A stretch of DNA of 64,000 bases, from positions 22,444,001-22,508,000 of the forward strand of contig CM114271.1 of NCBI GenBank assembly GCA_050084515.1, written 5' to 3'. Source of the stretch: Blasia pusilla. Its lineage: Eukaryota. The position numbers and the translations under genes were made by a program. Position 1 is the first letter of the stretch; the number at the start of each line of letters is the position of its first letter. Under the pieces are notes generated by a model. The model was not told the origin of the DNA. It saw nothing but the letters and a program-made list of their open reading frames with translations, and did no database searches. Positions 1-64,000 of this stretch are shown piece by piece.

Positions 1-516
1 AAACCCAACTTCCCCTATGTCCCCCTTGGGCCATGGATTTTGGCCCTCAATCCAAATATAGTTCACAATCTATGGATCGACGTTTTATTGGTTATCTATC
101 AAGTTGGCTTGGCAGAGGCTTTTGGTAGATTAAGTAGCTTTCTGCTCCCCAAATGCATCTTGTTACTTGGACTTGCATTTCATTTGTCTCATAGCTAGTG
201 CCGGTCTTGACTCCTTTTTTGGCGTATCATGGTTGTCTTGCCGCCCATTACATTTCGTGACTAGTCTCAAGACGTCTCACCCATCTTGATTACTGGTGTG
301 TTCCTTGCTTCAAGCCCTTAACTTGACACTTGGCTCCAAGGTCTCAAAACTTGCTTGCCTTGCCTTTGTCCACAGGAGTAGCTACACCTCTTTCGTGCCT
401 AAATCTAGTCTTAAGACACGTGCAGGTCTTGCCTAGCGTTAGTCCCACGAAAGGGTTCCGCCCCCTTTCATAATCTCATGACTAACTAGTCTAGGTTTCG
501 ACTTAGGTGAGTCACA
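1..516 (-). repeat. 3' LTR (partial) of the gypsy element
   Basis: 190-516 aligns by eye with 21145-21474 (shared cacttggctccaaggtctcaaa, cctagcgttagtccc, ctagtctaggttt). The minus strand begins TG at 516, preceded by a purine-rich tract. Confidence 0.65.
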
Positions 517-2439
517 ACAAGATCTTTCCTCTTTGGACTTGCAATCATGACTCGCTTCTCTAGTTCTCGCTAGAATGGACAAGTAAGTCGAAAACCTCTT
601 CCACTTGAGTTGACCCTCTTGAAGACACAATAGGTAATCCCTCAGTTGAATTCACCAACGCCTTTGGTTTTGGCCTATTTCCTCACAGGACATCCAAGCC
701 TACGCCAATCTTATCTATCTCGATGTGTCGATTCGTACTAAGTACATTATACTTAGACTTGAATTTCCATAACAAACCGTGTCAAGCTCAACCATAACAA
801 GTAAATCCATCTCAATAAAAACATTCAAAACTCATTCCTCATTCAAGAAAAAATTTGGACACTTTATTGAATTCTTGGACTTTTCCAAATTTTTGCATAC
901 CATTAACATGATACTCCAAATAAAAATTTAGACAATGAAAATCCTACAAACTAGGCCACTACGATCAAGCTATGCACCAAACTCTAGTCTCACCATCTAC
1001 CTTCCCTTCAATTTTCTACTTCTATATTTGTCTAGAATTTGAAGTTCCTTTCCATAAGTCAAATTTCTTTTTGGTTCCCATGTTCTTTTGAATAAATCAT
1101 AACCTTTCTACACCACGAAGTACTTGTTTACAAATCTTTTTCCTCTCTTTACTCTATGCTCATCTTGGTCTTTGACTATGGTTGGGTCGGATCGTATCAG
1201 TCCTCTCCAAGAAGAGTCTTGATCATCCACAAATGACTTTAATTCACTTATATGGAACACATCATGAACTCACCTTATCTCCAAGAACAACCTCAATTGG
1301 TATGACACCTCTTAATCTTTTTAATATCTCAAAGGGTCATGCATATTCTATTTTCGCATCATCTTCCAAGAGATACTTGAAAATAATTGGGGAGACCTTA
1401 GTCTTATCTAGAAAAGATGCCCAAAAAAGCCCAAGATATTCAAGAACTTATCTATAATAGATCCCCAAGATAGGCATGGGCGTGTTCTAACGATGCAGGC
1501 CTCTTAGCATGCAATCACATGCCAAGAAATGCTCCATTATCATAATGGAACTCCTGAATTGAGATGCCATTAGTTCTTCAAACCAAGTTGGGGTTCTAGG
1601 ATTGAATCCCACCACCAAAAAAATTTTCTGTATCTTTTCTCTAAATCCATGGAAATATTCTACTTTAACTGTGCCATAGGCATCTTCTTTTCCCAATTTT
1701 TTTGATCTATCAAAATAGAGTTTCACCACTACTCCTCAAGTACTAAGTTTACAAATTTTGCTCGACCTTTTGTGTTTGAGTGATAACTTGAACGTAGGAG
1801 CAAATCTGCTCCTTGAGTCATAAGCAAACACATCCAAAACTTAGAGACAAACTTGGGATCCCAATCAGACATTAAATCACTTGGAAAACACAAATTTTTG
1901 AAAATATTGCTAAATAAAAATGAGTGGCTTCCCATGAGGTAATTGTATTTCAAGTCAAAATGGAAACTCTTAGCTTAGAAATTGCTCTACCACTACCATG
2001 ATCGGAGAAAATACTTTCAATTCAGCTTACAATACAATGAAATCCATGGTGACACTTTCCCATGGTCCACTTGCAATTGAAAAATCTTAAAGAAGCCATT
2101 GTTATCTTGCCATAGTCCGTTCAATCCTTTCGGCAAACCAAACACAATTGGACATACTTTATGGTATCTTTTTCTTGAGATGGCCAATAGAATATTTCTT
2201 AAGAATCTCCAAAGTCGCTATCCAACGTAGATGTCCCACTTTGGGTGTATCTTGATGAACCTTGGTCCTTAAACTCTAAGGAACATATATCCTTTGTTGC
2301 TTCCATTTCACAACACCATCCACAAGTGTCACATGCCTCGTACGCGTCCCCTTCTTTAGAGCCTCTAACCATCCTTAAGCAATTTTATCATGCTAGTAAG
2401 CCAACTTCACCAAGTTTCTCCAATCAGTTTCTGATACCA

Positions 2440-3883
2440 AAGTTCCTCTCGAGTATTGCTCCAGCGTACTTAAGGCATCGACCACAATATTTTTCTTTCC
2501 TAGCTTATAAATGATTCTCATATATAATCTCACTACGTATTCTTGTCGTGTACCTACTCCCTTGAATGCCCATCTTGTGTATTGCGGAAGCTTGTGTTCA
2601 ACACATCATGCTCTTCTTACCGATCTGCATCCAAACACACTCACATTAGCCATGGTTTGGATCAACCATCCTTGAATCTCCCGAGTCTTGGTCTCGGGCC
2701 ACCCTTTAAGCTCATTGATCTAGGCGGGGTCAGATACCAACCTAACCCCTCACTCCCCAACACACGCAAGTCATTCAAGACTTGGGACATATTTCATTGA
2801 TAATTTAGGAACCGAAATGACACGAGCGTGCCTAACAGTCCCAACTACCCAATGGACCTTGAATGAGTCTCTAACTAGGAATCAATATCTGAGTCATAGA
2901 TCAAGGCCCAAGGTTGGCAAGGTTGCACGGAAATGGACAAGTCCGGACATGTCCTCGAACATGCCCGGCCCATACCTGAGCCCGCTCAAGAGCCCACAGC
3001 GTAGACCCGGGCTGTCAGAGCCCGCACCCGTTGCACGGCCGGCGGCAAGCCCGCGGGGCACGCTTGGCCCCCATTGGATGGGCTTAGGTCTGCTCAAGGC
3101 CCGCATGGTGGACTAAGAGCCCAAGCAAGGCCTTCCCCTAGCCCACCATGTGGGCCTTGCATGGGCTTGAGCACGTCCTATGGGGGCCAAGCCCGCCTTG
3201 CGGGCATCCTATGGGCCCCGGAATGGATGCGGGCTCCGTCAGCCTTGGTCTACGTAGAGGGCTCCGTGCGGGCTCCAAGCAGGCCGTAGATATCAAGGTG
3301 CGGAAGGACATATGTCCGCGAACATGAACATGTCCACGGACTTGGACTTTGTCTGTGTGCAACCCTAAAGGTCCGTTATTTGTTCCATTTGGACTTAGCT
3401 CGGTGTCAAAACCCCAATGCTAATCTTTCAATCCATCTCGTGCCCTTGGTTCACCCTTATGGTCTCCAAGGTCGGGTTCAGGTTCCAAACATTCCTTGGA
3501 GATCCTCCCCCTTATATATAGTTCTAGAGATCCCTACCCCCTCCCTACATCTAGGGAAGCTATCTTGTGGCCCTCAACCTAATTATTTATGGCCCTCAAC
3601 CTAAATATCATTTCGATAGTTTGGGAATATATATTTTCTAGATATCTATTTATTCATTTTTCTAGATTATAATGCATTGGAATTGGAATTGGCTTCTTAC
3701 AAGCTTTTCAACACCATCTTATTCACCCAAAATGCATCTTGAGTCTAGTCATTATGATTTCAAACATGGAGAATCCCCAAACACCCAATCAAGTTCTAAA
3801 CTAGGTTGAAGTCCCTTGGCACCCAACTTTGGTAGGACTTGAGCTCTTCTCAAGTCTTGCTAAAAGTTGTTTTGCTAGGTCAC
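2440..3883 (-). mobile_element. Probable nested LTR-like segment between integrase and RNase H remnants
   Basis: Non-coding with a GC-rich core (2900-3350). It shares ggccctcaa with the LTR at 1-60, has PBS-like tctgatacca at 2430-2439, and ends ...ggtcaca next to a PPT-like tract. Boundaries are uncertain. Confidence 0.35.
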
Positions 3884-6340
3884 AACCCCCATTATTTGAG
3901 ACGCACATCAAAGCTCGTGTCTTGCTTGTGCAACTCATATCTCACTCATGAGATTCTGGCACGTTTCCATCCTAGAGTGAACCCACTAGAGTTCTGATGT
4001 CATGCAATGGCACATGTTTGGTTATGAGGGTTACAAGAATTCTTACCAATAGAGTTTTTTTGAGGAAAAATCTCTTGACTTGCAAAATATTTGCAAATGA
4101 TGTTGTTGGTGTAAACCTTGAAGTGCAGACTATGCAACAAGTATACTTCCAACTTCTTGAGAAAATGAATCAACACATACATCTCCCTTTCATGAGGCTT
4201 GTTATTCTCTAACTTGGCTGACTCATCAAAAATTGATCAATCTACTTAGTTTAACACTTCCCTAATTGCATAGTTAGATGCATTGGTCCAAACTTTGAAT
4301 AAGACCCTGATTTCCAATAACTTGAGTTCATGAGGGTTTTTAACCAAAAACTTTAGTTACTTAAATTCCTCCTAAGACTCCTCAAACCATCAAAATACCA
4401 TTTCTTTCCATGTCGAGTTATAGAGCGGTCAAGCAACCTTGGAAAAATCATAGATATGTCTTCTATAGAAGGTTACAAATCCAAAAGATGACCTTTTCTT
4501 GATTGAATTCCTTGGTGCTGGCCATAAGGCCCATAACTTCATAATTAACCTCAAGCTTGTCATGATTGGGTAGTATGCCTTCCATTTTCAATGTATGTCC
4601 CAAGCATTCCACTTCTTGGACCATGAAGCAATACTTAGAAAGTTTCATGAACAACTTATTCTTCTTCAAACGCCCCAAGACTTCTTTGAGGAGAACCTCA
4701 TGTTCCTTCTAGTTCACTGAATATATGAAGATCTTATCAAAGAATTCTACCACTCCCCTATCTAATAGATCCTAAAAGATAGAATTCACGAGAGTTATGA
4801 ATGTAGCCAACGCGTTAGTTAGTTAAAACAACATCACTAGGAACTAGTAGGATTCGAATCTTGTCCTCATCTTTATCTTATGTTTAACCTCCTCTATTAT
4901 CCAGATTTGGTAATACTCTTGTGTTAGTTCAATCTTTGCAAAATACTTGGACCCTACCACTGCATCAGACAAGTCAACTGCCAAAGGCAACTAATATTTG
5001 TCCTTGATGGTCTTTTGGTTCAACCTCTTGTAATGAATGAACCCGCTTTCCTCCAATGCCTCAATGTGCTCATACAAGAGTTGTCTTTCTTGGGGAGTCA
5101 TACTCCAAGAATTCCTCATAATCGGGGCCATTATAGATTTCAATTCAATCTTATGACCCACGTCTCACCTAGGCGGCAACCCTTTAAGAAGTTCCTTCCA
5201 AGATTTTTCTTAGTTCCTCTTTTAGTGGCACTTCATCCAATTCAGACTCCAAAGTTTTCAACGTGATTCCTCAAAATTGGAACCCTCCCTTGAGATTATT
5301 TTCAAATTGCCTTGTAGAAATCAATTGAGCAACCTATTTTACTTGATTAACCCTCAAAATTTGAGGACGCAATTTTGTGCTTTGAACCTCGAGAATCCTC
5401 ATGGCATTTCCATCACCAAGAGGAACCTTTTATATGCCTTTAGTTGATATAAGCACTCTAGCATATCTACGCAAAAATCTAAGCGATAAAATCATATATA
5501 TATATATTCGAGTCTTTCTACCATCTTCAGATCTAGAAAGTTGAAGATCAGCTCTATATCAATCAAAGCAACCATGGATTTTCGTGCAATAAGTACCTCA
5601 ACTAGATATTAACATTCATTAACAACCTGATGAAAATCCATTGAAGACTCATCACCTTAATTCCCTCAACTCATTCCCTCAAGGCTCGCGATCAATCATG
5701 CTAAACGTCAAGATGATAGTCTCACTTACCTACTCAACATCCTCATGCTTGTTGATTTCTCTTGAATTGCTCACTGTGGCAAGGGGGCTGGTATTATGGC
5801 AGGAGAGAGAAAGAGAGGAAGAGAGGAGAGTCTCTCTTAAAAAAAAAGGGCCAAATCCGCCTCCTCTCTTCAAAACTTTTTGACTTATTTGAAATTTTTG
5901 TTTGCTTTCAAATTCATGAAATATTTAGAAGAGAGTAGGTAGTGGTCCACATTCGGGCCTTAAGAAACCTCCTTTTTCCAGGGGGCGAAAAACAAGTAGA
6001 CATCATAAGTCCACTACAAACATTTTTCCATCACGCTCCATGTGAGCCTAAGTTTCTTCACATTGCCTGTCTCAATCTACAGTAAGCTGTGCCCAGGGCT
6101 ATTTTTTTTGGAGGACCATTGGCAAATAATGTGACAAGAAGTAGCAATCTCATCTCAATGAAAGGTTCAAATAACGACCAACTTTGTGAAATGTGAACTC
6201 AGGAGACGATAATTAAACCAAAAGATTTTTAGCTTTCTGGAGTAAAGAGGAAATGATGTCCCTTCATTCAGATCCTAAATCTGATAAACCGAGAAGCTAC
6301 ACCCCTCCCAATCTGTCAGAATTTTACAGGTTCCAACTCT

Positions 6341-7405
6341 TGCAACCCGTCGGAATCAGATGGCTTGCACCTCTTGCAAGCAAGCTCACCATAACAAAGG
6401 AAAGATTTTGAGAAGTGATTCCATTCCACCCTGCACCCACAAAAATTCAACTTTTTGGGAATCCGAAATGGCAATCCGACAGGTTATAGGAATCCAACAC
6501 GTCTTAGAGAAGAAAAGAAGCCTAAGATTGGTTTGACGATACTAGGGGAACGAGCCAAAAGTGAAGAAGCCCTTCAAAATACCTCAAAATTTGGTGTCCC
6601 AGGGAAAGAGTCCGATCACTCAAGCAGCCAACCTGTCGGAATCCGACAGCTTGCTTGGAAATGGTTGAAAATTTGCAGTGTTGAAAAAGTGAAAAGTTGC
6701 AACCCGTCGGAATCCGACGGGTTGCAAAATTTTAATTCTGAGTAGCTAGACGAACACAATCCACAAGTCCAAAAAAAATATTCAGCAAAATTTTACAAAC
6801 ACCATTATCGGTTGAAAAAATCTCGTCCTTTATTACATCCAAAGGAATCTCGAAAATGTACATTTGATCTAGTCTATGATTTCTTCAGCCTCGTCATCTA
6901 TAATTTTACTCCTAACTCTCCTAGGTTCCTGTACAAAAGGAATGTCTTGGGATACAAGTGGCTCCTTTGGCCGATTGTAGACGGGGATCGAAAATATTGG
7001 GGAATTAGAGAGCCTTGGCCCCCCCTTAGGTACACCATAACCGTCGCATGTAACCTGATTTGAGTCCCACCGCCTTCCTCAGCAGTATATCTTGCACGCT
7101 CTGCAATGTGACACCCATCAAGTATCAATATATGCTCCGTCCTTGGAAATACCATGATGGCAATCCCACAGGTAATAGGAATCCAACATGTCTTAGAGAA
7201 GAGAAGAAGCCTACGCCTTGTTTGACGATACTAGGGGAAGGTGCCAAAGTGAAGAAGCCCGCCAGAATGCCTCTAAAGAGTCCGAAAGAGTCCGATCACT
7301 CACGCAGCCAACCTGTCGGATTCCGACAGGTTGCCTGGAAGTGGTTAAAAAGGTGCAGTGGTCAAAAAGTGAAAAGTTGCAAGCCTTGGAAATCCGGCAG
7401 GTTGT
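6341..7405. repeat. Left subterminal cluster of CAACCCGTC-N7-GACGGGTTG palindromes
   Basis: Perfect 31-bp palindrome TTGCAACCCGTCGGA-A-TCCGACGGGTTGCAA at 6697-6727; variants near 6341, 6628, 7307 and 7378. Confidence 0.9.
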
Positions 7406-7590
7406 AAAATAGAAGTCCTCGGAGTACATAGACGATCACATTTGACAAGACCAAAAAAGATATTCAGAAAAATTTTACAAACACCATCATCGTTCGAAAA
7501 AATCTTGTCCTTTAATATATCTGAAAGAAGCTCGGAACTGTACATTTGATCTATTCTATAAAATATTTTTCCTCGTCATCAAATAAATCC
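6470..7590 (+). repeat. Direct duplication of ~430 bp (6470-6900 and 7159-7590)
   Basis: Both copies begin ggcaatcc.acaggt.ataggaatccaaca.gtcttagagaaga and end cctcgtcatc. Confidence 0.85.
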
Positions 7591-8289
7591 CTACTCAAAA
7601 CGCTGCAGTCAAGCTGGGTCCTTGAGTTCTTTGAACTCACTCATCATCGTCCGAGAGCTCTTCCAAGATTACTGTCGGCCTTGTCCTCCCAATTTTCAGA
7701 ATCGTGGGAAGAGACAATGGTGTCACTACCAATGGTGGGTCTGGAACCGGAGCTCTCAGCTTCGGAGGAGAGTTGTACGCCCCAACTAGCCTGTCGTAAT
7801 CTGCCTTTGCCTCCTTGCAAAGATCAAACAATTATTGCTTTCCCTCAAGGGAGAGAATGTTCGTGCCACTCTGCCAGACGCCTCTGATACTCGCTCCTGA
7901 AAGGCCCACTAAGTCGAACACCAAGTCACCCGGCCTTGAGCAGAGCTTGATGAGCGTTTTGAATCAGGGGTGGCGACTTTTCCCTTCCTCCAAGTAAGGG
8001 GGTACCGTCTTGCATGTAAATTCCCAGGGGGGAATTTTATAAACTATCTAAGCTGTACCCATCGGAGCATGGATCCAGGATCCATGCTTAAACACTTGGA
8101 AGTTGTGCTCGGGCCGAACAAAGCAGTAAACATAAGATTGGTCCATTTGTAAAGAAGCACGTTGGAAACAATGTCAGCAACAAGAAAGAGCTCCTTGACC
8201 ACTGGTCTACTCTCAGTATGGTGACATAATGTGCGACACGTCCCCAAAGAACTTCGCTTAACCCCAGAGAACTTCGTTATAATCCTAAC

Positions 8290-8625
8290 ATTGGAGCAAC
8301 CTGTCGGAGTCCGACGGGTTGTTTTACAAGTGTTGTGTGATTTTTTTGTCCATGAGCAATCCGTCGGAAGGCGACAGGTTGCTGGCTTAGAGCAGCCCAT
8401 GGTTGGCTAAGAGCAACCCGTCGCTTTCAGACGGGTTGTATCATTCCAGAAACACAAGGAAAAAGCATGAGCACTTGCAACCCGTCGGGTTCCGACGGGT
8501 TGCATTCACCCAATGGAGACTTGCGGTAAATTTGCAACCCGTCGCTTTCAGACGGATTGCACCACCGAAGTCTCCAGCTCAAACAATCCGAGGGGTTGCA
8601 TACAGAGATGCAACTCGTCGGAGAA
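8290..8625. repeat. Palindrome array within probable intron 2 of the MTase gene
   Basis: About 6 copies at ~60-bp spacing (8295, 8355, 8412, 8476, 8533, 8610). Candidate donor GTAAG at 8657; the acceptor is unclear. Confidence 0.8.
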
Positions 8626-10719
8626 AGACAATTTGGATACAAATTTAGAGCCCTTACCCGAATTTGACTCGTCGCGGATCAGAATGGGTACTCGTTCTTG
8701 ATGACCCACCATTGCGCCGTCCTCCACTTCAGCGACCTCTTGACGCACTCGAGGTTGAAGAGCTTGTCCTCGCTCCCTCCAGTCAAAACTAAGAAATAGC
8801 CCCTGTCACTGAGATAAGCGTATGCAAAGGAAAAGAGGAGCGCGATCTGGTCATAAGAAAGAGGGAAATTCCAGTCTAGGACCCTGTCGGACGGATTCTC
8901 GTCCCACAAGCGCAACCCCGAGGGCAAATCAGTGACGAGGAGATCCACCGCCACTTCTTCGACCTCCCCATGGACCGTCCAGGCAGCATGCCCGTTTTGT
9001 TGAAGCTTCCATCCCAGCGTTGTCAATTTCTTGATGGCGGGTGTCGACGCTTGGAAATTGAAACTTTTCAGCTCATCCAGAAGATTCGTGGAGTGAATGA
9101 TGACGCTTGTCCGGGTCGTTGTTTCTCTATGTCTTCCCAAGGATGATGGAGTGTATTCCACATCCTGGTCTGCTCCCTAGGACAACCCTGGCGCCTCTCA
9201 CTTCCGCTTCTCCCGAGTCTGCGGTCGGCTTGTTGGGGTCTCTATGACCTTAGACTTTGGTGGAGTTTTTTTTGCAGAGGACCTGGTCCGACCCTCTCTC
9301 CCCGCTCGCCTCGACGATTCCGGCTCTTGCCTTGAATTTTCAGCCTCTCTTTGGGAAGACTCGGCCTCAAAATTCTTCGATCCCCTTGCCTTGGCTTTGA
9401 GACTCGCTGTAGATTTGTCCTTGGCGGTGACGACCTTGGACACCAACTTCGCTGTCTGGAGGGCTTGCTCCTCCGCATCTCCTTCGAAAAAGTCTTCAGG
9501 CTAGACAAAATTGTTGATGTCGTCCCTACCTGCAGTCACTACATCATAGAGCAGGCGTAGATCTTTCTCGGTTATGTCCTCAGGGTCGTTGAAGTCCACC
9601 CCAATCGGGAAATTCTCCACCTCCCAATCGGACATGCTTTGAGCCATCTCCATGTCGTACATGGACAATGTCTCTCCATCAGGCGGAGAAGCCCACAATT
9701 TGGAGGCTGCCGGTATTTTTGCCATGTACTTGCATTCTTACAATGGACGAGGTACCTGAACACCATACGTTGGGCAGCTCTTAGTCGAGATGCATTGGCC
9801 GCCTACTCCTGAAGATCTTGCTTCTATTTCTTCGTTAAGGTCTGCCTGAGGGAGGATGCGATCCTTGAACATCGTCCTGAAACCTGGGTTTTTTATGGGC
9901 TTGTCCCGCATGTCATCCAGCCAAAGTTCAAAATCTTTAGCACTCTCCAGGTTTGCTTCCTCCGAAACTGGCTCTATTCTTTTCAACTCCGCTTGGAGAC
10001 CCACGAGCATGGACTTCCCGAGAAGCCGCAACGCGTCCCAGAATGACCATTCACGGAGCCAATGGGAGATCACTGGATTAGAGACACCCGGAGGATGGTG
10101 TGCCGCCCTCTTTTGGGCCTCTGTGCCCTCGAGATTGATTTTCATGAGTCGGATTCTCCTAAATTTGCTAATTCCAGACAAGGCAAATCGATGCACGCGA
10201 TCGAGAGACACTTTCTCCCCAATCCGACCTTGCGGATCTTCATCCCTCTTCCGCTAGCGCTTGATTATCGCCTTCAGCTCCTTGTAGAAATTGGGGCCAA
10301 GCTCGAGGTTGAGAATGGCGATGTAGCACTGCATCTTGCTTGCCGTGTACTTTGTAGCTACAGATACTGTAGCTTGGATGAACTTTGCACGCTCAAACAC
10401 AGACACTTTCTCCCTCTGCTCCAGCTCCAATGCAGCGCTCTTCTTGGCGGCCTGTATCTTCGACCAACAAAGGATTGTCACGGTTGCATCTTGGGAAATA
10501 AATTTATTTGCCCAAGTCTTTTTTTTTATTTGAGCACCCTTTGCCAACATCTCATTTACAAGGGTGTCGCCCAAGAACCCCTTGTACTCTTCCGGTGCGT
10601 CGTTAGCACTTTCTTCACCCGATCGCAATCCTGGATCCAGTGGTGGGTGACATTCCCCTCCGATACAATCCTGCACATCCAAACTCAATATAAGAATTTT
10701 TGCAAGGTACATGGGTTCT

Positions 10720-11342
10720 TGCAACCTGTCGGACTCCGACAGGTCGTCAAAGCTCATGGTCAGAATGGTAGCTACGAGCTAAATTTTACAACCCATCGGA
10801 GTCCGACGGATTGCATTCAGATTTGTGATTGCCACGTTTCAACCCGTCGGACTCCGACGGGTTGTCAAATAATTTGTATTTAGAGAATGGTTACCGGAAG
10901 AAAAGTGAACATATCAACCCGTCGAAGTCCGACAGGTTGCGCAATTTCAATTAATGTTGGAATTTGACGCAAAAAATGTAGCTCCCCCCATCGGACTCTG
11001 ACGAGTTGCTTTCGGCCAAAAACATCAAAAATCATCCAAAAACACCTGCGAGTCAAGCAAACCGTCAGACTCCGATGAGTTGCTTTCTTCAAAAAACATC
11101 CAAAAATAGCGGCCGGTCGAGCAACTCGTTGGACTCCGACGAGTTGCTTTCGGCCAAAAACATCCTACACCTGTGGTCAGTCGAACAACTCATCGGACTC
11201 CAACGAGTTGCTTTCGGCCAAAAACATCCTAAACCAGTGATTAGTCGAACAACTCGTCGGAGTCCGATGAGTTGCTTTCGGCCAAAAAATCCCAAAAACA
11301 GTGGCGACTCAAACAACTTGTCGGAGTCCGACGGTTTGCAGC
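10720..11342. repeat. Palindrome array within intron 1 of the MTase gene
   Basis: About 10 copies at ~60-70-bp period; local variant gcaactcgtcggactccgacgagttgctttcggccaaaaacatc. Confidence 0.9.
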
Positions 11343-12671
11343 AAGAGGAAACTTACGCGTTCATGGCATACATGGCCATCTCTACCGTCGCCATGTGATG
11401 AGGGTATGGATGTAGCACGACTGCCTTCACGCAAAAATGTGCCTCCAATGAGTTTGGGCGCTCCTCTGCAAACTGGGTCCACGCCATGAACATGTAGTTT
11501 CCATCCTAGATGGAGAAATACAGGTTCCGCATCCAGCTGAATTCCATCCCCTCTATCGCCCTTCTGAATTCCTGATCTCTCATCCTCTAGAATGTGTCGA
11601 GCGCTTCCAAGTCCTCCTCCGTAACCAGCGCTTGGGTTCCATTTTCATTATAAGGCTGAACATAGAACGGAGGGAAGCTGTTGACGTAGGATGTTGTCGA
11701 TGCCGATTGTTTCAGCTTCGCAATATCCTCGTCAGATTGAATTTCGCGGACGTACTCCATTGTTCGCAATCGGCAAAGTGGAATTCTCGGAGCGTTCTGA
11801 CCCTCCATCAGTGCCATATGCTTTACCACCTATCACAACGGGGACAAGGTCAATAAGCTACACTGAATTGCCATTGAATTGCAGCATGGGCCTTCACATA
11901 ATTCAAAGAACACAAATCCTCTCTTACCCGCTCGAAGATTGGGTTGGTGTCTTGGCCAGCCAACTGCTCTTGGATAGTAGCTGGCAAGTCCACTGAACAC
12001 TCGTCGATCCGATAGAGGTTGATTTCTTCCTCCAGGCTTAGAGACGAGGATGACCGCTCTCCTGCTTCTTCAGCGATGTCCACCATCTCCACGATGGCGG
12101 TCCTCATGACCTCATCGTCCGTCACTTGAACTTCGGCCATTTCCGGTATATTGATTGTGTCCCTGGACTTCATCGGGGATATTTCCTGCATCTCAACACT
12201 TTCGGTTGGACGGGCAGGGGCTTTCTTCAATGGCAATCGCTTTTTCCCTCTGAGCTTTTTCCAATTCTGCTCTCCTCACCGACGCGTCCAGACGCTTCTT
12301 TTCACGCTTTTTGTCGGCGATCCTTTTCTTCAAGGCCTGCGACGCCTCAGCCTCTGCGTTCTATTTTTCGAGCGCCTCATTTACGCGTTTTGCAAGAAGC
12401 TCCTGCTAGTGCATCTCCGCTTCCCTTTCCCACTCCTCGATTTCTTGCTGCCTTATCTAATTGGCCAAACGAGGCCCTTGAGATGGTGACGAAGGAGTCC
12501 TCATGGACTTGGGAGTGAAGCTCCCAACCTTGTTTGCTTGAGATTTTTCCCTCGTCATTGTTCCCGAAAATGCCTCTTATGGACAAGGAGATTGCTCTCT
12601 GTGCACGATGAATCGCCTCGAGGAATCGCCTTGATGAGTCACCTTGCTGATGTCGCGATGAGTCGCCTTGA

Positions 12672-12800
12672 TGAGTAGCTCGAATCGTCTCGCAATCGTT
12701 TGCTCGAATCGTCTCGTGATCGTTTGCTCGAATCATCTCGCGATCGTTTGCTTGAATCGTCTCGCGATCATTCGCTCGAATTGTCTCGCGATGAGTCGCC
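12672..12800. repeat. 24-bp tandem minisatellite (~5 copies)
   Basis: Unit gctcgaatcgtctcgcgatcgttt; it reads ETIRANDR repeats in ORF 12377-12829 (-). Confidence 0.85.
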
Positions 12801-12989
12801 GTGTAAAGCCCCCCTTGGTATTTGGTCAACTGCTGCGCGGAAGAGGAATTGAGATCGCGAAACGAAAAACCGGAAATTAGCGAACCTTCGCCTATTTATA
12901 CTTTTCAAGCCGTTGGACTGACTGTTGGGTCGCATCGTCCTTCCGACGGCGACGTGCCGGCCGTTATGGAAGTCTGGACGTGAAAAAAA

Positions 12990-15262
12990 CCAACCTGACG
13001 GCTTCGACGGGTTGCACGCTTCCCGAGGGTTCAAGGCATCCGTCCTCGTGGCAACCCGTCGGAGACCAACAGGTTGCGCGCCTCCGCCGTCTTCAGACAA
13101 GAACACGAGGTACCCGCACAACCTCTCGGAGACCGACAGGTTGCGCGCCTATGCAGTCTTCGGACAAGAACGCGAGGTAACTACACAACTTGTCGGAGAC
13201 CGATGGGTTGCACGCTTCCCTCGTCTTGGGATTACAAGGCGGGCTTCCCGCGCAACTCGTTGGAGGCTGACACGTTGCACACTTCCTTCATGTAAGCGTT
13301 ACAAGGCGAGGCACTTGCGCAACCCGTCTGAGGTCGACGGGTTGCGCGCCTCCGCCGTCTTTGGGCAAGAAGCTGCGGCACCCTCGCAACTCGTCGGAAA
13401 TGTTGTGTCGAGAGTCTTTCTTCGAGCAAGGTCGGGCCTTCTAGCTGCGGTAGATGCGGTCGATGCAAGGAGAACCCTCTAATAAGTTCTCCTTTTTCAA
13501 TACAAAATTATGATGTACACTCTCCATTCTCTCACGACAGGTATCACAAATAGAAGTGCCGAGGCGATCACTTCTTCGTAACATCGGACCCCGAAATTCC
13601 TAACTATAAAATCCCTATAAACTATTTTACGCTTGTACACGAAGAAGATAGCACAACTAGTGTTAAACCCTAGTTGAGTAGGCCTATTGACATCCATGGA
13701 TCGCTATATAAGGACATACAAAGTACAATCCCATGTCCTTCCATATGTGACAATAGGAAGAATCAGCGGAGTTGGAGATTGCATGACTTGGTTCATGAAC
13801 GCCTCCCCAAAGTGATAAACTAAATAGCGAGTGAACCAGTGCCTATCTACAAAGAGTACCTTGACATGGTAAGGATTGAGGAAAGGAAAGTCGGGCACAG
13901 CTCGTGCTCCACCCCTATCCATGCTTGACACACATTCTCTACTCTCCTCAAGAATGGGTTTTGGCGGAGTTATTCTCCCAAGAGGGGTAATCCACTCTCA
14001 TTGGGGAAGTAACAAGCCAAAACATCCGCTATTTTAGTATGACTAAACTCCTCTACGGTGACAAACCTCTCATCCCCACACACACACCACACTCTAGAAA
14101 TCTCTCGAAGAATAGACCATGGTCAAGTTACTCTCCCAAGAAGGGTGATCCACTCTCATTGGAAGAGCAAGCAATCCCAAAGCCATACACTCAAGAGAGA
14201 CACGAGAGACTCAAGATGTGGAATAGAAGGTGATGAACCCTTGAAGGTCCCTCCTCTTTATATACTCACAAGGGATCCACAAGAGTACGAAATAGAGCTT
14301 ATCTTATCTTGTGCCACATGGCTTCCTCTCAAGGCTTAGCCAATCACATTTTGACACAAGTAGATTTCCTCTTATCTCTTCCAAAATATCCTCTTTTACC
14401 CACATGATATTTTCCAAATTACCCCAACTAACCTAGCCACCAACCAAGACTACTTTTGTTTTTCATTAAAGCAACTACTTTACTTTTATAAAGTCATCTT
14501 TTATTTATTACCTCCTTTTCCTAAAGTTGGGCCCGCATAAAAGAGGCACCATAAAGAGGTTTAAACATAAGAATCTCCTTTTTCTAAGCCAATTTACTTA
14601 ATACTAATGAAACTCTATCTAACACTTAATGACGAAGGAGTTTACACACTGGTTGATTTTACTATACGACAACGGGTTACACGCTTCCTTAATGTAAGTG
14701 TTACAAGGTGAGGCAATTGCACAACCCGTCTGAGGCCGACGGGTTGCGCGCCTCCGCCGTCTTCGGGAAAGAAGGCGCGGCACCCGTGCAACTCGTCGGA
14801 GAGCGACGGGTTGCACGCTTCCTTCATGTTAAAGTTAGAAGCTGAGGCAGAAGCGTGCAACCCGTTCGAAGCCAATGGGTTGCACACTTTGCTTATCTTG
14901 GGTTAATAGGCGAGGTACCAGGGCAACCCGTCAATTATCGATAGGTTGCACGCTTTTCTATCCCTCGGGTAACAATGCGACAACGCATAGTTCTGAGGCA
15001 ACCCATTGCAATCCGACGGGTCACAAGATCTATCTTGAGTTGGACAATCCTGCAAAAGTCCCCAACGATTGGTTGCCTTAGCATATGCAATCCATATCTT
15101 GTGTTTGATGCTAGCAAAATCGACTCAAAAGACCTTTGGTTGGCAAGAAGGGGGTTCCAACCCAACGGACTCCGACGGGTTCCAGCAAAAAGAAATGCAT
15201 GCTTCGCAACCAACATCTCTGATTCCCAAATTCTGCAACCCACCTGACTCCGACACGTTGCA
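12990..15262. repeat. Palindrome array (~67-bp period) in the divergent intergenic region
   Basis: Copies near 12991, 13052, 13118, 13186, 13252, 13320, 13387 (split by an insertion, completed at 14672), 14722, 14789, 14858, 14926, 15158 and 15235. Confidence 0.9.
13401..14671 (-). mobile_element. Probable solo LTR inserted into the palindrome array
   Basis: AT-richer, palindrome-free block with TG...CA ends (tgttgtgtcg...tacgaca) that splits one palindrome. 14230-14330 resembles the reverse complement of the LTR at 21700-21790. No clear TSD. Confidence 0.55.
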
Positions 15263-15430
15263 ACAGAATCAAATCCATTGTGTCAGACATTTTCACCTAC
15301 CAAACTTCATCTTGTCAGTCAAATTCTGTCAGGAGAATCTGAGTCCCTATTCGCTATAAATTAAACATTCTCATTCTCATTCGCATTCTCATACCAATTC
15401 TCTGTCTCCTCTCGGTGGAATCTTCTGGGA

Positions 15431-18400
15431 ATGGATGATTATGTAAAGCTCACTTGTGGCAGTCATCTAGCGGCCCTTCCTCAATCAGAAATCGTTCGAC
15501 CGCAAGCTCGTGAGTCTTTCATAGCAATGGATGAAATTTTTCTCTTAGTTCGATTTCTTCTCCAAATTGGAACCATCTTTGTATCCAAGGATGTTAGGGT
15601 GGACGGTACGGAGGACATAATAGGTGAGACAGTCCAGCCAATGATTAGAGACCGTAAAGTATGGAATCTCCTACCTCTAGCAAATGGTCAATACAGAGTT
15701 TACGGCTTGCCTCTGAATTCCTCTGTTTCCCAAGTAGATGGTCGAGAATTTCCTAGTGCACCAAGCTCTACATTTGCAACTCCTAGCTCAGTAGATCCGG
15801 CATCGTCTCCAACTTCACAGGCTCGTAACAATGTTGTACAGCCTGAAGATATTCTGGATGTCGTCAACCTCAATGGATCTGTCGGACACCAATCGGGTCC
15901 TCTGTCCGCCTACTTATTCCTCTTGCGAGTATCAGGAAATAGTTTGCTATCGTCTCTGGCCTTGAAAATATTCAAGCACATTCTTGTCGACGAGCTGCCG
16001 CCCACGTACAATGATAATTGCATTTTTGAGTTGCCTCCACTTGCTGCTCTTGCTCAAAAGAAAGATGGAGGACGATTGAAGGGTATGGACAGAAAGTTTG
16101 ATTGTCATCGATGATGCATGATTCAACGGACTAGTGCTTCAATTCCAAATGGTCCTTGGATTGTCTCCCGCCGCCAATGCGTTGGAGCCTTGGAGTGTAG
16201 AAGTCTAGCATGCCCGTATCTAGAGCGCAACGGGCGAGTCAATACGTCGCAATTCCCCCCCAAGAATGCAGAAATTCCATACAAGGTCGGTGCCACCATA
16301 CCGCCGGGAGGCCATCGATGTCCTCATTGTCAGACATCCCCCTTCTGCGTTGGAGCGTGTCCTGCATACATATTTTTCATTGTCCAGGACTTGGGCTCCA
16401 CGTCAGAGTACACAAGGCTGGCAGTTCATGTTGGCTCCCACACTCATCCTGTGACCGATGCAATTCAGAGACACATCAAGGAGGATGTGGCGAAGAAAGT
16501 TGCCAAGGTCTACAGAAACTCCCCCGGTTCAAAGCCCGGAGTGATCAAGCTCACAACAGCATCACAAATTTGTGAACAATTTCTTGGAATCCCTAGACAA
16601 GGCGAGATCACGGTTGCTCAAGAGAAACAACTTTGGGAAAATCTCGCATTTCTCGCTGATCCTGAATGCTTCCAAAATTTGCTGCGTCTAATATGGGTAC
16701 CGAATGGAAAGACGACCGAAATGGATGCTATTGCCAAAATCAAGGCCAACTCCAAATTTCCATTCATTCAGAGATGGAAGTTCATGGGCCAGGGAGGCGA
16801 GGGATCTAGGGCCTATGTCTTCAAAATGTCAACCACAAGTCCGTCGAGTGGCCTCGATCTTATAGATCGAATGAGGAAAGGGGAAGATCTTTACGGGAGC
16901 TGGGTAAGCTTTGATATTTGCTACAGAGTGCTGAACGGATGGTTGACAATGGGTGCTCACGTTTATGACCATGTGGAGAAGGGACTCAAAACTATATTTG
17001 TCTGTGAAGTAAAAGCACAAGACGTTGGCAGTTTGAAGATGTGCTGGTTACTCTTATTGGAGGTGGTGAAGGAAAACAAAAGGCCACCTCCGGAAATTTA
17101 TGGGTTCATGGCGGACAATGCACAACCTGGGTGGATTGCTATCAGGGAAGTGTTCTGGGGTGGAGAGGGAAAGGTCGGATGCTTTCCATTGGCAACAGTC
17201 TGTGACCCGGTACACCAAATCTTGCATCAAGGAGAATAAGAGGACAGAGCATGTCACTCTACTCCAACGCTGCAAGGACAACAAAACCTTGAAACATGCC
17301 ATGGAATGCCAAGAAGAACTTCATGGGTGGTGGAGGAAGCATGCAATTGAGGGGAAGTACAAAGAGTTGTGCTCTTGGCTGAGTTGGTGGACTGTACATA
17401 TGAGACAATGGGGAAACTTCATGTGGCAGGTGAGTTCAATATTTTGTCTTGTCAAGCTCACGCTGAGAATTATTTGAAAAGTTGCAACTCAAATTGAGAA
17501 GCGTGGGAACTATAGGGATTTCAAACGGAAGAAACCAAGCAACTTGTCGGATGCGACGGGTTGCCCGAGTGTGCAACCCGTCGGAAACAGACTGGTTGCC
17601 CGAGTGTGCAACCCGTCGGAAACGGACAGGTTGCCTGAGTGTGCAACCAGTCTGAAATCGACGGGTTGCATCAAGAATTTTGGTGCAATCCATATATAAG
17701 TATGCAAGTCGCATGTATACAAGGCCTGCAAATAGTTCGACCCGGATGGGTTTCGGATGACTTGCACTTGGATCTTCCAGCCCGGAGTGGCCAAAGGTTC
17801 TTGCAACCTGTCGGAATCGGACGAGTTGCAGTAGGTGGCTCCTGGGTGTTGCAACACGTTGGGATCCGACGGGTCGCAAAGTCGTTCATGGGATGCCTCG
17901 GCCTTGCAACCCGTCTGGTTCTGACATGTAACTTAATTCTTTGACTTTTGAGCTATTTTTGTTCCCTTCTATCATTGCCGTCGTTGCAGGGATTGAACAT
18001 TCATGAAAATGCCCTTTGCCCCAACACAAATGGAGCAGAAAGTGTTCATTCCTCCTGGAGGTCGTCACAAGCATGCCAACGAATTTCACTTGTGGAGGCA
18101 TGCCAACAAGACCATGCAAGAGCAATGCTACAATCTGCAGCATCCCATATCTTCCTCACAAAAGGCATAACAAAAGGAAGGGGGCCTTTGATCTACAAGC
18201 TCTATGTCAGGGCGGCTGTGAGATCTGGAGATGAAAAACTCTATGTGGAAGCCTTCAACCGGTGCGTAGTAGGAACTTCCCTCGAGCAAGACGTACACAT
18301 TGGTGGGAATATTTGTGGGTGGGTTTCAAGACGTCCCATACAGATGGTGGTAGAGCAGTCCGAGCGAGACTCGTGGAGACCAGATAAGTATCTTGTCTTC

Positions 18401-19491
18401 AGGCAGGTGAAGAGGCAACATCGAGGAACGAATCCGGTGATTGATTTGGATGAGGAAATTACACCACCCAAGTATTCTGGGACCCCGGACCGCTCCCAAA
18501 TCCGTGATGGAGTAACTTCTCCAAAATCAGTTAATGTTTTATTTCAAAAGTCCTCCATTGCTGGAAGTTCGCAACATCCGGTCGCTGGGGTGGTTCAACA
18601 ATATGGGATTCTGGTCATGGAGGTGGATTGCAACCTAAAACGGTGGCATATATCTTGGAGCAACCCGAGACGTGGACCCACTTGCAGGGCAAGATCTTAT
18701 GGCATTAGGAGAGCATGCGGCACTTTCCTAAATAAGAACTGTACAAGGACTGGACGACCAATGCCTTGGTTTTGGGGACTCAAAACCTTTGATCGTTTCA
18801 CGAGGACCTGGGATCAATTGAAGTTCTTCTTCTGCCCAAATGAATCTTGCGCTTTCCGCAAGTCTTATCCGGATGCCATTGGAGCTCCGGGGAATACCCT
18901 CACGATTTGGCCCACCGACGGAGGTACGAATTACACTCAAGACGAAGTGGACAATCTTACAAGTTCTGATTTCAGACTCGTAGACGGAGGAAGTTCAGAG
19001 CATGTTCACATTACAGAGACCTTTGCATTTCGTATTCAACCCAAGATTGACGTCAACATGTATCCGGAGAAGGTGGATGATCTCAATCCACTATTTCTGT
19101 TTGAGTCTAGAAATGGGGTGAAGAGAAACAGAAGGTGTAGGCAATGGTGGAGAGAGCAAAGCGAATTGCATTAGCTCGAGAGGCAAAAATGGAGATCATC
19201 GCCACAAAAGATGTCCACAGTGGCAATGGAATAGGAAGGATGTATTGTTTCAGGAACAACACTGTAAATTCAAGTGTCACACGGGTGTATGTGGTGCACA
19301 TCTGTTGCTTTCCCACATGTTCATGTGATGACTTTGTCCAAAGAGAGATAAGTGGCAAAATGTAGTTCCCTTGTAATCACATGTACTATGTGTTGCTTGT
19401 AGTTTTAAGAGAGTCGGAGGTAGGAGTAGGAATCCACCAACCAATTCTATCCCTCAAAGAAGTGCGAAGTATTTTAAACAAACCACTTTGA
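15431..19491 (+). pseudogene. Mutator-like transposase: GCM-like Zn domain, MULE DDE core, SWIM finger (decayed; one intron 17430-17989)
   Basis: Cys/His domain CVGALEC..CP...CPHC..CPA...HVGSHTHP. Catalytic candidates SFD (16913), MADN (17114), FHW (CxxH position) and TNGAESVH (~18040). SWIM CSC..PCNH (19318-19380). Phase-0 intron GTGAGT..TTGCAG joins ORFs 17100 and 17948. Stops at 16112 and 19363; frameshifts near 17165 and 19140. Confidence 0.85.
17535..17925. repeat. Palindrome array within the transposase intron
   Basis: About 7 copies (17539, 17572, 17607, 17643 at a ~35-bp period; 17801, 17850, 17905). Confidence 0.9.
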
Positions 19492-20503
19492 GGATGCAAA
19501 ATGAGGTTTTAGATTGTACTTTCATTTTTCCAGAACCTTCACTTTGAGCTTGAACTTTATTCAACCGAGGGCAAATCATAGATTTTTTCCAAACCTTGGA
19601 TGGAAAAAGTGATTGGTTCCACACTTATGATTCCACTGATTTTTCAGTTTTCTAAATTTTGTGCAATTTGCAACTCGTCGGACTCAAAGGGGTTGCCAAA
19701 ATGTGGAAGAGGAAAAAAAAAACTGTGGGAGTGCTAAAGAACTGAGCACAAAAGTGCAAAAAAAATCACACAAAAAGGGTTTCCTCTCTTCAACCCAACG
19801 GAACTCTCTTCAAATCATAGGAAACTCTCTTCAAAAAAATTATCTCTTTCTGTTGAAGGTAGTTTCCTCTCTCCTCTCTCCTCTCTTCCTCTCCTCTTAC
19901 CGCACCTCACTGTGGCAATTGTACGACCTTTCTTGCATGGGCCCTTTTTCCTTGGGAAAATCCCATTTGAAATGACCAACATCATCGTACACATAATACC
20001 TTTGAGCTCTAGCGTAGAGTCCCTGGCTTGCATTTGTTGGGGTTTGAACCTTTTGGGTTTTGACCCCACTTATGGCCTTGTCTTATGGGATTTCCTCTTT
20101 TTTGACCAATGAAATGGTGCCCCTACCTTTGAATGGGGACCATCTTGTCTCACTTCTTGTGACTTGGATCACCTGCCATCAATTGAGTAGCCATATGAAT
20201 GGTTGCCTTTAGCTTCCCAAACTTGGTTTCTTGGGTTGCACTTTTCTCCCTTCATTTCCGTTTCAAGTTGGGTGGCATTCCCTCCACTAAGTTGAAGATT
20301 TGGTTGGCATCTAACATTTTATCAATCACCGTCAACATCTCTTGGAACTAAGTAATGAAGCTTGCAATCAAGCCTTTCAATTGCATTTTCCACAACCGGA
20401 ATCTTGGCTTTGGTTGCTTGATCCTTTGGGACTAAATACCTTCTCATTTTTGAGGTGAGTGCCCCCCATACGGCTCTATGGTATTTCGGTCCTTAAAAAT
20501 TTT

Positions 20504-20511
20504 TGATACCA
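20504..20511 (-). promoter_or_regulatory. tRNA-iMet primer binding site (partial)
   Basis: The minus strand reads ...CA|TGGTATCA directly after the LTR end at 20512. Confidence 0.6.
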
Positions 20512-21474
20512 TGTGAGAGCATATGGCTTCCAATTTTAAAGAAGCCTCGACTCCCCATTTGGCTCTTGGAACATGGTAAGTCCCAAAAAATGCTCTACCT
20601 TAGTCACCGACTGATTGAGGTGTTTGTATCTATCTCGTCCCTATACGTGGGTAACTTCTTCATCAAGTCTCCCAATTGATATCCTAGGGACGGGATCGAA
20701 GTTGAGCTACTTGCATTTATGGTCTTCCCAACTATATGGTCCATTTGGCCTTGCAGTTGTTCCTTCACCATCTCAAAGATAGGATGATGAACCTCATTGA
20801 AACTCACGAGCCATTGAAACCCTACGACCTTCCTCCGAATCCCCCAAGATCTAGTTCCTCCAACTAGTCGCCACAAGTTTTGGCAAGGATTTATTTTTTA
20901 TCGGAATTTTGTCCCCTTAACCCTCATCTTGATCAGGTAACTAGTTGAGTTCCTTAATATTCTAGAAGTCCCATGGGAAATGGGGCCCAATGGGCTCATT
21001 CCCCAAATCCCTCCCAACTTTCCCCAAGTTGGGACGGTTCAAGCTCCATGACTCTTTTCTTACTCTCATGAGGCTTGTCCTTATCCTTGGCCATGTCCAT
21101 TGCTACCACCAAAATCGCCTACTAACTATGGCTATATGTCTTATGGCTAGTACCCGTCTTGACTTCCTATTGGGCGTTTCATGGTTTTTTTTCGCCCATG
21201 GTGTTCCATGTCTAATCTCATGATGTCTCATCTATCTTAACTACTCATGTGTTCCTCGGTTCTCGCCTTTAACTAGGCACTTGGCTCCAAGGTCTCAAAC
21301 GTTGCTTGGCTTGACTCAATCCCTATAAGTAGCCACACCCTTTAATTGCCTAAGGCTAGTCTCAAGACACATGCACATCCCACCTAGCGTTAGTCCCGCG
21401 GAGCAACGGGGGACACCACCCCCCTTCCTAGTCTTGCAACTAGCTAGTCTAGGTTTTGCCTTTGGTGGGTAACA
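20512..21474 (-). repeat. 5' LTR of the minus-strand gypsy element
   Basis: TG...CA ends, an adjacent PBS, and homology to 190-516. Confidence 0.65.
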
Positions 21475-22165
21475 CCAAGGTCTTTGTAACCATCCTTTGT
21501 TAGTCATAGTTAAGTTAGAATCTATGACATGAAGCGCATAAGTGGGAAAAAATCAACCAAGAAGAGAAAAGACAAGATACATGAGATAAAGATGAGAGTG
21601 GGGCCATAGGTTGGTGAAAAGAAAGATAAGGATGAGGTTGAGGAAGATGAGGTTGGGACATTAGATTCCAAAGGAGATCCTCTCATGCTATGAGAGTAGG
21701 ATACGTGGCATAAGGATAGGTAGAGCTAATTTGTCTTCATTGTACCTATCTCTAAGTATATAAAGGAAGAGGAGAGGCCTTGAAGGACATTCTACCTTTG
21801 AGCAACTCTAGAGTGGTTCCGTGAGGTGGAGAGTTACAGTCTTTCCTCTATCACATATTTTAGGATAGATCAACGAGATCTAGTAAAGAGCCTTTGCGGA
21901 TAGTGGAGGACAACCTCAAGAGGACGATGATGACCTGCTGAGGCCACGAGTAACCCGAGAGAGCAGGTTTTACCTTCTTTTTGGCTCATTTGGAGCCATA
22001 TAGAGAAAATTACTATTTTGGGTTAGTCTCCATATTGAGTATAGTTGACTTTCCACTTTGAGAAGTGGATCTTGATCCACTACAGTAGGTCAAGAACTAA
22101 GGAGGTGATCTATAAGCATAAGTTACCATGGAGAGAGCTTGGGAGAGGGAAGGGGCTATACCTCC

Positions 22166-22168
<3 letters not shown>

Positions 22169-22230
<62 letters not shown>
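22169..22230. repeat. (AG)n microsatellite
   Basis: About 31 AG units. Confidence 0.95.
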
Positions 22231-22233
<3 letters not shown>

Positions 22234-22274
22234 TCATTCTCTCTTTATAAATCAAGTAGATCTCTCCATCACAA

Positions 22275-22600
22275 GGTCTCTCTGACGTGGGTATGAATGG
22301 TTGCTATGGTGCAACCCCATCTCGGACAATAGAACTCGACTGCTCATCTGCAAGCAACTCCAAAATTTCATCTCTTCCACCTCAAGGACCATGAACTACA
22401 CTTGATGTTGTGGTGCCATATCATCTCTCGGTGTATCTGCAACACATTCCAAGAAATTCAAGGGTGTCTCTCTCGATCACCCTCGGCATGTCAATCTCCT
22501 CGGATCTTTCCCCCAGCCACTGCCTCAACTGCCTCGGTAGGCATGGGGCTCATCAATGCAACCAGCCGCCATCTGCAATTGGGCACACATTTGGCCGGAT
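22275..22600 (-). mobile_element. Inverted internal fragment of the same gypsy family
   Basis: Reverse-complement similarity to 28030-28310 (translations YLQHIPRNSRVSLSITLG vs YLQHIPRDPRVSLLITLG). Confidence 0.8.
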
Positions 22601-25600
22601 TCTCTCCGCAAACTTCTCCGTAGCCAATGAAAGTAGCCCTTGCAGCTCCCGGGATAGCTAGAGGTTTCCCATACCTACCGTAGTCTTAAGGCCTCTCGCA
22701 ATTACCGTGCCTATCGCACCCTCTTCTCCTTTGCAAGCGTCGTAACCCTTTGGCCTTTTGACTGCATGTTTCCTCCCGCGAGCCGCATGTGATAGCTTTA
22801 ATCGAGTTATCCGCTCAACCAGCATGTATTAGCTATTCGCGTCCAACTTGCTAAACCTTGACCGGCCGCATTTATTGTATGGTGACCCGCAACTCCTCCA
22901 AAATCAGTATTTGCTACTACCTTGATTTGCAACCTTGTGGTCAACCCCGCAGTTTCGACTGCAGTTCTATCCGTAAAAAATACCCTAAATGCCATCCACG
23001 CTTACTCTTGCTGCCTCGCAACATCCGACCACTACCTAGCCATGACCCTCCGCCATGCTTGACTATGTAGTCGTCGACCTGTGCGCAACTGCCTAGCTAG
23101 AAGTCTGCAACCGCATGTGTGGACGCTATCAACTTGACGCCGATGTTGCCTCCATGTTTTGTCTGTCCGTTGCTGGCGATGTTGTTCAACCTGTTGTCCT
23201 TGTTAGACTTTGCCGTTACTCATTGGACGGTTGTGATTAGCAGTCGTCAACTCACCGAATTTTTGCAATTTTGTTACACATTGATCGTTAGTTTCAGCAC
23301 TGTCCAGCGACGACAGGTGACATTTTGGATTGATGGGGTTGCAATTTCCTTTCTGATTTTCAATGTCTTGAGTTATAGCCGCTCGACAACAATCGAGTAC
23401 CATGCCATGATGCCCGTTGCCGCAACGCGCCGTTGATTGTTGCGTCGTGCTGCTCGTGGCCGCACCGCACAGTCTAGATCTCGGAGCCAAACCGTCATTG
23501 CGGAGTAGAGGATGTGTTTTTGATTGAGGAGGGTATGTCGTTGAGAGCCGAAAACCCATCATCGAGTGCCGTGCCGTGCCGTGCCGCTGGACCCGCACCG
23601 CACATCAAGGAGGTTTGAGCATCGTCAGTACCAAAGGAGTGCGACTTGCTAATTTGAGGAGTTTGTCTTCATGACCGAGTTGGGGTCAAGATTTTCACTT
23701 GTGGAGGAGTGACATCGATATTGTTGTCAAGTTACCCATTCTGGTCTTTTTCCCTACACGTGTGAGGGAATTCCCATTATTAGATAGTTATCTGGGGATA
23801 TTGGGCTTCGTGCAGATGTTGAGAGCATCCTTGATGTATGTGGTATAGGGAAAAATAGACTTGTATGGGATGTTTAGAGTTGAGGGTATGTTCTATAGAT
23901 GAGACGATAGATCAATCGATTTGCCGTACCACCCTGCTTGTTGACGCACACTACACGTCTAAGTGAGAGGGAGTGTAGGTTGCATTGAGTGTCGCATGTT
24001 TGATTGAGGGATTTCTTGCAAAATTGAGAGTGATCATGTGAGAGGGGAACGAGGGTCATCACAGCATCCTTTCGGGACTTTGAGAGGCAAGGTGGTGGAC
24101 TTGAGAGTAGCTCTAGAGGTTTTATGCCGAGTGGCCCGAGATTTCAAGGGTCTCCACCTGAGGGACCACCTCGACCTCCTTCTATATCGTCTTCAAACAA
24201 GGGGGAGGGCATAGAGGAGTTTGTTAGTGATTCACCGCACACATTGAGTGCTCCTACTAGTTGGATGTACGAGATGGACGCCCGGGGTAGAGGACCGCTT
24301 AGGTTTTCAAGAGCAGTGGGCACGATAGAGTTGCACGAGTTCATTGTAGAGTTTAGGAGTAAGTGTGACTAGTAGTAGGCTAGGAACTTTAGAGAGTTCA
24401 ACCCATTCACAGCATGGAACAACATATTCCAACATTTAGAGGGAGCGCCCATGGACAGTTACAATGAGTTCTCCCGGAGATATGCCCATGAGATCGAGGC
24501 ATGGAGACTCTACTATGACCCATACTATGTGTCATAGATTGAGTCGTTTCCAGATGAGGAGGAGGATTTAGGAGAGGCTACTTCCTCCTCCACTAGTGAC
24601 GTATTAGGAGGGGTGAGTCGGATTGGGGTAGTTACATCATCCAGTCAGGTTCATACTAGGTTCAACCCCGTGGTTGAGTTCTTTGCGGAGTTACGGACGA
24701 ACCACCAAGGGGTACGGGGTGAGAAGTTATGGAGCATCCATGACTTCCATAGGCACCCAAGTGAGAGTTTGCATGAGGAATTTACTCGAATGCGTTGATT
24801 AGTATCAGTCAGGGGATGATAGAGTCCTAGGCTATCTAGACATAGTACGCGATGCTAGACCGAGAGTTGCGGAAACGGGTGGGGGATGGGGTACTTCTTA
24901 TGCGCATCTCACCTATGTTGAGAGATGTTTTTGAGATCGCAAAATGTATTGAGGGCAATATGGATGAGTAGAGCATAGAATCCATAGGTTCCGTGCAAGA
25001 GCAGTCACGATTGCCTACACCACTAGTTTAGCAATATGGATTTTAGGAGAGGACTGTGGCACCACGAGCTCAGGGAGGATACCCGGAGTGTATGCCACAG
25101 AGACATGCGCCATCATATGCGGTGCATCAGTAGCTGCAAAGGATTATTTTTTGGGCATGTGGTGAAGCCCATCACGAGTGCGATTGCACCCATCGCGACT
25201 GTGGACGTGTGCCTCACTATTGAGGAGGAGATGGATCTACACGAGGAGTTTACAACTGTAACCATTGTCAGAGGTATGGTCATACACGTACACAATGTTT
25301 CAGCCTACACCTTGAGTTACGTCCGGACCAAGGGCCAAAGTGGGCACCAGAGCGAGTTGGCGATCCGGGTGGGCCTAGAGGTCGTGCACCAGGTGGACCT
25401 GTTGGGGGACGAAGAGTTGGATTTTCCAAAGAGGGTGGTGGAGTTGCCCATGGAGGAGGTAGAGGTCCGCCACCTAGAAAGGTTGAGGGGGGCATGAGGT
25501 TGGAATGGTTGCTCATATAGAGCAATTGCACCGGCAGATTGCCGCTATGTCATTGAGGTTATTCGATGTCAGATTAGTGGCATCGACGTCTTATGGAGCA

Positions 25601-27050
25601 GCCAGAGACATGGAGGATCCTGGTTGGATGTGCGCGGCTGCACAGATGGAGGCATCCATTGTTGTTATGCATGGAGTAACTGTAGAGTTGGATCCGCAAA
25701 GAGAGGAGGCTAGAAAACAGACATGGCTTCCTCAGTCTTTTACTTTATCTCAGGCAATGAGGACCCCATCGATGGGTTCTGATGAGAGTTCCTAGAGGGT
25801 TGATGTTGTGGATGTGCAGGCATAAAGGGCGATGGGAGAAGAAAGTGCGATGACTCCTATTGTAAGTGCTCAGATGGAGCCCATGTTAAGTACATTTTTG
25901 GGGGCGGCCTTTGCTATGTATCGCCCCCCATTGTTTTTTGCTTCCGATGTTATGATGTTGGGAGGTACGCCCGCCGAGGTTTTTCGGCTGGCCACTACGC
26001 TTTGTGAGCGTGGAGTTGGTGTTCTTGCCTCACGATAAGAGGTGATTATAGAGGAGGTGGTGGACCAGCCCTTGGAGCCTATGCTCAGGCCTTACACCTC
26101 AGAGTCATGGCAGGTTGCGGCTACTAGGATGGCGGAGATGCCCATCATACCGCTCCTACTGGAACATTCCGGGGGTAAAAACTAGGCCCTGCAGTTATCC
26201 CCTGACAACCTGCTATAGAGAGTGCCTTGGTATCTCCAAGTGTTGGCTTGCTAGATAATCAGGGAGAGGTCTTCAATTTGGTGAGTCCAAGAGGTAAGAT
26301 TTTTTTTCTGCAACGCATCTTGTTGGATTCCGGAGCGCAACCCCTAATGTTGGGGAAAGCGGCGTTTACAAGGTTGGGTCTGACAAGGGTCGATGTGGAG
26401 AGTTGCCCATTCAAGATATAGGCATCCTTGGCTGGAGTGAGTACAACACAATTTATCACCCGACATGAGGGTTGTGGTGAGGATTCGACCCTGACATCTA
26501 TCAGGTGAGTCCGTGGTGTGAGCCAAGACGATAGTGACCGATGTCGAGTCCTATGACGTCTTGGTTGGAGATGCAATTTTCTACTTGATGGGGTTTTCCT
26601 TGGATTATTGGGAGGATTCAGCGTCCTATAGACCATGATGGCAGTCACGTGAAAGGTGACTTAGCTCATGACCTGTGTGATTCACATGTGGAGTAATCAA
26701 GCGACAGCCAAGAGGAATGGCGATATTATCATCATTCAGTAGCACCATCACGTGAGCTAGTGATTTGATTAAGGGGCATGTCCATGTTGAGGACACACTC
26801 GCGCCTGACACTTCTAGGGAGAGGAGTGTTATGATAACCGCATTATTCTGTGGAGGAGAGGTGCCACTGTAGGGTTCAAGTGAGGAGCTTTAACACTTGG
26901 CCAATGAGCACGTGGAGACAATGTGGAGTGAGACATTTGCACCGGAGCATGACGGGTCAGAGGAACCTGAGGTAGCCAAGAGTGCTACTATGACACCCTT
27001 GGACACCACACCGATTGTGTGGTGCAGCCTAGAGGAGGGTATCCGAGCAC

Positions 27051-27990
27051 ATGTTGGATCTCTTTGGAGGGATTAGCATTGGGTTGGCTGTTATTTGCAA
27101 ACAGAAGTGCACGTGCAGCTGTACCTATATATTGAGCTTGATGAGATTGCAAGGCGGGTTTCACTATGACATGTGGTGCAATTACGCCTCCAATTTCTTG
27201 ACTTTTTGTCTGCGTCCAGCGTACAGAGGTTCCACAATTCCCTACAAACGGATATTTTGTTGCTGGGGGCGCAGGACTTGGAGTGGGTAGGGACCATTGA
27301 TTTGGTCATTGCTGGTTGGCCATGTTAAGGCGAGTCGAGTGGTGGACAAGGTAGCAGGTTGGCTGACACTCAATCTAGGTTATTTTGGGAGATGATGAGG
27401 ATCTTGCAACACTTGCATGCGCATCAACCCCGTTCTCTAGCGTACATTCTCGAGAATGTGCCAATTTTGGGCGATTCGAGGTCCCGTGTGATGATGAGTG
27501 CACATCAGGTGTGCGCATAGATCGGCCCCGTAGTGTTTTTGGATGCGGCGAGTGTAGGTTCACGAGCACATTGCTTGCATCTATGATGGACCAACTTGGT
27601 GCCACATGAGTTATTGGGGAGGGCTTATGCGAGAGTGGAGGGCCCCTACAATTTCGTTGGTGGACTCTATTCTAGTTCCCGTTCGTCAATCATAGGTAGT
27701 GAGGCACGATGATCGACCACCGTTGACTATGGTCAACAATATTGGCATGGCACGGGAAACCTTTTCCACATTTGTGATTTTTCCCGCTTCTTATGCATAC
27801 AAAGAAGTCGGGCCTAGCTTGGTTTGGGATGACCAACTGTAGCTGATGGTAGAGACCAACGTCGATGAGCGAGAGTGAGCGATGGGATTTCCCACAAGAG
27901 TGACAATAGTACCGTCATTAAAGGCATCACGACGTCATATCTTGGGTCAGGAAATGGACTTGAATTTCTTGACATAGATCATCAGCTTGG
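27051..27990 (+). pseudogene. C5 cytosine DNA methyltransferase domain within gypsy pol (decayed)
   Basis: Motif I LDLFGGI; motif II YLYIELD; motif IV IDLVIAGWPC*G (27311-27331); LFWEMMRIL; motif VI YILENV (27452-27460); motif VIII GSRAHCLHL*WTN; motifs IX/X ERE*AMGF...ILGQEMD (~27865-27960). The motif order is canonical. Confidence 0.9.
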
Positions 27991-28710
27991 GAGTAGTTGA
28001 GCAACATCCGATGAGGTTGCGATAGGTCACAGCTATTGCATTGGTAAGCCCCATGCTTACCAAGACAATTGAGGGATCGGAGTTGCTGCAGGTGAGATTT
28101 GAGGAGATCGATACGCCAAGGGTGATTAAGAGAGACACCCTTGGATCCCTTGGGATATGTTGTAGATATGTCGAGAGATGGCAGCCACAACATTGAGCGT
28201 GGTTCATGGTCCTGGACGTGGAGGAGATGAGATTTTGGAGTTGGCTACAAGGGAGCATTCGAGTTCTATTGTCAAAGACGGGGTTGCACCATAGCAACCA
28301 CCGATACATGCACCGGAGAGTCCTACCGTAGTCACGATGGAGACTAGGGAACCAGATATGGGCCCTAAGTTGACAAGAGGAGAGTGGTGCTGGATACTTC
28401 AGTTCCTTAGGAGTTATAGGATTTTTTTGCATTTAACATGTAGGATTTGGGTACGTTGAAGGGTCTAGGGATCCGCATTGATTGTCTAGCAACACGCCAA
28501 TCTTACGATGACATTACAAGTACAATGATATGGAGAGGGCTCTAATTTAGAGTAAGAGCGAGGACTTGGTTGGAATAGGACTAGTGGAGAGTATGCATCT
28601 GCCAGTGTCATGTCTGCCAAGAAGGGTGTGCATGGAAACTGGACGGATAGGCGGATGTGTGGAGATTACCAACCCATCAATCGGTAGACGAAGTTTGATA
28701 GGTATGCCAT

Positions 28711-29033
28711 CAAGGTTGCATGTGGAAAAATTCCATGTCCGCGGACTTATATCCGTCCTATGGAAGGACTTGTCCGTATGGGCCCCACCTTTCTCTTCTT
28801 TCTCATTCCCCTTACTTGCCTTCGTGTTCCATACTCCCCCATTTCTTCCTCCCTCCACCTCCACCTCCACTCCCTCATCCCTCATTGCTCCTCTCATCCT
28901 TGCCTTTCCTTGCCTTCCATCATGGACTAAAAGTGTGGGTCCCACCTCTCGGAACGTATATTCGTGGATATGTCCAAACTTGTCTGTCCATGTCCGTCGT
29001 AAGGAAGGACTTGTCCATTTTTGTGCAACCATG
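28711..29033. mobile_element. 323-bp hAT-type MITE inserted in the RT
   Basis: 8-bp TSD tatgccat (28703-28710 and 29034-29041); TIRs caaggttgca / tgcaaccatg; removal restores the RT reading DRYAM..EEIFD. Confidence 0.85.
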
Positions 29034-31564
29034 TATGCCATGCTCACCCTTGAGGAGATCTTTGATGTTATTGGATATGCAAAGGTCTTTAGTTCGTTGG
29101 ATCTTCAAGCCGCATACCATTAGCTGCCTATCAGATTAGAGGATAGGAAAAAGACAATATTTTGGTGCATCAACCCTCATGGGAAGGATTGCTTGTACTA
29201 GCGGCGTGTCTTACCATTTGGGTTAAAGAACACTCCGATTGAGTTTGAGAGGGTCATGGATAGGATCTTGGCAAGTTTGGATTTTGCTAGGTGTTATATT
29301 GACAACATGGTAGACTTTAGCGCCACGATTGAGAAGCATGAGCGACATCTGGAGGACTTGCTTCAATGATTGCAATTACATGGGCTGAAGCTACATCCAG
29401 GCAAGTGCAAGTTCTTTAACGACCAGATTGAGTACTTGGGTCATACGATATACCTAAGTGTCACTGGTGTGCAATGGACGAAGATAGAGGCTATTTCAAG
29501 CATTCCACGCCCTACAGATATGAGTTCAGTGTATGAATTCATGGCCTTAGCAAACTTCTATCGACGGTACTTCAAGGGTTTCAGTTTGATTGCAAAGCCG
29601 CTAACCTTACTAACCAAGGTGGATCACGAGTGGCATTGAGAGGATAAGCAAGAGAGAGCATTTCAGCTGCTTAAGGACAGGTTGACGTCCGCACCTATAT
29701 TGAGGAGACCAATCACTGGGCGTCCTTTCCAATTGCATACAGATTGGAGCATGTTGGGGCTTGGAGTGGGGCTCACCTAGCATGATGGTGAGGGTAGAGA
29801 GTTTGTGGTGGCTTCTGCTATTTGCTTGAACAATGGTGCGGAGGCAAAGTACAGCTCGTATGAGAGTGAGTGCTTGGCTACAATGTGGGCTATCGCGCAT
29901 TTCAGGTGATATTTATTCGGAAACCCCTTTACCATGGTCACTAATCATCAAACACTTAAGTGGATGATGGAGTCTGACAAACTTACATGGAAGCTTGCAA
30001 GGTGGGCTCTATTCTTGCAGGAGTATGACCTCCAGGTAGTAACTAGACCTGGGACGCTCAACCAAGATGCAGATGGTTTGAGCCGTTACCCATGCCTGAA
30101 TCACAGAGATGCAACTAGAGCTTTTTGGCATGGAGAGACTGATGAGGAGTTGGTGCCATGATGGCACGTGTGAGCCTATTTGGGTTCGTTGGCTATGGAG
30201 AGCCAAAATGTTGAGACTTTGATGGTGAGGTCTGATGGAGAGTCCTTGGATCTAGAGGCTAGTGAGGAGACGACGGGTGGCCGATATATTCACGAGGATA
30301 GAGTAGTCTTGGAGTACCTGTATACTTGCAGCGTCATGAGCATAGTGGATGCTAGAGAGCAAGATCAGATCCTACAGCGATCCAGGCGGTTTTGATGGAA
30401 GGGGACACACGTGTCGCGAATTTGGGAGGATGGTAGAGTACATGTAGTGCCTCATCCTTCATAGAGAGCACATTTGGTGAAGCATGCCCATGAGGAGTTG
30501 GGTCATTTTGGAGTGAAGCGGACGTACAACTTGCTCCATATACAATATTGGTGGAGAGGCATGCAGACTGATGTTGAGCAATTTGTTGCCAAATGCATGG
30601 TGTGTGCCGGGCCCGCGCATCATTCAATGCTCCGACCCCATAATTTCATTCACTTTCGATCATGGGTTTAGGCTATAGACGGAGTTTGGATTTTGCAGGA
30701 CCTTTACCTTTGATGGATCGGCATAGTCATTCTATGTTGGTGATGGTCAAACACTTCTCAAAGTGGATAGAGTTGGTTGTATTTCTTGACTAAGCGAGTG
30801 AGGGAGTAGCGTATGCCTTCCAAGATTGAGTGTTGAGTCATTACGGCGCACCAGGTGAGGTGTTGACTGAACAAGGTAAAGGGTTTCTCGGGAAGTTTTC
30901 AGGCCTTGTGTGATCAAGCGTTGATCGACCACCGCACCACTTCATGAGATCATCTTAAGGCGGATGGACTAGCGAAGAGGGTTGTGTAGACAGTGAAGAG
31001 AGGTTTACGTAAGTATGGCTTGCAAAGAGGTCACCTAGGAGATAGGGACCTCCAATTTCCGTGGTTGGTGATGGAATACAGATTCAAAAAATTGGCCTCT
31101 TTAGCGTCTTCCTCACCGTATTTGTTGCTTTATGACCGAGAGCCAAATTTTCTTGCGGCCATTCATCGAGATGCTAGTGAGGTGTTGAAAATTTATGACC
31201 CTCATGCATAGATGGGAGCATATTCTTAGAGGGTTGAGTTGTTTCAGAGAGTGATGCCCATGACGTTTGAAAACTTGGCGACCTTTTTAGAGAGTGATGT
31301 CCATGGCGTTTGAGAACATCAAGATATTGGATTTATCAAGGACGCTATGTCTACTTGCAACAGACAGTGCCCACGACGTTGGATGTGACTACTTGGCGCA
31401 CTATCTTGAGAGTGCGTGAGGTTTTTCCATCTGGTGTTCTCTTATTTGAGGGACGCGATGGTATAGTTTCAGAGGACCATGTGCGTAACTATGCGTCATG
31501 TCATCTTTCTAACATTGACGATACATTTGATCTGAGCGTAGTAGTAGTTCTTGTAGGCTTGTGA

Positions 31565-31699
31565 TGTATGTTGTGTGATTTTTCCTGTGATGCAACCACT
31601 ATGCTACTCTATGATGGATATTCAAGAGGATGGCATATGATATGTCTGTCGCCACCTCTCACTAGGGTTCCTCGAGGACAATGGATGTGCCCAGATGTA
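31565..31699 (+). pseudogene. PHD finger at the integrase C-terminus
   Basis: CMLC...MLLYDGYSRGWHMICLSPPLTRVPRGQWMCP; two Cys appear mutated TGT>TAT. Confidence 0.85.
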
Positions 31700-32543
31700 C
31701 ATAGAGTGGTTAGTTATAGATTCTAATTTATGTTTGTGACATGGATGACAAGAAGGTGACTAACGATGGGATCACATGAGCACCCGACCATTTTGATCTC
31801 AGCGTCTTAGAGATGTATGTGATGGTAGGTAGGGATAGATGGCTATCTAGAGTTAGAGGGACCTAATCACCAGCTAGGGGGACGATTGGAGATATTTTGG
31901 TACTTCTTGTCTTTGTTCTGTGGATTCCATGATTTAGCATGGTATCGTGTGTGTTTGTATACGCATTTGGTGAAAGCAATGTATGTTGTATAGCGATGTG
32001 TATGCGTGCAAAAATTATCACTTATTTTAGGATAGATCAACGAGATCTTGTAAAGAGTTTTCGCGGGTAATGGAGGACAACCTCAAGAGGTCAAGGATGA
32101 CTTGCTGAGTCCGAGGGTAACCTGAGAGAGCATATTTTTCCTTCGTTTCGGCTCATTTGGAGCCATATAGAGAAACTTACTATTTTGGGTAAGAAACATA
32201 GTTAGTCAACCTCAACCATTTTTTCAATGTCAAAAACATACTTTTTTTCTAGTATTGAAAACTTTAATTTTTCTAAATTTTAATGGGCGACTATATGGGT
32301 CCACTTTGGGAATTGGCCCTTGACCCACTACGGTAGGTCAAGAGCCAAGGAGATGACCAGCGAGAGCATAGGTTACCATGGAGAGAGCTTGTGAGAGGGA
32401 AAGAGGATATACCTCCAAGAGAGAGAGCTTGAGAGCTTATTCTCTCTTTATTGAACCTCTTGGCATGAGGCGACGAAGCTATGATCCTCCTTGCCTTGTA
32501 TTTGTAACCCAAGTCTCTCATTAGGATAGTGGGTTTGGTTTGA

Positions 32544-32545
<2 letters not shown>

Positions 32546-32621
<76 letters not shown>
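32546..32621. repeat. (GT)n(GA)n compound microsatellite
   Basis: Read directly. Confidence 0.95.
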
Positions 32622-32623
<2 letters not shown>

Positions 32624-34523
32624 ATGCACATTTGTGAGACCTTGTGATGGAGTGAACCATTTGATTTAATTGAAGATTTTTTGGTACTTCTTGTCTCATT
32701 GTGTGGATTCCATGAGTTAGCATGGGATCGTGTGTGTTTGTATGTGCATTCGGTGACATCGATGTATGTTTTGTAGTGATGTGTATGCACACGACACCTC
32801 CTTGGGGGCCTCATGACCATGACTCACTTCCAAAATCCCTACTAGCACTTGGGCGCCGGGGGGGGGGGATGTCACTAAAATGAAAGAAAGTCCTTACATC
32901 ACTTGTGATCTTTTAGGGTTTAGAATCCCTAACCTATGAATGAAAAAAAAAGTTTTTGCTCACCCTTATGTTCTTTCAAGACATCCATTTGTCAACCTCA
33001 AAAACATACTTTTCTTCTAGTATTAAAAATTTTAATTTTTCTAAATTTTTCGAGAGAGTTGTATAGGAGTTTTAATGTAGACTATACAATCAGATAGGTA
33101 ATAGATTTTCAAGGCCCCAAGATACAATGGGATCCCTCCAAGTTCATGATTCATAAACTTCAAGAAACATATTTGAAAAATCACCATCGTGGTTTGCAAA
33201 TAAGTCATAAGACAATCAAAGGCAAGAAGAAAAGAGAATCCTTGTTTCTATCAAGAAAACTAATTACTTAAATAATGAAAGTATATTAATTCTAGACATG
33301 TTAAGACCTTTGCTCAATTACATGTTTGAGGTTTGGATTTAAAGCCTTTGGGAGCTTAACCAGGATGCAATAATGTCCAAAAGCCTTTAAGAGCTTACAT
33401 TTTGGAGTATATGTTGTTATCGCCGCCACTACGAGCTTCAAATAGATTGGTGCCTTTGTAGTATCTTCATGCGCTAAAATGTAAAGCAAAAAAGAGATTT
33501 TGTGTTTCTACATAATACAAATTTAATAGATACAAACATCATCTTTTATGTAACCAAGAAATATGTGAAAAAGGATGATATAATCAAAAAGAAAAACAAC
33601 CATATCCACTTTCCTCTAATAGAAGTTATACTTGAGAGATCGGGTTTTTGTATAGACGTGGTTGGAGGGTTAAATTGTACTCTTCTTTTACAAAATCTCC
33701 AAGCTTGCATAGATTGTTATGAGGGGATAGAAGATGTCAAAATGAATTGTAAGAGGATATTTATGCTCTATTATTCCATGAAAAAAAATCTTCCAAAACT
33801 CAAAAGGATTTATTCTTCAAAGAGTTTGTGTCATAAAGATCATTCGCATTGAAAAGGCTACTGTAATAGATGTCATTTGAAGCTTTGTTCACATGTTTGT
33901 CCACATAATTGGACCTTCTACTTGCCAATTTTCCCCACAATGGAAAATATGAAATGGTTAACAAAAAATATTGATTGGAGATTTCTAGTAGTTCTTGTGG
34001 AGTGCTCCCACTCATGCTGGTTGGCCTAACAAACACACATGGTTGGGGAATGAATGAAACAAAAGACTCTAACTACCGGTAATCCTAGTTTCATAACATG
34101 CTCGTATTGTTACCAAGGGTTTGGAGGAGCCAACCAATGATCTTGTTACATTGTGTCAACCTACTCATGATGTTTTAGTAGGGCCCACGTAATCATCCCA
34201 TACACTGATAAAATCCATGCATGATTTAACACTCAATTATCAAATCGTGTGTCAAGCGTGCAATGATTATTCAAGTAACTTCCAATGTGCTTTGACAATC
34301 ACGAATCAAACATTCATGCATCATGGGATGATATGGGCCATACGTTGTCCCTTGTTGATCATGAGTAGGTTAGGGACATTCTCTTTCATCCCTAGTCTAT
34401 TTTCTCACAATTTTGATAAAAGCACCACTATTTTACAACTTTCATTTCAACCTCGAGTGTGCAAACTAGGGCCCATGTTTTATGGTCCTAGAATGGTCGC
34501 ATTAGGCTATATCATCTTGGGAC

Positions 34524-34525
<2 letters not shown>

Positions 34526-34560
<35 letters not shown>
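34526..34560. repeat. (TG)n microsatellite
   Basis: Read directly. Confidence 0.95.
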
Positions 34561-34563
<3 letters not shown>

Positions 34564-35368
34564 GGGTACAGCGTGCCACAATTTCTCTAATTCTTCACAT
34601 GGACAATAACCTTGCACAATGCATAATCTCTAAAAAGGTACAAATGTTGAATATTCCTCGGCAATAAGCTTCTCATACAACACAACAAACCTTGCTATCT
34701 TGTCTCTATGCATGCATGCATGCATGTATGTATGTATGTATGTAGATAAATCTTTCCTACACACCCTAACGTTTTGGTCCCATTAGTTGGATTCTTATAA
34801 TTGTCTCTAAGGAAAATTTGCAAGCTAGGGCATGAGCATGGACTTCGTGACATAAGTCCTTGATTGCTGATCATAGGATGAAACAAGACTAGAACTAACA
34901 AAATAACAGTACGACCACGCGTGATTCTCCGAGCCACACAAGACCCCCACCTAATGAATTCTGCGCTAATCCCCTACTCAAGCTTTCTCGCCACAACAAT
35001 GCTAAGTCCTGAACTCCAACCTCGGCAACAATGGCATCAAATATTGGCGTCCACATCCATGAGTCAATCCACCTTCCTTTCCCCACCCCCCCTCGCGCAC
35101 AAAAAATGGATGGGAGGGAGGGAGGGATGGATGGAGCAACAAGGGTAGGGGGAGAGGGAGGTCCAACAAGTCCATGGGCGAGCAAGTTTCCAAAGGTGAT
35201 ATGTCCGGTGCAACAACACCAACTCAAGTGTATAGTACAAGGGAAGAAGACACCTCCAAAATGTGGGAGACTCCTCTTTGATCTCATGTGCTCCTCTCTA
35301 CGTCGTTCTTTCTGCTTTGGGAGGTGAGGAGGAGGAGGGGAAGGAGAAAACGGAGCGATGGATGTGTT

Positions 35369-38300
35369 TCAGGGCTGCCATGGAGGAGGAGGGGGAGGAG
35401 GGGCGACGTACATGTTGGGGAGGGATGCGAAGAGTGTGTTGCGATCGACTCCGCTCGGAGCGACTTCGGAAAGGGCGATGAGGGCGCCCACGAGGCCGGC
35501 GTTGCCGGATGTGGTGGGTTCAGTGAAAGTGTAGTTGTTGCGTTTGTCGAGAAACTTGTCGTTGGAATCCGGGCCGCCCACCATGGCGCCGATCACGTCG
35601 TAGCGGTTGTTGCTCTTGGAGTCTCTGAATTTGAACCCGCCTGTGCATCCGTAGTTGTTCTTGTCCATGGGAATCGACGCCGCTCTGTGATGCACTTGCT
35701 TGGGGTACTTGTTGCCGAAACCCACCACGTAACTCATTCCCAAGGGATTCTTCCCCAAGATGTAGTCGATCTACAGTCGAACGAATCGGAGACACAATAT
35801 CGTCAGACAAGGAAGGACGGAACTACATGTGCAGCGCATTGACAGAAGTAGATTAGACGGTGATAGAAATCTTGTCAAGAGTTTGTAACGATCATACATA
35901 CGGGCACGGGTAGGATTCTTCCGAGGGCTGTAGTCGATCTACAGTCGAATCAGAGCAGCATCTCGTTGGACACTGAAGGAGGGAACTAGATAGATGTACA
36001 GAGAATTGGCAGAAGTAGATTAGACGGTGATGGAAATCTATGTCCAGTGTTTATAAAGATCGTGAGCCAGTAAAGGAATCTTCCCCAGGACGTAGATGGT
36101 CTACGATTTACTCAAAGGTTTCGTCTATCTACGATCGAATCAGAGCAACGTCTCGTTAGACCATGAAGGAGGGAATCGATATACTGAGAGCATTGGCAGA
36201 AGTAGATTAGACTGTGATGGAATTCTTGTCAAGGGTTTGTAAAGTTCATGGACCTGAATAGGCTTATTCCCCAGCATGTAGTTGATCCACAGTCGAATCG
36301 AAGAGACATCTTGTTAGATTGTGCAGGATGGAACTAAGTGTGCAGAGTTGGGAGTGTATTAAACGGCGATGGAAATCTTGTCCAGTGTTTCTAAGGTTCA
36401 TGGGTCTACAATCGAATCAAATCGACATCTCGTGAGACAGTGCTGGAGGGATCTAAATGTGCAGACTATTGGCAGCAGTGGATTAGACGGTGATCGATCT
36501 CTGAAGGCATGGAATGAATAGAAAACCAACCTGTGAACGAGAGAAGTTCCGTAACACCTCAGAAAGGAACATATTAGGACCACAAAACCATCCGGGTATA
36601 TCTGCAGTGGTGAGATAATCCGCATACAGAGCAGCCATAAACGCTGCATTCGCCGCGTACTGAAGAGGTGCAGGTCTTCCATGGTTGAACAGCGTCAATC
36701 CCCCTGTTCCACGCGTGAGAGGTAAGCATAAATAAACACCAAAACCCCACCCCAATTCACCGCTCAGATGAGCCACAACTATGCACCGCGGATGACTAAT
36801 CATTTTCATGAAATCCGAAGACTGAAAACATTCCCGCAGATCTAGGGCTCACTAGCCTTCGCGCAATGGAGAGCATATATTCCCAAACGCAGCATTAGAA
36901 GCACTCGTGAGAGTGCTGATAGCAAGCAGAATACCTTTCGTCCTTTTGAATGCTTTGAACTGAGGTAGATAAGAGCACATCACGACATTGGTCTGATTGT
37001 TGTATTGTCGCAGAAGCTCCTCATACGGATATGGTTGCCCTTGCATGAGTCTGAGCCGCGTTAGGAGCATCTGAAAGGCCACACAACCACCGGAGTCAGC
37101 TGCAAATACCCCCTGAACACGATTTCACAAACTTTCAGAGGCAGCCTTGCGACCATATTCCACACCTCACACCCTGTTTGCCATTGCTGGCAATGGCAAG
37201 GCCGAGAAGTGGAGGACGTTATTCTACATAAGGGAGACATTAACGTAGTGTGAATGTGTGCCAAGAGAGTAGTACAGGTCCATGCTTCTAGAGGACAACC
37301 AAGAAGCTACACAATCGTCGTGACCTGGATTAGTGAATAGAGGCTGCGTTGGTTCACTGGTGTTTGAGGCTGTGGTGGAGAATTAAGTTGGATAAGTAGT
37401 ATCTGAGAGGAAGGGCGACTCTTGTTAATTGTGAGTGCTTCAATAACAGAGTGCCAAGCTCGTGCTTCCATATGTTAGTCAGCGCACGAACTCATCACAA
37501 CAGAACTTTCTTAACCTGAAGTGGGACCCCAAAGACCAGTGGGGCAGAGATGGGCAGCGAATCCAGACTATTGAACGTGACGACACGCTCTCCAGGAATT
37601 GTTGCTCTTTTGGCTGCAACTTTCTTGCAACTCAGCTGGAATTGTCTGAAAGTTCCATACCCATCGCCAGCCAATTTTGGTTCGAGTACCCTTCCTACTT
37701 TCTATACTTCGAAGCATCAGCCACACCCATAACTTTAGTCAGGATCACCGTGCAGGAATCTCTCGTGACAAACAGCTCTCGAGGACTTCTTGTTGCTGCT
37801 CTTTCAGCTAACACTTTCTTACAACTAGGCAAGAATTGATTGAAAGTTGCATCCCCATCGCTAGCTAAAGCAGGATTTTCGTTTGAGTACTTTCTATATT
37901 TCGAGGTATCATGAGCCCCTGCCCTGAACTGTAGTCAGCATCCCCGAGAAGAAATCCCTACGATAGCACCTGCGATCTGCTGGGTCAGGGTGCACAATTC
38001 GGAGGATTTGCTCATAAAGTAGTTCATGTCATAGACTTTAGATGTAGGCCTCATGCCTCCGAATGTCGGTGCCAGTGATCTCCACAGGTGAGGAAGCAAG
38101 AAACAGAAAGAAAGTAGAACATGACATGTGGAAAACTCTCTCATGGTGTAATAACTTCCATTCAAAGGAGCAAATAGACACACACTCTTTTCCCATTCAG
38201 CTGCGTCTCTCGCACTACTGCATTCAGTAGAACATAACTTGTTCACGATCTGGGCCATTGAACGAGTACCCTGATACTTCTCTCATAGAGCGTGAGTGCC

Positions 38301-41196
38301 GACCATTCAGAGAGCTGGTGGTGAGCTTCCAAGTATGAACCGAGAACAGCTTCTTTACAACACCATCACTACCACTGCACTTGCTGACCAGTGAATCCAG
38401 CCTCCCGAAAATGATGAATAGCTCTGGTGTGAGAGATACATATTCTCTCTTTACAGAGGGAGAGAAGAGAGAGGGAGAAGATAGAGAGAATGCATGAACG
38501 GATAGATTTTTTGTCCAGAGAGAGTGTGCGTGGATGCATATTTTCTCTCTACAGAAGGAGAGGAGATAGAGAAGGAATGAAGAGGTTTATTGTCCATAAA
38601 CTCTACTCATTTAGTAGTGCCTGTCCTAGCCTTGCCACCCTAGACCCTGGTTGGACGGTGCTTGAGACCTGGATGGGTGTAGAGAGAGGAAAAAGTGGAG
38701 AAGGTACCATATCCGAGGAGGGAGACACTGTCATATAGTAAGGGTGCTGACCATACAACGTGTTGGTGCGGAGCTTCCAAGTGTCAAACAGGAAGCTCTT
38801 CACCACACCATCCACTTCACCCGATTGGGATCCCCAATAAACATTACGTACCAGTGGAGCAGCTTTGGGCGATGAATCTAGGCTACTGAATGTGTTGAAC
38901 AATTCTGGTGTTACCAGCTTAGCAATATCAGCATATGCTCTTGCTCTGTGTGTCACGAATTTTGTGCAGGAGACCAAGTAGAGACTAGAGGTTTCATTCA
39001 TCCCCATCATCACACACAAGGCGCAAGAGTTTCATTGTGTTCCCATCGTGCTTTCCTTATGATTCGAGGAGTTGAGGAGAGAGAGAGACTGTACTCATTA
39101 AGTAGTGCCTGTCGTAGCCTTGCGACCGAGAGAGAGACTGTACTCATTAAGTAGTGCCTGTCGTAGCCTTGCGACCATAGACCCCGCGCCCTGGTTGGAC
39201 GGTGCTTGGACCGAGAGAGAGAGAGAATGAATGAATGAATGAATAGATTTATTGACTTAGTTTTGACACTTAACAACAAATTTGGAGAGAGAGCAAGCAC
39301 CAGCGAGGGCCTAAGGGGTCCTCAGAGCCAGGTGAGTGTCCCTGGTCTTCACACAACTATAAGAGAGAGAGAGAGCGAGGCTGCATACCTGGGCACCCAG
39401 AAGTTTGTTGTCCCAACTGAGGACGCCATAGTAGGGCCATCCGCCACTCGCCCCGGCATTCAGCGCTAGCCGTTGATTGGTAACTCTTGCGAGATACGTC
39501 AGGTTTCCAGTTGCGAAGTACAGCCACGACCCAGCCCACAGGAATTCATCCCAATAGCCTGTCGAATTGTAGAAAGCCGCCGAGTCTTTGACAGAATTCG
39601 AGTAGCGATTTCTCTTGCCCAAGTCCTGCGAGAATCGGTATAGCGACCCCGAAGCGTTCACGAGTTTCGTAGAGTAGGCGTTATCGTCCTTGAAGACTAT
39701 GGAGGCCGCAGCCAAAGCCGCTGCCATCTCTGCGCTCAAATCAGACCCAGTAGTCACAGAGAACGCAGGCCGTTTGTAGTCCATCTTCTCGGGCCTCTCC
39801 CAGCAGTGATGGTCATTGGGAGAAGTCGGAGTAGGTAATGTCCCTTGCCCAACCTTCACACACGAAACCAACGGGTTAGAATTACTGCGCGACTGCATGA
39901 TTCGGCTTCCAATTCAGAAGCAATCCTTTCGTCTCCTTCCAATTCGCGAGCTTCAGCTCATCGCTCAGTTCCGCGGACGCGACAGAAACGCTTTTGGCAA
40001 CTACCGGCAACGACTACGCTGTCCAGAGCGAGCAGTGATGGGAGTTTGCTCCAGAGCAGAGCAGAGCAAACTTCACGGCAATCACAGGGTAAGGAATCCA
40101 AACATCTACCTGCGCGAATATGTATGCCACATCTGTGGTGTTCACTGTGTAGTTGAAAGTCTTCAGCAGATAATCCGTGCCCCATTTGATGATTTCTCTG
40201 ACATGTTCGTATTCTTTAGCCGCTTGATACTTCGCTTTGTACTCTATGACGCTCCAACTGAGCAGCGTGAGGGTGTAGGCGGTGGGGAACGTGAACTTGA
40301 TGTTGTCCCCAGCATCATAGTAACCTCCCACCAGGTCGTGAGTGGGTCCCCCGGGACCGGAGACATCGCTGCCATCCTTTAAGCCCGAGTCACCTCTCCA
40401 TGAAATGTTGTTGTTCTTCGGTAGCTTTCCGGCTGAGACCAAACATAGACGAGTCGCGGAAATCAGTGGGTGGGGGTGGGGGTGGGGATGGGGGGAAGGA
40501 AAGCGATTTGGAACAACGATTCTCCGGATAAACACTATGACAAGAAATTGCGAAGGAAAAACGGAAGCACTTGAGAGTGTGCGCTGAGACGACTGTTGGA
40601 TGTTCGTTTCTTTCCTACGAATCTTGCGAAGTGGGCTACCAATCATGGGATGGGCTGAAGAAGCCATACGAAGAATCAGATCGTCGCCAGAAAAGCACGA
40701 CGAACGTGAGATGCTACGTTGACTTTACAGCCGCGCCAATTGATGGGGGAATTCAGTGCGAGCACTGCGGGAAAGTTCGACCGACTAACTGAAAATCGAG
40801 AGAGAGAGAGAGAGACGATGAGGAAGTCCGGGACGTACACTTTTGGGCGTCGAAGAAACGAAGAGCTTTGTGTAATGCCTGAGTGTAATTGTCAACGATC
40901 GGACCACCGCCGTGATGCTTCGGCAGAGTCTTGACGAGGAGAACTGTGAGGCCGGCAATGAATCCGCAAAATACGAAAATAACCGTGATGGTACAGCACG
41001 CGCGCCGACTAAGAATCATGCATCCTAGATCTATCCCCTTCTTCTTCTTCGGCTCTCCTCTCCCCAGCAGCCAACTTTGCTGCGTTTCTTCCAAAGCCCT
41101 TACGGAGGCCTGGTCGACGTCCGCATTGCTCCGGTCATCGCCGTCGGAGCCGGATCCATCGACCTTGTCCGACGACCCTCCCCACTTGTTGTACAT
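35369..41196 (-). CDS. KOR1: Membrane-anchored GH9A endo-1,4-beta-glucanase, KORRIGAN-type (618 aa, 6 exons)
   Basis: Exons 41196-40839, 40432-40110, 39853-39389, 37070-36935, 36703-36531 and 35770-35369; all GT-AG and frame-consistent (1857 nt). KOR hallmarks EETQQSWLL, a TM segment, [30 protein letters not shown] and a PPPPPPWQP tail. The symbol means KOR1-like; exact orthology was not tested. Confidence 0.95.
35745..36500 (-). repeat. Decayed tandem copies (~120-180 bp) of the intron 5/exon 6 junction
   Basis: Recurring gtagtcgatctacagtcgaa and gcagaagtagattagacggtgatggaaatcttgtc near 35762, 35930, 36090-36135, 36278 and 36405. Confidence 0.8.
38604..39211 (-). mobile_element. Possible LINE/SINE 3' remnant in GH9 intron 3
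   Basis: ORF 38603-39019 fragment, plus three copies of tactcatt.agtagtgcctgtc.tagccttgc.acc (38604, 39092, 39142) beside GA microsatellites. Confidence 0.35.
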
Positions 41197-44100
41197 GGCT
41201 GGAAGCTGCTACTACTAGATCACCACGGACGCTCGAGAAGCTGAAGCTCCCGGGAAGCTCTTCAATGTAGGACGAGGGATCCCTGCACGTCGTGGGCGGC
41301 ACAATCTTCGGCCAGTCCGCGATTTTGCAGCATGCTGCAAAAACAGGGAAAACGCGCCACAGACGTCAAGCTGTCGAGGAAGGATGGGCGCTCTCCCGCA
41401 GAATTGGTCTCTGGCACGAGCTGATCATGGTACACAGCTTGAAGGAAGAAATTCCGCGAGGAGAGAATTCTCTTGGCGAAAGAGTCCCCCGTATCTTCTC
41501 TCGTCGAATTGAACCTGCGCAATTCCCTGACGTGGTCCTCGGCAATCGAAGGTGCCCGATCGTGCTCGACCACACGCGCCTTCGGCCTACTTCTCGAATC
41601 ACCTGGACCATAGACATACCGGCTCAGCGATCGCCCAGACGCAAAGGCACAGAATTATGACGAAAGAAACCACCCCCGACCTCCCAGCTAACCAGACGAA
41701 ATCTACCACCACCACCTCCACAACAACAACTTCAACGTACAAAACGCAACTCATTCCGCACACACAGTATTGTTTGAGTCAACGCACTTCCAGCAACAGA
41801 TTCGCCGCAGTCCAGAGGACGCGCGCAACACAATTGCCTCGGGCTTCGAAACTCACCGCTCTCGCCGCCCGATCCGCATCGCCCTCGCAAATACAACAAC
41901 AAATCACGATCTGCAGCAGCTACCACTTCCACTTCTTCTTCTTCCCCCTTCTCAAGCTTCCTCACGACTCAAGAAGCACCGCTCCGGATGTAGTAATCTC
42001 ACCCCGAAGAGCGAGGGATCATCTCCGAGTCTCGCATTCATTATTCATTGCCGCTGGGAAGTGGGAAGAACCGCACGGAATCGCGGGTCCAAGAGACGAA
42101 CGAAACACCGCAGCGATGGAAGGGAGGGGAGAGGAAGGACGGAAGGATGGAAGGAATTACTACGGAACAGAATACCGCGGAGCAACGGGAAAGTCACGGT
42201 TCCCGGCGCCGCTTTGGCGGGCCCGAGTTCGACTCGTTTTTTTCGCATACGAACTTTTTTTGCATGCGCTCGTCCTCCTCCGCATGTTTCTCTTTTCTTT
42301 CCCTCCGTCCGCTTTTTCTTTCCTTTTCATTATTGCCCGTCTCTCCCCGTCGTCCCACCATACGTGCCGTCCGATATCAGATCCGACGCCTGTCCACGTG
42401 CCACACCGCTGCCCCCACTTCAGGGCCACCCGGTGGCTCCGAGTAACATTGGACTTACTCTCATTGGGGATCGTCCAGCTGTGAGATGGAGCTCCTATCT
42501 TGACTCAATCGGACGGTGTAGAGTCTCCGATACGTGACCGGAGTTACTGATCTCGTCTGAGTAAAACTTTGCGTCAAAGCCGGTTAACCCCTAGTAGGGA
42601 ATATCGGAACAACTCTCCGTGGAACTCGACCCGTTATTGTCGGGATCTTGACTTTGAAGCTCTGTGTCCCGTGACTTTGGGAGTCTGGGACCCGCCTCCG
42701 AGCTGGTGTGCTCCACTCCGACCGGCCATCTAAGGACCGCGGAGTTCTTAGCTTCACAACGTTCCTCTTGGAACGCCAGGAAAGATCTAGTTTAGAATCG
42801 CCCTAAATAGATTTAGGTTATCGCTTCTTTCGGTTCTTTATCTGCCCCAGTTGAGATTGCCTCCACCAGCGTTTATCGCGGGTTTTATGACTAGTAATAT
42901 TTTTCCCCGTGCGATGCATACGTGAATAAATTTTAATTTTTTATTTATTAATTATGGAAATTTTAATTTATCCCTTTTTCAATTCCTATATTTAAAAAAG
43001 TAAAAGAAAATAATTTATTTGATGGTTTTTCCTCCAAATAGGTATTAAATTTTTCTCCCAATCTAACTTGAAAATTTAAATAATATAGAAATATTATGTC
43101 TTCCATTATTTTGAAGAATAATTCTTGTCCCATTTGTGTCCTATCATCTTTCTCGATTTTCCCTCAAAACTAAACTTTAAATTATTTTTTGTCATAATTT
43201 CGTTGGCATGAGAATTGAGAAAAGAATTTTAAATTTTCAAATGAAAAAATACAATAAAAATGAAAGAAACTTTAGAAGATTTCATGGGAAAGATGTTTGA
43301 GTTTGAATATATTATTATTATTTAAATATTATTTAAAATAACCTAATTATTAAAACCTTACCATTCTTGTTTTTTGTTTTGTATAATATAAATATTTCAA
43401 AAAAATCATGAATTGGGAACATGGAAAAATCTTATAGGTGTCATTCATTCATTGGTCTTCAAAGCGAACTAATGCCTTCAATAGTATGATATGATGTATT
43501 CCTTATGCCAAAGATATTAGATTTGTTAGATTTTGGGGGTTTTTCCCCTTATTCTCGGTCGAGTATGGTAAGGAGTTTACTCTCTAAATCCTAAGCGTGA
43601 GATCATGGTCGTGATGCATCTTTCATATTGGTAAGAGTAATGTTCAACTATTTGACATTTCTTCGACAAAAGTTTTGGGCACTAGAAATCCAAGGGTCCT
43701 TTTAAGAGTTGATTCCACGGACAGCTCTTATGGTCGTGGGGTGTAATTGTGAGGCATTTTTACATCAAGAGATATTGTTTGTTAGATTAATAATATGGGC
43801 TATTAGGGTGGATATTTTTGGGCCTCCTTACGTTCACGGAAATATAGCATGCATGAAATTAGAATATGATCCCATCTATAATATCATTAGAGAGTGCTAT
43901 TTCATTTCCTTAAATTCTTTTCTTTGGCACTTAGCATTCTCAACCAATAGAATCGTTCAAGATTGATTAAAAACATTATTTGACCATTTTGAAAATTATT
44001 TATCATTTTTGAAAATAATTTAAACCTCTACTACTAATAAGAACACCATTGCTATTCACAAGCATGGTATCTTCTTTTGATTGCCTAACCCTTTTGCAAC

Positions 44101-45026
44101 AACTCACAAAACTATTTGAATATTTGTGTGATGAAAAGAAATTCACATGCCGATAATAAATTACTATTTTAAAAAAAGTCTTCTTACCTCCTACTTATAG
44201 TAACCCCATCACACGATACTAGCATGGAAAAAATTTAGGGACTCCCTCATATTTCGTTCGGATTTGGGATCCCATGGGCATTTACATTTCCTACATGTGC
44301 TTCCCCTAAATTCTCCTTAATACATTACCTTAACTTAGTCCAGAATGCGAGTTTCTCCTTAATACATTACCTTAATTTAGTCCAGAATGATTTCCACCAT
44401 TCCAATCATCTAGAGCAAGTCCCCATGGAACAAATTTTGGATAGCATGGTCCTTATCTTGGTCATAATGATTTATATTAAAGAACTAAAGTTTGATATTT
44501 GGTCTCTTCAAGCCGAAAAATAAAAGGGTCTTTTGGACGTGGAAATCCTCGCGACCCCGAGCAGCCAACATTTTTCGAATATATTTTATGCGCCTCGTAG
44601 TTTTGGTGGGAACCCATACTTATAATGGGTTCTTTCAGCCTCTAATGTTCTCTCCCATACACACGCAAAAATCCACAACCATCCAAACCGGACGTCCGTC
44701 CGTCCGTCCACACGGGTACTTAACGCGTGCACAGGGAGTCATTTCCTTGAGGTTCACACTTCAACATGCTCTTGGGTTGAAGCCTCCCTAGTGTACAGAC
44801 AGTTCACACCTGCCCAGAAATAAACCGTTGGATAGTTTTGAGGTACTCGACAAACCCCACTATACTAACTAAAAAAATCCCTTCCCAATGGGCCTCGCAA
44901 TGGTGGTTTATGTGCAAACCATAAACCACCGTAGGTCGTGTTTGTTTGGTGAGAAATATTCGGTAATTGTTTGGTGGGAAATATTCCGAATGGGTTCGGA
45001 AAACTTTGTTTTTTCCCTTGGCTGGA

Positions 45027-45208
45027 GAGGATGGTGTAGTTACTACCAATTATCCATACAGTGGAACTTTCCGTCCTACTGCTTAGGACATAAGAACATG
45101 GGGCAGGAGGCTGTCCCTCTGAAATTCCCTGGCCCATGTTCTTATGTCCGAAGCAGCAGGACGGAAAGTTCCACTGTATGGATAACTGGTAGTAACTATA
45201 CTATCCTC
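45027..45208. repeat. Long hairpin: 76-bp inverted arms with a 30-nt loop
   Basis: 45027-45102 vs 45133-45208, with 5 mismatches. Confidence 0.9.
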
Positions 45209-48200
45209 CTCTGTGCGAGACTAGCGCACGGGCGGGTCTGTAATGCTCTGCCAGATGGCAGAAGGAAGGACGACGAACGCAGTTGACCGACGTGTGTGGT
45301 CGCCGTGTCGTGCTTACAGAACGACACGGGCCCACGGCCTTAGCGACGCTTCCGATCCCTGACTCGGACAGGGCCTCTGCAACTTCACCGACGGTTCCGT
45401 ATCGCCTACAGCAGGGCGTCGCCGTCGCCGTCCACCGTCACCCCGACCTCGCCTCCGGGGCCTTTTCATAGCAAACGTTGACGGCGTCACGGCGCCGTCG
45501 ACGGGATACCCACCGGCCCACCACATACCACCAATCAACTGCACCGTGGACTTTCGGATCCTTCTTACCTACCGTTTAGTTTAGGCTGTTTATCATCGAT
45601 ATTTCAAGAGGGTTATTCGATTTGGTTTCTTAATGTTCGATTTGAATTATTAGGTGTGTTTGTGTGAGTTTTTTTATTTTATTTCAGTCATCTGAATTTT
45701 AGATGAGTCAGATAACATAAGTGGATGCAGGGTAATTTAAATTATTTATTATATTTACTTATGAATTGATTAATTTTTTAAAAATTTAATTGATTTTTCA
45801 AATAAAATTTTATCAATAGTGCTAGTTGATAAATCGAATGATCCTATTTATTGAGAGGCCCAAGTGTCCAAAAGAGTGTTTTAAAATTAAGAAGGCACTC
45901 TCCAATAGTAACATTTTTACTTGTCAAATTTCTTAAAGATATCTCTCTCCTTCTTCAAGGTTGAGTATGGTTAGAGTTTCAAGATTAGCTAGATCACCCC
46001 ACCTTACACTTCCCTAACCTCATTTTTCTGGTTGTCCAATTGTCATGTGTTAATCAAAGAGATATTTGTAAATGAAGAAGTTATCCTCCCATAATAATAT
46101 GGATTAGATTTTTATTATTATATAGAATTTCCTTTATCGTAAGTTTCCTTGTTTGAATCCTTTTCACTTCCTAAATTTTTTTTCCAAATTTAGAAAGAAA
46201 TTCTATGAATTAAAGGTACTTTTCATCATAAAAGAAAATAAAGGTTGAAAATGCAATGAAAACCCATCAAATGTGGACCAATCAAAGAGACTAAGGAGAA
46301 AAAAGGGAAGTGGATGGGAGGGAGTTGTTCCATGGACGATAACCAAGTTTATAACATAAGTTAAGAATGGAATAATTAGGGTGTCAAGCCATAGGTTAAT
46401 ATGATTAGATGTGGCATGTCGTGGCAATATACACATTGTCAAATATAAGTAGTAGAGGCAATGGGGAAGAGGAATAAGATCACACATTATCCTCTTTTTA
46501 TAAAGGATTTATATTGTTTTGTGATACTACCCCTCAATATTTGTGGGATAAGAGCCTCTGCATGTTATTTCTATTAGAGTATTCTAATTCCTCCATTTGA
46601 GGAATAGATTGTCTTATGAAAATGATCCCTTATACTACTTGGAGTGTATCTCCATTATGTTGTAGCATTCCTAAGCTTATGGGATCTTGGCATAACTCGT
46701 TCCATAGGAGACACAACCATACCTTTAAATTTTAAGGAATTTATTTGTAATCATGTTTCCACATCCCTAGTTGATATTGATTCAAATATTGGGATATATA
46801 GTTGTCAATGGATAATCTCATTTGAGTACGCGGTTTTCTTTCCTTTTTTTCCTGTAATCATTGGCACGTCGATACCACATAAGGATTCCTTTTCTATTCA
46901 TACTTGGATAGGCTGTAGTTTTGGACCTAATTGATAACTTAAATCCACCTATTTGTTATTTTGATGTATTTCCCAACCCTTATATGTCTTACTACCTATT
47001 TTAGATGGATTCTTGATTTATTGAATGATTTCAAGAATGTAGAAATGAAAAGTATGACTTGTTTGAAATAAATTTCCTCTCTATGTTAGGATTACAAATC
47101 ATCTTTACTACATTATATATTTTACATTGGGAATGACGTTCAATCAGTTGAGTTGGACTCGATTGGACCCATGTATGTTGAGTCATCCACTAATTAAAAG
47201 GATTGAGATGTGAGATAAGGTCTTGGGAAAGGCGAAAAGAGGCTACATTATAGGTTTCAAGTAGCTTTTTCATGAGCATCAAGTTTTTGTGGAGGTTTGC
47301 TCTAGACATTTTTCATTATGAAAAAATAACTTTCTTATATATTCATTCCTTGGGGTTTTTTTAGCAAGTCGTATTTTTATCCAAGACCAAATAATCCTTC
47401 CAATTTTTAGTTCAAGCTTGAAATCCAAAGGGTCTCTTTGTTTGATACCTAGTACAATATACTCCATGTTAAAGCACCTTAATGGTTATTTCATGGGAAT
47501 CAAACTTTTGGGCATTTTTTTTAAAATCAGCCCAGAAAAAAATTGATCAACTTTTGCATATGGATTCTAATTTGGTGGGTTCAAATTTTGAGATGCTTAA
47601 TGATGAATTGGTTTTGGAACCACTAACATTTGCAAATCATGTTGATTAAAATTGAGTAGATTTATTTCAAATTACCCTTCCTTCACTCGAAAATTTTGTA
47701 TTCCTTTCTAATACGCCCACACAAATGGGCTTCTGAACTTTTCTCGAGCAAAAGGAAAACTTGAGCCTGAGGCTGATGTCTTGAATTATAGGAGATACTA
47801 TTTTTTAAGTTATTGATTGAAGTTGTTTGAAGGATCTTTCTTTCTCCTATGCCTTACTAATTAAGATAGTGTTGGTGTTATGTTCATTAAAACTTTGAGT
47901 TCTCCTTTGTGGAATTCATATCCACTTCTCAAGCAAGTCACTTTTAACCTCAACCATGGATTTCAATTATTAATTTAAGTATCGTACATCATATTGGCAC
48001 CTTACTAGTACCTCACAAACCCAAAATGGTATTCTAGATGATTGTGTAATTATAAGATTGGGAAAGCATCCCAAAATAAAATTAATTGTATCTTTAGTAT
48101 TAAACTATCCTTGATGAGTTATATGGTATTAGAATTATTGTAGATGATGATGATCTTATTATGATCACATCATGAGGATTAAGCAAACTAGACAAGCCTC

Positions 48201-48290
48201 TTGAAATATCCATATGTATTAGGGACACATAGTCAACATTTGAAGAATTGATTCTATTTCAAATCACCGAAGAGATACGAGTAAGATGTC

Positions 48291-49510
48291 GTGTTTCTTC
48301 AAGTGATTTGCAAAATTATGCATATTATGTAGGCGCAAGTAGAAATAAAAATTTTGGTCGGAAAAATTATAACTATGGAAGAAGATTTTGCTATAAAAGT
48401 GAGGTTCAACGCAACAAGTGTATGTACCAAGGTCAACAATAACAACAACAAGGTTGCACAGAAATAGACTGGTTCAATTCATCTCTTGCTTGGGTATTTT
48501 TAGTACCCACATCGTCTGTGCGAGCTCAAGATGCGAGAACAGGTGTGGACTCAGATTAAGGATGTAGGGAAGGGATGAAGTGGGTGTACAGGTTGCGGGC
48601 CCACATAGAGCTTACAATAGCCCAGGTAGTGTTTCTTCGAGTGATTTGCAAAATACTCATATTACTTAGGCGCATGTAGAAATATAAATTTTGGTCGGAA
48701 AATTTATAACTATGGAAGAATACTTTGCTCTAAAAGTCAGGTTCAACACAACAAGTTTATGTACCAAGGCCAACAATAACAACAACAAGGTTGCACAGAA
48801 ACAGACTGGTTCAATTCATCTCATGGGTTTTTGTAGTACCCGCATCGTCTATGCGTGCTCAAGATGTGAAAACAGGTCTGGGCTTAGACTAAGGATGCAT
48901 GGAAGGGATCAAGTGGGTGTGCATGTTGCGGGCCCACACCAAGCCTTATCCGCAGCCTACACTAGCCCAGGTAGTGTTTCTTCAAGTGATTTGCAAAAAT
49001 ATGCATATTACGTAGGCGCAGGTAGAAATATAAATTTTGGCCGGAAAAAATTATAGCTATGGAAGAATATCTTGCCCTAAAAGTCAAGGTCAACACAATA
49101 AGTGTATGTACCAAGGCCAAAAATAACAACAACAAGGTTGTACGGAAACAGACTGGTTCAATTCATCTTGTGCTGGGTTTTTTTAGTACCCGCATCCTCT
49201 GTGCGAGCTCAAGATCCGAGAACATGTCTGGGCTCAGATTAAGGATGTAGGGAAGGGATCAAGTGGGTGTGCAAGTTGCAGGCCCACACCAAGCCTATAC
49301 CTCAACCTACACTAGCCTAGGTAGTGTTTTTCCAAGTGATTTGCAAGAATATGCGCATGGAAACAGACTGGCTCAATTCATCTCGTGCTTGGGTTTTTTT
49401 AGTACCTGCATCGTCTGTGCGAGAACAGGGTTGGGCTCAAATTAAGGATGTAGGGAAGGGATCAAGTGGGTGTGCAGGTTGCACGCCCACACCGAGCCTA
49501 CACCTCAGCC
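48291..49510 (+). repeat. ~345-bp tandem repeat, ~3.5 copies
   Basis: Units start gtgtttcttcaagtgatttgcaa near 48291, 48629, 48975 and 49324; the last copy has internal deletions. Confidence 0.9.
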
Positions 49511-50079
49511 TTCACTATCCCACGGCGAGTCTGAGCAAGGCCCGCGCTGAGTGGGTCAAATACATGCCATATGGGTCAAAAATGGGCCCTATAGGTCAAA
49601 CCCAGGCTAAGCGCGGGCTGGAAAACGAGTGGCAAGAAAGGGCGATGGATTTCTAGGCTAGGGTGCATGCAAGACGAGCCCAGAATCTAAATTTGACAGC
49701 GAGACAAGCCTAGGTGTGGACCCATCCTAGGGCTAGACATAAGTCTGTGGACATGGAATTTTTCCAAAGGAAAATTCAACGACAAAAATAACAACACCAA
49801 GAATAATTATTATTATAATATCATCAAAATAATATATTTTTTTGCAAAGAAAAGGGATAATTTCGAGGTACAGGTCCCCAAAATTATTAACGTTATCTAC
49901 CATGGGGATCTTGCAACTATTGCTGGTTTAAATATCATCATGCGAAACACTTCTTTAAGATGTTGTATGACGGAAGATCTATATTATTTCTACAACAAAA
50001 CTATGTGGAGCAATACAATAGTAACAAGCAAGTGTTGACCATGAATCACAAGAGAGTGCCATATCCCAAGAACTAATTG

Positions 50080-51340
50080 AGAATAATGATATTTCAATTT
50101 GGGAGCATCATACCATATGACTTCTCATGAAAAAATAGCTCACTAATATGGAACCATGGAAGACTTCAAAATTTATTATGATAAGAGATGATAATTGATA
50201 TTAAATTACTTACATCATCACATGATTAAATGTTTTTTCACTCTTCCATCCTCTAATATGAATATTTTTTAAGGTATTCTATGTATACCTATTATTACAA
50301 GAATTTTGTCTCTCTAGAACCTATGGTAGAATAGAATTACAAGGTTAGATTGAATAAAAAAGGTTATTTTGTTAAAAATCTAACCAACCACTGGATTGGA
50401 GCAAGAGGAAGTAGATTTGATAAGATGTTCAAAATTAGATGTTATTATACATATTGTAGATGCAATAATATATGGATAAAGTGATCCAAAGGCAAAAAAC
50501 TTGGAGATTTTCCGTAAGAAGATAAGCCACATTAACTACTAGAGATTGAAGAGTTTGCCAAACTCTAACATGGTGATAGGAGTATCATCATTTACTCACT
50601 GTAGTACTCATTTTGAAGTTCATTTTCCTTGTAAATTTGGAGATGAAGCGAAGCAACCATTTCCAATAAAAGGTAAATATATGTCTTGGGTACAAGATCT
50701 TGTACATAGAGATGTTTGGGAATCATCTTAAACTCGTTTCAGAGGCATTGAATATATTGTCTTGGTAATTTCTCTAGAAGGACATGGATATACTTCCTAA
50801 AAGAGCAATCATAAGTATTTCAGATATTCCACAATTTTCAGAATTTATTTGGGATATAATTTCATTTTCAAATTGAGATGAATTGGAGGAGGTAAGTTTA
50901 TTTATAGCGAGTTTGATGCCTTCCAACGATAACATGCTATTAGAAAGCAAGTTACGTGCAATATACTCCAAAGCATAATGGAATATTAGAGAGGAAGAAT
51001 TTCCACTTAATAGAAACATTGAGGGCTATGTTAAATGAGAAGAAGAATATTCCTAAGATGCATTGGGCAGATTCAATTGCATATGCGGTATATTTGAGAA
51101 ATCAAACGTCTAGTAGTATAGAAAAAATAAAAAAAATACACCAAAATAGGTCTTCACAAGTAAAAAGCTTGATCTTTCATTTCTTAAGATATTTGATTAT
51201 ATATGCTTAGTTGATCTTCCAAATGAAAAAGGCAAGAAGTAAGATAGAAAAGCATAAAGATGTATCTTATTGGGCTATGCTATGGATTGTGAGGGTTATA
51301 GGTGTTATAATCCTTCCACTAAGCAAGGTATTTGATGAAA
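50080..51340 (+). mobile_element. Highly decayed Ty1/copia protease-integrase remnant
   Basis: GASYHMT-like motif ~50100; YTPKHNGILERKN..LIETLRAML..WADSIAYAVYLRN (50956-51110); CILLGY..GYRCYNP ~51260-51315. Confidence 0.8.
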
Positions 51341-54300
51341 TGTAGTCATGAGATGAGAAATCAGATTTCATTTAAATTGTTATTATACCTAGTGAGCCAA
51401 TTTAGAATTTAGGAAGGGATGATCAAGGGAGCATCATCCAATAACACCAATAGAGAACAAAAAACAAATTTTAATGATCTCTTTGATAAATGGATTCTTC
51501 CATACCTTGCATTTGAAGCTTCATTAGATAGAATCACTTTTGTTCTCAACCTTCCAAATCATTGACTTCCAAACTTTTCAAACTTGATCATCTCCCCTCG
51601 TTTTACATTGGTGTTGTTGGAAAACTCACGAAAATCCAAGCAGCAAATTTCCATGTCAAATTTCCGACTGGAGTTTTCTTCTTAAGTTACGCCCTTAAAA
51701 GAACAATCTCAAGTAGAAGTTTTGGGCCAATTCTACGCCCAAAACTTTTGGACATAGAATTGACCCAACGTCCTCGCGACCCATTTAACAAAAATCCATA
51801 CGTAAGTAGTTGACACTTGTGAGTTTTTTCTTCATGAATCATTTCTTATAAAGAAAATGGATCGCCGCGACCTCCGCACGTGCTCATGGAATCAACCCCT
51901 TAGGAAGGTAGGCAAGTGACAACTGGCAAGAAACCCGCCGGCGGCATAGTATCCGGTTGCCGGTTCAGCCAGAAAGGGGTTTCTTGGCAGCCTTCTAAAC
52001 TGCTAGTAGTTTAGATTGGTGCTACTAATTTGGCGAGCATGCGACACTAGACTAACGGAACCCCGCTACTTTGTCGCGGAAAACATTCCCCAGTCGATCC
52101 GGCGGCGGCGCCGATCGTACACGCCTAGTTAGTTCCCCTTTCTCCATTCTGCATGGAGGCGCCGATGGAAGCGCTCGCTTATCCGCTACTTCGGCGTGGA
52201 GGCGCCACTAATCTGGCGGCCCTGCGGATGGAACCTCCACGTACCGTTCGCCCGTCCCTTCAGTAGATCCGTCACGTGAGCTAAAGCTAGATTCGAAAGA
52301 CACCCCATAGGGCCAACCAATGAGCGCACGTGCTTTAGGGCCAGTAATCTCGCCTGATTGTGATCGGCTGGCTGCCTAGCTGGCATAGGTATGGAGAGAG
52401 GGGGCCCAAGAAACCACCTTTCTCGGGCACTTATCTTTCCCGATGTCTTAAAAGGAGAAAAAGAAAAAGAGTTAAGCGATAAATCCCTTTTTCCCCCGTC
52501 CGATTTAATTTTTACGGGAGAGTCGGTTTTCCTCTGACGGCAAATATTCCCGTGGATTTTCCCGGTTATTTGGCGGTTATTTCCAAAAATGACAAGAAAA
52601 ATGTATTTATTCATGACGGAAATTGTCATAAACTTTCGGTGCAGTGAGATCCAAATTTTCCGATTGATTTTTGAAGAAGTTGGATTCTTATGGAGAGTTA
52701 GGCAATAGGAAAATTTTAAGAAAGGCCTTTGGAATGGCTTTTTGTATTTTTTGTAAAGAGAAGAAACAAAACCTAAATAAAAGGAGATGGGAGAATCCAT
52801 GGGAAGTAAGAGAGGGGTTGGGAACATCCATGAGCACATCTGGTCGTTATACCACCCCCCCTCCCCCCCATAGGTTCGTTACTGATGTTTAGGATGGTTC
52901 TACATAGGAAGAACTTCCATACAGGATATGGATACATCTAGAGTTTTCAGTTTCCCAACATCAAAGACCATATGTTTGGATACACTTCAGAGCATTGATT
53001 TTGAAAGTATATCTATTTTTCAAAATATGGATTTCGGATTGACTTTTTAAGTATGAAAATCCACACTCGAATCTTGTTTCCAATTTCTTCTTGCTTTCTT
53101 AAATATTACCATCCGTGAGTAAAAAACCAAAAAATCTCTTTCTCATAAAAGAAAACTTGCCAAGCGTTGCCCTTACTTACACTTTCCTTCCATCCTTCCT
53201 TCCATCCATGCATGCATAGGCTAACAAAAAAATTGTTAGGATGAAAGTCTTTATGCCATTTTGAGTAATCCATATGAAAGAGAATGCAAATGTTAGGATG
53301 TCTCCACTCCACAAAGCGTGGAACATGCCTTTCCATGCAAACAGGAGATGTGAAACTAATCCCTACCAACTTTGATGGAGTTCACTCCGTCATTATGGCA
53401 CTAGTTTCCTCAAATTAAGAAGTGTTGGAGCTCCATATTTAACATTCTCCCATATAAAATAATGGGAGGGAAATCTTTCTAAAAGAAAGATTTATTTCCA
53501 GCTTCTTTTTTTTGGAAACAAAGAGGAATATCAGCCCTGTCTCTTTCCACATGCACTCTCCATTGCCTCAAAAGCCCTAAACTTAAACTTAATTTAGCAA
53601 TTTAGGGGTTTTTTATGAGAGATGGAAGTGTAGCAATAAGGCCACTCAAAGCGGCCTCTATGGGTGTCGCGGAAATTACTGTGAGATGACCCTATGGCGA
53701 TTCCCGCCATGGCAAACGCTCGGCCACGCTAGCCCAATTAAGGAGGCCGCCGTTTGCCCATAATGGTTGTCCCCATTCTTGTATTCCTTTCTTGAACATT
53801 CAACATTTCATATTCAGCAGTCCTACACAAAGCGCCCCCTTTCCAAGGTCTAAGGAATTTTTTCACAGGAATCGGTACATTGCCAGTATTTCACAGTCGG
53901 AAACTATAGAATCGAATTTCCAACCGGTTTTCAGATACCCTATGCAAAGAAAATCCCCTATCTCCAGTCGTTTTTTTTTACCAATTTTAAACAAAACGGA
54001 AATTTCTGATTTCAACCGGAGAGGATTACTCGCAAATCCGCATCTCCCCAATCATCTGCTTTCTTCCAATATCGGAAGGTGGACCGGACGGTGATTTTTC
54101 CAATGGCAGTCCAACTCAAAGCAACCACAACTTTGAGTGGTCCTAATACTCCTATAGCTCTGTGCCAACTCCCGATGGTGTGGGTTACAACCAAAAACCG
54201 TGACCGCCATGAAGAAGACCAAAAAATTTTACAACACCAATTTCTTATCATCTAACTTGATAGGGAAAAAAAAAGATAATTTTGAGAGATATCTAAAATC

Positions 54301-57300
54301 TAGACAAACACATGTGACGGCTGGAAACTCCTTGGCCCTAATAGAGGAGAAAAGAATAGCCCTAATGTCCAAGTGAGGGAAGTATCATTTTTTATTTTTT
54401 TTCATTCACACTAGAGATGAGATAACAAGAATTCACTCCTTAGGTGGACGTGGCCTAGCACCCACTCCATGGATCTTTGGTGGAGGTGGGAATGCGTGTC
54501 TCACTAGTCAACATGAATCAATCAATCTATCTATCTATGGAGCCTCGTTAATGCAGGCACGCTCTACGAGACTTAGACCACACTTTCTTTGCTCAATGTT
54601 TTTGTGGGGCCTTCTTTTGCTTTTTCCAATCTTTTTTCCGTCTTCATATATTTATTTGTATTTAAATATATTTGTATTTATGTATCATTACTGACTTTTG
54701 TTTCTTTGGTTACAAGAAACGCATTCGGATTCCTTTACAGTGGGGAATATACGAGACGAGTTTTCATTCGTTGAGAGGAGTTTTCTTTTACTATTTTTGT
54801 GCGTGAGAAAATTGAATTATGAGAAGAGGAATATGACGTGGAAATTGAAAACATGTGGAATATTTTGAGAATTTAATAAGTGATTAAAAATGATGGTGCG
54901 AAGAAGTAAGAGCACATTTCTAAAAATGGAAACGACAATAATTCGCACTTTGGAGCATTCCTTAGATTTTACAATAAAAATGTTTGAAACATTAAAGATA
55001 AACCTCAATTTTCGGGGACCATAATAGTGCTCGGCAAGGATTTTTCTGCAAACCGGTAGCTTTCCGAGAGAACTCTCAAGGTAGTCGGAAATTTCTCCAT
55101 TCTTGCCGGTTTTTTTAAATTTTAACAAAGAAAACTCACTTTTCTCGTCGGAAAATTTCCAAAACTTTCAGATTTGAACCGGAAATCGCACGTTCTCAAC
55201 CGGCTGCTTTAACAAAGAATGCCGGTTCTTGACAAGCATTGGACCATAAGAAAGAGGACGTCACGTGACAATCATCGGTGGGATCCTTTTTCTTTTATTT
55301 CTGATTTAAAATTTCTAACCCCAACTAATTTTTTTACTTCGTCTTGTTCATGTTTTATAGGAAAACGTTTAATTATCTCCTTTTTAAAGAAAATAGGAAA
55401 ATTTTATACCCAAAATTCGTAATATTCTCAAATATTTAATTTAAATCTATTTACATAAATTTTTCATTGAATTTTTTTAATTAAATTAGAAGTTACAGAA
55501 ACTGAAAATACAATGTAGAACTAACCAAAATCATAATCCTCCCATGATGTCCATTGTAACCACTATATCTAATTCCGTATTTTGGAATTATTCTTAATTT
55601 TTTATGGAGTTGATGGATTCTAGTTGTAGAACACACATAGACCTTGAGAGTCATTAGAACCACATTATTATTTTTTGAATCCAAACTAGATTCGATCCCC
55701 AATAATTGCTTACCTCGATTTGGTTTTAGCAAGCATTGCATCTATTGAGTCTCAAGTGCGTCATCCCATGAGTCTTTTACAATGACCCCCAAAGTCACTT
55801 ACTCTAAATTGGAAACAAAACCACCAACTTATGCTACTAGTGCATAAGTTGGTTTAAAAACTTCCTTTTGAAAAAAAATTCAGATTTTATTAAAAATTTA
55901 AGATCCTAAAAAACCTAAAAAAATCGTTTAAGGTTTAAGGATGTGAGAAGAAATAAACGAAAATGAAATGAAATAAGAAAGAACTTTCTTATACATGTAG
56001 GTTGTCATCCATAGCTTGGGGTGTCACGTTTGTTCCACTCAAAAGATTTCCATATGCTACAACTTCTTTTCTTAGAAATTTTCTCCACACATTTCTTTGG
56101 CAAGGAATGGGACAACTTCTTCCATTATGCGAGAAATAAATTATAAAACCTATTGAATTGTTCTTGCAACATTATGGCACGTGTATCATGAGATTAAGAT
56201 TCCATATTCTCATGTCAACGCAATAATGGAATCAGTTCTAGGAATGTTGAAAGGTAAATAACGTCTAAAGAGGGCTTGTATTCTGCACGATTGACACACA
56301 AGACAAACCCCCAAACAACACAAGCTCGAAACAAAGGATAAAAATTGGCAAGAGCTGGACGAGAATGTGAAAAAATAATTGTTGGGTGGTATCAAAAGCC
56401 ATGAACACGTCATGGACCTCTTTTCCCCTTTTATCGTCTTCTTCATCATCAAATTCAAGATTGGACGAGTGGTGATGAAGTTACCTACTTTGGCACGAAA
56501 TGAGGTGCAATGGTCTCAAATGTGGGCTCGTGCTACCTTTAGGGGGAGTTGAGGGGCAGCAACTCGAAGTCGTGTATTGGGGTGTGGGTGATAGCTCACA
56601 TGCCTACTACCTCGTAGAGAGTAGGAAAAAGTTAAGAGACCTTTGCATTGGCCATTTTTTGGGGTTCTTTCCATGAGTCGAAACTCCAAGAGGCAAAACT
56701 AAACGTTTCTTTTCTTTTGTGTTGCCCTCGAGGATTCCTACCCATTCAAACAAAAAAGTATTTCAAACGTTCTTTTTGGGTTGGACGTAGAGGCAACGGT
56801 ACATTCGATACTGGAAAAGGTCATATTTAGGGGGTGATAACAATGAATATTATTTTCTGTAAAGTAGTAGTTTTTCGATTCTAGTTCGAAGAGAGGGTTC
56901 TCAGCACCAGTTTGGAAATTCTCGAAACATTGTAACGAGTTTTATGTATAATGTGTCGAAAACTCACAACATCTCTCGCCATCGCATTCTATGAAGAGAA
57001 AAACTAATGCGTTTAGTTGGGTTAGACTTACTTGCATGGCACTCTTCTTATTACTTGTATGTTTCGAAAATTTATCTATTCAGTAATCGCAAGAGTGCCT
57101 CTTGCTTCTTTGAGAACACTCTTCTTAGGGGCCACTCGAATCTTTTTTGGAGGCGCAAGGTTTGAAATTTGGAAGTTCGAGGGTTTAGGGTATGAGAACA
57201 TATTTAGAGTCAAAAAAATTTTGGAGGGTGTTCTTCACATGGGCTTCTTACTAGTACTATACTATTACTTATTCGAAGTAGTGTGAAGCAAACGATGGAG

Positions 57301-58744
57301 CAAAATTTTAATTATGATCAGATTTAACAATCAAATATCTATAAAATCCGAAAACATAATTACAGTCCATCTAGACTAACCACGTGCGCTCTTCATGTGT
57401 TTGTTAATTATTTTCTCCCCCTACTCACACCCTCCATATGTTACAAATGCCAAGAAAGAAAAATATGGAAAGAACCCTACAACATATGGACCACTCTAAA
57501 ATAAAGAAAATTCCTCATCTATTAAGGGCTTTTGCCTCCAATAATGAAGACTTTGAGATCCCTAGTTCATAGGTCAAGCCATGAGGGTGACAACTACTTC
57601 CAATATGGAGGTTCCTAAGTAGCGAAGGCATAGTAGGGAATGCTCCCACATTGGGAGACTAAGGAAGCGTAAGTACTTGCATAACCAGTTAAGTCCTTGA
57701 TAGTGGGCCAACCTATCATTCAAGGAACAAGGACTTAACCAGTTAAGTCCTTGTTCGTCATTGGGCAAACAACATAGTACGAAATTGATGCATTCTTCTG
57801 ACTTTTCCCTGGACCCTCTTTCTTCCGATAATCCTGAGTTTTAGATTAAACTAGATTGGCCCCCGCGTTCCTAGCGCAACTTTTGATAGAAGAAAAAATT
57901 GGCAGAAGTGGAATCTCCTGTTTTGATTTTGGGAAAGTAATCATGGTGTGGAGCTGGAAGCAAGAGAGCCTCAGTTGCGTTGGGCTCTTACTATGGCGAG
58001 GTAAAGAATCGATTTTCACTCCCGACGAGTGGCTGACGCCTGAACCACAAACCACTGCTCCAATGAGTGGATCCATATCATAAGTTGGTAAGTGGTTTTT
58101 CTTGTTATTTTGTTCATGAAAACACCACATGTAACACCCATACATGTGCCCCCCACCGGGTCCACCCTGCACATCGCGTTTGTTCGATGACTGTCCTCTC
58201 TGACTGCAATGATGGCAACATCTGCCATCTGACATCTGACATCGTTTGAGTCTTTGATGTAGATAGGTTCCCGGGCAAGTGAAGAGCCATAATTGCAGCA
58301 ACTCTCCATGATTGCGTCACGGGGTGAGCTTGATTCTCTGTTGATCCACCATGAAATTTCATCCCGAAGTTCAAAAGACGTCCGACCTCCAACGTTTCTT
58401 CAAAGGTTTATCGATCCAGAAACAACTGGAAAACTTTCTACATCCCAGGCAGTGCCACCAACCCGGCTCTAAGTCTCACCCAATCAGTCTGTAGGGTGGA
58501 ATCGCTTCACACCACCAATCTGAACTCCATCTTGGGTACAGCACTAGAGGGTGAATTGTCATATGTAACACAACGAATGTGGCGAGGTGCATTAAATTCT
58601 ATTCAACACCCGAAGACTGTCAGATAGGACCCGTGTGCATCATGGTGTCACCAGAAGACTCTCCAAGATAACAAAGGCTTTATCTATATATCTATATATA
58701 CATGAGTGTGAGCCCTGTTGTGATTGTTCTTCATCCTAATGTTA

Positions 58745-61700
58745 CTACAGCTCATCGTTGAAGATCGGATGATAAATTGCATCCCCCGTGACCACTGGAT
58801 CATGAGTAGGCACTGCACTTGGACTTGATTGTGAGATGGGCACATGTGTTCCATAGATAGGGGGGGACGTTCGTTGTGCTCTCCAGATACCAAGTCGTTT
58901 TAGAAAGATGTAATTACACACGAGGAGAAACACAGTGATTCCAACCACCAGTATCAACCTGCAAAATTATGTGGAATAGGCGAAGTTAGCTCCTCCAGAT
59001 GAGCAGAGTGCCAATTGGGGTTGATGGGAGAAGGGTAAAAATAAGTTTTGATAGAACTTGTAAAATGTGCAGCTTTGACTCGGAGCCTAAGAGAAACTCA
59101 CTAAACATTCCAGTCTTGTAGTCACTCAACATAAATGTTAGACAAGTGCATTCAAGAGCATGTACCTATCAATAAGGTCTTGTCGAGTCATTGAAGTGAG
59201 CAGGCGTCTGGTTCTATTCAAGATTGACCGTTGGCCTACATATTCATCCTTTGCAGTTCCCAAAGTGACATTGGATTGATCTGCAAGTGAAAAAGAGCAA
59301 CTGTTAATAGTGGAAATGAAAAATGAAATCTGCTGCCTGATGTAAACTTACAACTGAGATTATACATCTGTGCATTGCACGGGCACCAGCTAGTCATTTG
59401 AAAAGGGGGTGCCAGTATTACATCCTGCCCGCCATTCAGACCCAGACAGACCACATGAACTGGAGAAATTTAAAAAAGTAGTTGAAGTCATTTTACCCAC
59501 CGAGTGTCTGAATGGTGTTGGTTGTTCTCTCAACTTCCTGCACTAAAAAACAGCCACGCATCACGTATCACATATGGTATCCTTGGCACTCAACCTACTG
59601 CTAAGCTCAACCAAGTGGCAAAAACAATAGTTTATGCTGTGGTCCTCTGCCAGAGGGAGTAGCAGATCAGGCCAAGTATATTCCAATTTGACGCATAAAG
59701 CCAACGCTAGAGAATTTCATCTAATGAGATGTGGAGGCTAGGGAAGGAAGAATGATTTTACTAATGTGATGTTTTGCTACATCACTTATTATGAAAGTTC
59801 ATGTCAACAACAGGAAACTCTCACCACCTTCTTGACTTGTCCAGTGATTTAGTGAAAAACACTAAATCATTGGACAAAAGAGAATTTGAAGGCTATACCT
59901 GGACCATCATCTGGCGGGTTCGGCGGAGGCCTTCTGTTATACTCTCTGTAGCTGCAGCCATTCCTGCTTGTGTCCTTGGTACACAATCAAAGGAATCGTC
60001 CTCAGAGAACTGACCAACATAGACCACCGCCAATTCAAGAGATGGATACTAGCAAGGAAACCAATCAGAAAGGAAATGAACCCCACCTCCAAATGGCAGC
60101 AGAAAGCTCCTTCCACTTCAAAGTTGTCCATTTGCCTATCCAACCATAAGGAGTGCAAGTAGCAAGAGGGAGACAAAGTGCTTACTGCAAATTCCGTCGG
60201 CGGAGGGTTGCTTCTTCACCTCCAGCAAGTAAGAGCTCCCTCTGCAAAAACCAACATGCACTTAGAGCAAAAAATCGTGTTGTTTCTTCTCGTCATGAAT
60301 TATGGTTTGGTCCCTTGCAGTTAATTTCCAAAAGAACAATTCTGTGAGCAAAATAACAAGGGCAAATATGCAGCTAAGTGAATAAGCCACACACTGCATA
60401 CACTCTTCAGAACCAAGCTAGCATCTCAAAGACTGGAAGTAGCCATATGGATGCTCCTATAATGGAATCTAAACTCGAACAAGTTTAGATCACCAACTGA
60501 ACTCAATTAAGTTTAGAGCACATTACTCACACCAGTTTGCAAGGTCGCCTCGTCTACCGTTGCACTCGGCAAGAGAATATGTAGATAAGGGGAAAATGCT
60601 CACCAAGCAATGCATGAGAGCTAATAGATGAGTGGCAGCCTTACTTCTTGCTTTGCAGCTCTTTCCATGTTGGATTTTGCCTTCATGTTGGCACTTCTAA
60701 GGTTCAAGCGAAGGCTGAAGACACAGATGACTTTATAGGTGAGAGCCTGCCGTTCATGGTAAATTGAGAAACTGGAATTACAGGAGCTACAGAACTTGGA
60801 TGCTGTTGTGTGTCCATGAAAAAAATGAATGTAGACAATCACTGTGGGAAGCAAAAAAAATCGAAAATGAGAATTTGAGCTTGGACTTTATCATGGAAAC
60901 TTTTTTTGTCTTCAACGTAGTATGACAAACCTACGAAAGGTAGGAGTGACCTACTCCTGAAACTGCTTTTTCCAATCGCGCAACTTTTTCAAGCAAGCTT
61001 CGCTCTCTTCTTCACTGCATCAGCCAAGACCCATCATTTGGGGGGTTGAGATAAGAACTTGAGCGGCAACATCATTCTTCACAACTGCACGGTCTGGCAG
61101 TCGCCACTTGTGGCACTGCATTCAGCATCACTAGAGTATAAAGGAAGTACTGGCAACTAAATCTGGCACCACATTAGAGGGTGGACAACGATCATTTCTG
61201 TTCAGTACCCTCCACAATGGTATTCTCGTTATTAATTAATTAATTCTAACTTTTTGAACTTTCGTCTTTGTGAGTAAATGAAAACCCCTAATCCATGCCC
61301 AACAACACTATTGGAAACAACTAATCATTTCCATTTTGCCGAGAGGTGCCGGCTTCCAGATACTCATGGTCGTTAAGGAATCCGCTTGATTGACATTAAG
61401 GGACAATAGGTTATTACTCTGAGGCAAACTTGAAAAAATAGAAACGCGTGAGAAGCCACGAGTAAGAATAACTCGCCTTGGCTGCTGCTGTGCTATCAAC
61501 TCCAAACGCAATGTGAGTGATTGCATGGCTGTGAATCGATCTTGGACAACAGCATTGAGTCGCGGCAAGGCAGCTTTGTCCCGAATTCCCCCGGCAGACC
61601 CGCAAGCTTCCACAGCTCTTATTTTTTCGCTTAAGTCCAAGGTGGCCTCTTTCCACTCCGTCTCTACTTGCAGAGCCGCCGCATCCATGTCGTCATCCAT
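58745..61700 (-). CDS. SEC20: Sec20/BNIP1 family ER SNARE (283 aa, 8 exons)
   Basis: Exons 61700-61477, 61014-60955, 60714-60645, 60241-60186, 59974-59899, 59537-59501, 59280-59166 and 58958-58745 (852 nt, frame-consistent). Motifs LRSANMKAK, RELLLAGGEE, ITEGLRRTRQMMVQEVER, RQDLIDR, a TM helix and C-terminal NDEL. Confidence 0.93.
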
Positions 61701-61725
61701 CCTAAAAGTCTAGTATAGACACTCT

Positions 61726-61726
<1 letters not shown>

Positions 61727-61757
<31 letters not shown>
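61727..61757. repeat. (GA)n microsatellite upstream of SEC20
   Basis: Read directly. Confidence 0.9.
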
Positions 61758-61761
<4 letters not shown>

Positions 61762-63726
61762 AAAAAACTAAGAAGATCTGACTTCAAAACAACCGAACAT
61801 TGGGATAGTAGGGCGTCCGTCTATCTCCTCTGATTGGTGTTCCTTGAGCTGCGACGAATCGACAGACAAATTTTGAGAAAACACAACGTCCGCACGTGCT
61901 GCTGCTGCTCTAATAAACATAATCAAGTCCTCTTCTTCTCTTTCCGCTTATCCATCTGATTTCTCGACTCCCTCATCGGAATCGCTGGATAGGGCATCGG
62001 AGGCCTCTTCGAGTGCCGAGGATTACAAAAACCCCGGAATTTAAGACATCTGCGACATATTGATGGAACTCGGAAGAGAACAAGAAGCCGATCTACAGAA
62101 ACAATTCCGCTTCGTGCTGCCTATCGGATTTGTATGCCCTGACTCACATCCACAAAGCGCACAATCCAAAGCTCGGTTTCGCACGATCATGCAAAGAGGG
62201 AGCTTCGAACGTGAGGGAGTTGCGACAATGTACAGACTCTAGTCCTTCCTCTGACGAGTCTTCCGGTCGCCCGATGATGCCTCGGGAGATGGTGACCGGC
62301 CTGTGACCTGAAGCAGATGCGGGGAGGGTTCCGGGTCATCGTTCGCGAGGTACCGGTCACCACGTCGCCTGTTCCAGCGTGACCGGCGTATCACGGGACG
62401 CGACAAGGGCTCTAGACCTCAACCAAATAATCTAGATGTAATAATATAATAATCTAGATTATTAAGAGAGGGGCCATTATAGGGGCTCCTTAATGGTGAC
62501 ACCTTTCTTTTTTGGCCTCTATTTGATTGATATGCGTTCTTCTCTTACCCTCTCCCGAGGTTTTTTTTTTTATATAACACGGGCATGGTTAGTTTAGATT
62601 ATTATTAATGTTGATATAAAAATTTAGATTTGTTATTCGCTAGAGGGTCTCAACAACAAACATCTTTTTCTTGACACTTGTGGTTTTAGGCAATCTCTAT
62701 TTATGATCTCTATTTATGACACATGTCCTCTCTAAAAGCTTAGTTCCATCTAACTAAGATGGAGAAGCGTGCAAAATGAGCATGGGAGATATCAAGAGGG
62801 TTCTTATTTCATCCGTGCTAATACCAACTAGTATTTTTTATCTATAGTATTATTGGCAAGAGGTATTAGGAACAAACATCTCTATGTTTGAGGGGTCGTC
62901 TCTAGTCTCTACACCTGCCCCCTCTAATACTTTAGTTTGATATAACTAAACTAGATGAGAAGGAAGGCTTCTTTCACCCGCGCCGGGCACTGACTAGTCC
63001 ATATTTTCCACTAATCTATGTGTGCATTGTATTAGGTTAGTAGTCATTTTTTCATTTGAATACGCATTGCTTCTACTTGTAAAGTGGATAGAATTCATAT
63101 GACCAACTCTAGATTAATTATATATGACTAATCATGAGAAAATTAAAAATGAATTGACTATATTTTAATCTTTTGTAATGTTTGACTTTGAGGTTTATTG
63201 CTTTGTCATAACAAAAGCTACATGGATGGGGAAGTGGGAAATCCAAATATATGTAGATCAAGATGTAAACACAAGTCACATACAATCAATAAGATACATG
63301 GAACAAAAAACTTGATATCCAATATTTGTCTTTGTGAAGATTTTAACTTCTATGACATGTCGCATAAATTCAAGAATTTCCAATCAAATATCATATGCTT
63401 GTTTGTTTGAGCCATTTTTGAAAGCATGATTGATGTACCAATTTTTAGACACAAACTCTGAGGAGGTAATTCAGAAGACAACCATGTGTTTAAGAATTTT
63501 TTGGATATACATAACTCATCCTATCATTCAAAACATAGGCAACACGGTAAATATGCTCTTATGCACAATATGTATATTTTTGAAAGGATGTTTTTATTCT
63601 TTGTACTCAATACCATAATTCACTTGAAAAGTTATAGAAATGGGAAAAAATTAATACCTCTTCATAGAATCAAACATGATTTTCGTGTTCTTCTTGTCAA
63701 CATCTCTTTGTTATGTCAAAATAATA

Positions 63727-63937
63727 GTATTTCTCAAAACTTTGATGTCATAAAATCGGCAATGATCACGTCCATAAATCTATATTATTATTGGAGAGGC
63801 CTTATGACATCAAAGTTTTGAGAAATACCATTAAAGAATTATAATTTCTTTGAAGATGTGCAAAGAAATTATAACTCTTTAATTCGCAAAGAAATTATAA
63901 TTCTTTAAAGAGTTATAATTTCTTTGCACATCTTCAC
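63727..63937. repeat. Two adjacent AT-rich inverted repeats
   Basis: 27-bp arms 63727-63753/63802-63828; ~30-bp arms tgaagatgtgcaaagaaattataactcttt ~63851-63880/63908-63937. Confidence 0.8.
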
Positions 63938-64000
63938 CCAATTTTCAAACAATCTCAAAGTGTTGTTGACAATGTGTTTATGCATATTTACATGAAACCT

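Follow-up and report, generated by a model that had tools for sequence, protein, structure and literature searches.

ParB-domain and methylase accessory genes on transposons are already in print for algae. As far as the available part of the paper goes, the Ectocarpus transposon Sola1-1_Ec32 encodes an accessory protein of ~1,100 amino acids with a ParB-like domain and a DNA methyltransferase (MTase) predicted to make 4mC or 6mA, and its authors propose that the protein binds and modifies its own transposon (PMC12477816). The accessible text on the Plavaka elements (EnSpm/CACTA) of the red alga Bostrychia describes PAG2, an N6-adenine methylase with SET, and PAG3, a ParB N-domain with a 2OG oxygenase. 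Internal tandem inverted-repeat arrays adjoin the ParB-domain genes and are proposed binding sites, and self-modification is raised there with a VANDAL analogy (bioRxiv 10.1101/2025.02.11.637652). ParB-linked methylases are also known in phages and plasmids, to judge from partial texts (PMC4738411, PMC5512222). Given Sola1-1_Ec32 and Plavaka, the original prediction for the DNA studied here, that the link of such a protein to a MULE and a site array may be new, was too strong as stated.

VANDAL21 is a MULE-type element whose accessory protein, VANC, is thought to act on the element's own repeated non-coding motifs; VANC is not known to be a relative of ParB or of an MTase. KorB of IncP plasmids is a bacterial ParB-family protein from a partition system. 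It has no MTase domain, acts on one palindrome at many dispersed sites and regulates plasmid genes.

We analyzed 64,000 nucleotides of the Blasia pusilla genome (the window). It very probably contains a decayed autonomous cut-and-paste transposon, with a gene for a MULE-like DDE transposase and, on the opposite strand, a ParB/sulfiredoxin-like, MTase-like accessory gene. The transposon family is highly repeated in the genome. We place the accessory gene among the ParB and DNA-modifying accessory genes of eukaryotic transposons, a class noted only recently.

Boundaries and gene content of the element

Across all 64 kb of the window, the 13-mer CTCACTGTGGCAA has exactly two occurrences (5770-5782 and 19906-19918) and none on the opposite strand. 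The unit is placed at 5783-19905 because these exact copies abut both ends, and the predicted TSD-bounded element of 14.1 kb therefore stands. The boundaries are independently supported by contig depth and by RNA reads. Contigs from a DNA run with the same organism label pile up over 5337-19835, where the bins have summed depths of 80 to 125,796, against 1.9, 114 and 0 in the flanking bins. The left terminus, GGGGGCT.GTATT, recurs at the start of loose RNA-read ends that come from another copy. The features are as follows.

5770-5782, no strand: left TSD copy, CTCACTGTGGCAA, found otherwise only at 19906
5783-19905, no strand: entire decayed transposon copy, 14,123 bp (TSD, repeat-depth limits, matching left terminus)
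5783-5935, plus: left terminal region, beginning GGGGGCTGGTATT, with GAAGAGAG at 5818 (+), 5864 (-) and 5928 (+)
6342-7405, no strand: five palindromes, left subterminal/3'-UTR, in a ~680-bp tandem duplication (6468-7410)
7636-8155, minus: last accessory exon, second MTase-like half and acidic tail (translation P0107)
8156-8654, minus: putative intron 2 (donor GTAAGG near 8655; gap between homology blocks)
8655-10700, minus: main accessory exon (translation P0010, 27 homologues, alignment)
10701-11355, minus: putative intron 1 (donor GTAAGT just after 11356; 10 palindromes)
11356-11829, minus: accessory exon, ParB/Srx-like N-terminal domain (translation P0181; tblastn against Riccia proteins)
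11830-12360, minus: probable 5' part, low-complexity acidic/basic N-terminus (relatives have a comparable N-terminus)
13051-15261, no strand: 12 intergenic palindromes (13051-13345 and 14721-15261, a 67-nt array), with the nested repeat between
13401-14671, no strand: nested unrelated repeat, 1,271 bp, TG...CA ends, solo-LTR-like (RNA/DNA depth, end sequences)
15431-17429, plus: first part of the transposase gene, ATG at 15431 (homology, reading frames)
17430-17989, plus: transposase intron, GTGAGT ... TTGCAG (splice-site sequences)
17990-19380, plus: last part of the transposase gene, with NTNGAESVH and a frame change before a SWIM-like pattern
19670-19696, no strand: one palindrome, right subterminal region (window scan)
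19784-19905, minus: right terminal region, with GAAGAGAG at 19784, 19804, 19825 and 19881, all minus
19906-19918, no strand: right TSD copy, 13 bp, exact repeat of 5770-5782

Seven of the 11 copies of GAAGAGAG in the window lie within ~150 bp of the two element ends, mostly in inverted orientation. By its sequence, the left terminal region is a candidate transposase-binding end, and the transposase probably uses these motifs, clustered at both ends, and not the palindromes. A clear terminal inverted repeat was sought at the element ends and was not confirmed; the sole inverted match between them, GA-rich and 26 nt long, lies ~30-60 nt in from each end. The nested repeat is outside the transposon system (RNA depth 50-107 on a single strand, very high DNA repeat depth, loose read ends at either edge).

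Protein homology maps the two divergent genes that had been predicted, one on the minus strand (blocks 11829-11356, 10592-9300, 9005-8652 and 8155-7636) and the other on the plus strand (15710-17444 and 17945-19174). The first part of the transposase has a cysteine-rich N-terminal region, then the first two catalytic Asp (SFD, FMADNA) and D-A-F-H, and two lesions break it, a stop codon (16112-16114) and a frameshift (near 17166). In the last part, NTNGAESVH carries a candidate catalytic Glu. The SWIM-like C-S-C-x15-C-N-H at 19318-19380, after the frame change, is a pattern found by eye, and Pfam SWIM gave no match to this part. The prediction called the gene a MULE transposase. The nearest clusters in a language-model search are indeed MULE, at scores of 0.77-0.82 that lie under the tool's 0.9 line, but Pfam found no family for the protein (MULE matches 0/15 family members), the TSD measures 13 bp and a long TIR is absent. 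We read the gene as encoding a DDE transposase whose family is unclassified and, on motif order and the language-model lead, loosely MULE-like.

The window copy is decayed, as predicted, and dead, with at least 11 stops and one frameshift. Related copies occur in large numbers and show weak transcription; position 16114 is G (Trp) in 19/19 RNA reads and in 4685/4803 depth units of DNA contigs.

Could the two genes come from separate nested elements, or the accessory gene be a captured, functionless host fragment of the Pack-MULE kind? Summed contig depth runs at 0.7-10.8 thousand across the accessory gene, 5-10 times below the 19-59 thousand of the transposase, and is as low as 80 at 12855-13391. 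Many copies may be without the accessory gene, with the caveat that contig depth is not copy number. One other repeat does nest in the element, at 13401-14671. Against this, one palindrome is common to the introns of both genes, the DNA between them and the vicinity of both ends, which ties the genes to one element, and we saw no second TSD or terminus around the accessory gene. A captured fragment fits poorly with a multi-copy Riccia family of 77 proteins with motifs conserved over 1,000+ residues, and an Ectocarpus transposon has a homologous opposite-strand arrangement, on the available part of its description (PMC12477816). We regard an origin from separate or captured sequences as very improbable.

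The accessory protein and its family

Compared by phmmer with 1.84 billion representatives, the read-through protein had 27 matches at E <= 1e-3, seven of them at E <= 1e-10. A profile search returned 77 proteins, every one named Riccia sorocarpa, and there is one further member in Riccia fluitans. Judged from these sequences, the family is expanded in Riccia liverworts, and its multi-copy state fits the expectation for a transposon gene. The protein has, in order, a ParB/Srx-like N-terminal domain, a helical domain, a charged linker and an MTase-like domain.

In the window copy, the N-terminal exon matches Riccia proteins at tblastn E values of 1e-19 to 5e-16. It carries IPLCRL and, further on, DGNYM (11491-11505) at the position of WDGNHR in relatives, and two TAG stops occupy positions that are Trp in relatives. 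The main exon encodes the helical middle domain, a K/E-rich linker and the first MTase-like half, with the motif IV equivalent DLPSG at 8916-8930. It is a single reading frame; five stops fall in the translated stretch, 8679-8681 is another, and its 27 homologues reach tblastn E values as low as 1e-17. No spliced reads were seen across putative intron 2 (8156-8654). The last exon has three internal stops and motif I, GDLVFDLVGLSGAS, at 7889-7930; it aligns to residues 773-806 of the relative P0059 (E 0.008, a single comparison), the region of the Pfam N6_N4_Mtase match.

Fold models were made from intact Riccia family members. The helical domain is predicted to be well folded. For P0059, the modeled residues 560-840 mostly reach pLDDT 75-95, dipping near 715-719 and 740-771. 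Foldseek against the PDB gave 50 matches at E <= 1e-3, the best being CcrM (4.4e-8), and the top matches (CcrM, M1.HpyAVI, M.BceJIV, MboIIA, RsrI, rotifer N4CMT and M.PvuII) each have probability 1.00. As modeled, the C-terminal part is a beta-class DNA amino-methyltransferase fold, in agreement with the enzyme class originally predicted. The domain is circularly permuted, with motif IV before motif I. No member reaches the curated Pfam cut-off (best N6_N4_Mtase 25.9 bits vs 26.7). N6_N4_Mtase is nevertheless the commonest family (8/89 members), and the motif-I region is present in only 10 rows.

The ParB-like domain that had been predicted stands on structural resemblance. PDB ranks 1-3 for the N-terminal model of P0020 are Noc, ParB-CDP and plant sulfiredoxin (probability 0.95, TM 0.65 on target). 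In BFVD, the named matches are Spo0J, ParB-like nuclease and ParB N-terminal proteins (probability 0.9-0.99), and a DndB-like protein also appears (0.69). ParB/sulfiredoxin proteins are thus the only recurring named structural matches in the two libraries, but these are weak, as neither library gave a match at E <= 1e-3. Pfam ParB_N matches 0/89 members (one matches ddrB-ParB, E 0.064), and a profile search of PDB sequences gave nothing relevant to the ParB assignment. ParB_N clusters are listed at 0.91 in the Atlas. The W-D-G-N-H-R motif presumably sits at the Arg-motif position of ParB-superfamily proteins. We consider the N-terminal domain to be weakly ParB/sulfiredoxin-like.

Motif I, DFxGGWGAT, is conserved in the family. 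Motif IV reads D-[LMI]-P-[TS]-G family-wide (D 20/23, P 25/25, T/S 22/25), with no equivalent of the aromatic residue of (D/N/S)PP(Y/F/W), which stacks on the flipped base. Methylase activity is doubtful, since this motif is not DPPY, and the domain may be inactive or have another target. The protein could bind the palindromes while its MTase-like domain is a pseudo-enzyme that writes no mark; it would then shield specific sequences, regulate transcription or oppose silencing, by analogy with KorB at its plasmid operators and VANC on VANDAL repeats. The aromatic residue and one proline are missing from every member with the region, a change that is not random decay because it is conserved, and the palindromes, all non-coding and with 12 between divergent promoters, suit regulator sites. 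However, the glycine-rich SAM loop of motif I and the fold are retained, which suggests selection for cofactor binding, and a phage DNA methylase with DIPYG aligns at motif IV (not significant, probability 0.8%), so an annotated methylase can have a hydrophobic residue at the second position. We think a pseudo-enzyme of this kind rather unlikely.

The palindromes and a possible mark

The original prediction of some 40 palindromes confined to the element was borne out. The 27-bp palindrome GCAACCCGTCGGANTCCGACGGGTTGC has 40 sites in a window scan with <=8 mismatches, all within 6342-19696, and 0 in the window outside the element at the same threshold; 20 shuffled versions of the element all gave 0 as well. 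A 12-nt half-site (<=2 mismatches) matches 71 times inside the unit vs 0 in the rest of the window. All 40 sites fall in ~7.1 kb of non-coding DNA, vs 0 in ~7.0 kb of putative exons: they occupy three introns (10 in intron 1 at 10721-11339, a 64-nt array; six in intron 2 at 8296-8636; six in the transposase intron at 17573-17932), the promoter region between the genes, and subterminal DNA. Core conservation, a figure partly set by site selection, is 0.62-1.00 at 25/27 positions (position 1, 0.68; central N, 0.33); over the adjoining 12 nt at either side it is lower, 0.28-0.55.

ParB and KorB proteins recognize palindromic sites. By analogy, the ParB-like or helical part of the accessory protein would recognize the 27-bp palindromes of its own element and deliver the MTase-like domain to element DNA. 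The domain would write an amino-methyl mark, or the protein would merely occupy CG-rich sites; host 5mC silencing might be countered, or the element marked as 'self'. The obvious targets would be the central GANTC, which equals the CcrM site, or, in the palindrome arms, the four CG with their cytosines. GANTC is kept in 18/40 palindromes, and GA/TC beside the center has a chance probability of ~1 in 16. The bacterial-type mark that had been proposed for the palindromes is weakened by the family motif IV without its aromatic residue. Of 160 differences from the palindrome consensus, 87 are C>T or G>A, a pattern as after cytosine methylation and deamination; these changes and the decay count against protection of the window copy.

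The palindromes may instead be unrelated to the accessory protein, being transposase or host-factor sites or minisatellites grown by slippage, with the protein working genome-wide, on RNA or not at all. Short subterminal and internal repeats are common in cut-and-paste transposons, the tandem arrays have periods of 35-71 nt as slippage makes, and no observation here ties them physically to the protein. Yet arrays that differ in period (35, 57-64, 67 and 71 nt) share only the 27-nt core, with unrelated flanks and spacers, which speaks for the palindrome itself being selected. The ends bear another clustered motif, GAAGAGAG, in inverted orientation, and the nearest palindromes lie ~560 bp from one end and ~210 bp from the other. 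Red-algal ParB-domain accessory genes are independently associated with inverted-repeat arrays, according to the accessible text (bioRxiv 10.1101/2025.02.11.637652). Palindromes unrelated to the protein seem to us unlikely, to about the same degree as a pseudo-enzyme.

The analysis establishes the anatomy of the element, its homologies and the MTase fold, how the palindromes are distributed, the decay of the window copy, and that related copies are repeated and weakly transcribed; binding, catalysis and biological purpose of the accessory protein are what we infer. Recognition of the palindromes with MTase-like action on the element's own DNA is possible but on balance doubtful; identity and mechanism taken as one explanation, an averaged judgment, come slightly short of an even chance.

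Comparison with known systems

The bacterial and phage beta-class MTases (CcrM, M1.HpyAVI, M.RsrI, M.PvuII) have the fold and the IV-before-I order predicted here, whereas their motif IV is (D/N/S)PP(Y/F/W) and that of the accessory family is D-x-P-T/S-G. Unlike them, the accessory gene has introns and sits in a eukaryotic transposon, and tblastn against phage and plasmid records gave no significant match (best E 0.2 phage, 0.9 plasmid). The resemblance to VANDAL21 and VANC is functional and hypothetical only, and that to KorB would be one palindrome dispersed over a mobile element.

The Blasia element shares with Sola1-1_Ec32, as partly described, a giant cut-and-paste transposon and an accessory gene opposite the transposase strand. 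That element has a Sola1 transposase and resides in a brown alga, whereas the transposase here is MULE-like and the nearest relatives are liverwort proteins; the accessory proteins are compared by description only. The catalytic motif is non-canonical in the Blasia element, and the site array present here has no mention for Sola1-1_Ec32 in the available part of PMC12477816. With Plavaka, as far as its accessible text goes, there are in common a giant DNA transposon, a ParB-domain protein, inverted-repeat arrays and a DNA methylase, and most Plavaka copies are likewise degenerate and weakly transcribed. Plavaka has another transposase superfamily, with different termini and a different TSD. Plavaka joins ParB to an oxygenase and has a separate methylase with SET, whereas ParB-like and MTase-like parts occur here in one protein, and its arrays lie beside the gene, whereas those of the Blasia element lie in three introns, intergenic and subterminal DNA.

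Limits and genes of the element

Two exact copies of the 13-mer CTCACTGTGGCAA, at 5770-5782 and 19906-19918, are the only ones in the window, and this TSD pair encloses a unit of 14,123 bp (5783-19905). Since the 13-mer is found only at the two edges, the limits of the 14.1-kb unit stand exactly as originally predicted. Coverage over 4800-20900 was taken, at 90% likeness, from the contigs of one DNA run and the raw reads of three RNA runs, all under the same organism label. Summed contig depth, which is not copy number, ranges from 80 to 125,796 per bin within the unit, against 1.9 in the bin to its left and 114 and 0 in the two bins to its right. Depth is high inside 5783-19905 and near background in the flanks, so the unit belongs to a highly repeated family sharing its ends. 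RNA reads with loose ends at 5812 carry GGGGGCTAGTATTCTCGCAGG, the terminus of another copy, with unrelated sequence before it, which confirms the left end of the unit.

There is no long TIR between the unit ends; the sole inverted match is a 26-nt GA-rich stretch inside the ends. Of the 11 copies of the octamer GAAGAGAG in the window, seven lie within ~150 bp of the unit ends (5818-5935 and 19784-19888); two of the three at the left end are in plus orientation and all four at the right end are in minus orientation. This octamer, rather than the palindrome described below, is the obvious candidate for a terminal or subterminal transposase site. The left arm contains a ~680-bp tandem duplication (6468-7410; copies 81-89% identical) in which two palindromes are duplicated. 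Just left of the insertion, on the minus strand at 4463-4708, there is an ORF with reverse-transcriptase-like sequence (KLFMKLSKYCF), by eye typical of Ty3/Gypsy elements.

Parts of the two divergent genes and the repeat between them (positions in the window)
ATG at 15431, plus strand: start codon of the transposase gene, downstream of a TATAAAT box
15431-17429, plus strand: first part of the transposase gene, with a TGA at 16112-16114 and a frameshift near 17166
17430-17989, plus strand: transposase intron with canonical GTGAGT ... TTGCAG, six palindromes inside
From near 17990, plus strand: last exon of the transposase gene
11829-11356, minus strand: accessory gene block 1, from tblastn of relatives
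10592-9300, minus strand: accessory gene block 2, from tblastn of relatives
9005-8652, minus strand: accessory gene block 3, from tblastn of relatives
8155-7636, minus strand: accessory gene block 4, from inspection and BLASTP
13401-14671, 1,271 bp: nested separate repeat with TG...CA ends, splitting the intergenic palindrome array

A 374-aa ORF of the transposase has nine relatives (E 9e-47 to 1e-20), including two from Calypogeia fissa, and a profile search found 75 further relatives. None of the first nine or of the 75 has a precomputed Pfam domain, and Pfam MULE (PF10551) and Transposase_mut matched 0 of 15 family members at E <= 10, with no other Pfam match either. The family alignment contains SFD, FMADNA, D/C-x-F-H and then G-A-E-S-V-H. 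By hand count, ~66 residues lie between the two Asp, D/C-x-F-H follows FMADNA by ~26 residues, and the second Asp is ~125 residues from the Glu of G-A-E-S-V-H. MULE transposases have a DDE triad in which a [C/D]xxH motif follows the second Asp and the Glu is not preceded by a large insertion; judged against these general criteria, the motif spacing appears compatible with MULE. They also carry a C-terminal SWIM zinc finger (CxCxnCxH), and MULEs have TSDs of ~8-11 bp and long TIRs. The window has a C-S-C-x15-C-N-H pattern at 19318-19380 with a stop inside, where Pfam gave no SWIM match, and the element departs from the usual MULE traits in its exact 13-bp TSD and lack of a long TIR. In the protein Atlas the transposase family is nearest to MULE clusters (0.77-0.82, below the 0.9 line and a lead only).

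The original prediction named this gene a MULE transposase. Motif layout and nearest Atlas clusters agree with that name, but the Pfam result, the TSD length and the termini do not. We conclude that the plus-strand gene probably encodes a DDE transposase that is MULE-like by layout, not a demonstrable MULE member. A CACTA/Plavaka or Sola identity was set aside, by general criteria, because the TSD is 13 bp, the termini start with GGGGG and not CACTA, and the second Asp and the Glu are closely spaced. Position 16114 is G in 19 of 19 RNA reads and in 4685 of 4803 DNA-contig depth units, which turns the stop into Trp; related copies without this stop therefore exist and are transcribed at a low level.

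The accessory gene has one frame that is nearly open from 10778 to 8682 on the minus strand, with five stops and a sixth at 8679-8681. Two gaps between its blocks begin with the donors GTAAGT and GTAAGG and have 10 and 6 palindromes inside. The intron calls come from gaps in homology together with GT..AG signals; among the RNA reads listed, none is spliced across a proposed intron. Upstream of the conserved part, at 12600-12800 on the minus strand, there is an ORF in which a 24-nt unit, tandemly repeated at least 4-5 times, encodes RANDRETI peptide repeats.

A phmmer search with the 699-residue read-through against 1.84 billion representatives gave 27 relatives, and all five looked up with a species name are from Riccia. 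A profile search of the accessory family gave 77 proteins, all from Riccia sorocarpa; R. fluitans is also among the members. The family is large in Riccia, so natural intact copies should exist. Full-length members (~1,050-1,250 aa) begin with a low-complexity N-terminus, followed by a domain that contains I-P-L-C-R-L ... W-D-G-N-H-R, then by a long domain of helices and a linker rich in K and E; the C-terminal domain contains D-[LM]-P-[ST]-G ... DDRGCLIILH ... GDIVIDFxGGWGAT.

Pfam had no relevant family for the 10 largest ORFs or for the read-throughs P0010 (main exon), P0011, P0107 (last exon), P0181 (ParB-like exon) and P0182. A PDB sequence search found nothing for the 165-aa ORF and one irrelevant match (E 0.15) for the accessory family profile. 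A metagenome scan with P0030 gave 31 pattern matches, 0 of them confirmed. With the family member P0039, tblastn gave one irrelevant match against plasmids (E 0.9) and 17 matches against phages, none significant (E 0.2-0.9), of which 10 of the 12 listed fall on annotated DNA methylases.

Palindromic sites and decay of the copy

A window scan with the 27-nt palindrome GCAACCCGTCGGANTCCGACGGGTTGC (<=8 mismatches) found 40 sites, all within 6342-19696, and none occurred in any of 20 shuffles of the element. The half-site (<=2 mismatches) is found 71 times inside the unit and 0 times outside. The original count of roughly 40 palindromes seen nowhere else in the window is thus confirmed. A repeat search detected arrays with periods of 35, 57-64, 67 and 71 nt; the 27-nt core is the only part common to them, and the 12 nt on each side are at background conservation. 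The ~7.0 kb of putative exons are free of sites.

Palindromes by location within the unit
Left subterminal and 3'-UTR region: 5
Intron 2 of the accessory gene: 6
Intron 1 of the accessory gene: 10
Intergenic region of the two divergent genes: 12
Intron of the transposase gene: 6
Right subterminal region: 1
Putative exons (~7.0 kb): 0

The consensus palindrome has GANTC, the CcrM site, at its centre, as do 18 of the 40 copies; accidental occurrence would be ~1 in 16. A 25-nt pattern of the palindrome had 0 matches in a metagenome scan. The accessory protein may bind these palindromes; a rival explanation is that the palindromes are unrelated to it.

Another rival explanation is that the two genes were joined by nesting or capture. 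Contig depth (not copy number) is 5-10x lower over the accessory gene (8559-12854) than over the transposase (15003-19298), and is only 80 at 12855-13391. This lower depth suggests that many family members may be without the accessory gene, as either many deletion derivatives or a sub-lineage carrying it may explain. However, the same palindrome is present in the introns of both genes, which argues that both belong to one element.

The copy in the window is broken in both genes. The ParB-like exon has two stops, both TAG at positions where the relatives have Trp; the accessory main exon has six stops and the last exon three, and the transposase has one stop and one frameshift. Among the palindrome copies, 87 of the 160 differences from the consensus are C>T or G>A, and CpG positions are changed more frequently (68 of 320 cases) than the others (92 of 720). 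This pattern is the signature of cytosine methylation and deamination, and the window copy is, on its sequence, a fossil without activity of its own.

The nested repeat at 13401-14671 is the only strongly transcribed part of the unit (RNA depth 50-107, one strand, three runs), and its DNA repeat depth is very high. It has no matching TSD. Its downstream loose end is consistent (agreement 0.96-0.98), the upstream loose ends are variable, and RNA reads connect 14671 back to 13401, as a tandem or circular arrangement would give. The repeat resembles a solo LTR or a piece of an expressed LTR element.

Domains of the accessory protein

The N-terminal domain was modeled on the Riccia relative P0020. 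Its pLDDT is mostly 59-93 over residues 150-320, falling lower near 190-220, and exceeds 90 in the helical domain. The first three PDB ranks are Noc, ParB-CDP and a plant sulfiredoxin (E 0.2-0.3), with the best probability (0.95; target TM 0.65) for the sulfiredoxin. Named matches in BFVD are to Spo0J, ParB-like nuclease and ParB N-terminal proteins (probability 0.9-0.99, E 5e-3 to 0.2), and also to a DndB-like protein (probability 0.69). No structural match of this domain in PDB or BFVD reaches E <= 1e-3. Pfam ParB_N (PF02195) is found in 0 of 89 members, and one member matches ddrB-ParB at E 0.064.

ParB N-terminal domains have an Arg-containing motif of the GxxR or DGxHR type after the central strand. 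Riccia members have W-D-G-N-H-R/Q and the window has D-G-N-Y-M; their putative equivalence to the ParB motif is by position in the model only. ParB/sulfiredoxin is the only named fold that recurs in the two libraries and does so above E 1e-3, so the assignment is moderate: we predict, with moderate confidence, that the N-terminal domain is ParB/sulfiredoxin-like. The label "ParB-like" of the original prediction is retained at this level, for the recurring fold matches and against the structural E values and the Pfam result.

In the protein Atlas, residues 130-345 of P0039 are nearest to fungal DUF3723 clusters (0.95, 17 matches), with ParB_N clusters at 0.91; both are leads only. In Starship giant transposons, DUF3723 occurs as a conserved accessory gene (bioRxiv 10.1101/2021.12.13.472469). 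DUF3723 could be a distant relative of the ParB-like reader domain, a cross-kingdom link among transposon accessory genes.

The C-terminal domain was modeled with AlphaFold on a second Riccia relative, P0059, with an 89-row alignment. The pLDDT is 75-95 over most of the domain, with dips near 715-719 and 740-771. Foldseek found 50 PDB matches at E <= 1e-3, with target TM up to 0.75, led by CcrM (4.4e-8), M1.HpyAVI, M.BceJIV, MboIIA, M.RsrI, rotifer N4CMT and M.PvuII. The modeled fold is that of a beta-class DNA amino-methyltransferase, as the original prediction held; the model is of the Riccia relative, to which the window's broken copy is homologous. Among Pfam families, N6_N4_Mtase matches most often, in 8 of 89 members (10 rows have the motif I region). 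Its scores are all below the gathering cut-off (best 25.9 bits, in P0059, vs 26.7) and cover profile positions 165-218 only, and it has no match in the window's own pieces.

Catalytic motif equivalents in the window
8916-8930, minus strand: motif IV equivalent, DLPSG
7889-7930, minus strand: motif I, GDLVFDLVGLSGAS

The motifs are in the permuted beta-class order, IV before I, with D-x-P-T/S-G ~150 residues N-terminal to DFxGGWGAT. Motif IV is D-[LMI]-P-[TS]-G across the family; among rows with the residue, D is present in 20 of 23, P in 25 of 25 and T/S in 22 of 25. The canonical (D/N/S)-P-P-(Y/F/W) is absent, and 0 of the family rows having the region have an aromatic residue at that position. 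In motif IV, the aromatic residue stacks on the flipped base. The change is conserved and so is a property of the family, not decay. An annotated Vibrio phage DNA methylase (L001:2432-3241) has DIPYG at motif IV, and hhalign of the family profile against it places DIPYG opposite D-M-P-T-G, which is not significant (probability 0.8%, E 0.07). A hydrophobic residue can apparently stand for the first motif IV proline in an annotated methylase.

One rival explanation is that the accessory protein is a palindrome binder with a dead enzyme domain, and the lack of the aromatic residue throughout the family rows with the region favors it. Motif I, on the other hand, is retained in the family. With a non-canonical motif IV and a retained motif I, we regard it as possible but somewhat improbable that the domain methylates DNA.

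Possible self-marking and known systems

The transposon family carries a ParB/sulfiredoxin-like plus beta-methyltransferase-like gene, together with one palindrome that stays within the non-coding DNA of the element. The accessory protein might methylate or occupy the palindromes, and thereby counter silencing or mark the element as self. In a site-marking reading, a ParB-like reader would load on the 27-bp palindromes in introns, promoter region and subterminal DNA. Methylation would follow from the fused amino-methyltransferase with its D-x-P-T/S-G motif, as 6mA on the GANTC at the centre or as 4mC in the CG arms. The mark would be a private epigenetic identity of the element that blocks or overrides host 5mC silencing. 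We consider it distinctly unlikely that a bryophyte transposon lineage encodes its own site-directed DNA-marking system in this full form, with a ParB-like reader on 27-bp palindromes and a fused, unusual amino-methyltransferase that override host 5mC silencing. The self-marking interpretation first offered for this DNA is supported in part: it agrees with the gene identities and the confinement of the palindrome, but the canonical catalytic motif IV is absent from the family.

If true, the site-marking reading would describe a eukaryotic counterpart, carried by a transposon, of a bacterial parS/ParB or modification module, and the plant group concerned offers laboratory models. With a real mark, plants would have an epigenetic self-label encoded by a transposon. 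Without one, the protein would be a transposon-encoded sequence-specific DNA binder, with a logic perhaps comparable to that of VANC.

To our knowledge, ParB plus DNA-modifying accessory genes of eukaryotic transposons have so far been described in algae only, by annotation. One of the two references given for the Ectocarpus protein is reportedly a 2011 book chapter by Iyer, Abhiman and Aravind on eukaryotic DNA methylation systems. Ectocarpus Sola1-1_Ec32 encodes a 1,104-aa protein opposite the transposase, with ParB-like and DNA methyltransferase domains (PMC12477816). The window gene is alike: it is in a TSD-bounded transposon, divergent from the transposase, and combines a ParB-like (weakly supported) and a methyltransferase domain in one protein. 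In the Bostrychia Plavaka elements, PAG2 is an N6-adenine methylase plus SET, PAG3 is a ParB N-domain plus 2OG oxygenase, and tandem inverted-repeat arrays adjoin PAG3; that paper already proposes self-modification and draws the VANDAL analogy (bioRxiv 10.1101/2025.02.11.637652). Two further sources describe a "Dam + ParB-HTH" family in chlorophytes and chytrids (Iyer et al., PMC4738411) and the canonical TSPPY motif in the Marchantia host 4mC methylases (bioRxiv 10.1101/2021.02.12.428880).

The link of such a gene to a MULE and a site array had been put forward as possibly new. A ParB plus methyltransferase gene is known from Ectocarpus Sola1-1_Ec32 and a ParB gene with inverted-repeat arrays from Bostrychia Plavaka, and the claim goes too far. 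Our literature search found no report of a ParB plus methyltransferase or N6_N4_Mtase gene in a land-plant or MULE-type element, cases of which supplements may hold. The mechanism stands as an unproven proposal both here and in the algal cases.

The transposase family of the present element is not that of the algal ones, and the nearest accessory relatives are in liverworts. Its accessory protein is a fusion in which the catalytic motif is non-canonical, and its site array is sharply defined and runs through introns. The case adds to the known systems a lineage with its nearest relatives in liverworts, a precisely defined 27-bp candidate site restricted to the non-coding DNA of the element, and a family-wide change of the catalytic motif that predicts either a new catalytic solution or a pseudo-enzyme.

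Follow-up and report, generated by a model that had tools for sequence, protein, structure and literature searches.

Palindrome clusters in the non-coding parts of a two-gene Mutator-like transposon: putative binding sites for an element-encoded factor

The element and its boundaries

The stretch of DNA analysed here – the window, 64 kb in length – harbours a 14-kb element that is a Mutator-like DNA transposon, though Pfam gives no MULE or DDE match, and that belongs, as seen in DNA contigs of the same organism, to a high-copy family. Its features are the following (strand given where assigned):

5770..5782: left 13-bp direct repeat, candidate target-site duplication
5783..19905: whole element, 14,123 bp, two divergent genes, a decayed copy
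5783..7636, minus strand: non-coding left end plus the second gene's 3′ UTR; palindromes at 6342, 6628, 6699 and 7308
7637..8146, minus strand: second gene, final coding exon; a stretch resembling a SAM-binding motif, and in this copy three in-frame stops
8147..8657, minus strand: second gene, intron 2; six palindromes between 8296 and 8636, about 60 bp apart
8658..10670, minus strand: central large exon of the second gene, without a palindrome and covered by contiguous tblastn HSPs from 27 homologues
10671..11356, minus strand: second gene, intron 1; ten palindromes
11357..12735, minus strand: second gene, 5′ coding portion; homologue HSPs over 11829–11356
12736..15430: divergent promoter/intergenic region, with 14 palindromes at about 67-bp spacing (12989–13412 and 14721–15261)
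13401..14671, minus strand: unrelated insertion of 1271 bp, TG..CA, solo-LTR-like, outside the array system
15431..17430, plus strand: transposase exon 1, by tblastn of P0001–P0004
17431..17989, plus strand: GT..AG intron of the transposase gene (phase 0); seven palindromes
17990..19480, plus strand: transposase exon 2, by tblastn of P0004 (residues 621–897 and 978–1041)
19481..19905: non-coding right end; a single decayed palindrome, 19670–19696
19906..19918: right 13-bp direct repeat

The flanking 13-bp repeat is exact; the window contains just two copies of it (5770 and 19906), and 0 would be expected. It exceeds the usual length of Mutator-like target-site duplications – 8–11 bp in the available text of PMC6446971 – and the ends of the element were set from one full copy. 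RNA reads of another copy match only from 5783 inward (loose end at 5812). In run X1, the depth of DNA contigs, which is not a copy number, is 2–12 to the left of about 5634, ranges from hundreds to more than 100,000 inside the element and is 0–15 from 20376. The termini share only a 26-bp GA-rich imperfect inverted match, some 20–35 bp inside the ends; terminal inverted repeats are long in most MULE families and absent from non-TIR MULEs. The left end also contains a duplication of about 430 bp (6468–6898 versus 7157–7580, 82% identity).

This copy is decayed, with in-frame stops at 8679, 10254, 11587 and 16112 as well as frameshifts; as it is dead, its own arrays are uninformative on present function.

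The two genes

In transposase exon 1, there is a TGA at 16112–16114 and a frameshift near 17164; almost every DNA contig and RNA read carries G at position 16114, so that the codon is TGG. The intron that an earlier note, made from the letters of the window, had placed in this gene is supported by P0004, whose residues 612 and 621 align at 17435 and 18020, respectively. A Pfam search of the window ORFs and P0001–P0004, with E up to 10, recovered no MULE or DDE domain, the one match being PF04434 SWIM in P0004 (E 2.5, 8.2 bits, against a cut-off of 19.6). The corresponding C-terminal CxC..CxH pattern, SWIM-like, can be seen in P0004; in exon 2 of the window a stop breaks it. In the ESM Atlas, P0004 adjoins clusters with PF10551 MULE and PF04434 SWIM (scores 0.90–0.94), which serves as a lead only. 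Read by eye, the transposase homologues share two invariant Asp residues, 67 residues apart and followed by a [C/D]xxH motif. Their N-terminal Cys/His-rich region is invariant at C22, C28, C33, C69, H71, C72, C78, C82, H105, H109 and H111.

Candidate TATA-like boxes, also found by eye, lie at 15355–15361 (plus strand) and, towards the second gene, at 12893–12900 (minus strand). The 5′ part of the second gene includes 13-bp and 24-bp tandem repeats at 12607–12792 (Tandem Repeats Finder, TRF) and a 95-nt intron (about 11833–11927) whose splice sites were read by eye. Intron 1 has a GTAAGT donor at 11356 and a CAG acceptor at 10673–10671; five of seven upstream HSPs stop exactly at 11356 and alignments restart at 10586–10592, in agreement with its earlier placement. 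Intron 2 has a GTAAGG donor at 8657 and an acceptor that reads CAA in this copy. It, too, is supported as proposed, albeit with weak E-values: P0036 aligns with its residue 522 at 8685 and its residue 593 at 7960, so that about 71 residues of the homologue correspond to 725 nt, and the last exon is matched at 7960–7730 by P0036 593–677 and P0025 554–602 (E 0.01–0.04 in a 3.8-kb search). Within the central exon, position 10254 holds an in-frame TAG and 8679 a TGA. No splice joint was listed from the RNA-seq reads for any intron of either gene, and in run X22 the intron-1 array has an RNA depth of 3.74, no lower than the 3.05 of the exon bin beside it.

The earlier note had called the second gene an MTase. 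A Pfam search of the window ORFs gave no match, and no family rose above its cut-off for the second gene together with 18 homologues; nor was there recognisable similarity to a characterised DNA-binding or anti-silencing protein, in a comparison with proteins other than VANC itself. Below threshold, five of eight homologues match PF01555, along no more than about 50 profile positions and with 11.5–20.6 bits where the cut-off is 26.7, and NCBIfam NF010253 matches three of five (E 0.017–0.071). Like PF01555 beta-class MTases, the homologues carry in their C-terminal part a stretch similar to SAM-binding motif I that follows a D-x-P-x motif, the order typical of beta-class N6-adenine/N4-cytosine MTases; unlike them, they match only under the curated cut-offs and carry the tetrapeptide D[LM]P[ST]. 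At the aligned catalytic place the window has DLPS, and homologues have DMPS, DLPS, DLPT or HLPS, whereas the canonical beta-class motif is (D/N/S)PP(Y/F/W). The MTase label is weak, with sub-threshold matches of homologues behind it and neither a Pfam-level match nor the canonical catalytic motif.

The palindrome and its distribution

The repeated unit is GCAACCCGTCGGA-N-TCCGACGGGTTGC, a CpG-rich perfect inverted repeat of 27 bases found in about 40 copies at 6342–19696 and practically nowhere else in the window. Its 25-nt core (at most 3 mismatches) has 22 matches, all at 6343–17828, against 0 in 100 shuffles, and its 11-nt half-site (at most 1 mismatch) has 43 against 0.38 expected, 42 of them at 6342–19680. 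The 12-nt half-site (at most 2 mismatches) occurs 70 times within the element and 3 times, weakly, in the remaining 50 kb or so. Scoring the whole 27-mer (at most 8 mismatches over 24 positions) yields 43 non-overlapping sites, 42 of which lie at 6342–19696, while 20 shuffles yield 0–1 each. For comparison with exons the tally was set at 40 by removing three marginal sites, one beyond the element (3204) and two in non-coding sequence (7379 and 17728). CAAC/GTTG, T9, A19 and T24 are retained in 36–40 of these 40, and the arms are 75% identical over all site pairs.

All four array locations given in the earlier note – 8296–8636, 10721–11339, 12989–13412 with 14721–15261, and 17539–17932 – were recovered, with a site density of 9–15 per kb across three introns and the intergenic region. 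Beyond them, four palindromes at 6342–7334 and the decayed one at 19670 occupy the non-coding ends, so that palindromes are present in each sizeable non-coding compartment of the element; three of the four introns contain them, the exception being the 95-nt intron. The avoidance of exons also holds: no palindrome centre (0/40) falls within coding sequence, which makes up 7298 bp of the 12,850-bp element (insertion subtracted). Such avoidance is also expected from plain purifying selection against coding insertions.

TRF periods of 64 bp (11026–11333), 67 bp (13052–13231) and 35 bp (17555–17669, within the transposase intron) reproduce three of the unit lengths reported earlier; the fourth, about 60 bp, is borne out at 8296–8636 by spacings of 60, 57, 64, 57 and 76 bp, between spacers too diverged for TRF to detect. 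Intron 1 combines four palindromes with unrelated spacers (10721–10940) and six in the 64-bp tandem array (10983–11339). Between arrays, spacer identity is at the random level (0.12–0.50 versus 0.52 for random sequence). Inside the clusters at 8296–8636 and 10721–10940 it is 0.45 and 0.44, against the same 0.52, and the arms there remain 0.79–0.81 identical, whereas three arrays are plain recent tandem duplications (spacer identity 0.57–0.88). As the palindrome alone is common to all arrays and the spacers are unrelated between them, the arrays expanded locally and independently, as the earlier note had proposed.

That note had also suggested looking for different motifs in related families. 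In a 2-kb metagenome contig (L002) whose transposase is 47% identical, an intron occupies the same codon position, in the same phase, as the transposase intron of the window and contains three copies of a different, CpG-containing palindrome of 26 bp – a single relative, covering the transposase part alone. Seven more distant relatives (L001, L003, L007 and L009–L012) have no intron at this site; the intron was therefore gained or lost at some point.

What the palindromes may be

The missing intron in distant relatives is one point in favour of the arrays having arisen by separate insertions of a short palindromic element, MITE- or Introner-like, that is widespread in the rest of the genome; another is that insertion could in principle produce palindromes with unrelated flanks. 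We nevertheless consider this origin, which the earlier note had set against its own reading, highly improbable. Direct words of at least 8 bp flank none of the four arrays, and the half-site is practically confined to the element. Moreover, array bins are 4–24 times shallower in DNA contigs than neighbouring exon bins and not deeper (depth not being a copy number), and this relative rarity argues against MITE insertions. The true foreign insertion at 13401–14671, which splits the intergenic array and cuts the palindrome that starts at 13386, provides a contrast, with a DNA depth of 74,000–131,000, an RNA depth of 65–163, loose ends at both borders and an RNA joint 14671->13401.

A functionless palindromic minisatellite – a hairpin unit expanded by slippage and surviving only where harmless – would need no function to explain its absence from exons. 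The unit does form a very stable DNA hairpin (−15.2 kcal/mol versus −3.7 to −4.3 for shuffles), and the three recent tandem arrays are what slippage would leave. Yet slippage copies spacers along with the palindrome, while six clusters share the palindrome with unrelated spacers; in the two clusters with randomised spacers the arms are still about 80% identical, and L002 retains a cluster of a different palindrome at the same intron. Taken together, these observations make this explanation unlikely.

The palindromes could also be transposase-binding sites that are required in cis for transposition, for assembly of a synaptic complex, and that have spread inward; the subterminal repeats of Ac/Ds and En/Spm offer the comparison. 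Palindromes do occur in both terminal non-coding regions (6342–7334 and 19670), and the transposase has its conserved Cys/His-rich N-terminal region. However, most of the 40 sites (33) sit in introns or the central intergenic region and are thus internal rather than subterminal; the nearest to the ends lie 560 bp and 235 bp away, and the termini themselves have none. In DNA contigs the depth – again not a copy number – is maximal at the termini (74,000–112,000) and minimal over arrays (620 and 1,596), from which it follows that the abundant, multiplied derivatives mostly retain ends and not arrays. Derivatives without arrays fit a role in the expression of autonomous copies rather than a cis need for transposition, and we regard the latter as doubtful.

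Very unlikely, in our view, is an action of the palindromes as RNA, with intronic hairpins influencing splicing or feeding small-RNA production. Such a role would suit the 23 of 42 counted sites that are intronic, in both genes, and the 12–13-bp stems predicted in the pre-mRNA (folded with DNA parameters). It would not suit the 14 sites between the TATA-like boxes, where the bin 14706–15272 has RNA depth 0 in three runs, and stems of 12–13 bp are short for Dicer substrates.

The best explanation, which we hold tentatively and at somewhat less than an even chance, is that the palindromes are putative clusters of binding sites for a sequence-specific factor encoded by the element itself, in the manner of VANC/VANDAL or TnpA/Spm. 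The anatomy, the absence from coding sequence, the independent expansions and the different palindrome at the same intron of a relative are shown; that a protein binds, which one it is, and whether methylation or transcription is affected belong to the inferred part. Either the transposase, through its zinc-finger N-terminus, or the MTase-like product of the second gene may be the binder, which would probably act as a dimer, since the site is a perfect inverted repeat. Clusters in the divergent promoter, three introns and both ends would give an autonomous copy a dense array every 2–3 kb, and binding to them might keep both genes transcribed or counter silencing by DNA methylation, much as VANC does for VANDAL elements and TnpA for Spm elements.

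Comparison with known systems

To our knowledge, sequence-specific self-activation of transposons has been worked out in a few Arabidopsis families only (VANC/VANDAL and TnpA/Spm). According to the available text of PMC5735166, VANC21 localises through a short motif to introns, the stretches between genes and the non-coding termini; the motif lies in tandem repeats, and these differ between related families (PMC5735166 and the accessible part of PMC10398659). The likeness to VANC target arrays drawn in the earlier note stands as an anatomical one, and no further (PMC5735166, same text). Both VANDAL21 (Hiun) of Arabidopsis and the present element are, as far as those sources describe the former, Mutator-like with terminal repeats that are, or in the present element appear to be, degenerate, and both concentrate a family-specific motif in introns, between genes and in the non-coding ends, in tandem repeats that differ by family – here as judged from a single relative. 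They differ in the motif, a 9-bp asymmetric word for VANC21 and a 27-bp CpG-rich perfect palindrome here, and in gene content, with VANA, VANB and VANC in the one and two divergent genes in the other, its accessory gene belonging to no recognisable family. The host here, unlike Arabidopsis, is not a flowering plant to judge by the homologues, and the named relatives of the second gene come from a liverwort.

In the portion of preprint 10.64898/2026.08.24.746577 available, TnpA and a MULE transposase act via dense motif clusters. As described there, dense (at least 4 per kb), CpG-containing, family-specific clusters mark cognate copies of Spm/CACTA, and motif and element lineages diversify together; these traits are shared, but TnpA sites lie at element termini and those of the present element are mostly internal. 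Spm/CACTA also belongs to another transposon superfamily. The genes of maize MuDR are driven from long terminal repeats and converge, unlike those here, which diverge from a central, array-filled promoter between barely detectable terminal repeats. What is shared with MuDR (mudrA and mudrB), going by the available text of PMC6446971, is a two-gene Mutator organisation with an accessory protein of unclear function.

The architecture of the VANC and TnpA systems recurs here with a protein family that Pfam does not recognise and a long, dimer-type palindrome as its unit. If binding is true, recognition of self through motif clusters would be an ancient trait of plant DNA transposons that has arisen repeatedly, targeted epigenome work would gain a further DNA-binding protein with its 27-bp site, and the two motif variants at one intron would offer a clean system of protein–target co-evolution.

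A possible role for the MTase-like protein

A more specific proposal, and a quite unlikely one, is that the second gene encodes a bacterial-type, beta-class MTase-like protein with a remodelled catalytic motif, which would read or mark the palindromes of the element instead of the transposase. A private mark on landing pads in the promoter and introns, evolving in step with the protein, might then shield autonomous copies from silencing by cytosine methylation, and related families would exchange one palindrome for another at a retained landing pad; judged from its sequence, L002 suggests just such a swap. GANTC, the site of CcrM-type enzymes of the beta class, lies at the centre of 18 of the 40 palindromes.

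Extent and state of the element

The window has the look of plant nuclear DNA. The palindromes belong to an element bracketed by a 13-bp exact direct repeat that has only two copies in the window, and its parts are laid out as follows.

5770-5782: left copy of the 13-bp direct repeat
5783-19905: the element, 14,123 bp
7637-12735, minus strand: second gene ('MTase')
13401-14671: foreign insertion (TG..CA), 1271 bp, in the intergenic array
15431-19480, plus strand: putative transposase gene
19906-19918: right copy of the 13-bp direct repeat

DNA contigs from a run with the same species label are concentrated in the bins that span 5634-19808 and nearly absent beyond, and RNA reads of another copy have no sequence in common with the window on the outer side of 5783, with a loose end at 5812. 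Local alignment of the element's two ends returned nothing beyond a short, low-complexity, GA-rich imperfect inverted repeat. The copy in the window is dead; it carries in-frame stops at 16112, 10254, 11587 and 8679, as well as several frameshifts. Almost every DNA contig and RNA read has a G at 16114, which restores a Trp codon, so the family consensus is open there.

Two further features concern the ends. In the terminal bins (5634-6200 and 19242-19808), DNA-contig depth – which is not copy number – is 5-100 times that of the element interior, which suggests that non-autonomous derivatives, shortened to the ends and lacking genes and arrays, are numerous. Near the left end, a segment of ~430 bp that includes a palindrome is duplicated (6468-6898 and 7157-7580, 82% identity, ~690 bp apart).

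The palindrome

The motif that recurs at 6342-19696 is a perfect 27-bp palindrome, GCAACCCGTCGGA-N-TCCGACGGGTTGC. Whole-site scoring gives 43 non-overlapping palindromes, 42 of them inside the element, with 0-1 per shuffled window, and the 25-nt core with at most three mismatches has 22 matches in the window and none in 100 shuffles. An 11-nt half-site with at most one mismatch yields 43 matches against 0.38 expected (42 at 6342-19680), and a 12-nt half-site with at most two mismatches yields 70 within the element and three in the other ~50 kb of the window. Tandem Repeats Finder recovers units of 64, 67 and 35 bp where the earlier note had placed its arrays, and the cluster at 8296-8636 has a spacing of ~60 bp with diverged spacers; from these units and the motif counts, the arrays are real, coordinates included. 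The palindrome pattern had no match among the viral contigs searched.

A CAAC/GTTG core and three further positions are retained in 36-40 of 40 palindromes. Of the 141 departures from consensus, 86 are C>T or G>A, mostly at CpG and CCG cytosines, as expected of a methylated dead copy. GANTC, the target of CcrM-type members of the N6/N4 DNA methylase class, stands at the centre of 18 of the 40. These GANTC-centred palindromes lie mainly in the introns and 3' region of the second gene; the arrays of the intergenic region and the transposase intron are centred otherwise.

Avoidance of coding sequence

None of the 40 palindrome centres falls within coding sequence, in a gene model that counts 7298 bases of the 12,850-bp element (foreign insertion left out) as coding; the count omits three marginal whole-site matches, two of which lie inside the element and are also non-coding. 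The density differs among compartments.

Palindrome density by non-coding compartment of the element (palindromes per kb)
Intron 2 of the second gene: 11.7
Intron 1 of the second gene: 14.6
Intergenic halves: 10.5 and 9.2
Transposase intron: 12.5
Terminal regions: 2.2-2.4

With the six clusters taken as independent, the probability that all would be non-coding is 0.0065, which is only modest, and plain selection against the disruption of exons would yield the same avoidance. Two TATA-like boxes, read by eye, bound the region that the intergenic arrays fill. That the palindromes act in cis for transposition is unlikely; they do extend into the terminal regions, at the low density listed.

The three introns in which the earlier note had seen arrays are backed by alignments to homologues, intron 2 of the second gene less firmly than the others. 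For the transposase intron, the alignment of P0004, a transposase homologue, stops at 17435 (residue 612) and restarts at 18020 (residue 621), with GT..AG boundaries in phase 0. In the second gene, intron 1 has a GTAAGT donor at 11356, exactly where five of the seven upstream HSPs stop. Its CAG acceptor is at 10671, and the alignments restart shortly beyond it, at 10586-10592; the reading phase fits only with a 1-nt change near the donor in the decayed window copy. For intron 2, P0036, a homologue of the second gene, reaches 8685 (residue 522) and restarts at 7960 (residue 593), leaving ~510 nt unexplained. Its donor is GTAAGG at 8657, the expected acceptor is CAA rather than CAG in the window copy, and the HSPs downstream have weak E-values, 0.01-0.04 for a search of 3.8 kb. 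A fourth intron of 95 nt (~11833-11927, read by eye) is without a palindrome.

RNA-seq neither confirmed nor refuted the splicing of the three introns. Three raw runs with the same species label, sampled at 6-12% of their reads, gave low depth over both genes (mostly 0-12), in an orientation that fits sense transcripts, given the usual stranded library type. The splice joints of the three introns were not among the 15 of 59 RNA joints listed. Depth falls over the transposase-intron bin relative to its neighbours, and does not fall over the intron-1 bin in X22, one of the RNA-seq runs. No RNA reads cover the intergenic arrays, and that the palindromes act at the RNA level – as those in introns might – is decidedly unlikely.

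Independent expansion of the arrays

Palindrome arms are 75% identical across all pairs, and the spacers of different clusters (identity 0.12-0.50) are no more alike than random sequence (0.52 ± 0.06), so the arrays expanded independently, as had been proposed. The intergenic halves, with a spacer identity of 0.60, are the exception: they form a single array that an insertion has divided. Recent tandem duplication accounts for three arrays, whose spacer identities are 0.57-0.88. That the arrays are functionless, hairpin-prone minisatellites is nonetheless rather improbable; in the clusters at 8296-8636 and 10721-10940, the spacers have reached the random level and the arms are still ~80% identical, the pattern expected if a palindrome were maintained while the remainder drifted.

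MITE insertion, the alternative that the earlier note had set against its own reading, is very improbable indeed. None of four arrays is flanked by direct words of at least 8 bp, and no palindrome arrays occur elsewhere in the window, outside the element. DNA-contig depth in pure array bins is 620 (10737-11303) and 1,596 (14706-15272), 4-24 times below that of neighbouring exon bins, though depth is not copy number. A genuine insertion looks different: the one at 13401-14671, which cuts one palindrome in two within its loop, has, unlike the arrays, a DNA-contig depth of 74,000-131,000; it is also strongly covered by RNA, and its loose ends are sharp.

This insertion resembles the solo LTR of an active retrotransposon. 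No other part of the stretch is transcribed as strongly; beyond 14671, RNA reads run on into purine-rich sequence that is conserved, and in a few reads 14671 is joined to 13401. The 5 bp on each side differ, without a matching target duplication.

A proposed cis-regulatory reading

Tentatively, the palindromes may be read as a cis-regulatory array of binding sites for a factor encoded by the element; we rank this likeliest because the anatomy matches that of VANDAL21 and the motif clusters of Spm TnpA and Mutator. The published anatomy of VANDAL21 is matched by the palindrome arrays, and VANDAL terminal repeats are degenerate (PMC5735166, PMC10398659). A recent preprint describes Spm TnpA and a Mutator transposase as working via dense, family-specific motif clusters (10.64898/2026.08.24.746577). 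The element shares its type of architecture with the VANC and TnpA systems, yet differs by its long palindromic unit, its unrecognised proteins and its divergent two-gene layout. If the transposase itself is the binder, the cis-regulatory reading and a role in transposition are compatible. In the open-access literature searched, bryophytes included, we found no account of this element family and none of Mutator-like elements with palindromic arrays in their introns.

The encoded proteins

A Pfam search of ten window ORFs gave no relevant match, and a word-index homology search with a C-terminal ORF found nothing.

The plus-strand gene has four homologues (~35% identity) and is a lead for a Mutator-like transposase, short of demonstrated membership. 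The lead rests on a C-terminal CxC..CxH pattern, on a [C/D]xxH motif that comes after two invariant aspartates, on the long flanking duplication, and on the ESM Atlas neighbours, clusters with MULE and SWIM domains (scores 0.90-0.94). Neither this gene nor its homologues has a Pfam match above the cut-off.

The minus-strand gene has 27 distant homologues, the named ones being hypothetical proteins of the liverwort Riccia sorocarpa, and its window ORFs have no Pfam family. In five of eight homologues, PF01555 (N6/N4 DNA methylase) scores 11.5-20.6 bits, under the 26.7 cut-off, over a stretch of only ~50 residues surrounding the SAM-binding motif; with a DNA methyltransferase model of NCBIfam, three of five have sub-threshold E-values of 0.017-0.071. 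From these similarities, 'MTase' is a plausible lead as a label. The catalytic tetrapeptide at the aligned place is D[LM]P[ST], which differs from the canonical form, and enzymatic activity of the protein is uncertain. A PDB profile search found nothing, Foldseek gave no match at E <=0.001, and the ESM Atlas search with P0012 reached a best score of 0.80, too low for use; the AlphaFold model of P0036 has a mean pLDDT of 41, with the C-terminal half below 50.

In the probable 5' coding part of this gene, tandem repeats of 13 bp and 24 bp (12607-12792) would encode an 8-residue repeat in ~5 copies, reminiscent of the variable, repeat-rich regions that VANC proteins are described as having.

Relatives and other repeats

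A metagenome scan with the transposase alignment returned 16 loci, of which L002 is the closest (47% identity); one of its introns agrees with the transposase intron of the window in codon position and phase. Within the 317 bp of that L002 intron lie three copies of another perfect palindrome, 26 bp long and also containing CpG. The more distant L001, L003, L007 and L009-L012 have no intron at that site.

Palindromes of GGGAGTC type in L004, L006 and L010-L012 were considered as a third motif family and rejected: they belong to a separate inserted element, since an ~800-bp repeat sits in opposite orientations in L004 and L010. That repeat, with three such palindromes, lies downstream of the transposase core (L004 ~11740-12480, L010 ~4330-5190).

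L004, whose transposase is 29% identical, also carries an 8-mer unrelated to the palindrome, ATGTTTCA or its complement, with 26 occurrences in 21 kb, where shuffles average 1.4 and have at most 6. They span 265-10132, almost all upstream of the transposase core in 10 kb that are mostly free of ORFs, and may represent that family's own dispersed motif.

Elsewhere in the window, an inverted repeat lies outside the element at 3000-3254 (116 nt, 23-nt loop, 73% complementarity), and a 350-bp satellite unrelated to the element occupies 48291-49354, in 3.1 copies at 86% identity.

Follow-up and report, generated by a model that had tools for sequence, protein, structure and literature searches.

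A decayed retroelement of probable Gypsy-DNMT3 type carrying a methyltransferase domain between protease and reverse transcriptase in Blasia pusilla

A stretch of 64,000 nucleotides from Blasia pusilla (GCA_050084515.1 CM114271.1:22444001-22508000; hereafter the window) contains motifs of a C5 cytosine methyltransferase (DNMT) among the coding remnants of a retrotransposon, which raises the question of whether this methyltransferase belongs to the element or is a fragment of a host gene. The original prediction, made from the sequence alone, described a Ty3/gypsy retrotransposon with the methyltransferase between protease (PR) and reverse transcriptase (RT), in a land-plant-like genome. The genome appears to be of liverwort type as judged from a single gene, a host GH9 gene that is 82% identical to that of Marchantia.

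Region 21849-32788 (plus strand) is a single decayed retroelement of Ty3/gypsy type, in which gag, protease, DNMT, RT, RNase H (RH), integrase (INT), and PHD finger follow one another in this order (Table 1). The pol order of protease, RT, RNase H, and integrase lies on a single strand according to Pfam and tblastn, and the gag-PR-DNMT-RT-RH-INT order agrees with the predicted position of the methyltransferase. We consider it highly probable (roughly 0.88) that this region is a pseudogenised streptophyte "Gypsy-DNMT3"-type retroelement; for its family, production of the second open reading frame (ORF2) by UAG read-through is proposed, and methylation of cDNA or its surroundings would be a possible function. 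Every family part is still present in the same order, and no protein can be made from this copy. The gag region is colinear with Marchantia proteins (tblastn), and the protease region of an intact relative, locus L025, weakly matches Pfam Asp_protease_2. In the RT, residues 107-148 of L025 ORF2 align to 28580-28705, with residue 148 onward resuming from 29034. The integrase region is colinear with the integrases of protein P0077 and L025 ORF2; the rve model gives no score on the decayed window copy and scores in colinear relatives. The PHD region is 52% identical to residues 915-1032 of L025 ORF2, whose PHD finger is recognized by Pfam with an E value of 2.6e-10. A DIRS/Ngaro-type assignment was rejected, as Integrase_H2C2 and rve were found and Phage_integrase had no match in the window and seven relatives scanned.

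Split direct repeats in the arrangement A-coding-B-A-B (blastn) bound the element. Relatives L019 and L011 share this arrangement, although the repeats themselves, both A and B, are not alike in sequence between the window and L019. Between A1 and A2, blastn aligned 21849-22026 with 32016-32193 (87%) and 22052-22184 with 32300-32435 (82%), and a short continuation of A1 past the (GA)n run was seen by eye. These terminal repeats do not form canonical LTRs: two identical, directly flanking LTRs were not found (A ... B-A-B), no B copy was detected near A1, where scores were at shuffle level, and inspection by eye recognized no tRNA-like primer-binding site after A1. The purine-rich tract upstream of B1 has conserved counterparts in L019 and L011 and resembles a polypurine tract, a function suggested by its sequence.

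Table 1. Features of the element and its methyltransferase domain, in window coordinates. Motif positions are from three-frame translation and alignment to relatives.
Feature	Position	Strand	Basis or remark
Repeat A1, 5' terminal repeat	21849-22262	+	3' part blurred by expanded (GA)n, ~22170-22232
Inverted fragment of the family's DNMT-RT linker, in 5' leader	22298-22561	-	78.5% identical to reverse complement of 28036-28300
gag remnant	24265-25322	+	tblastn with P0286, P0289, 33-47% identity; CCHC zinc knuckle CNHCQRYGHTRTQC at ~25260
Aspartic protease remnant	26197-26640	+	tblastn, P0286 residues 595-705 and later; translation; DSGA 26326-26337
DNMT3-like C5 cytosine methyltransferase	about 26990-28000	+	motifs I to X in order; stops, at least 3 frame changes
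Motif I (LDLFGGISIGL)	about 27051-27092	+	short frame-3 stretch
Motif II (YIELDEIA)	about 27125	+	frame 2
Motif IV (GWPC, then stop; Q in relatives)	27314-27328	+	translation, alignment to relatives
Motif VI (ENV)	27452-27460	+	translation, alignment to relatives
Motif VIII (DAASVGSRAH..WTNL)	27542-27598	+	translation, alignment to relatives
Motifs IX/X (ERE*AMGFPT...RRHILGQEMDLN)	27864-27962	+	frame 3
Native in-frame stop ending ORF1 (TAG CAA CCA)	28292-28300	+	same frame before and after; fits UAG-CARYYA
RT remnant	28295-29450	+	Pfam RVT_1 E 4.8e-23 on 29049-29450; interrupted 28711-29033
Insertion in RT, 323 bp	28711-29033		10-nt terminal inverted repeats; 8-bp target duplication TATGCCAT (28703-28710, 29034-29041)
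RNase H remnant	29643-30026	+	Pfam RT_RNaseH E 1.2e-24, RT_RNaseH_2 E 4e-22
Integrase remnant	30456-31300	+	H2C2 zinc domain 30456-30608 (Pfam Integrase_H2C2 E 2.2e-15), then core
PHD finger remnant, C-terminus of ORF2	31565-31693	+	Pfam PHD 19.6 bits, below cut-off 24
Purine-rich tract ..CCAGCTAGGGGGACG	31850-31884	+	adjoins B1 on upstream side
Repeat B1	31885-32005	+	86% identical to 32669-32788
Repeat A2	32016-32668	+	matches A1; extra sequence and (GT)n/(GA)n runs
Repeat B2, 3' end of element	32669-32788	+	matches B1

The similarity of the window to DNMTs is far beyond chance at the sequence level. Pfam DNA_methylase matched 27251-27487 alone (E 2.4e-7, 31 bits, cut-off 22), which bears out the predicted domain, and a phmmer search with the frame-2 read-through against 1.84 billion proteins gave 678 matches at E ≤ 1e-3, the best with an E value of 3e-40. 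A Marchantia polymorpha protein aligned colinearly over 26468-28255 (tblastn, E 1.5e-106). All of the predicted motifs (I, II, IV, VI, VIII, IX, and X) were recovered in order on the plus strand between protease and RT. Stops and a frame change are present as predicted, but the damage had been understated, with eight stops in the 263-codon frame-2 stretch and motifs I and IX/X in another frame. Not all key catalytic residues are kept in the window copy, in which PCQ has a stop instead of its Q and motif VIII an altered RxR.

Both the sequence ranking and the modelled fold of a relative place the DNMT of this family closest to DNMT3. A family profile searched against the PDB scored best with DNMT3A (4.8e-25), followed by DNMT3B/C (about 1e-21), DRM2 (2.8e-12), and M.HaeIII (1.3e-8). 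The AlphaFold model of the relative P0007 (pLDDT 91) returned only DNMT3A, 3B, or 3C chains among its best 50 Foldseek matches, the top one with an E value of 4.3e-21 and a TM score of 0.81. A DRM identity was rejected because the motifs run from I to X without circular permutation; DRM2 matches profile positions 11-138 only. The motifs FxG, AGWPCQGH, ENV, DAA..GS.AH..R..WTNL, and ERERAMGF do not vary among 14 intact relatives. The family shares its best sequence and fold matches and an identical motif order with the catalytic domains of animal DNMT3A/3B/3C, whereas identity to these is only about 23% and motif X reads LGQAMD in the window's family, unlike in the animal enzymes. Different from animal DNMT3s, the domain is fused behind gag-PR and lacks PWWP and ADD reader domains, neither of which was found by Pfam in P0286 or L025 ORF1, where gag and protease lie upstream instead.

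The DNMT forms the end of ORF1, upstream of a conserved in-frame UAG-CAA-CC stop. This stop is retained in 25 of 33 related loci, with TAA in seven of these 25, and in the two intact elements L025 and L036. L025 encodes 1369 aa, TAG, and 1047 aa, and L036 has an identical layout. Gag, protease, and the DNMT3-like domain are located in ORF1 of the intact relatives, and RT, RNase H, a DDE-type integrase, and PHD in ORF2 (Pfam on L025). Most fetched relatives are decayed, and only three of 80 loci have an open frame longer than 508 aa. The type I leaky stop of tobamoviruses is given as UAG-CARYYA in the section of PMC5382211 used here. This motif is fitted by the window (TAG CAA CCA), L025 (TAG CAG TTA), and L036 (TAG CAA TCA), whereas in most Marchantia-like loci the stop is followed by CAACCC in place of CARYYA. 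Different from the tobamovirus case, it is the conservation of the stop and its sequence context that suggest that ORF2 may be made through UAG read-through.

Of the 162 relatives whose DNMT domain is complete, 49 carry PR on its upstream or RT on its downstream side, 67 have RH or INT/PHD as neighbors, and 46 have none of these, and the two flank layouts are never mixed in the 116 proteins with flanks. The DNMT therefore characterizes the family as a whole and is no isolated piece of host DNA. Named carriers include Marchantia polymorpha (eight proteins), Calypogeia fissa, two Sphagnum species, and two Closterium strains, and at least 311 metagenome stretches encode relatives (311 of the 600 first pattern matches). 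In four runs of one organism, 10,605 to 64,160 contigs fell on the element at ≥80% likeness, with contigs in all 30 element bins, DNMT bins included. In a 121-row DNMT tree (FastTree only), the DNMT of the window, entered as 263 residues with eight X, falls in a 13-row clade (SH-like support 99) with seven Marchantia proteins, the Calypogeia row, and the sole Sphagnum row entered. PR-side and RH-side architectures are almost separate on this tree and require only two changes.

The window copy is dead. Its aligned segments contain 61 stops, 27 of them opposite Q, R, or W, and at least ten frame changes. The 323-bp insertion in the RT is presumably a hAT-like MITE in type; insertion-free contigs joining 28701 to 29033 occur in runs X2 (three contigs) and X4 (one contig). 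The inverted fragment in the 5' leader, translated from the minus strand, resembles the linker peptide found in five Marchantia proteins and in one from Calypogeia (E 0.007 to 0.37). A search of L019, L011, and L001 gave no inverted copy of this sort, and the fragment probably stems from another copy or from a rearrangement.

It is hardly credible that the DNMT stretch comes from a host DNMT3 or DRM gene, a piece of which landed beside or inside an ordinary gypsy element by chance juxtaposition or one-off capture. Nesting does happen at this locus, since the copy holds the inverted leader fragment and the MITE. However, seven Marchantia proteins and intact L025 can be aligned with the gag-PR-DNMT part colinearly at every residue, and 49 of the 162 relatives share the PR/RT flanks of the window, so that the separate host fragment absent from other family members, which the original prediction had named as its counter-case, did not materialize. 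The linker past the DNMT continues into the RT in P0323 and P0077, no introns were seen, the motifs are unpermuted, and the uninterrupted ORFs of L025 speak against an origin of the relatives as annotation chimeras. Nearly as improbable is the proposal that gag-PR-DNMT "genes" of Marchantia type have been domesticated by the host and that the window contains a pseudogene of one instead of a transposon copy. The annotation of eight Marchantia polymorpha records is indeed that of ordinary proteins, most of which end right after the DNMT, but this end coincides with the site of the family's conserved stop. The reading frame moreover continues in frame to RT-RH-INT-PHD, terminal repeats lie on both sides in the window and in loci, and the copies are numerous and mostly decayed.

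If ORF2 is translated via UAG read-through, the DNMT would be made at levels like those of Gag and could enter the particle. Following the proposal of de Mendoza et al., it might, inside the particle or during integration, methylate newly made cDNA of the element or the surroundings. The window copy would later have decayed in place and received the MITE. As a function, cDNA or self-methylation is a tentative assignment, to which we give somewhat less than even odds. Doubtful, though by no means negligible, is a conserved DNMT that leaves the element's own cDNA unmethylated. Its targets might be host chromatin or RNA, or it might mainly serve to bind DNA or chromatin, and together with PHD it could steer integration or dampen host silencing. 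The PHD finger, a reader of histone tails, would suit such a role, and the Klebsormidium domain failed to methylate DNA in yeast, a result its authors called inconclusive (PMC5890265). On the other hand, the 14 intact relatives all keep PCQ, ENV, and the SAM-binding FxG, as expected of an active enzyme, and SymbioDIRS-Dnmt3 domains methylate CG de novo in yeast (PMC5890265). A wider reading, possible but likewise short of an even chance, is that a single old gypsy-like lineage with split repeats and a catalytically intact DNMT3-type enzyme inhabits Zygnematophyceae, liverworts, and mosses, with a sister layout RH-DNMT-INT-PHD in chlorophytes. The streptophyte DNMT would lie within the abundant Gag-PR product before a programmed leaky UAG and would therefore be a particle component methylating the element's own DNA. 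If true, a self-methylating element would operate in land plants with full host methylation machinery. Some copies, the uninterrupted L025 and the Marchantia ORF1 models among them, might then still be active.

DNMT-bearing retrotransposons have been reported in Klebsormidium nitens and Symbiodinium, as the original prediction stated, in the sections of de Mendoza et al. (2018; PMC5890265) drawn on here and below. KnitGypsy-Dnmt3 of K. nitens has A-coding-B-A-B repeats "as in DIRS", and the repeat layout of the window equals it, in line with the predicted common strategy. Similar to the window family, KnitGypsy-Dnmt3 has an unpermuted DNMT3-type domain in its coding region, gypsy-type domains, intronless copies, and a streptophyte host. 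Here, however, the host is a liverwort-like land plant instead of a charophyte alga, the window copy is dead, and the DNMT of the family closes ORF1 ahead of a conserved UAG. No Klebsormidium protein was present among the named matches, and the proposed kinship is an analogy drawn from DNMT3 type, gypsy domains, and repeat layout, not from alignment. SymbioDIRS-Dnmt3 also has a DNMT3-like domain in a retroelement polyprotein and A-coding-B-A-B repeats, but it encodes a tyrosine recombinase and occurs in dinoflagellates (PMC5890265), whereas the integrase of the window family is of DDE type and includes an H2C2 zinc domain. According to the consulted part of bioRxiv 10.64898/2026.05.21.726589, EpiLTRs and DAM-LTRs are likewise LTR retroelements with DNA methyltransferase domains; unlike in the window family, their DNMT groups with DNMT4, lies at the 3' end of pol, and is accompanied by an adenine methyltransferase and a chromodomain. 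Records from Chlamydomonas eustigma, Scenedesmus sp., and Monoraphidium neglectum share the homologous DNMT, gypsy-type RT/RH/INT, and C-terminal PHD, but their order is RT-RH-DNMT-INT-PHD, with the DNMT between RNase H and integrase. The literature searched contained no description of a DNMT-bearing gypsy lineage of this kind in land plants. The element is of a known kind, the host range of which is now extended to land plants.

Because stop-to-stop open reading frames (ORFs) are short throughout 22–34 kb of the window, positions 24001–32003 were translated in three frames with stops as X and then scanned with Pfam. The original prediction had placed a C5 cytosine methyltransferase (DNMT) between the protease (PR) and reverse transcriptase (RT) of a gypsy element, and its reading of the DNMT motifs is correct in content, order and place in the three-frame translation and in alignment with relatives, since the Pfam matches and the motif positions agree; the DNA_methylase profile match that it proposed to look for is also present in the translation. 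The Marchantia protein P0286 (1278 aa) is colinear with window 24289–28255 through gag, protease and DNMT (33–48% identity, E 1.5e-106), and from window position 29016 to about 31300, continuing into the PHD region, colinearity is seen with the related protein P0077 and with ORF2 of a related metagenome locus, L025.

Domains and motifs of the element, in window coordinates
Feature	Position	Basis
CCHC knuckle	about 25260	three-frame translation / alignment to relatives
Protease DSGA	26326-26337	three-frame translation / alignment to relatives
DNMT motif I	about 27051-27092	short frame-3 stretch
DNMT motif II	about 27125	frame 2
DNA_methylase (PF00145)	27251-27487	Pfam E 2.4e-7, 31 bits, cut-off 22
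DNMT motif IV, GWPC then stop	27314-27328	frame 2
DNMT motif VI, ENV	27452-27460	frame 2
DNMT motif VIII	27542-27598	frame 2
DNMT motifs IX/X	27864-27962	frame 3
RVT_1	29049-29450	Pfam
RT_RNaseH	29721-30026	Pfam
Integrase_H2C2	30456-30608	Pfam
PHD finger	31565-31693	Pfam, sub-threshold

The window copy is a fossil. The stops and frameshift noted in the original prediction are borne out by at least ten frame changes and by 61 stops in the aligned segments (38 against P0286 and 23 against L025 ORF2), 27 of which stand where the relative has Q, R or W, as transitions would produce. The RT is interrupted by a 323-bp insertion (28711–29033). Its inverted termini are 10 nt long (CAAGGTTGCA / TGCAACCATG), it is flanked by an 8-bp target duplication (TATGCCAT), and we take it to be of the hAT-like MITE type; in the public sequencing runs X2 and X4, some contigs pass from one side of the RT straight to the other without it. 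An inverted 264-bp copy of the DNMT–RT linker (78.5% to 28036–28300) lies in the leader at 22298–22561 (-). A DIRS-like internal complementary region was considered for this piece and rejected; its internal partner belongs to the native coding sequence, and the related loci L019, L011 and L001 contain no such pair, so that the piece probably derives from another copy of the family. CpG depletion was likewise rejected as a special mark of the element, whose observed/expected ratio of 0.62 is close to the values of the whole window (0.69) and of intact L025 (0.55).

A phmmer search of 1.84 billion representative proteins with the frame-2 read-through of 27080–27868 returned 678 matches at E<=1e-3 and 187 at E<=1e-10, the best being P0001 (E 3e-40, 56% identity). 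Carriers were named from profile searches with names (66 and 123 matches) and from cluster look-ups. They include Marchantia polymorpha, with eight DNMT-family proteins (e.g., Mp_4g09160 and Mp_8g17980), the bryophytes Calypogeia fissa, Sphagnum troendelagicum and Sphagnum jensenii, Closterium strains NIES-54 and NIES-68, and the chlorophytes Chlamydomonas eustigma, Scenedesmus sp. and Monoraphidium neglectum; no Klebsormidium was found among the named members of 20 clusters. The presence of family carriers in liverworts and mosses supports the proposal of a land-plant DNMT retrotransposon. One family member, P0353, is assigned by its source to a bacterial metagenome-assembled genome (Candidatus Obscuribacterales), which is probably mis-binning because its contig is only 2.4 kb long. 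The sequence also matched five public DNA runs in small shares (0.05 to 0.09), with no RNA run among those listed. In four public runs from a single organism, tens of thousands of contigs, short ones only, align to the element at >=80% likeness and cover every element bin, DNMT bins included.

The DNMT might instead be a host-gene fragment that other family members lack. This explanation fails because P0286 is colinear and because, among 162 full-length DNMT domains excised from related proteins, 49 have PR upstream or RT downstream. A further 67 of the 162 have RNase H (RH) upstream or integrase (INT)/PHD downstream, 46 are without any flank, and the PR-side and RH-side layouts are mixed in 0 of the 116 flanked proteins. 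On the DNMT tree (FastTree, 174 DNMT rows, SH-like support, some long-branch joins flagged), these layouts require 2 changes over 121 labeled rows. The window row falls in a 13-row clade (support 99) together with seven Marchantia rows, a Calypogeia row and the single Sphagnum row entered, and this clade is nested in a 62-row set (support 89) that consists of PR-side or unflanked rows only and contains both Closterium records. The sister layout is RT-RH-DNMT-INT-PHD, carried by P0025, P0058, P0063, P0331 and others and represented among chlorophytes by records of Chlamydomonas eustigma and Scenedesmus.

Searched against PDB, the decayed DNMT stretch of the window alone matched DNMT3B and DNMT3A first (E about 1e-3). 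The family profile matched DNMT3A at 4.8e-25 and DNMT3B/C at about 1e-21, followed more weakly by DRM2 (2.8e-12), M.HaeIII (1.3e-8) and DNMT2 (7.8e-7), and no chain named DNMT1 occurred among its 57 matches. For the intact relative P0007, an AlphaFold model (pLDDT 91, pTM 0.90) gave only DNMT3A, 3B or 3C chains among the Foldseek matches listed (to rank 50), the best of these being 6w89_A (E 4.3e-21, TM 0.81). A DRM identity was ruled out because the motif order is unpermuted.

An uninterrupted element, of the intact kind that the original prediction suggested seeking, is present in L025 (976–8229), where ORF1 (1369 aa; weak aspartic protease matches and DNA_methylase at E 1.8e-13) is separated by one in-frame TAG from ORF2 (1047 aa; RVT_1, RT_RNaseH, Integrase_H2C2, rve and PHD; all Pfam); terminal repeats were not found inside its 9.3-kb contig. 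The stop is the same in locus L036, and the Marchantia proteins terminate at this position. A strict TAGCARYYA was found at the ORF1 end in 0 of 33 Marchantia-like loci reaching it; with the pattern relaxed to stop-CAA-CC once the junctions had been read, GCN-stop-CAA-CC is kept at the homologous place in 25 of the 33 (TAG in 18, TAA in 7). The window junction reads TAG CAA CCA at 28292, in frame with coding sequence on both sides. In the available text of PMC5382211, UAG-CARYYA is the type I leaky-stop motif of plant viruses; the window, L025 (TAG CAG TTA) and L036 (TAG CAA TCA) fit it, whereas the Marchantia-like loci depart from it in the last base alone.

Since this conserved stop follows the DNMT, the enzyme makes up the C-terminus of Gag-PR, and read-through of the UAG would be needed to make RT-RH-INT-PHD. 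The DNMT would thus be produced along with Gag-PR and might then methylate new cDNA or the insertion site, a mechanism that we put forward tentatively, at a probability of roughly 0.4. Its main rival is that the DNMT has a role that is non-self-methylating or non-catalytic. Invariance of FxG, AGWPCQGH, ENV, DAA..GS.AH..R..WTNL and ERERAMGF in 14 of 14 intact relatives speaks for a functional enzyme in this family.

Elsewhere in the window, an intron-bearing GH9 endoglucanase gene (35369–41208, -; Pfam) appears intact and is presumably of the membrane-anchored KORRIGAN type; one exon-bearing ORF shares 82% identity with a Marchantia polymorpha endoglucanase and 74% with that of Riccia sorocarpa, with lower similarity to mosses and seed plants among the matches listed. 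By this one gene, the host genome is of liverwort type and distinct from that of M. polymorpha. Three adjoining open frames at 15365–19174 (+; 249, 374 and 409 aa) have no Pfam match, and for the middle frame MULE transposase clusters are suggested, as a lead only, by its protein-atlas features (score 0.95). Another decayed reverse transcriptase, unrelated to the first, at 4400–5041 (-; RVT_1 E 6.4e-14) is a remnant of another retroelement. Tandem arrays occur at 48288–49540 (period about 340 bp), 11028–11347 (about 64 bp), and 13073–13398 and 14676–14867 (about 67 bp). Scanning the window with Rfam for RNA markers of plants gave 0 matches.

The element is bounded by split direct repeats. A1 (21849 to about 22262) and A2 (32016–32668) match at 82–87%, and B1 (31885–32005) and B2 (32669–32788) at 86%; a B repeat beside A1, sought on both strands, gave scores at shuffle level. 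The arrangement A ... B-A-B is shared by L019 (A pair 91%, B pair 93%) and L011 (A pair 92%, B pair via local alignment); the L001 contig stops inside A2, and locus L029 has sufficient flank, yet no A or B pair was found in it. A purine-rich tract (..CCAGCTAGGGGG..) directly upstream of B1 (window 31850–31884, L019 17110–17146, L011 10200–10237) is conserved across these three otherwise diverged elements and is a candidate plus-strand primer site, in which case B would begin the LTR-equivalent. No primer-binding site was recognized by eye downstream of A1. The layout is that described, in the accessible text of de Mendoza et al. (2018; PMC5890265), for DIRS elements ("A-coding region-B-A-B") and also for KnitGypsy-Dnmt3 of Klebsormidium nitens, although the domain set of the latter is that of gypsy.

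The same text, as far as available, restricts its account of DNMT-bearing elements to Symbiodinium and Klebsormidium, the precedent cited in the original prediction, and does not mention Marchantia or liverworts; a 2026 preprint (bioRxiv 10.64898/2026.05.21.726589), in its available part, mentions "streptophytes (Gypsy-DNMT3)" and covers other DNMT/DAM-bearing LTR elements. A search of the openly accessible literature found no paper on DNMT-bearing retrotransposons of liverworts or mosses. What appears undescribed in the literature searched is the family's occurrence and abundance in land plants, the position of the DNMT in ORF1 ahead of a conserved stop, and the existence of two mutually exclusive layouts. 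Retrotransposons carrying the very enzyme with which hosts silence them, previously described only from a few algae, extend to land plants, namely to mosses and to liverworts such as the model Marchantia polymorpha, whose family members are annotated only as hypothetical proteins. Their occurrence in this genetically tractable plant with known methylomes makes it testable what benefit a DNMT of its own brings to a transposon, and experimental handles are offered by the DNMT within the Gag-PR frame upstream of a conserved stop and by a DDE integrase paired with DIRS-like split repeats. Given the earlier papers on DNMT-bearing elements, the DNMT-bearing gypsy kind is already known, and the window locus is a dead member of that kind in a new host group.
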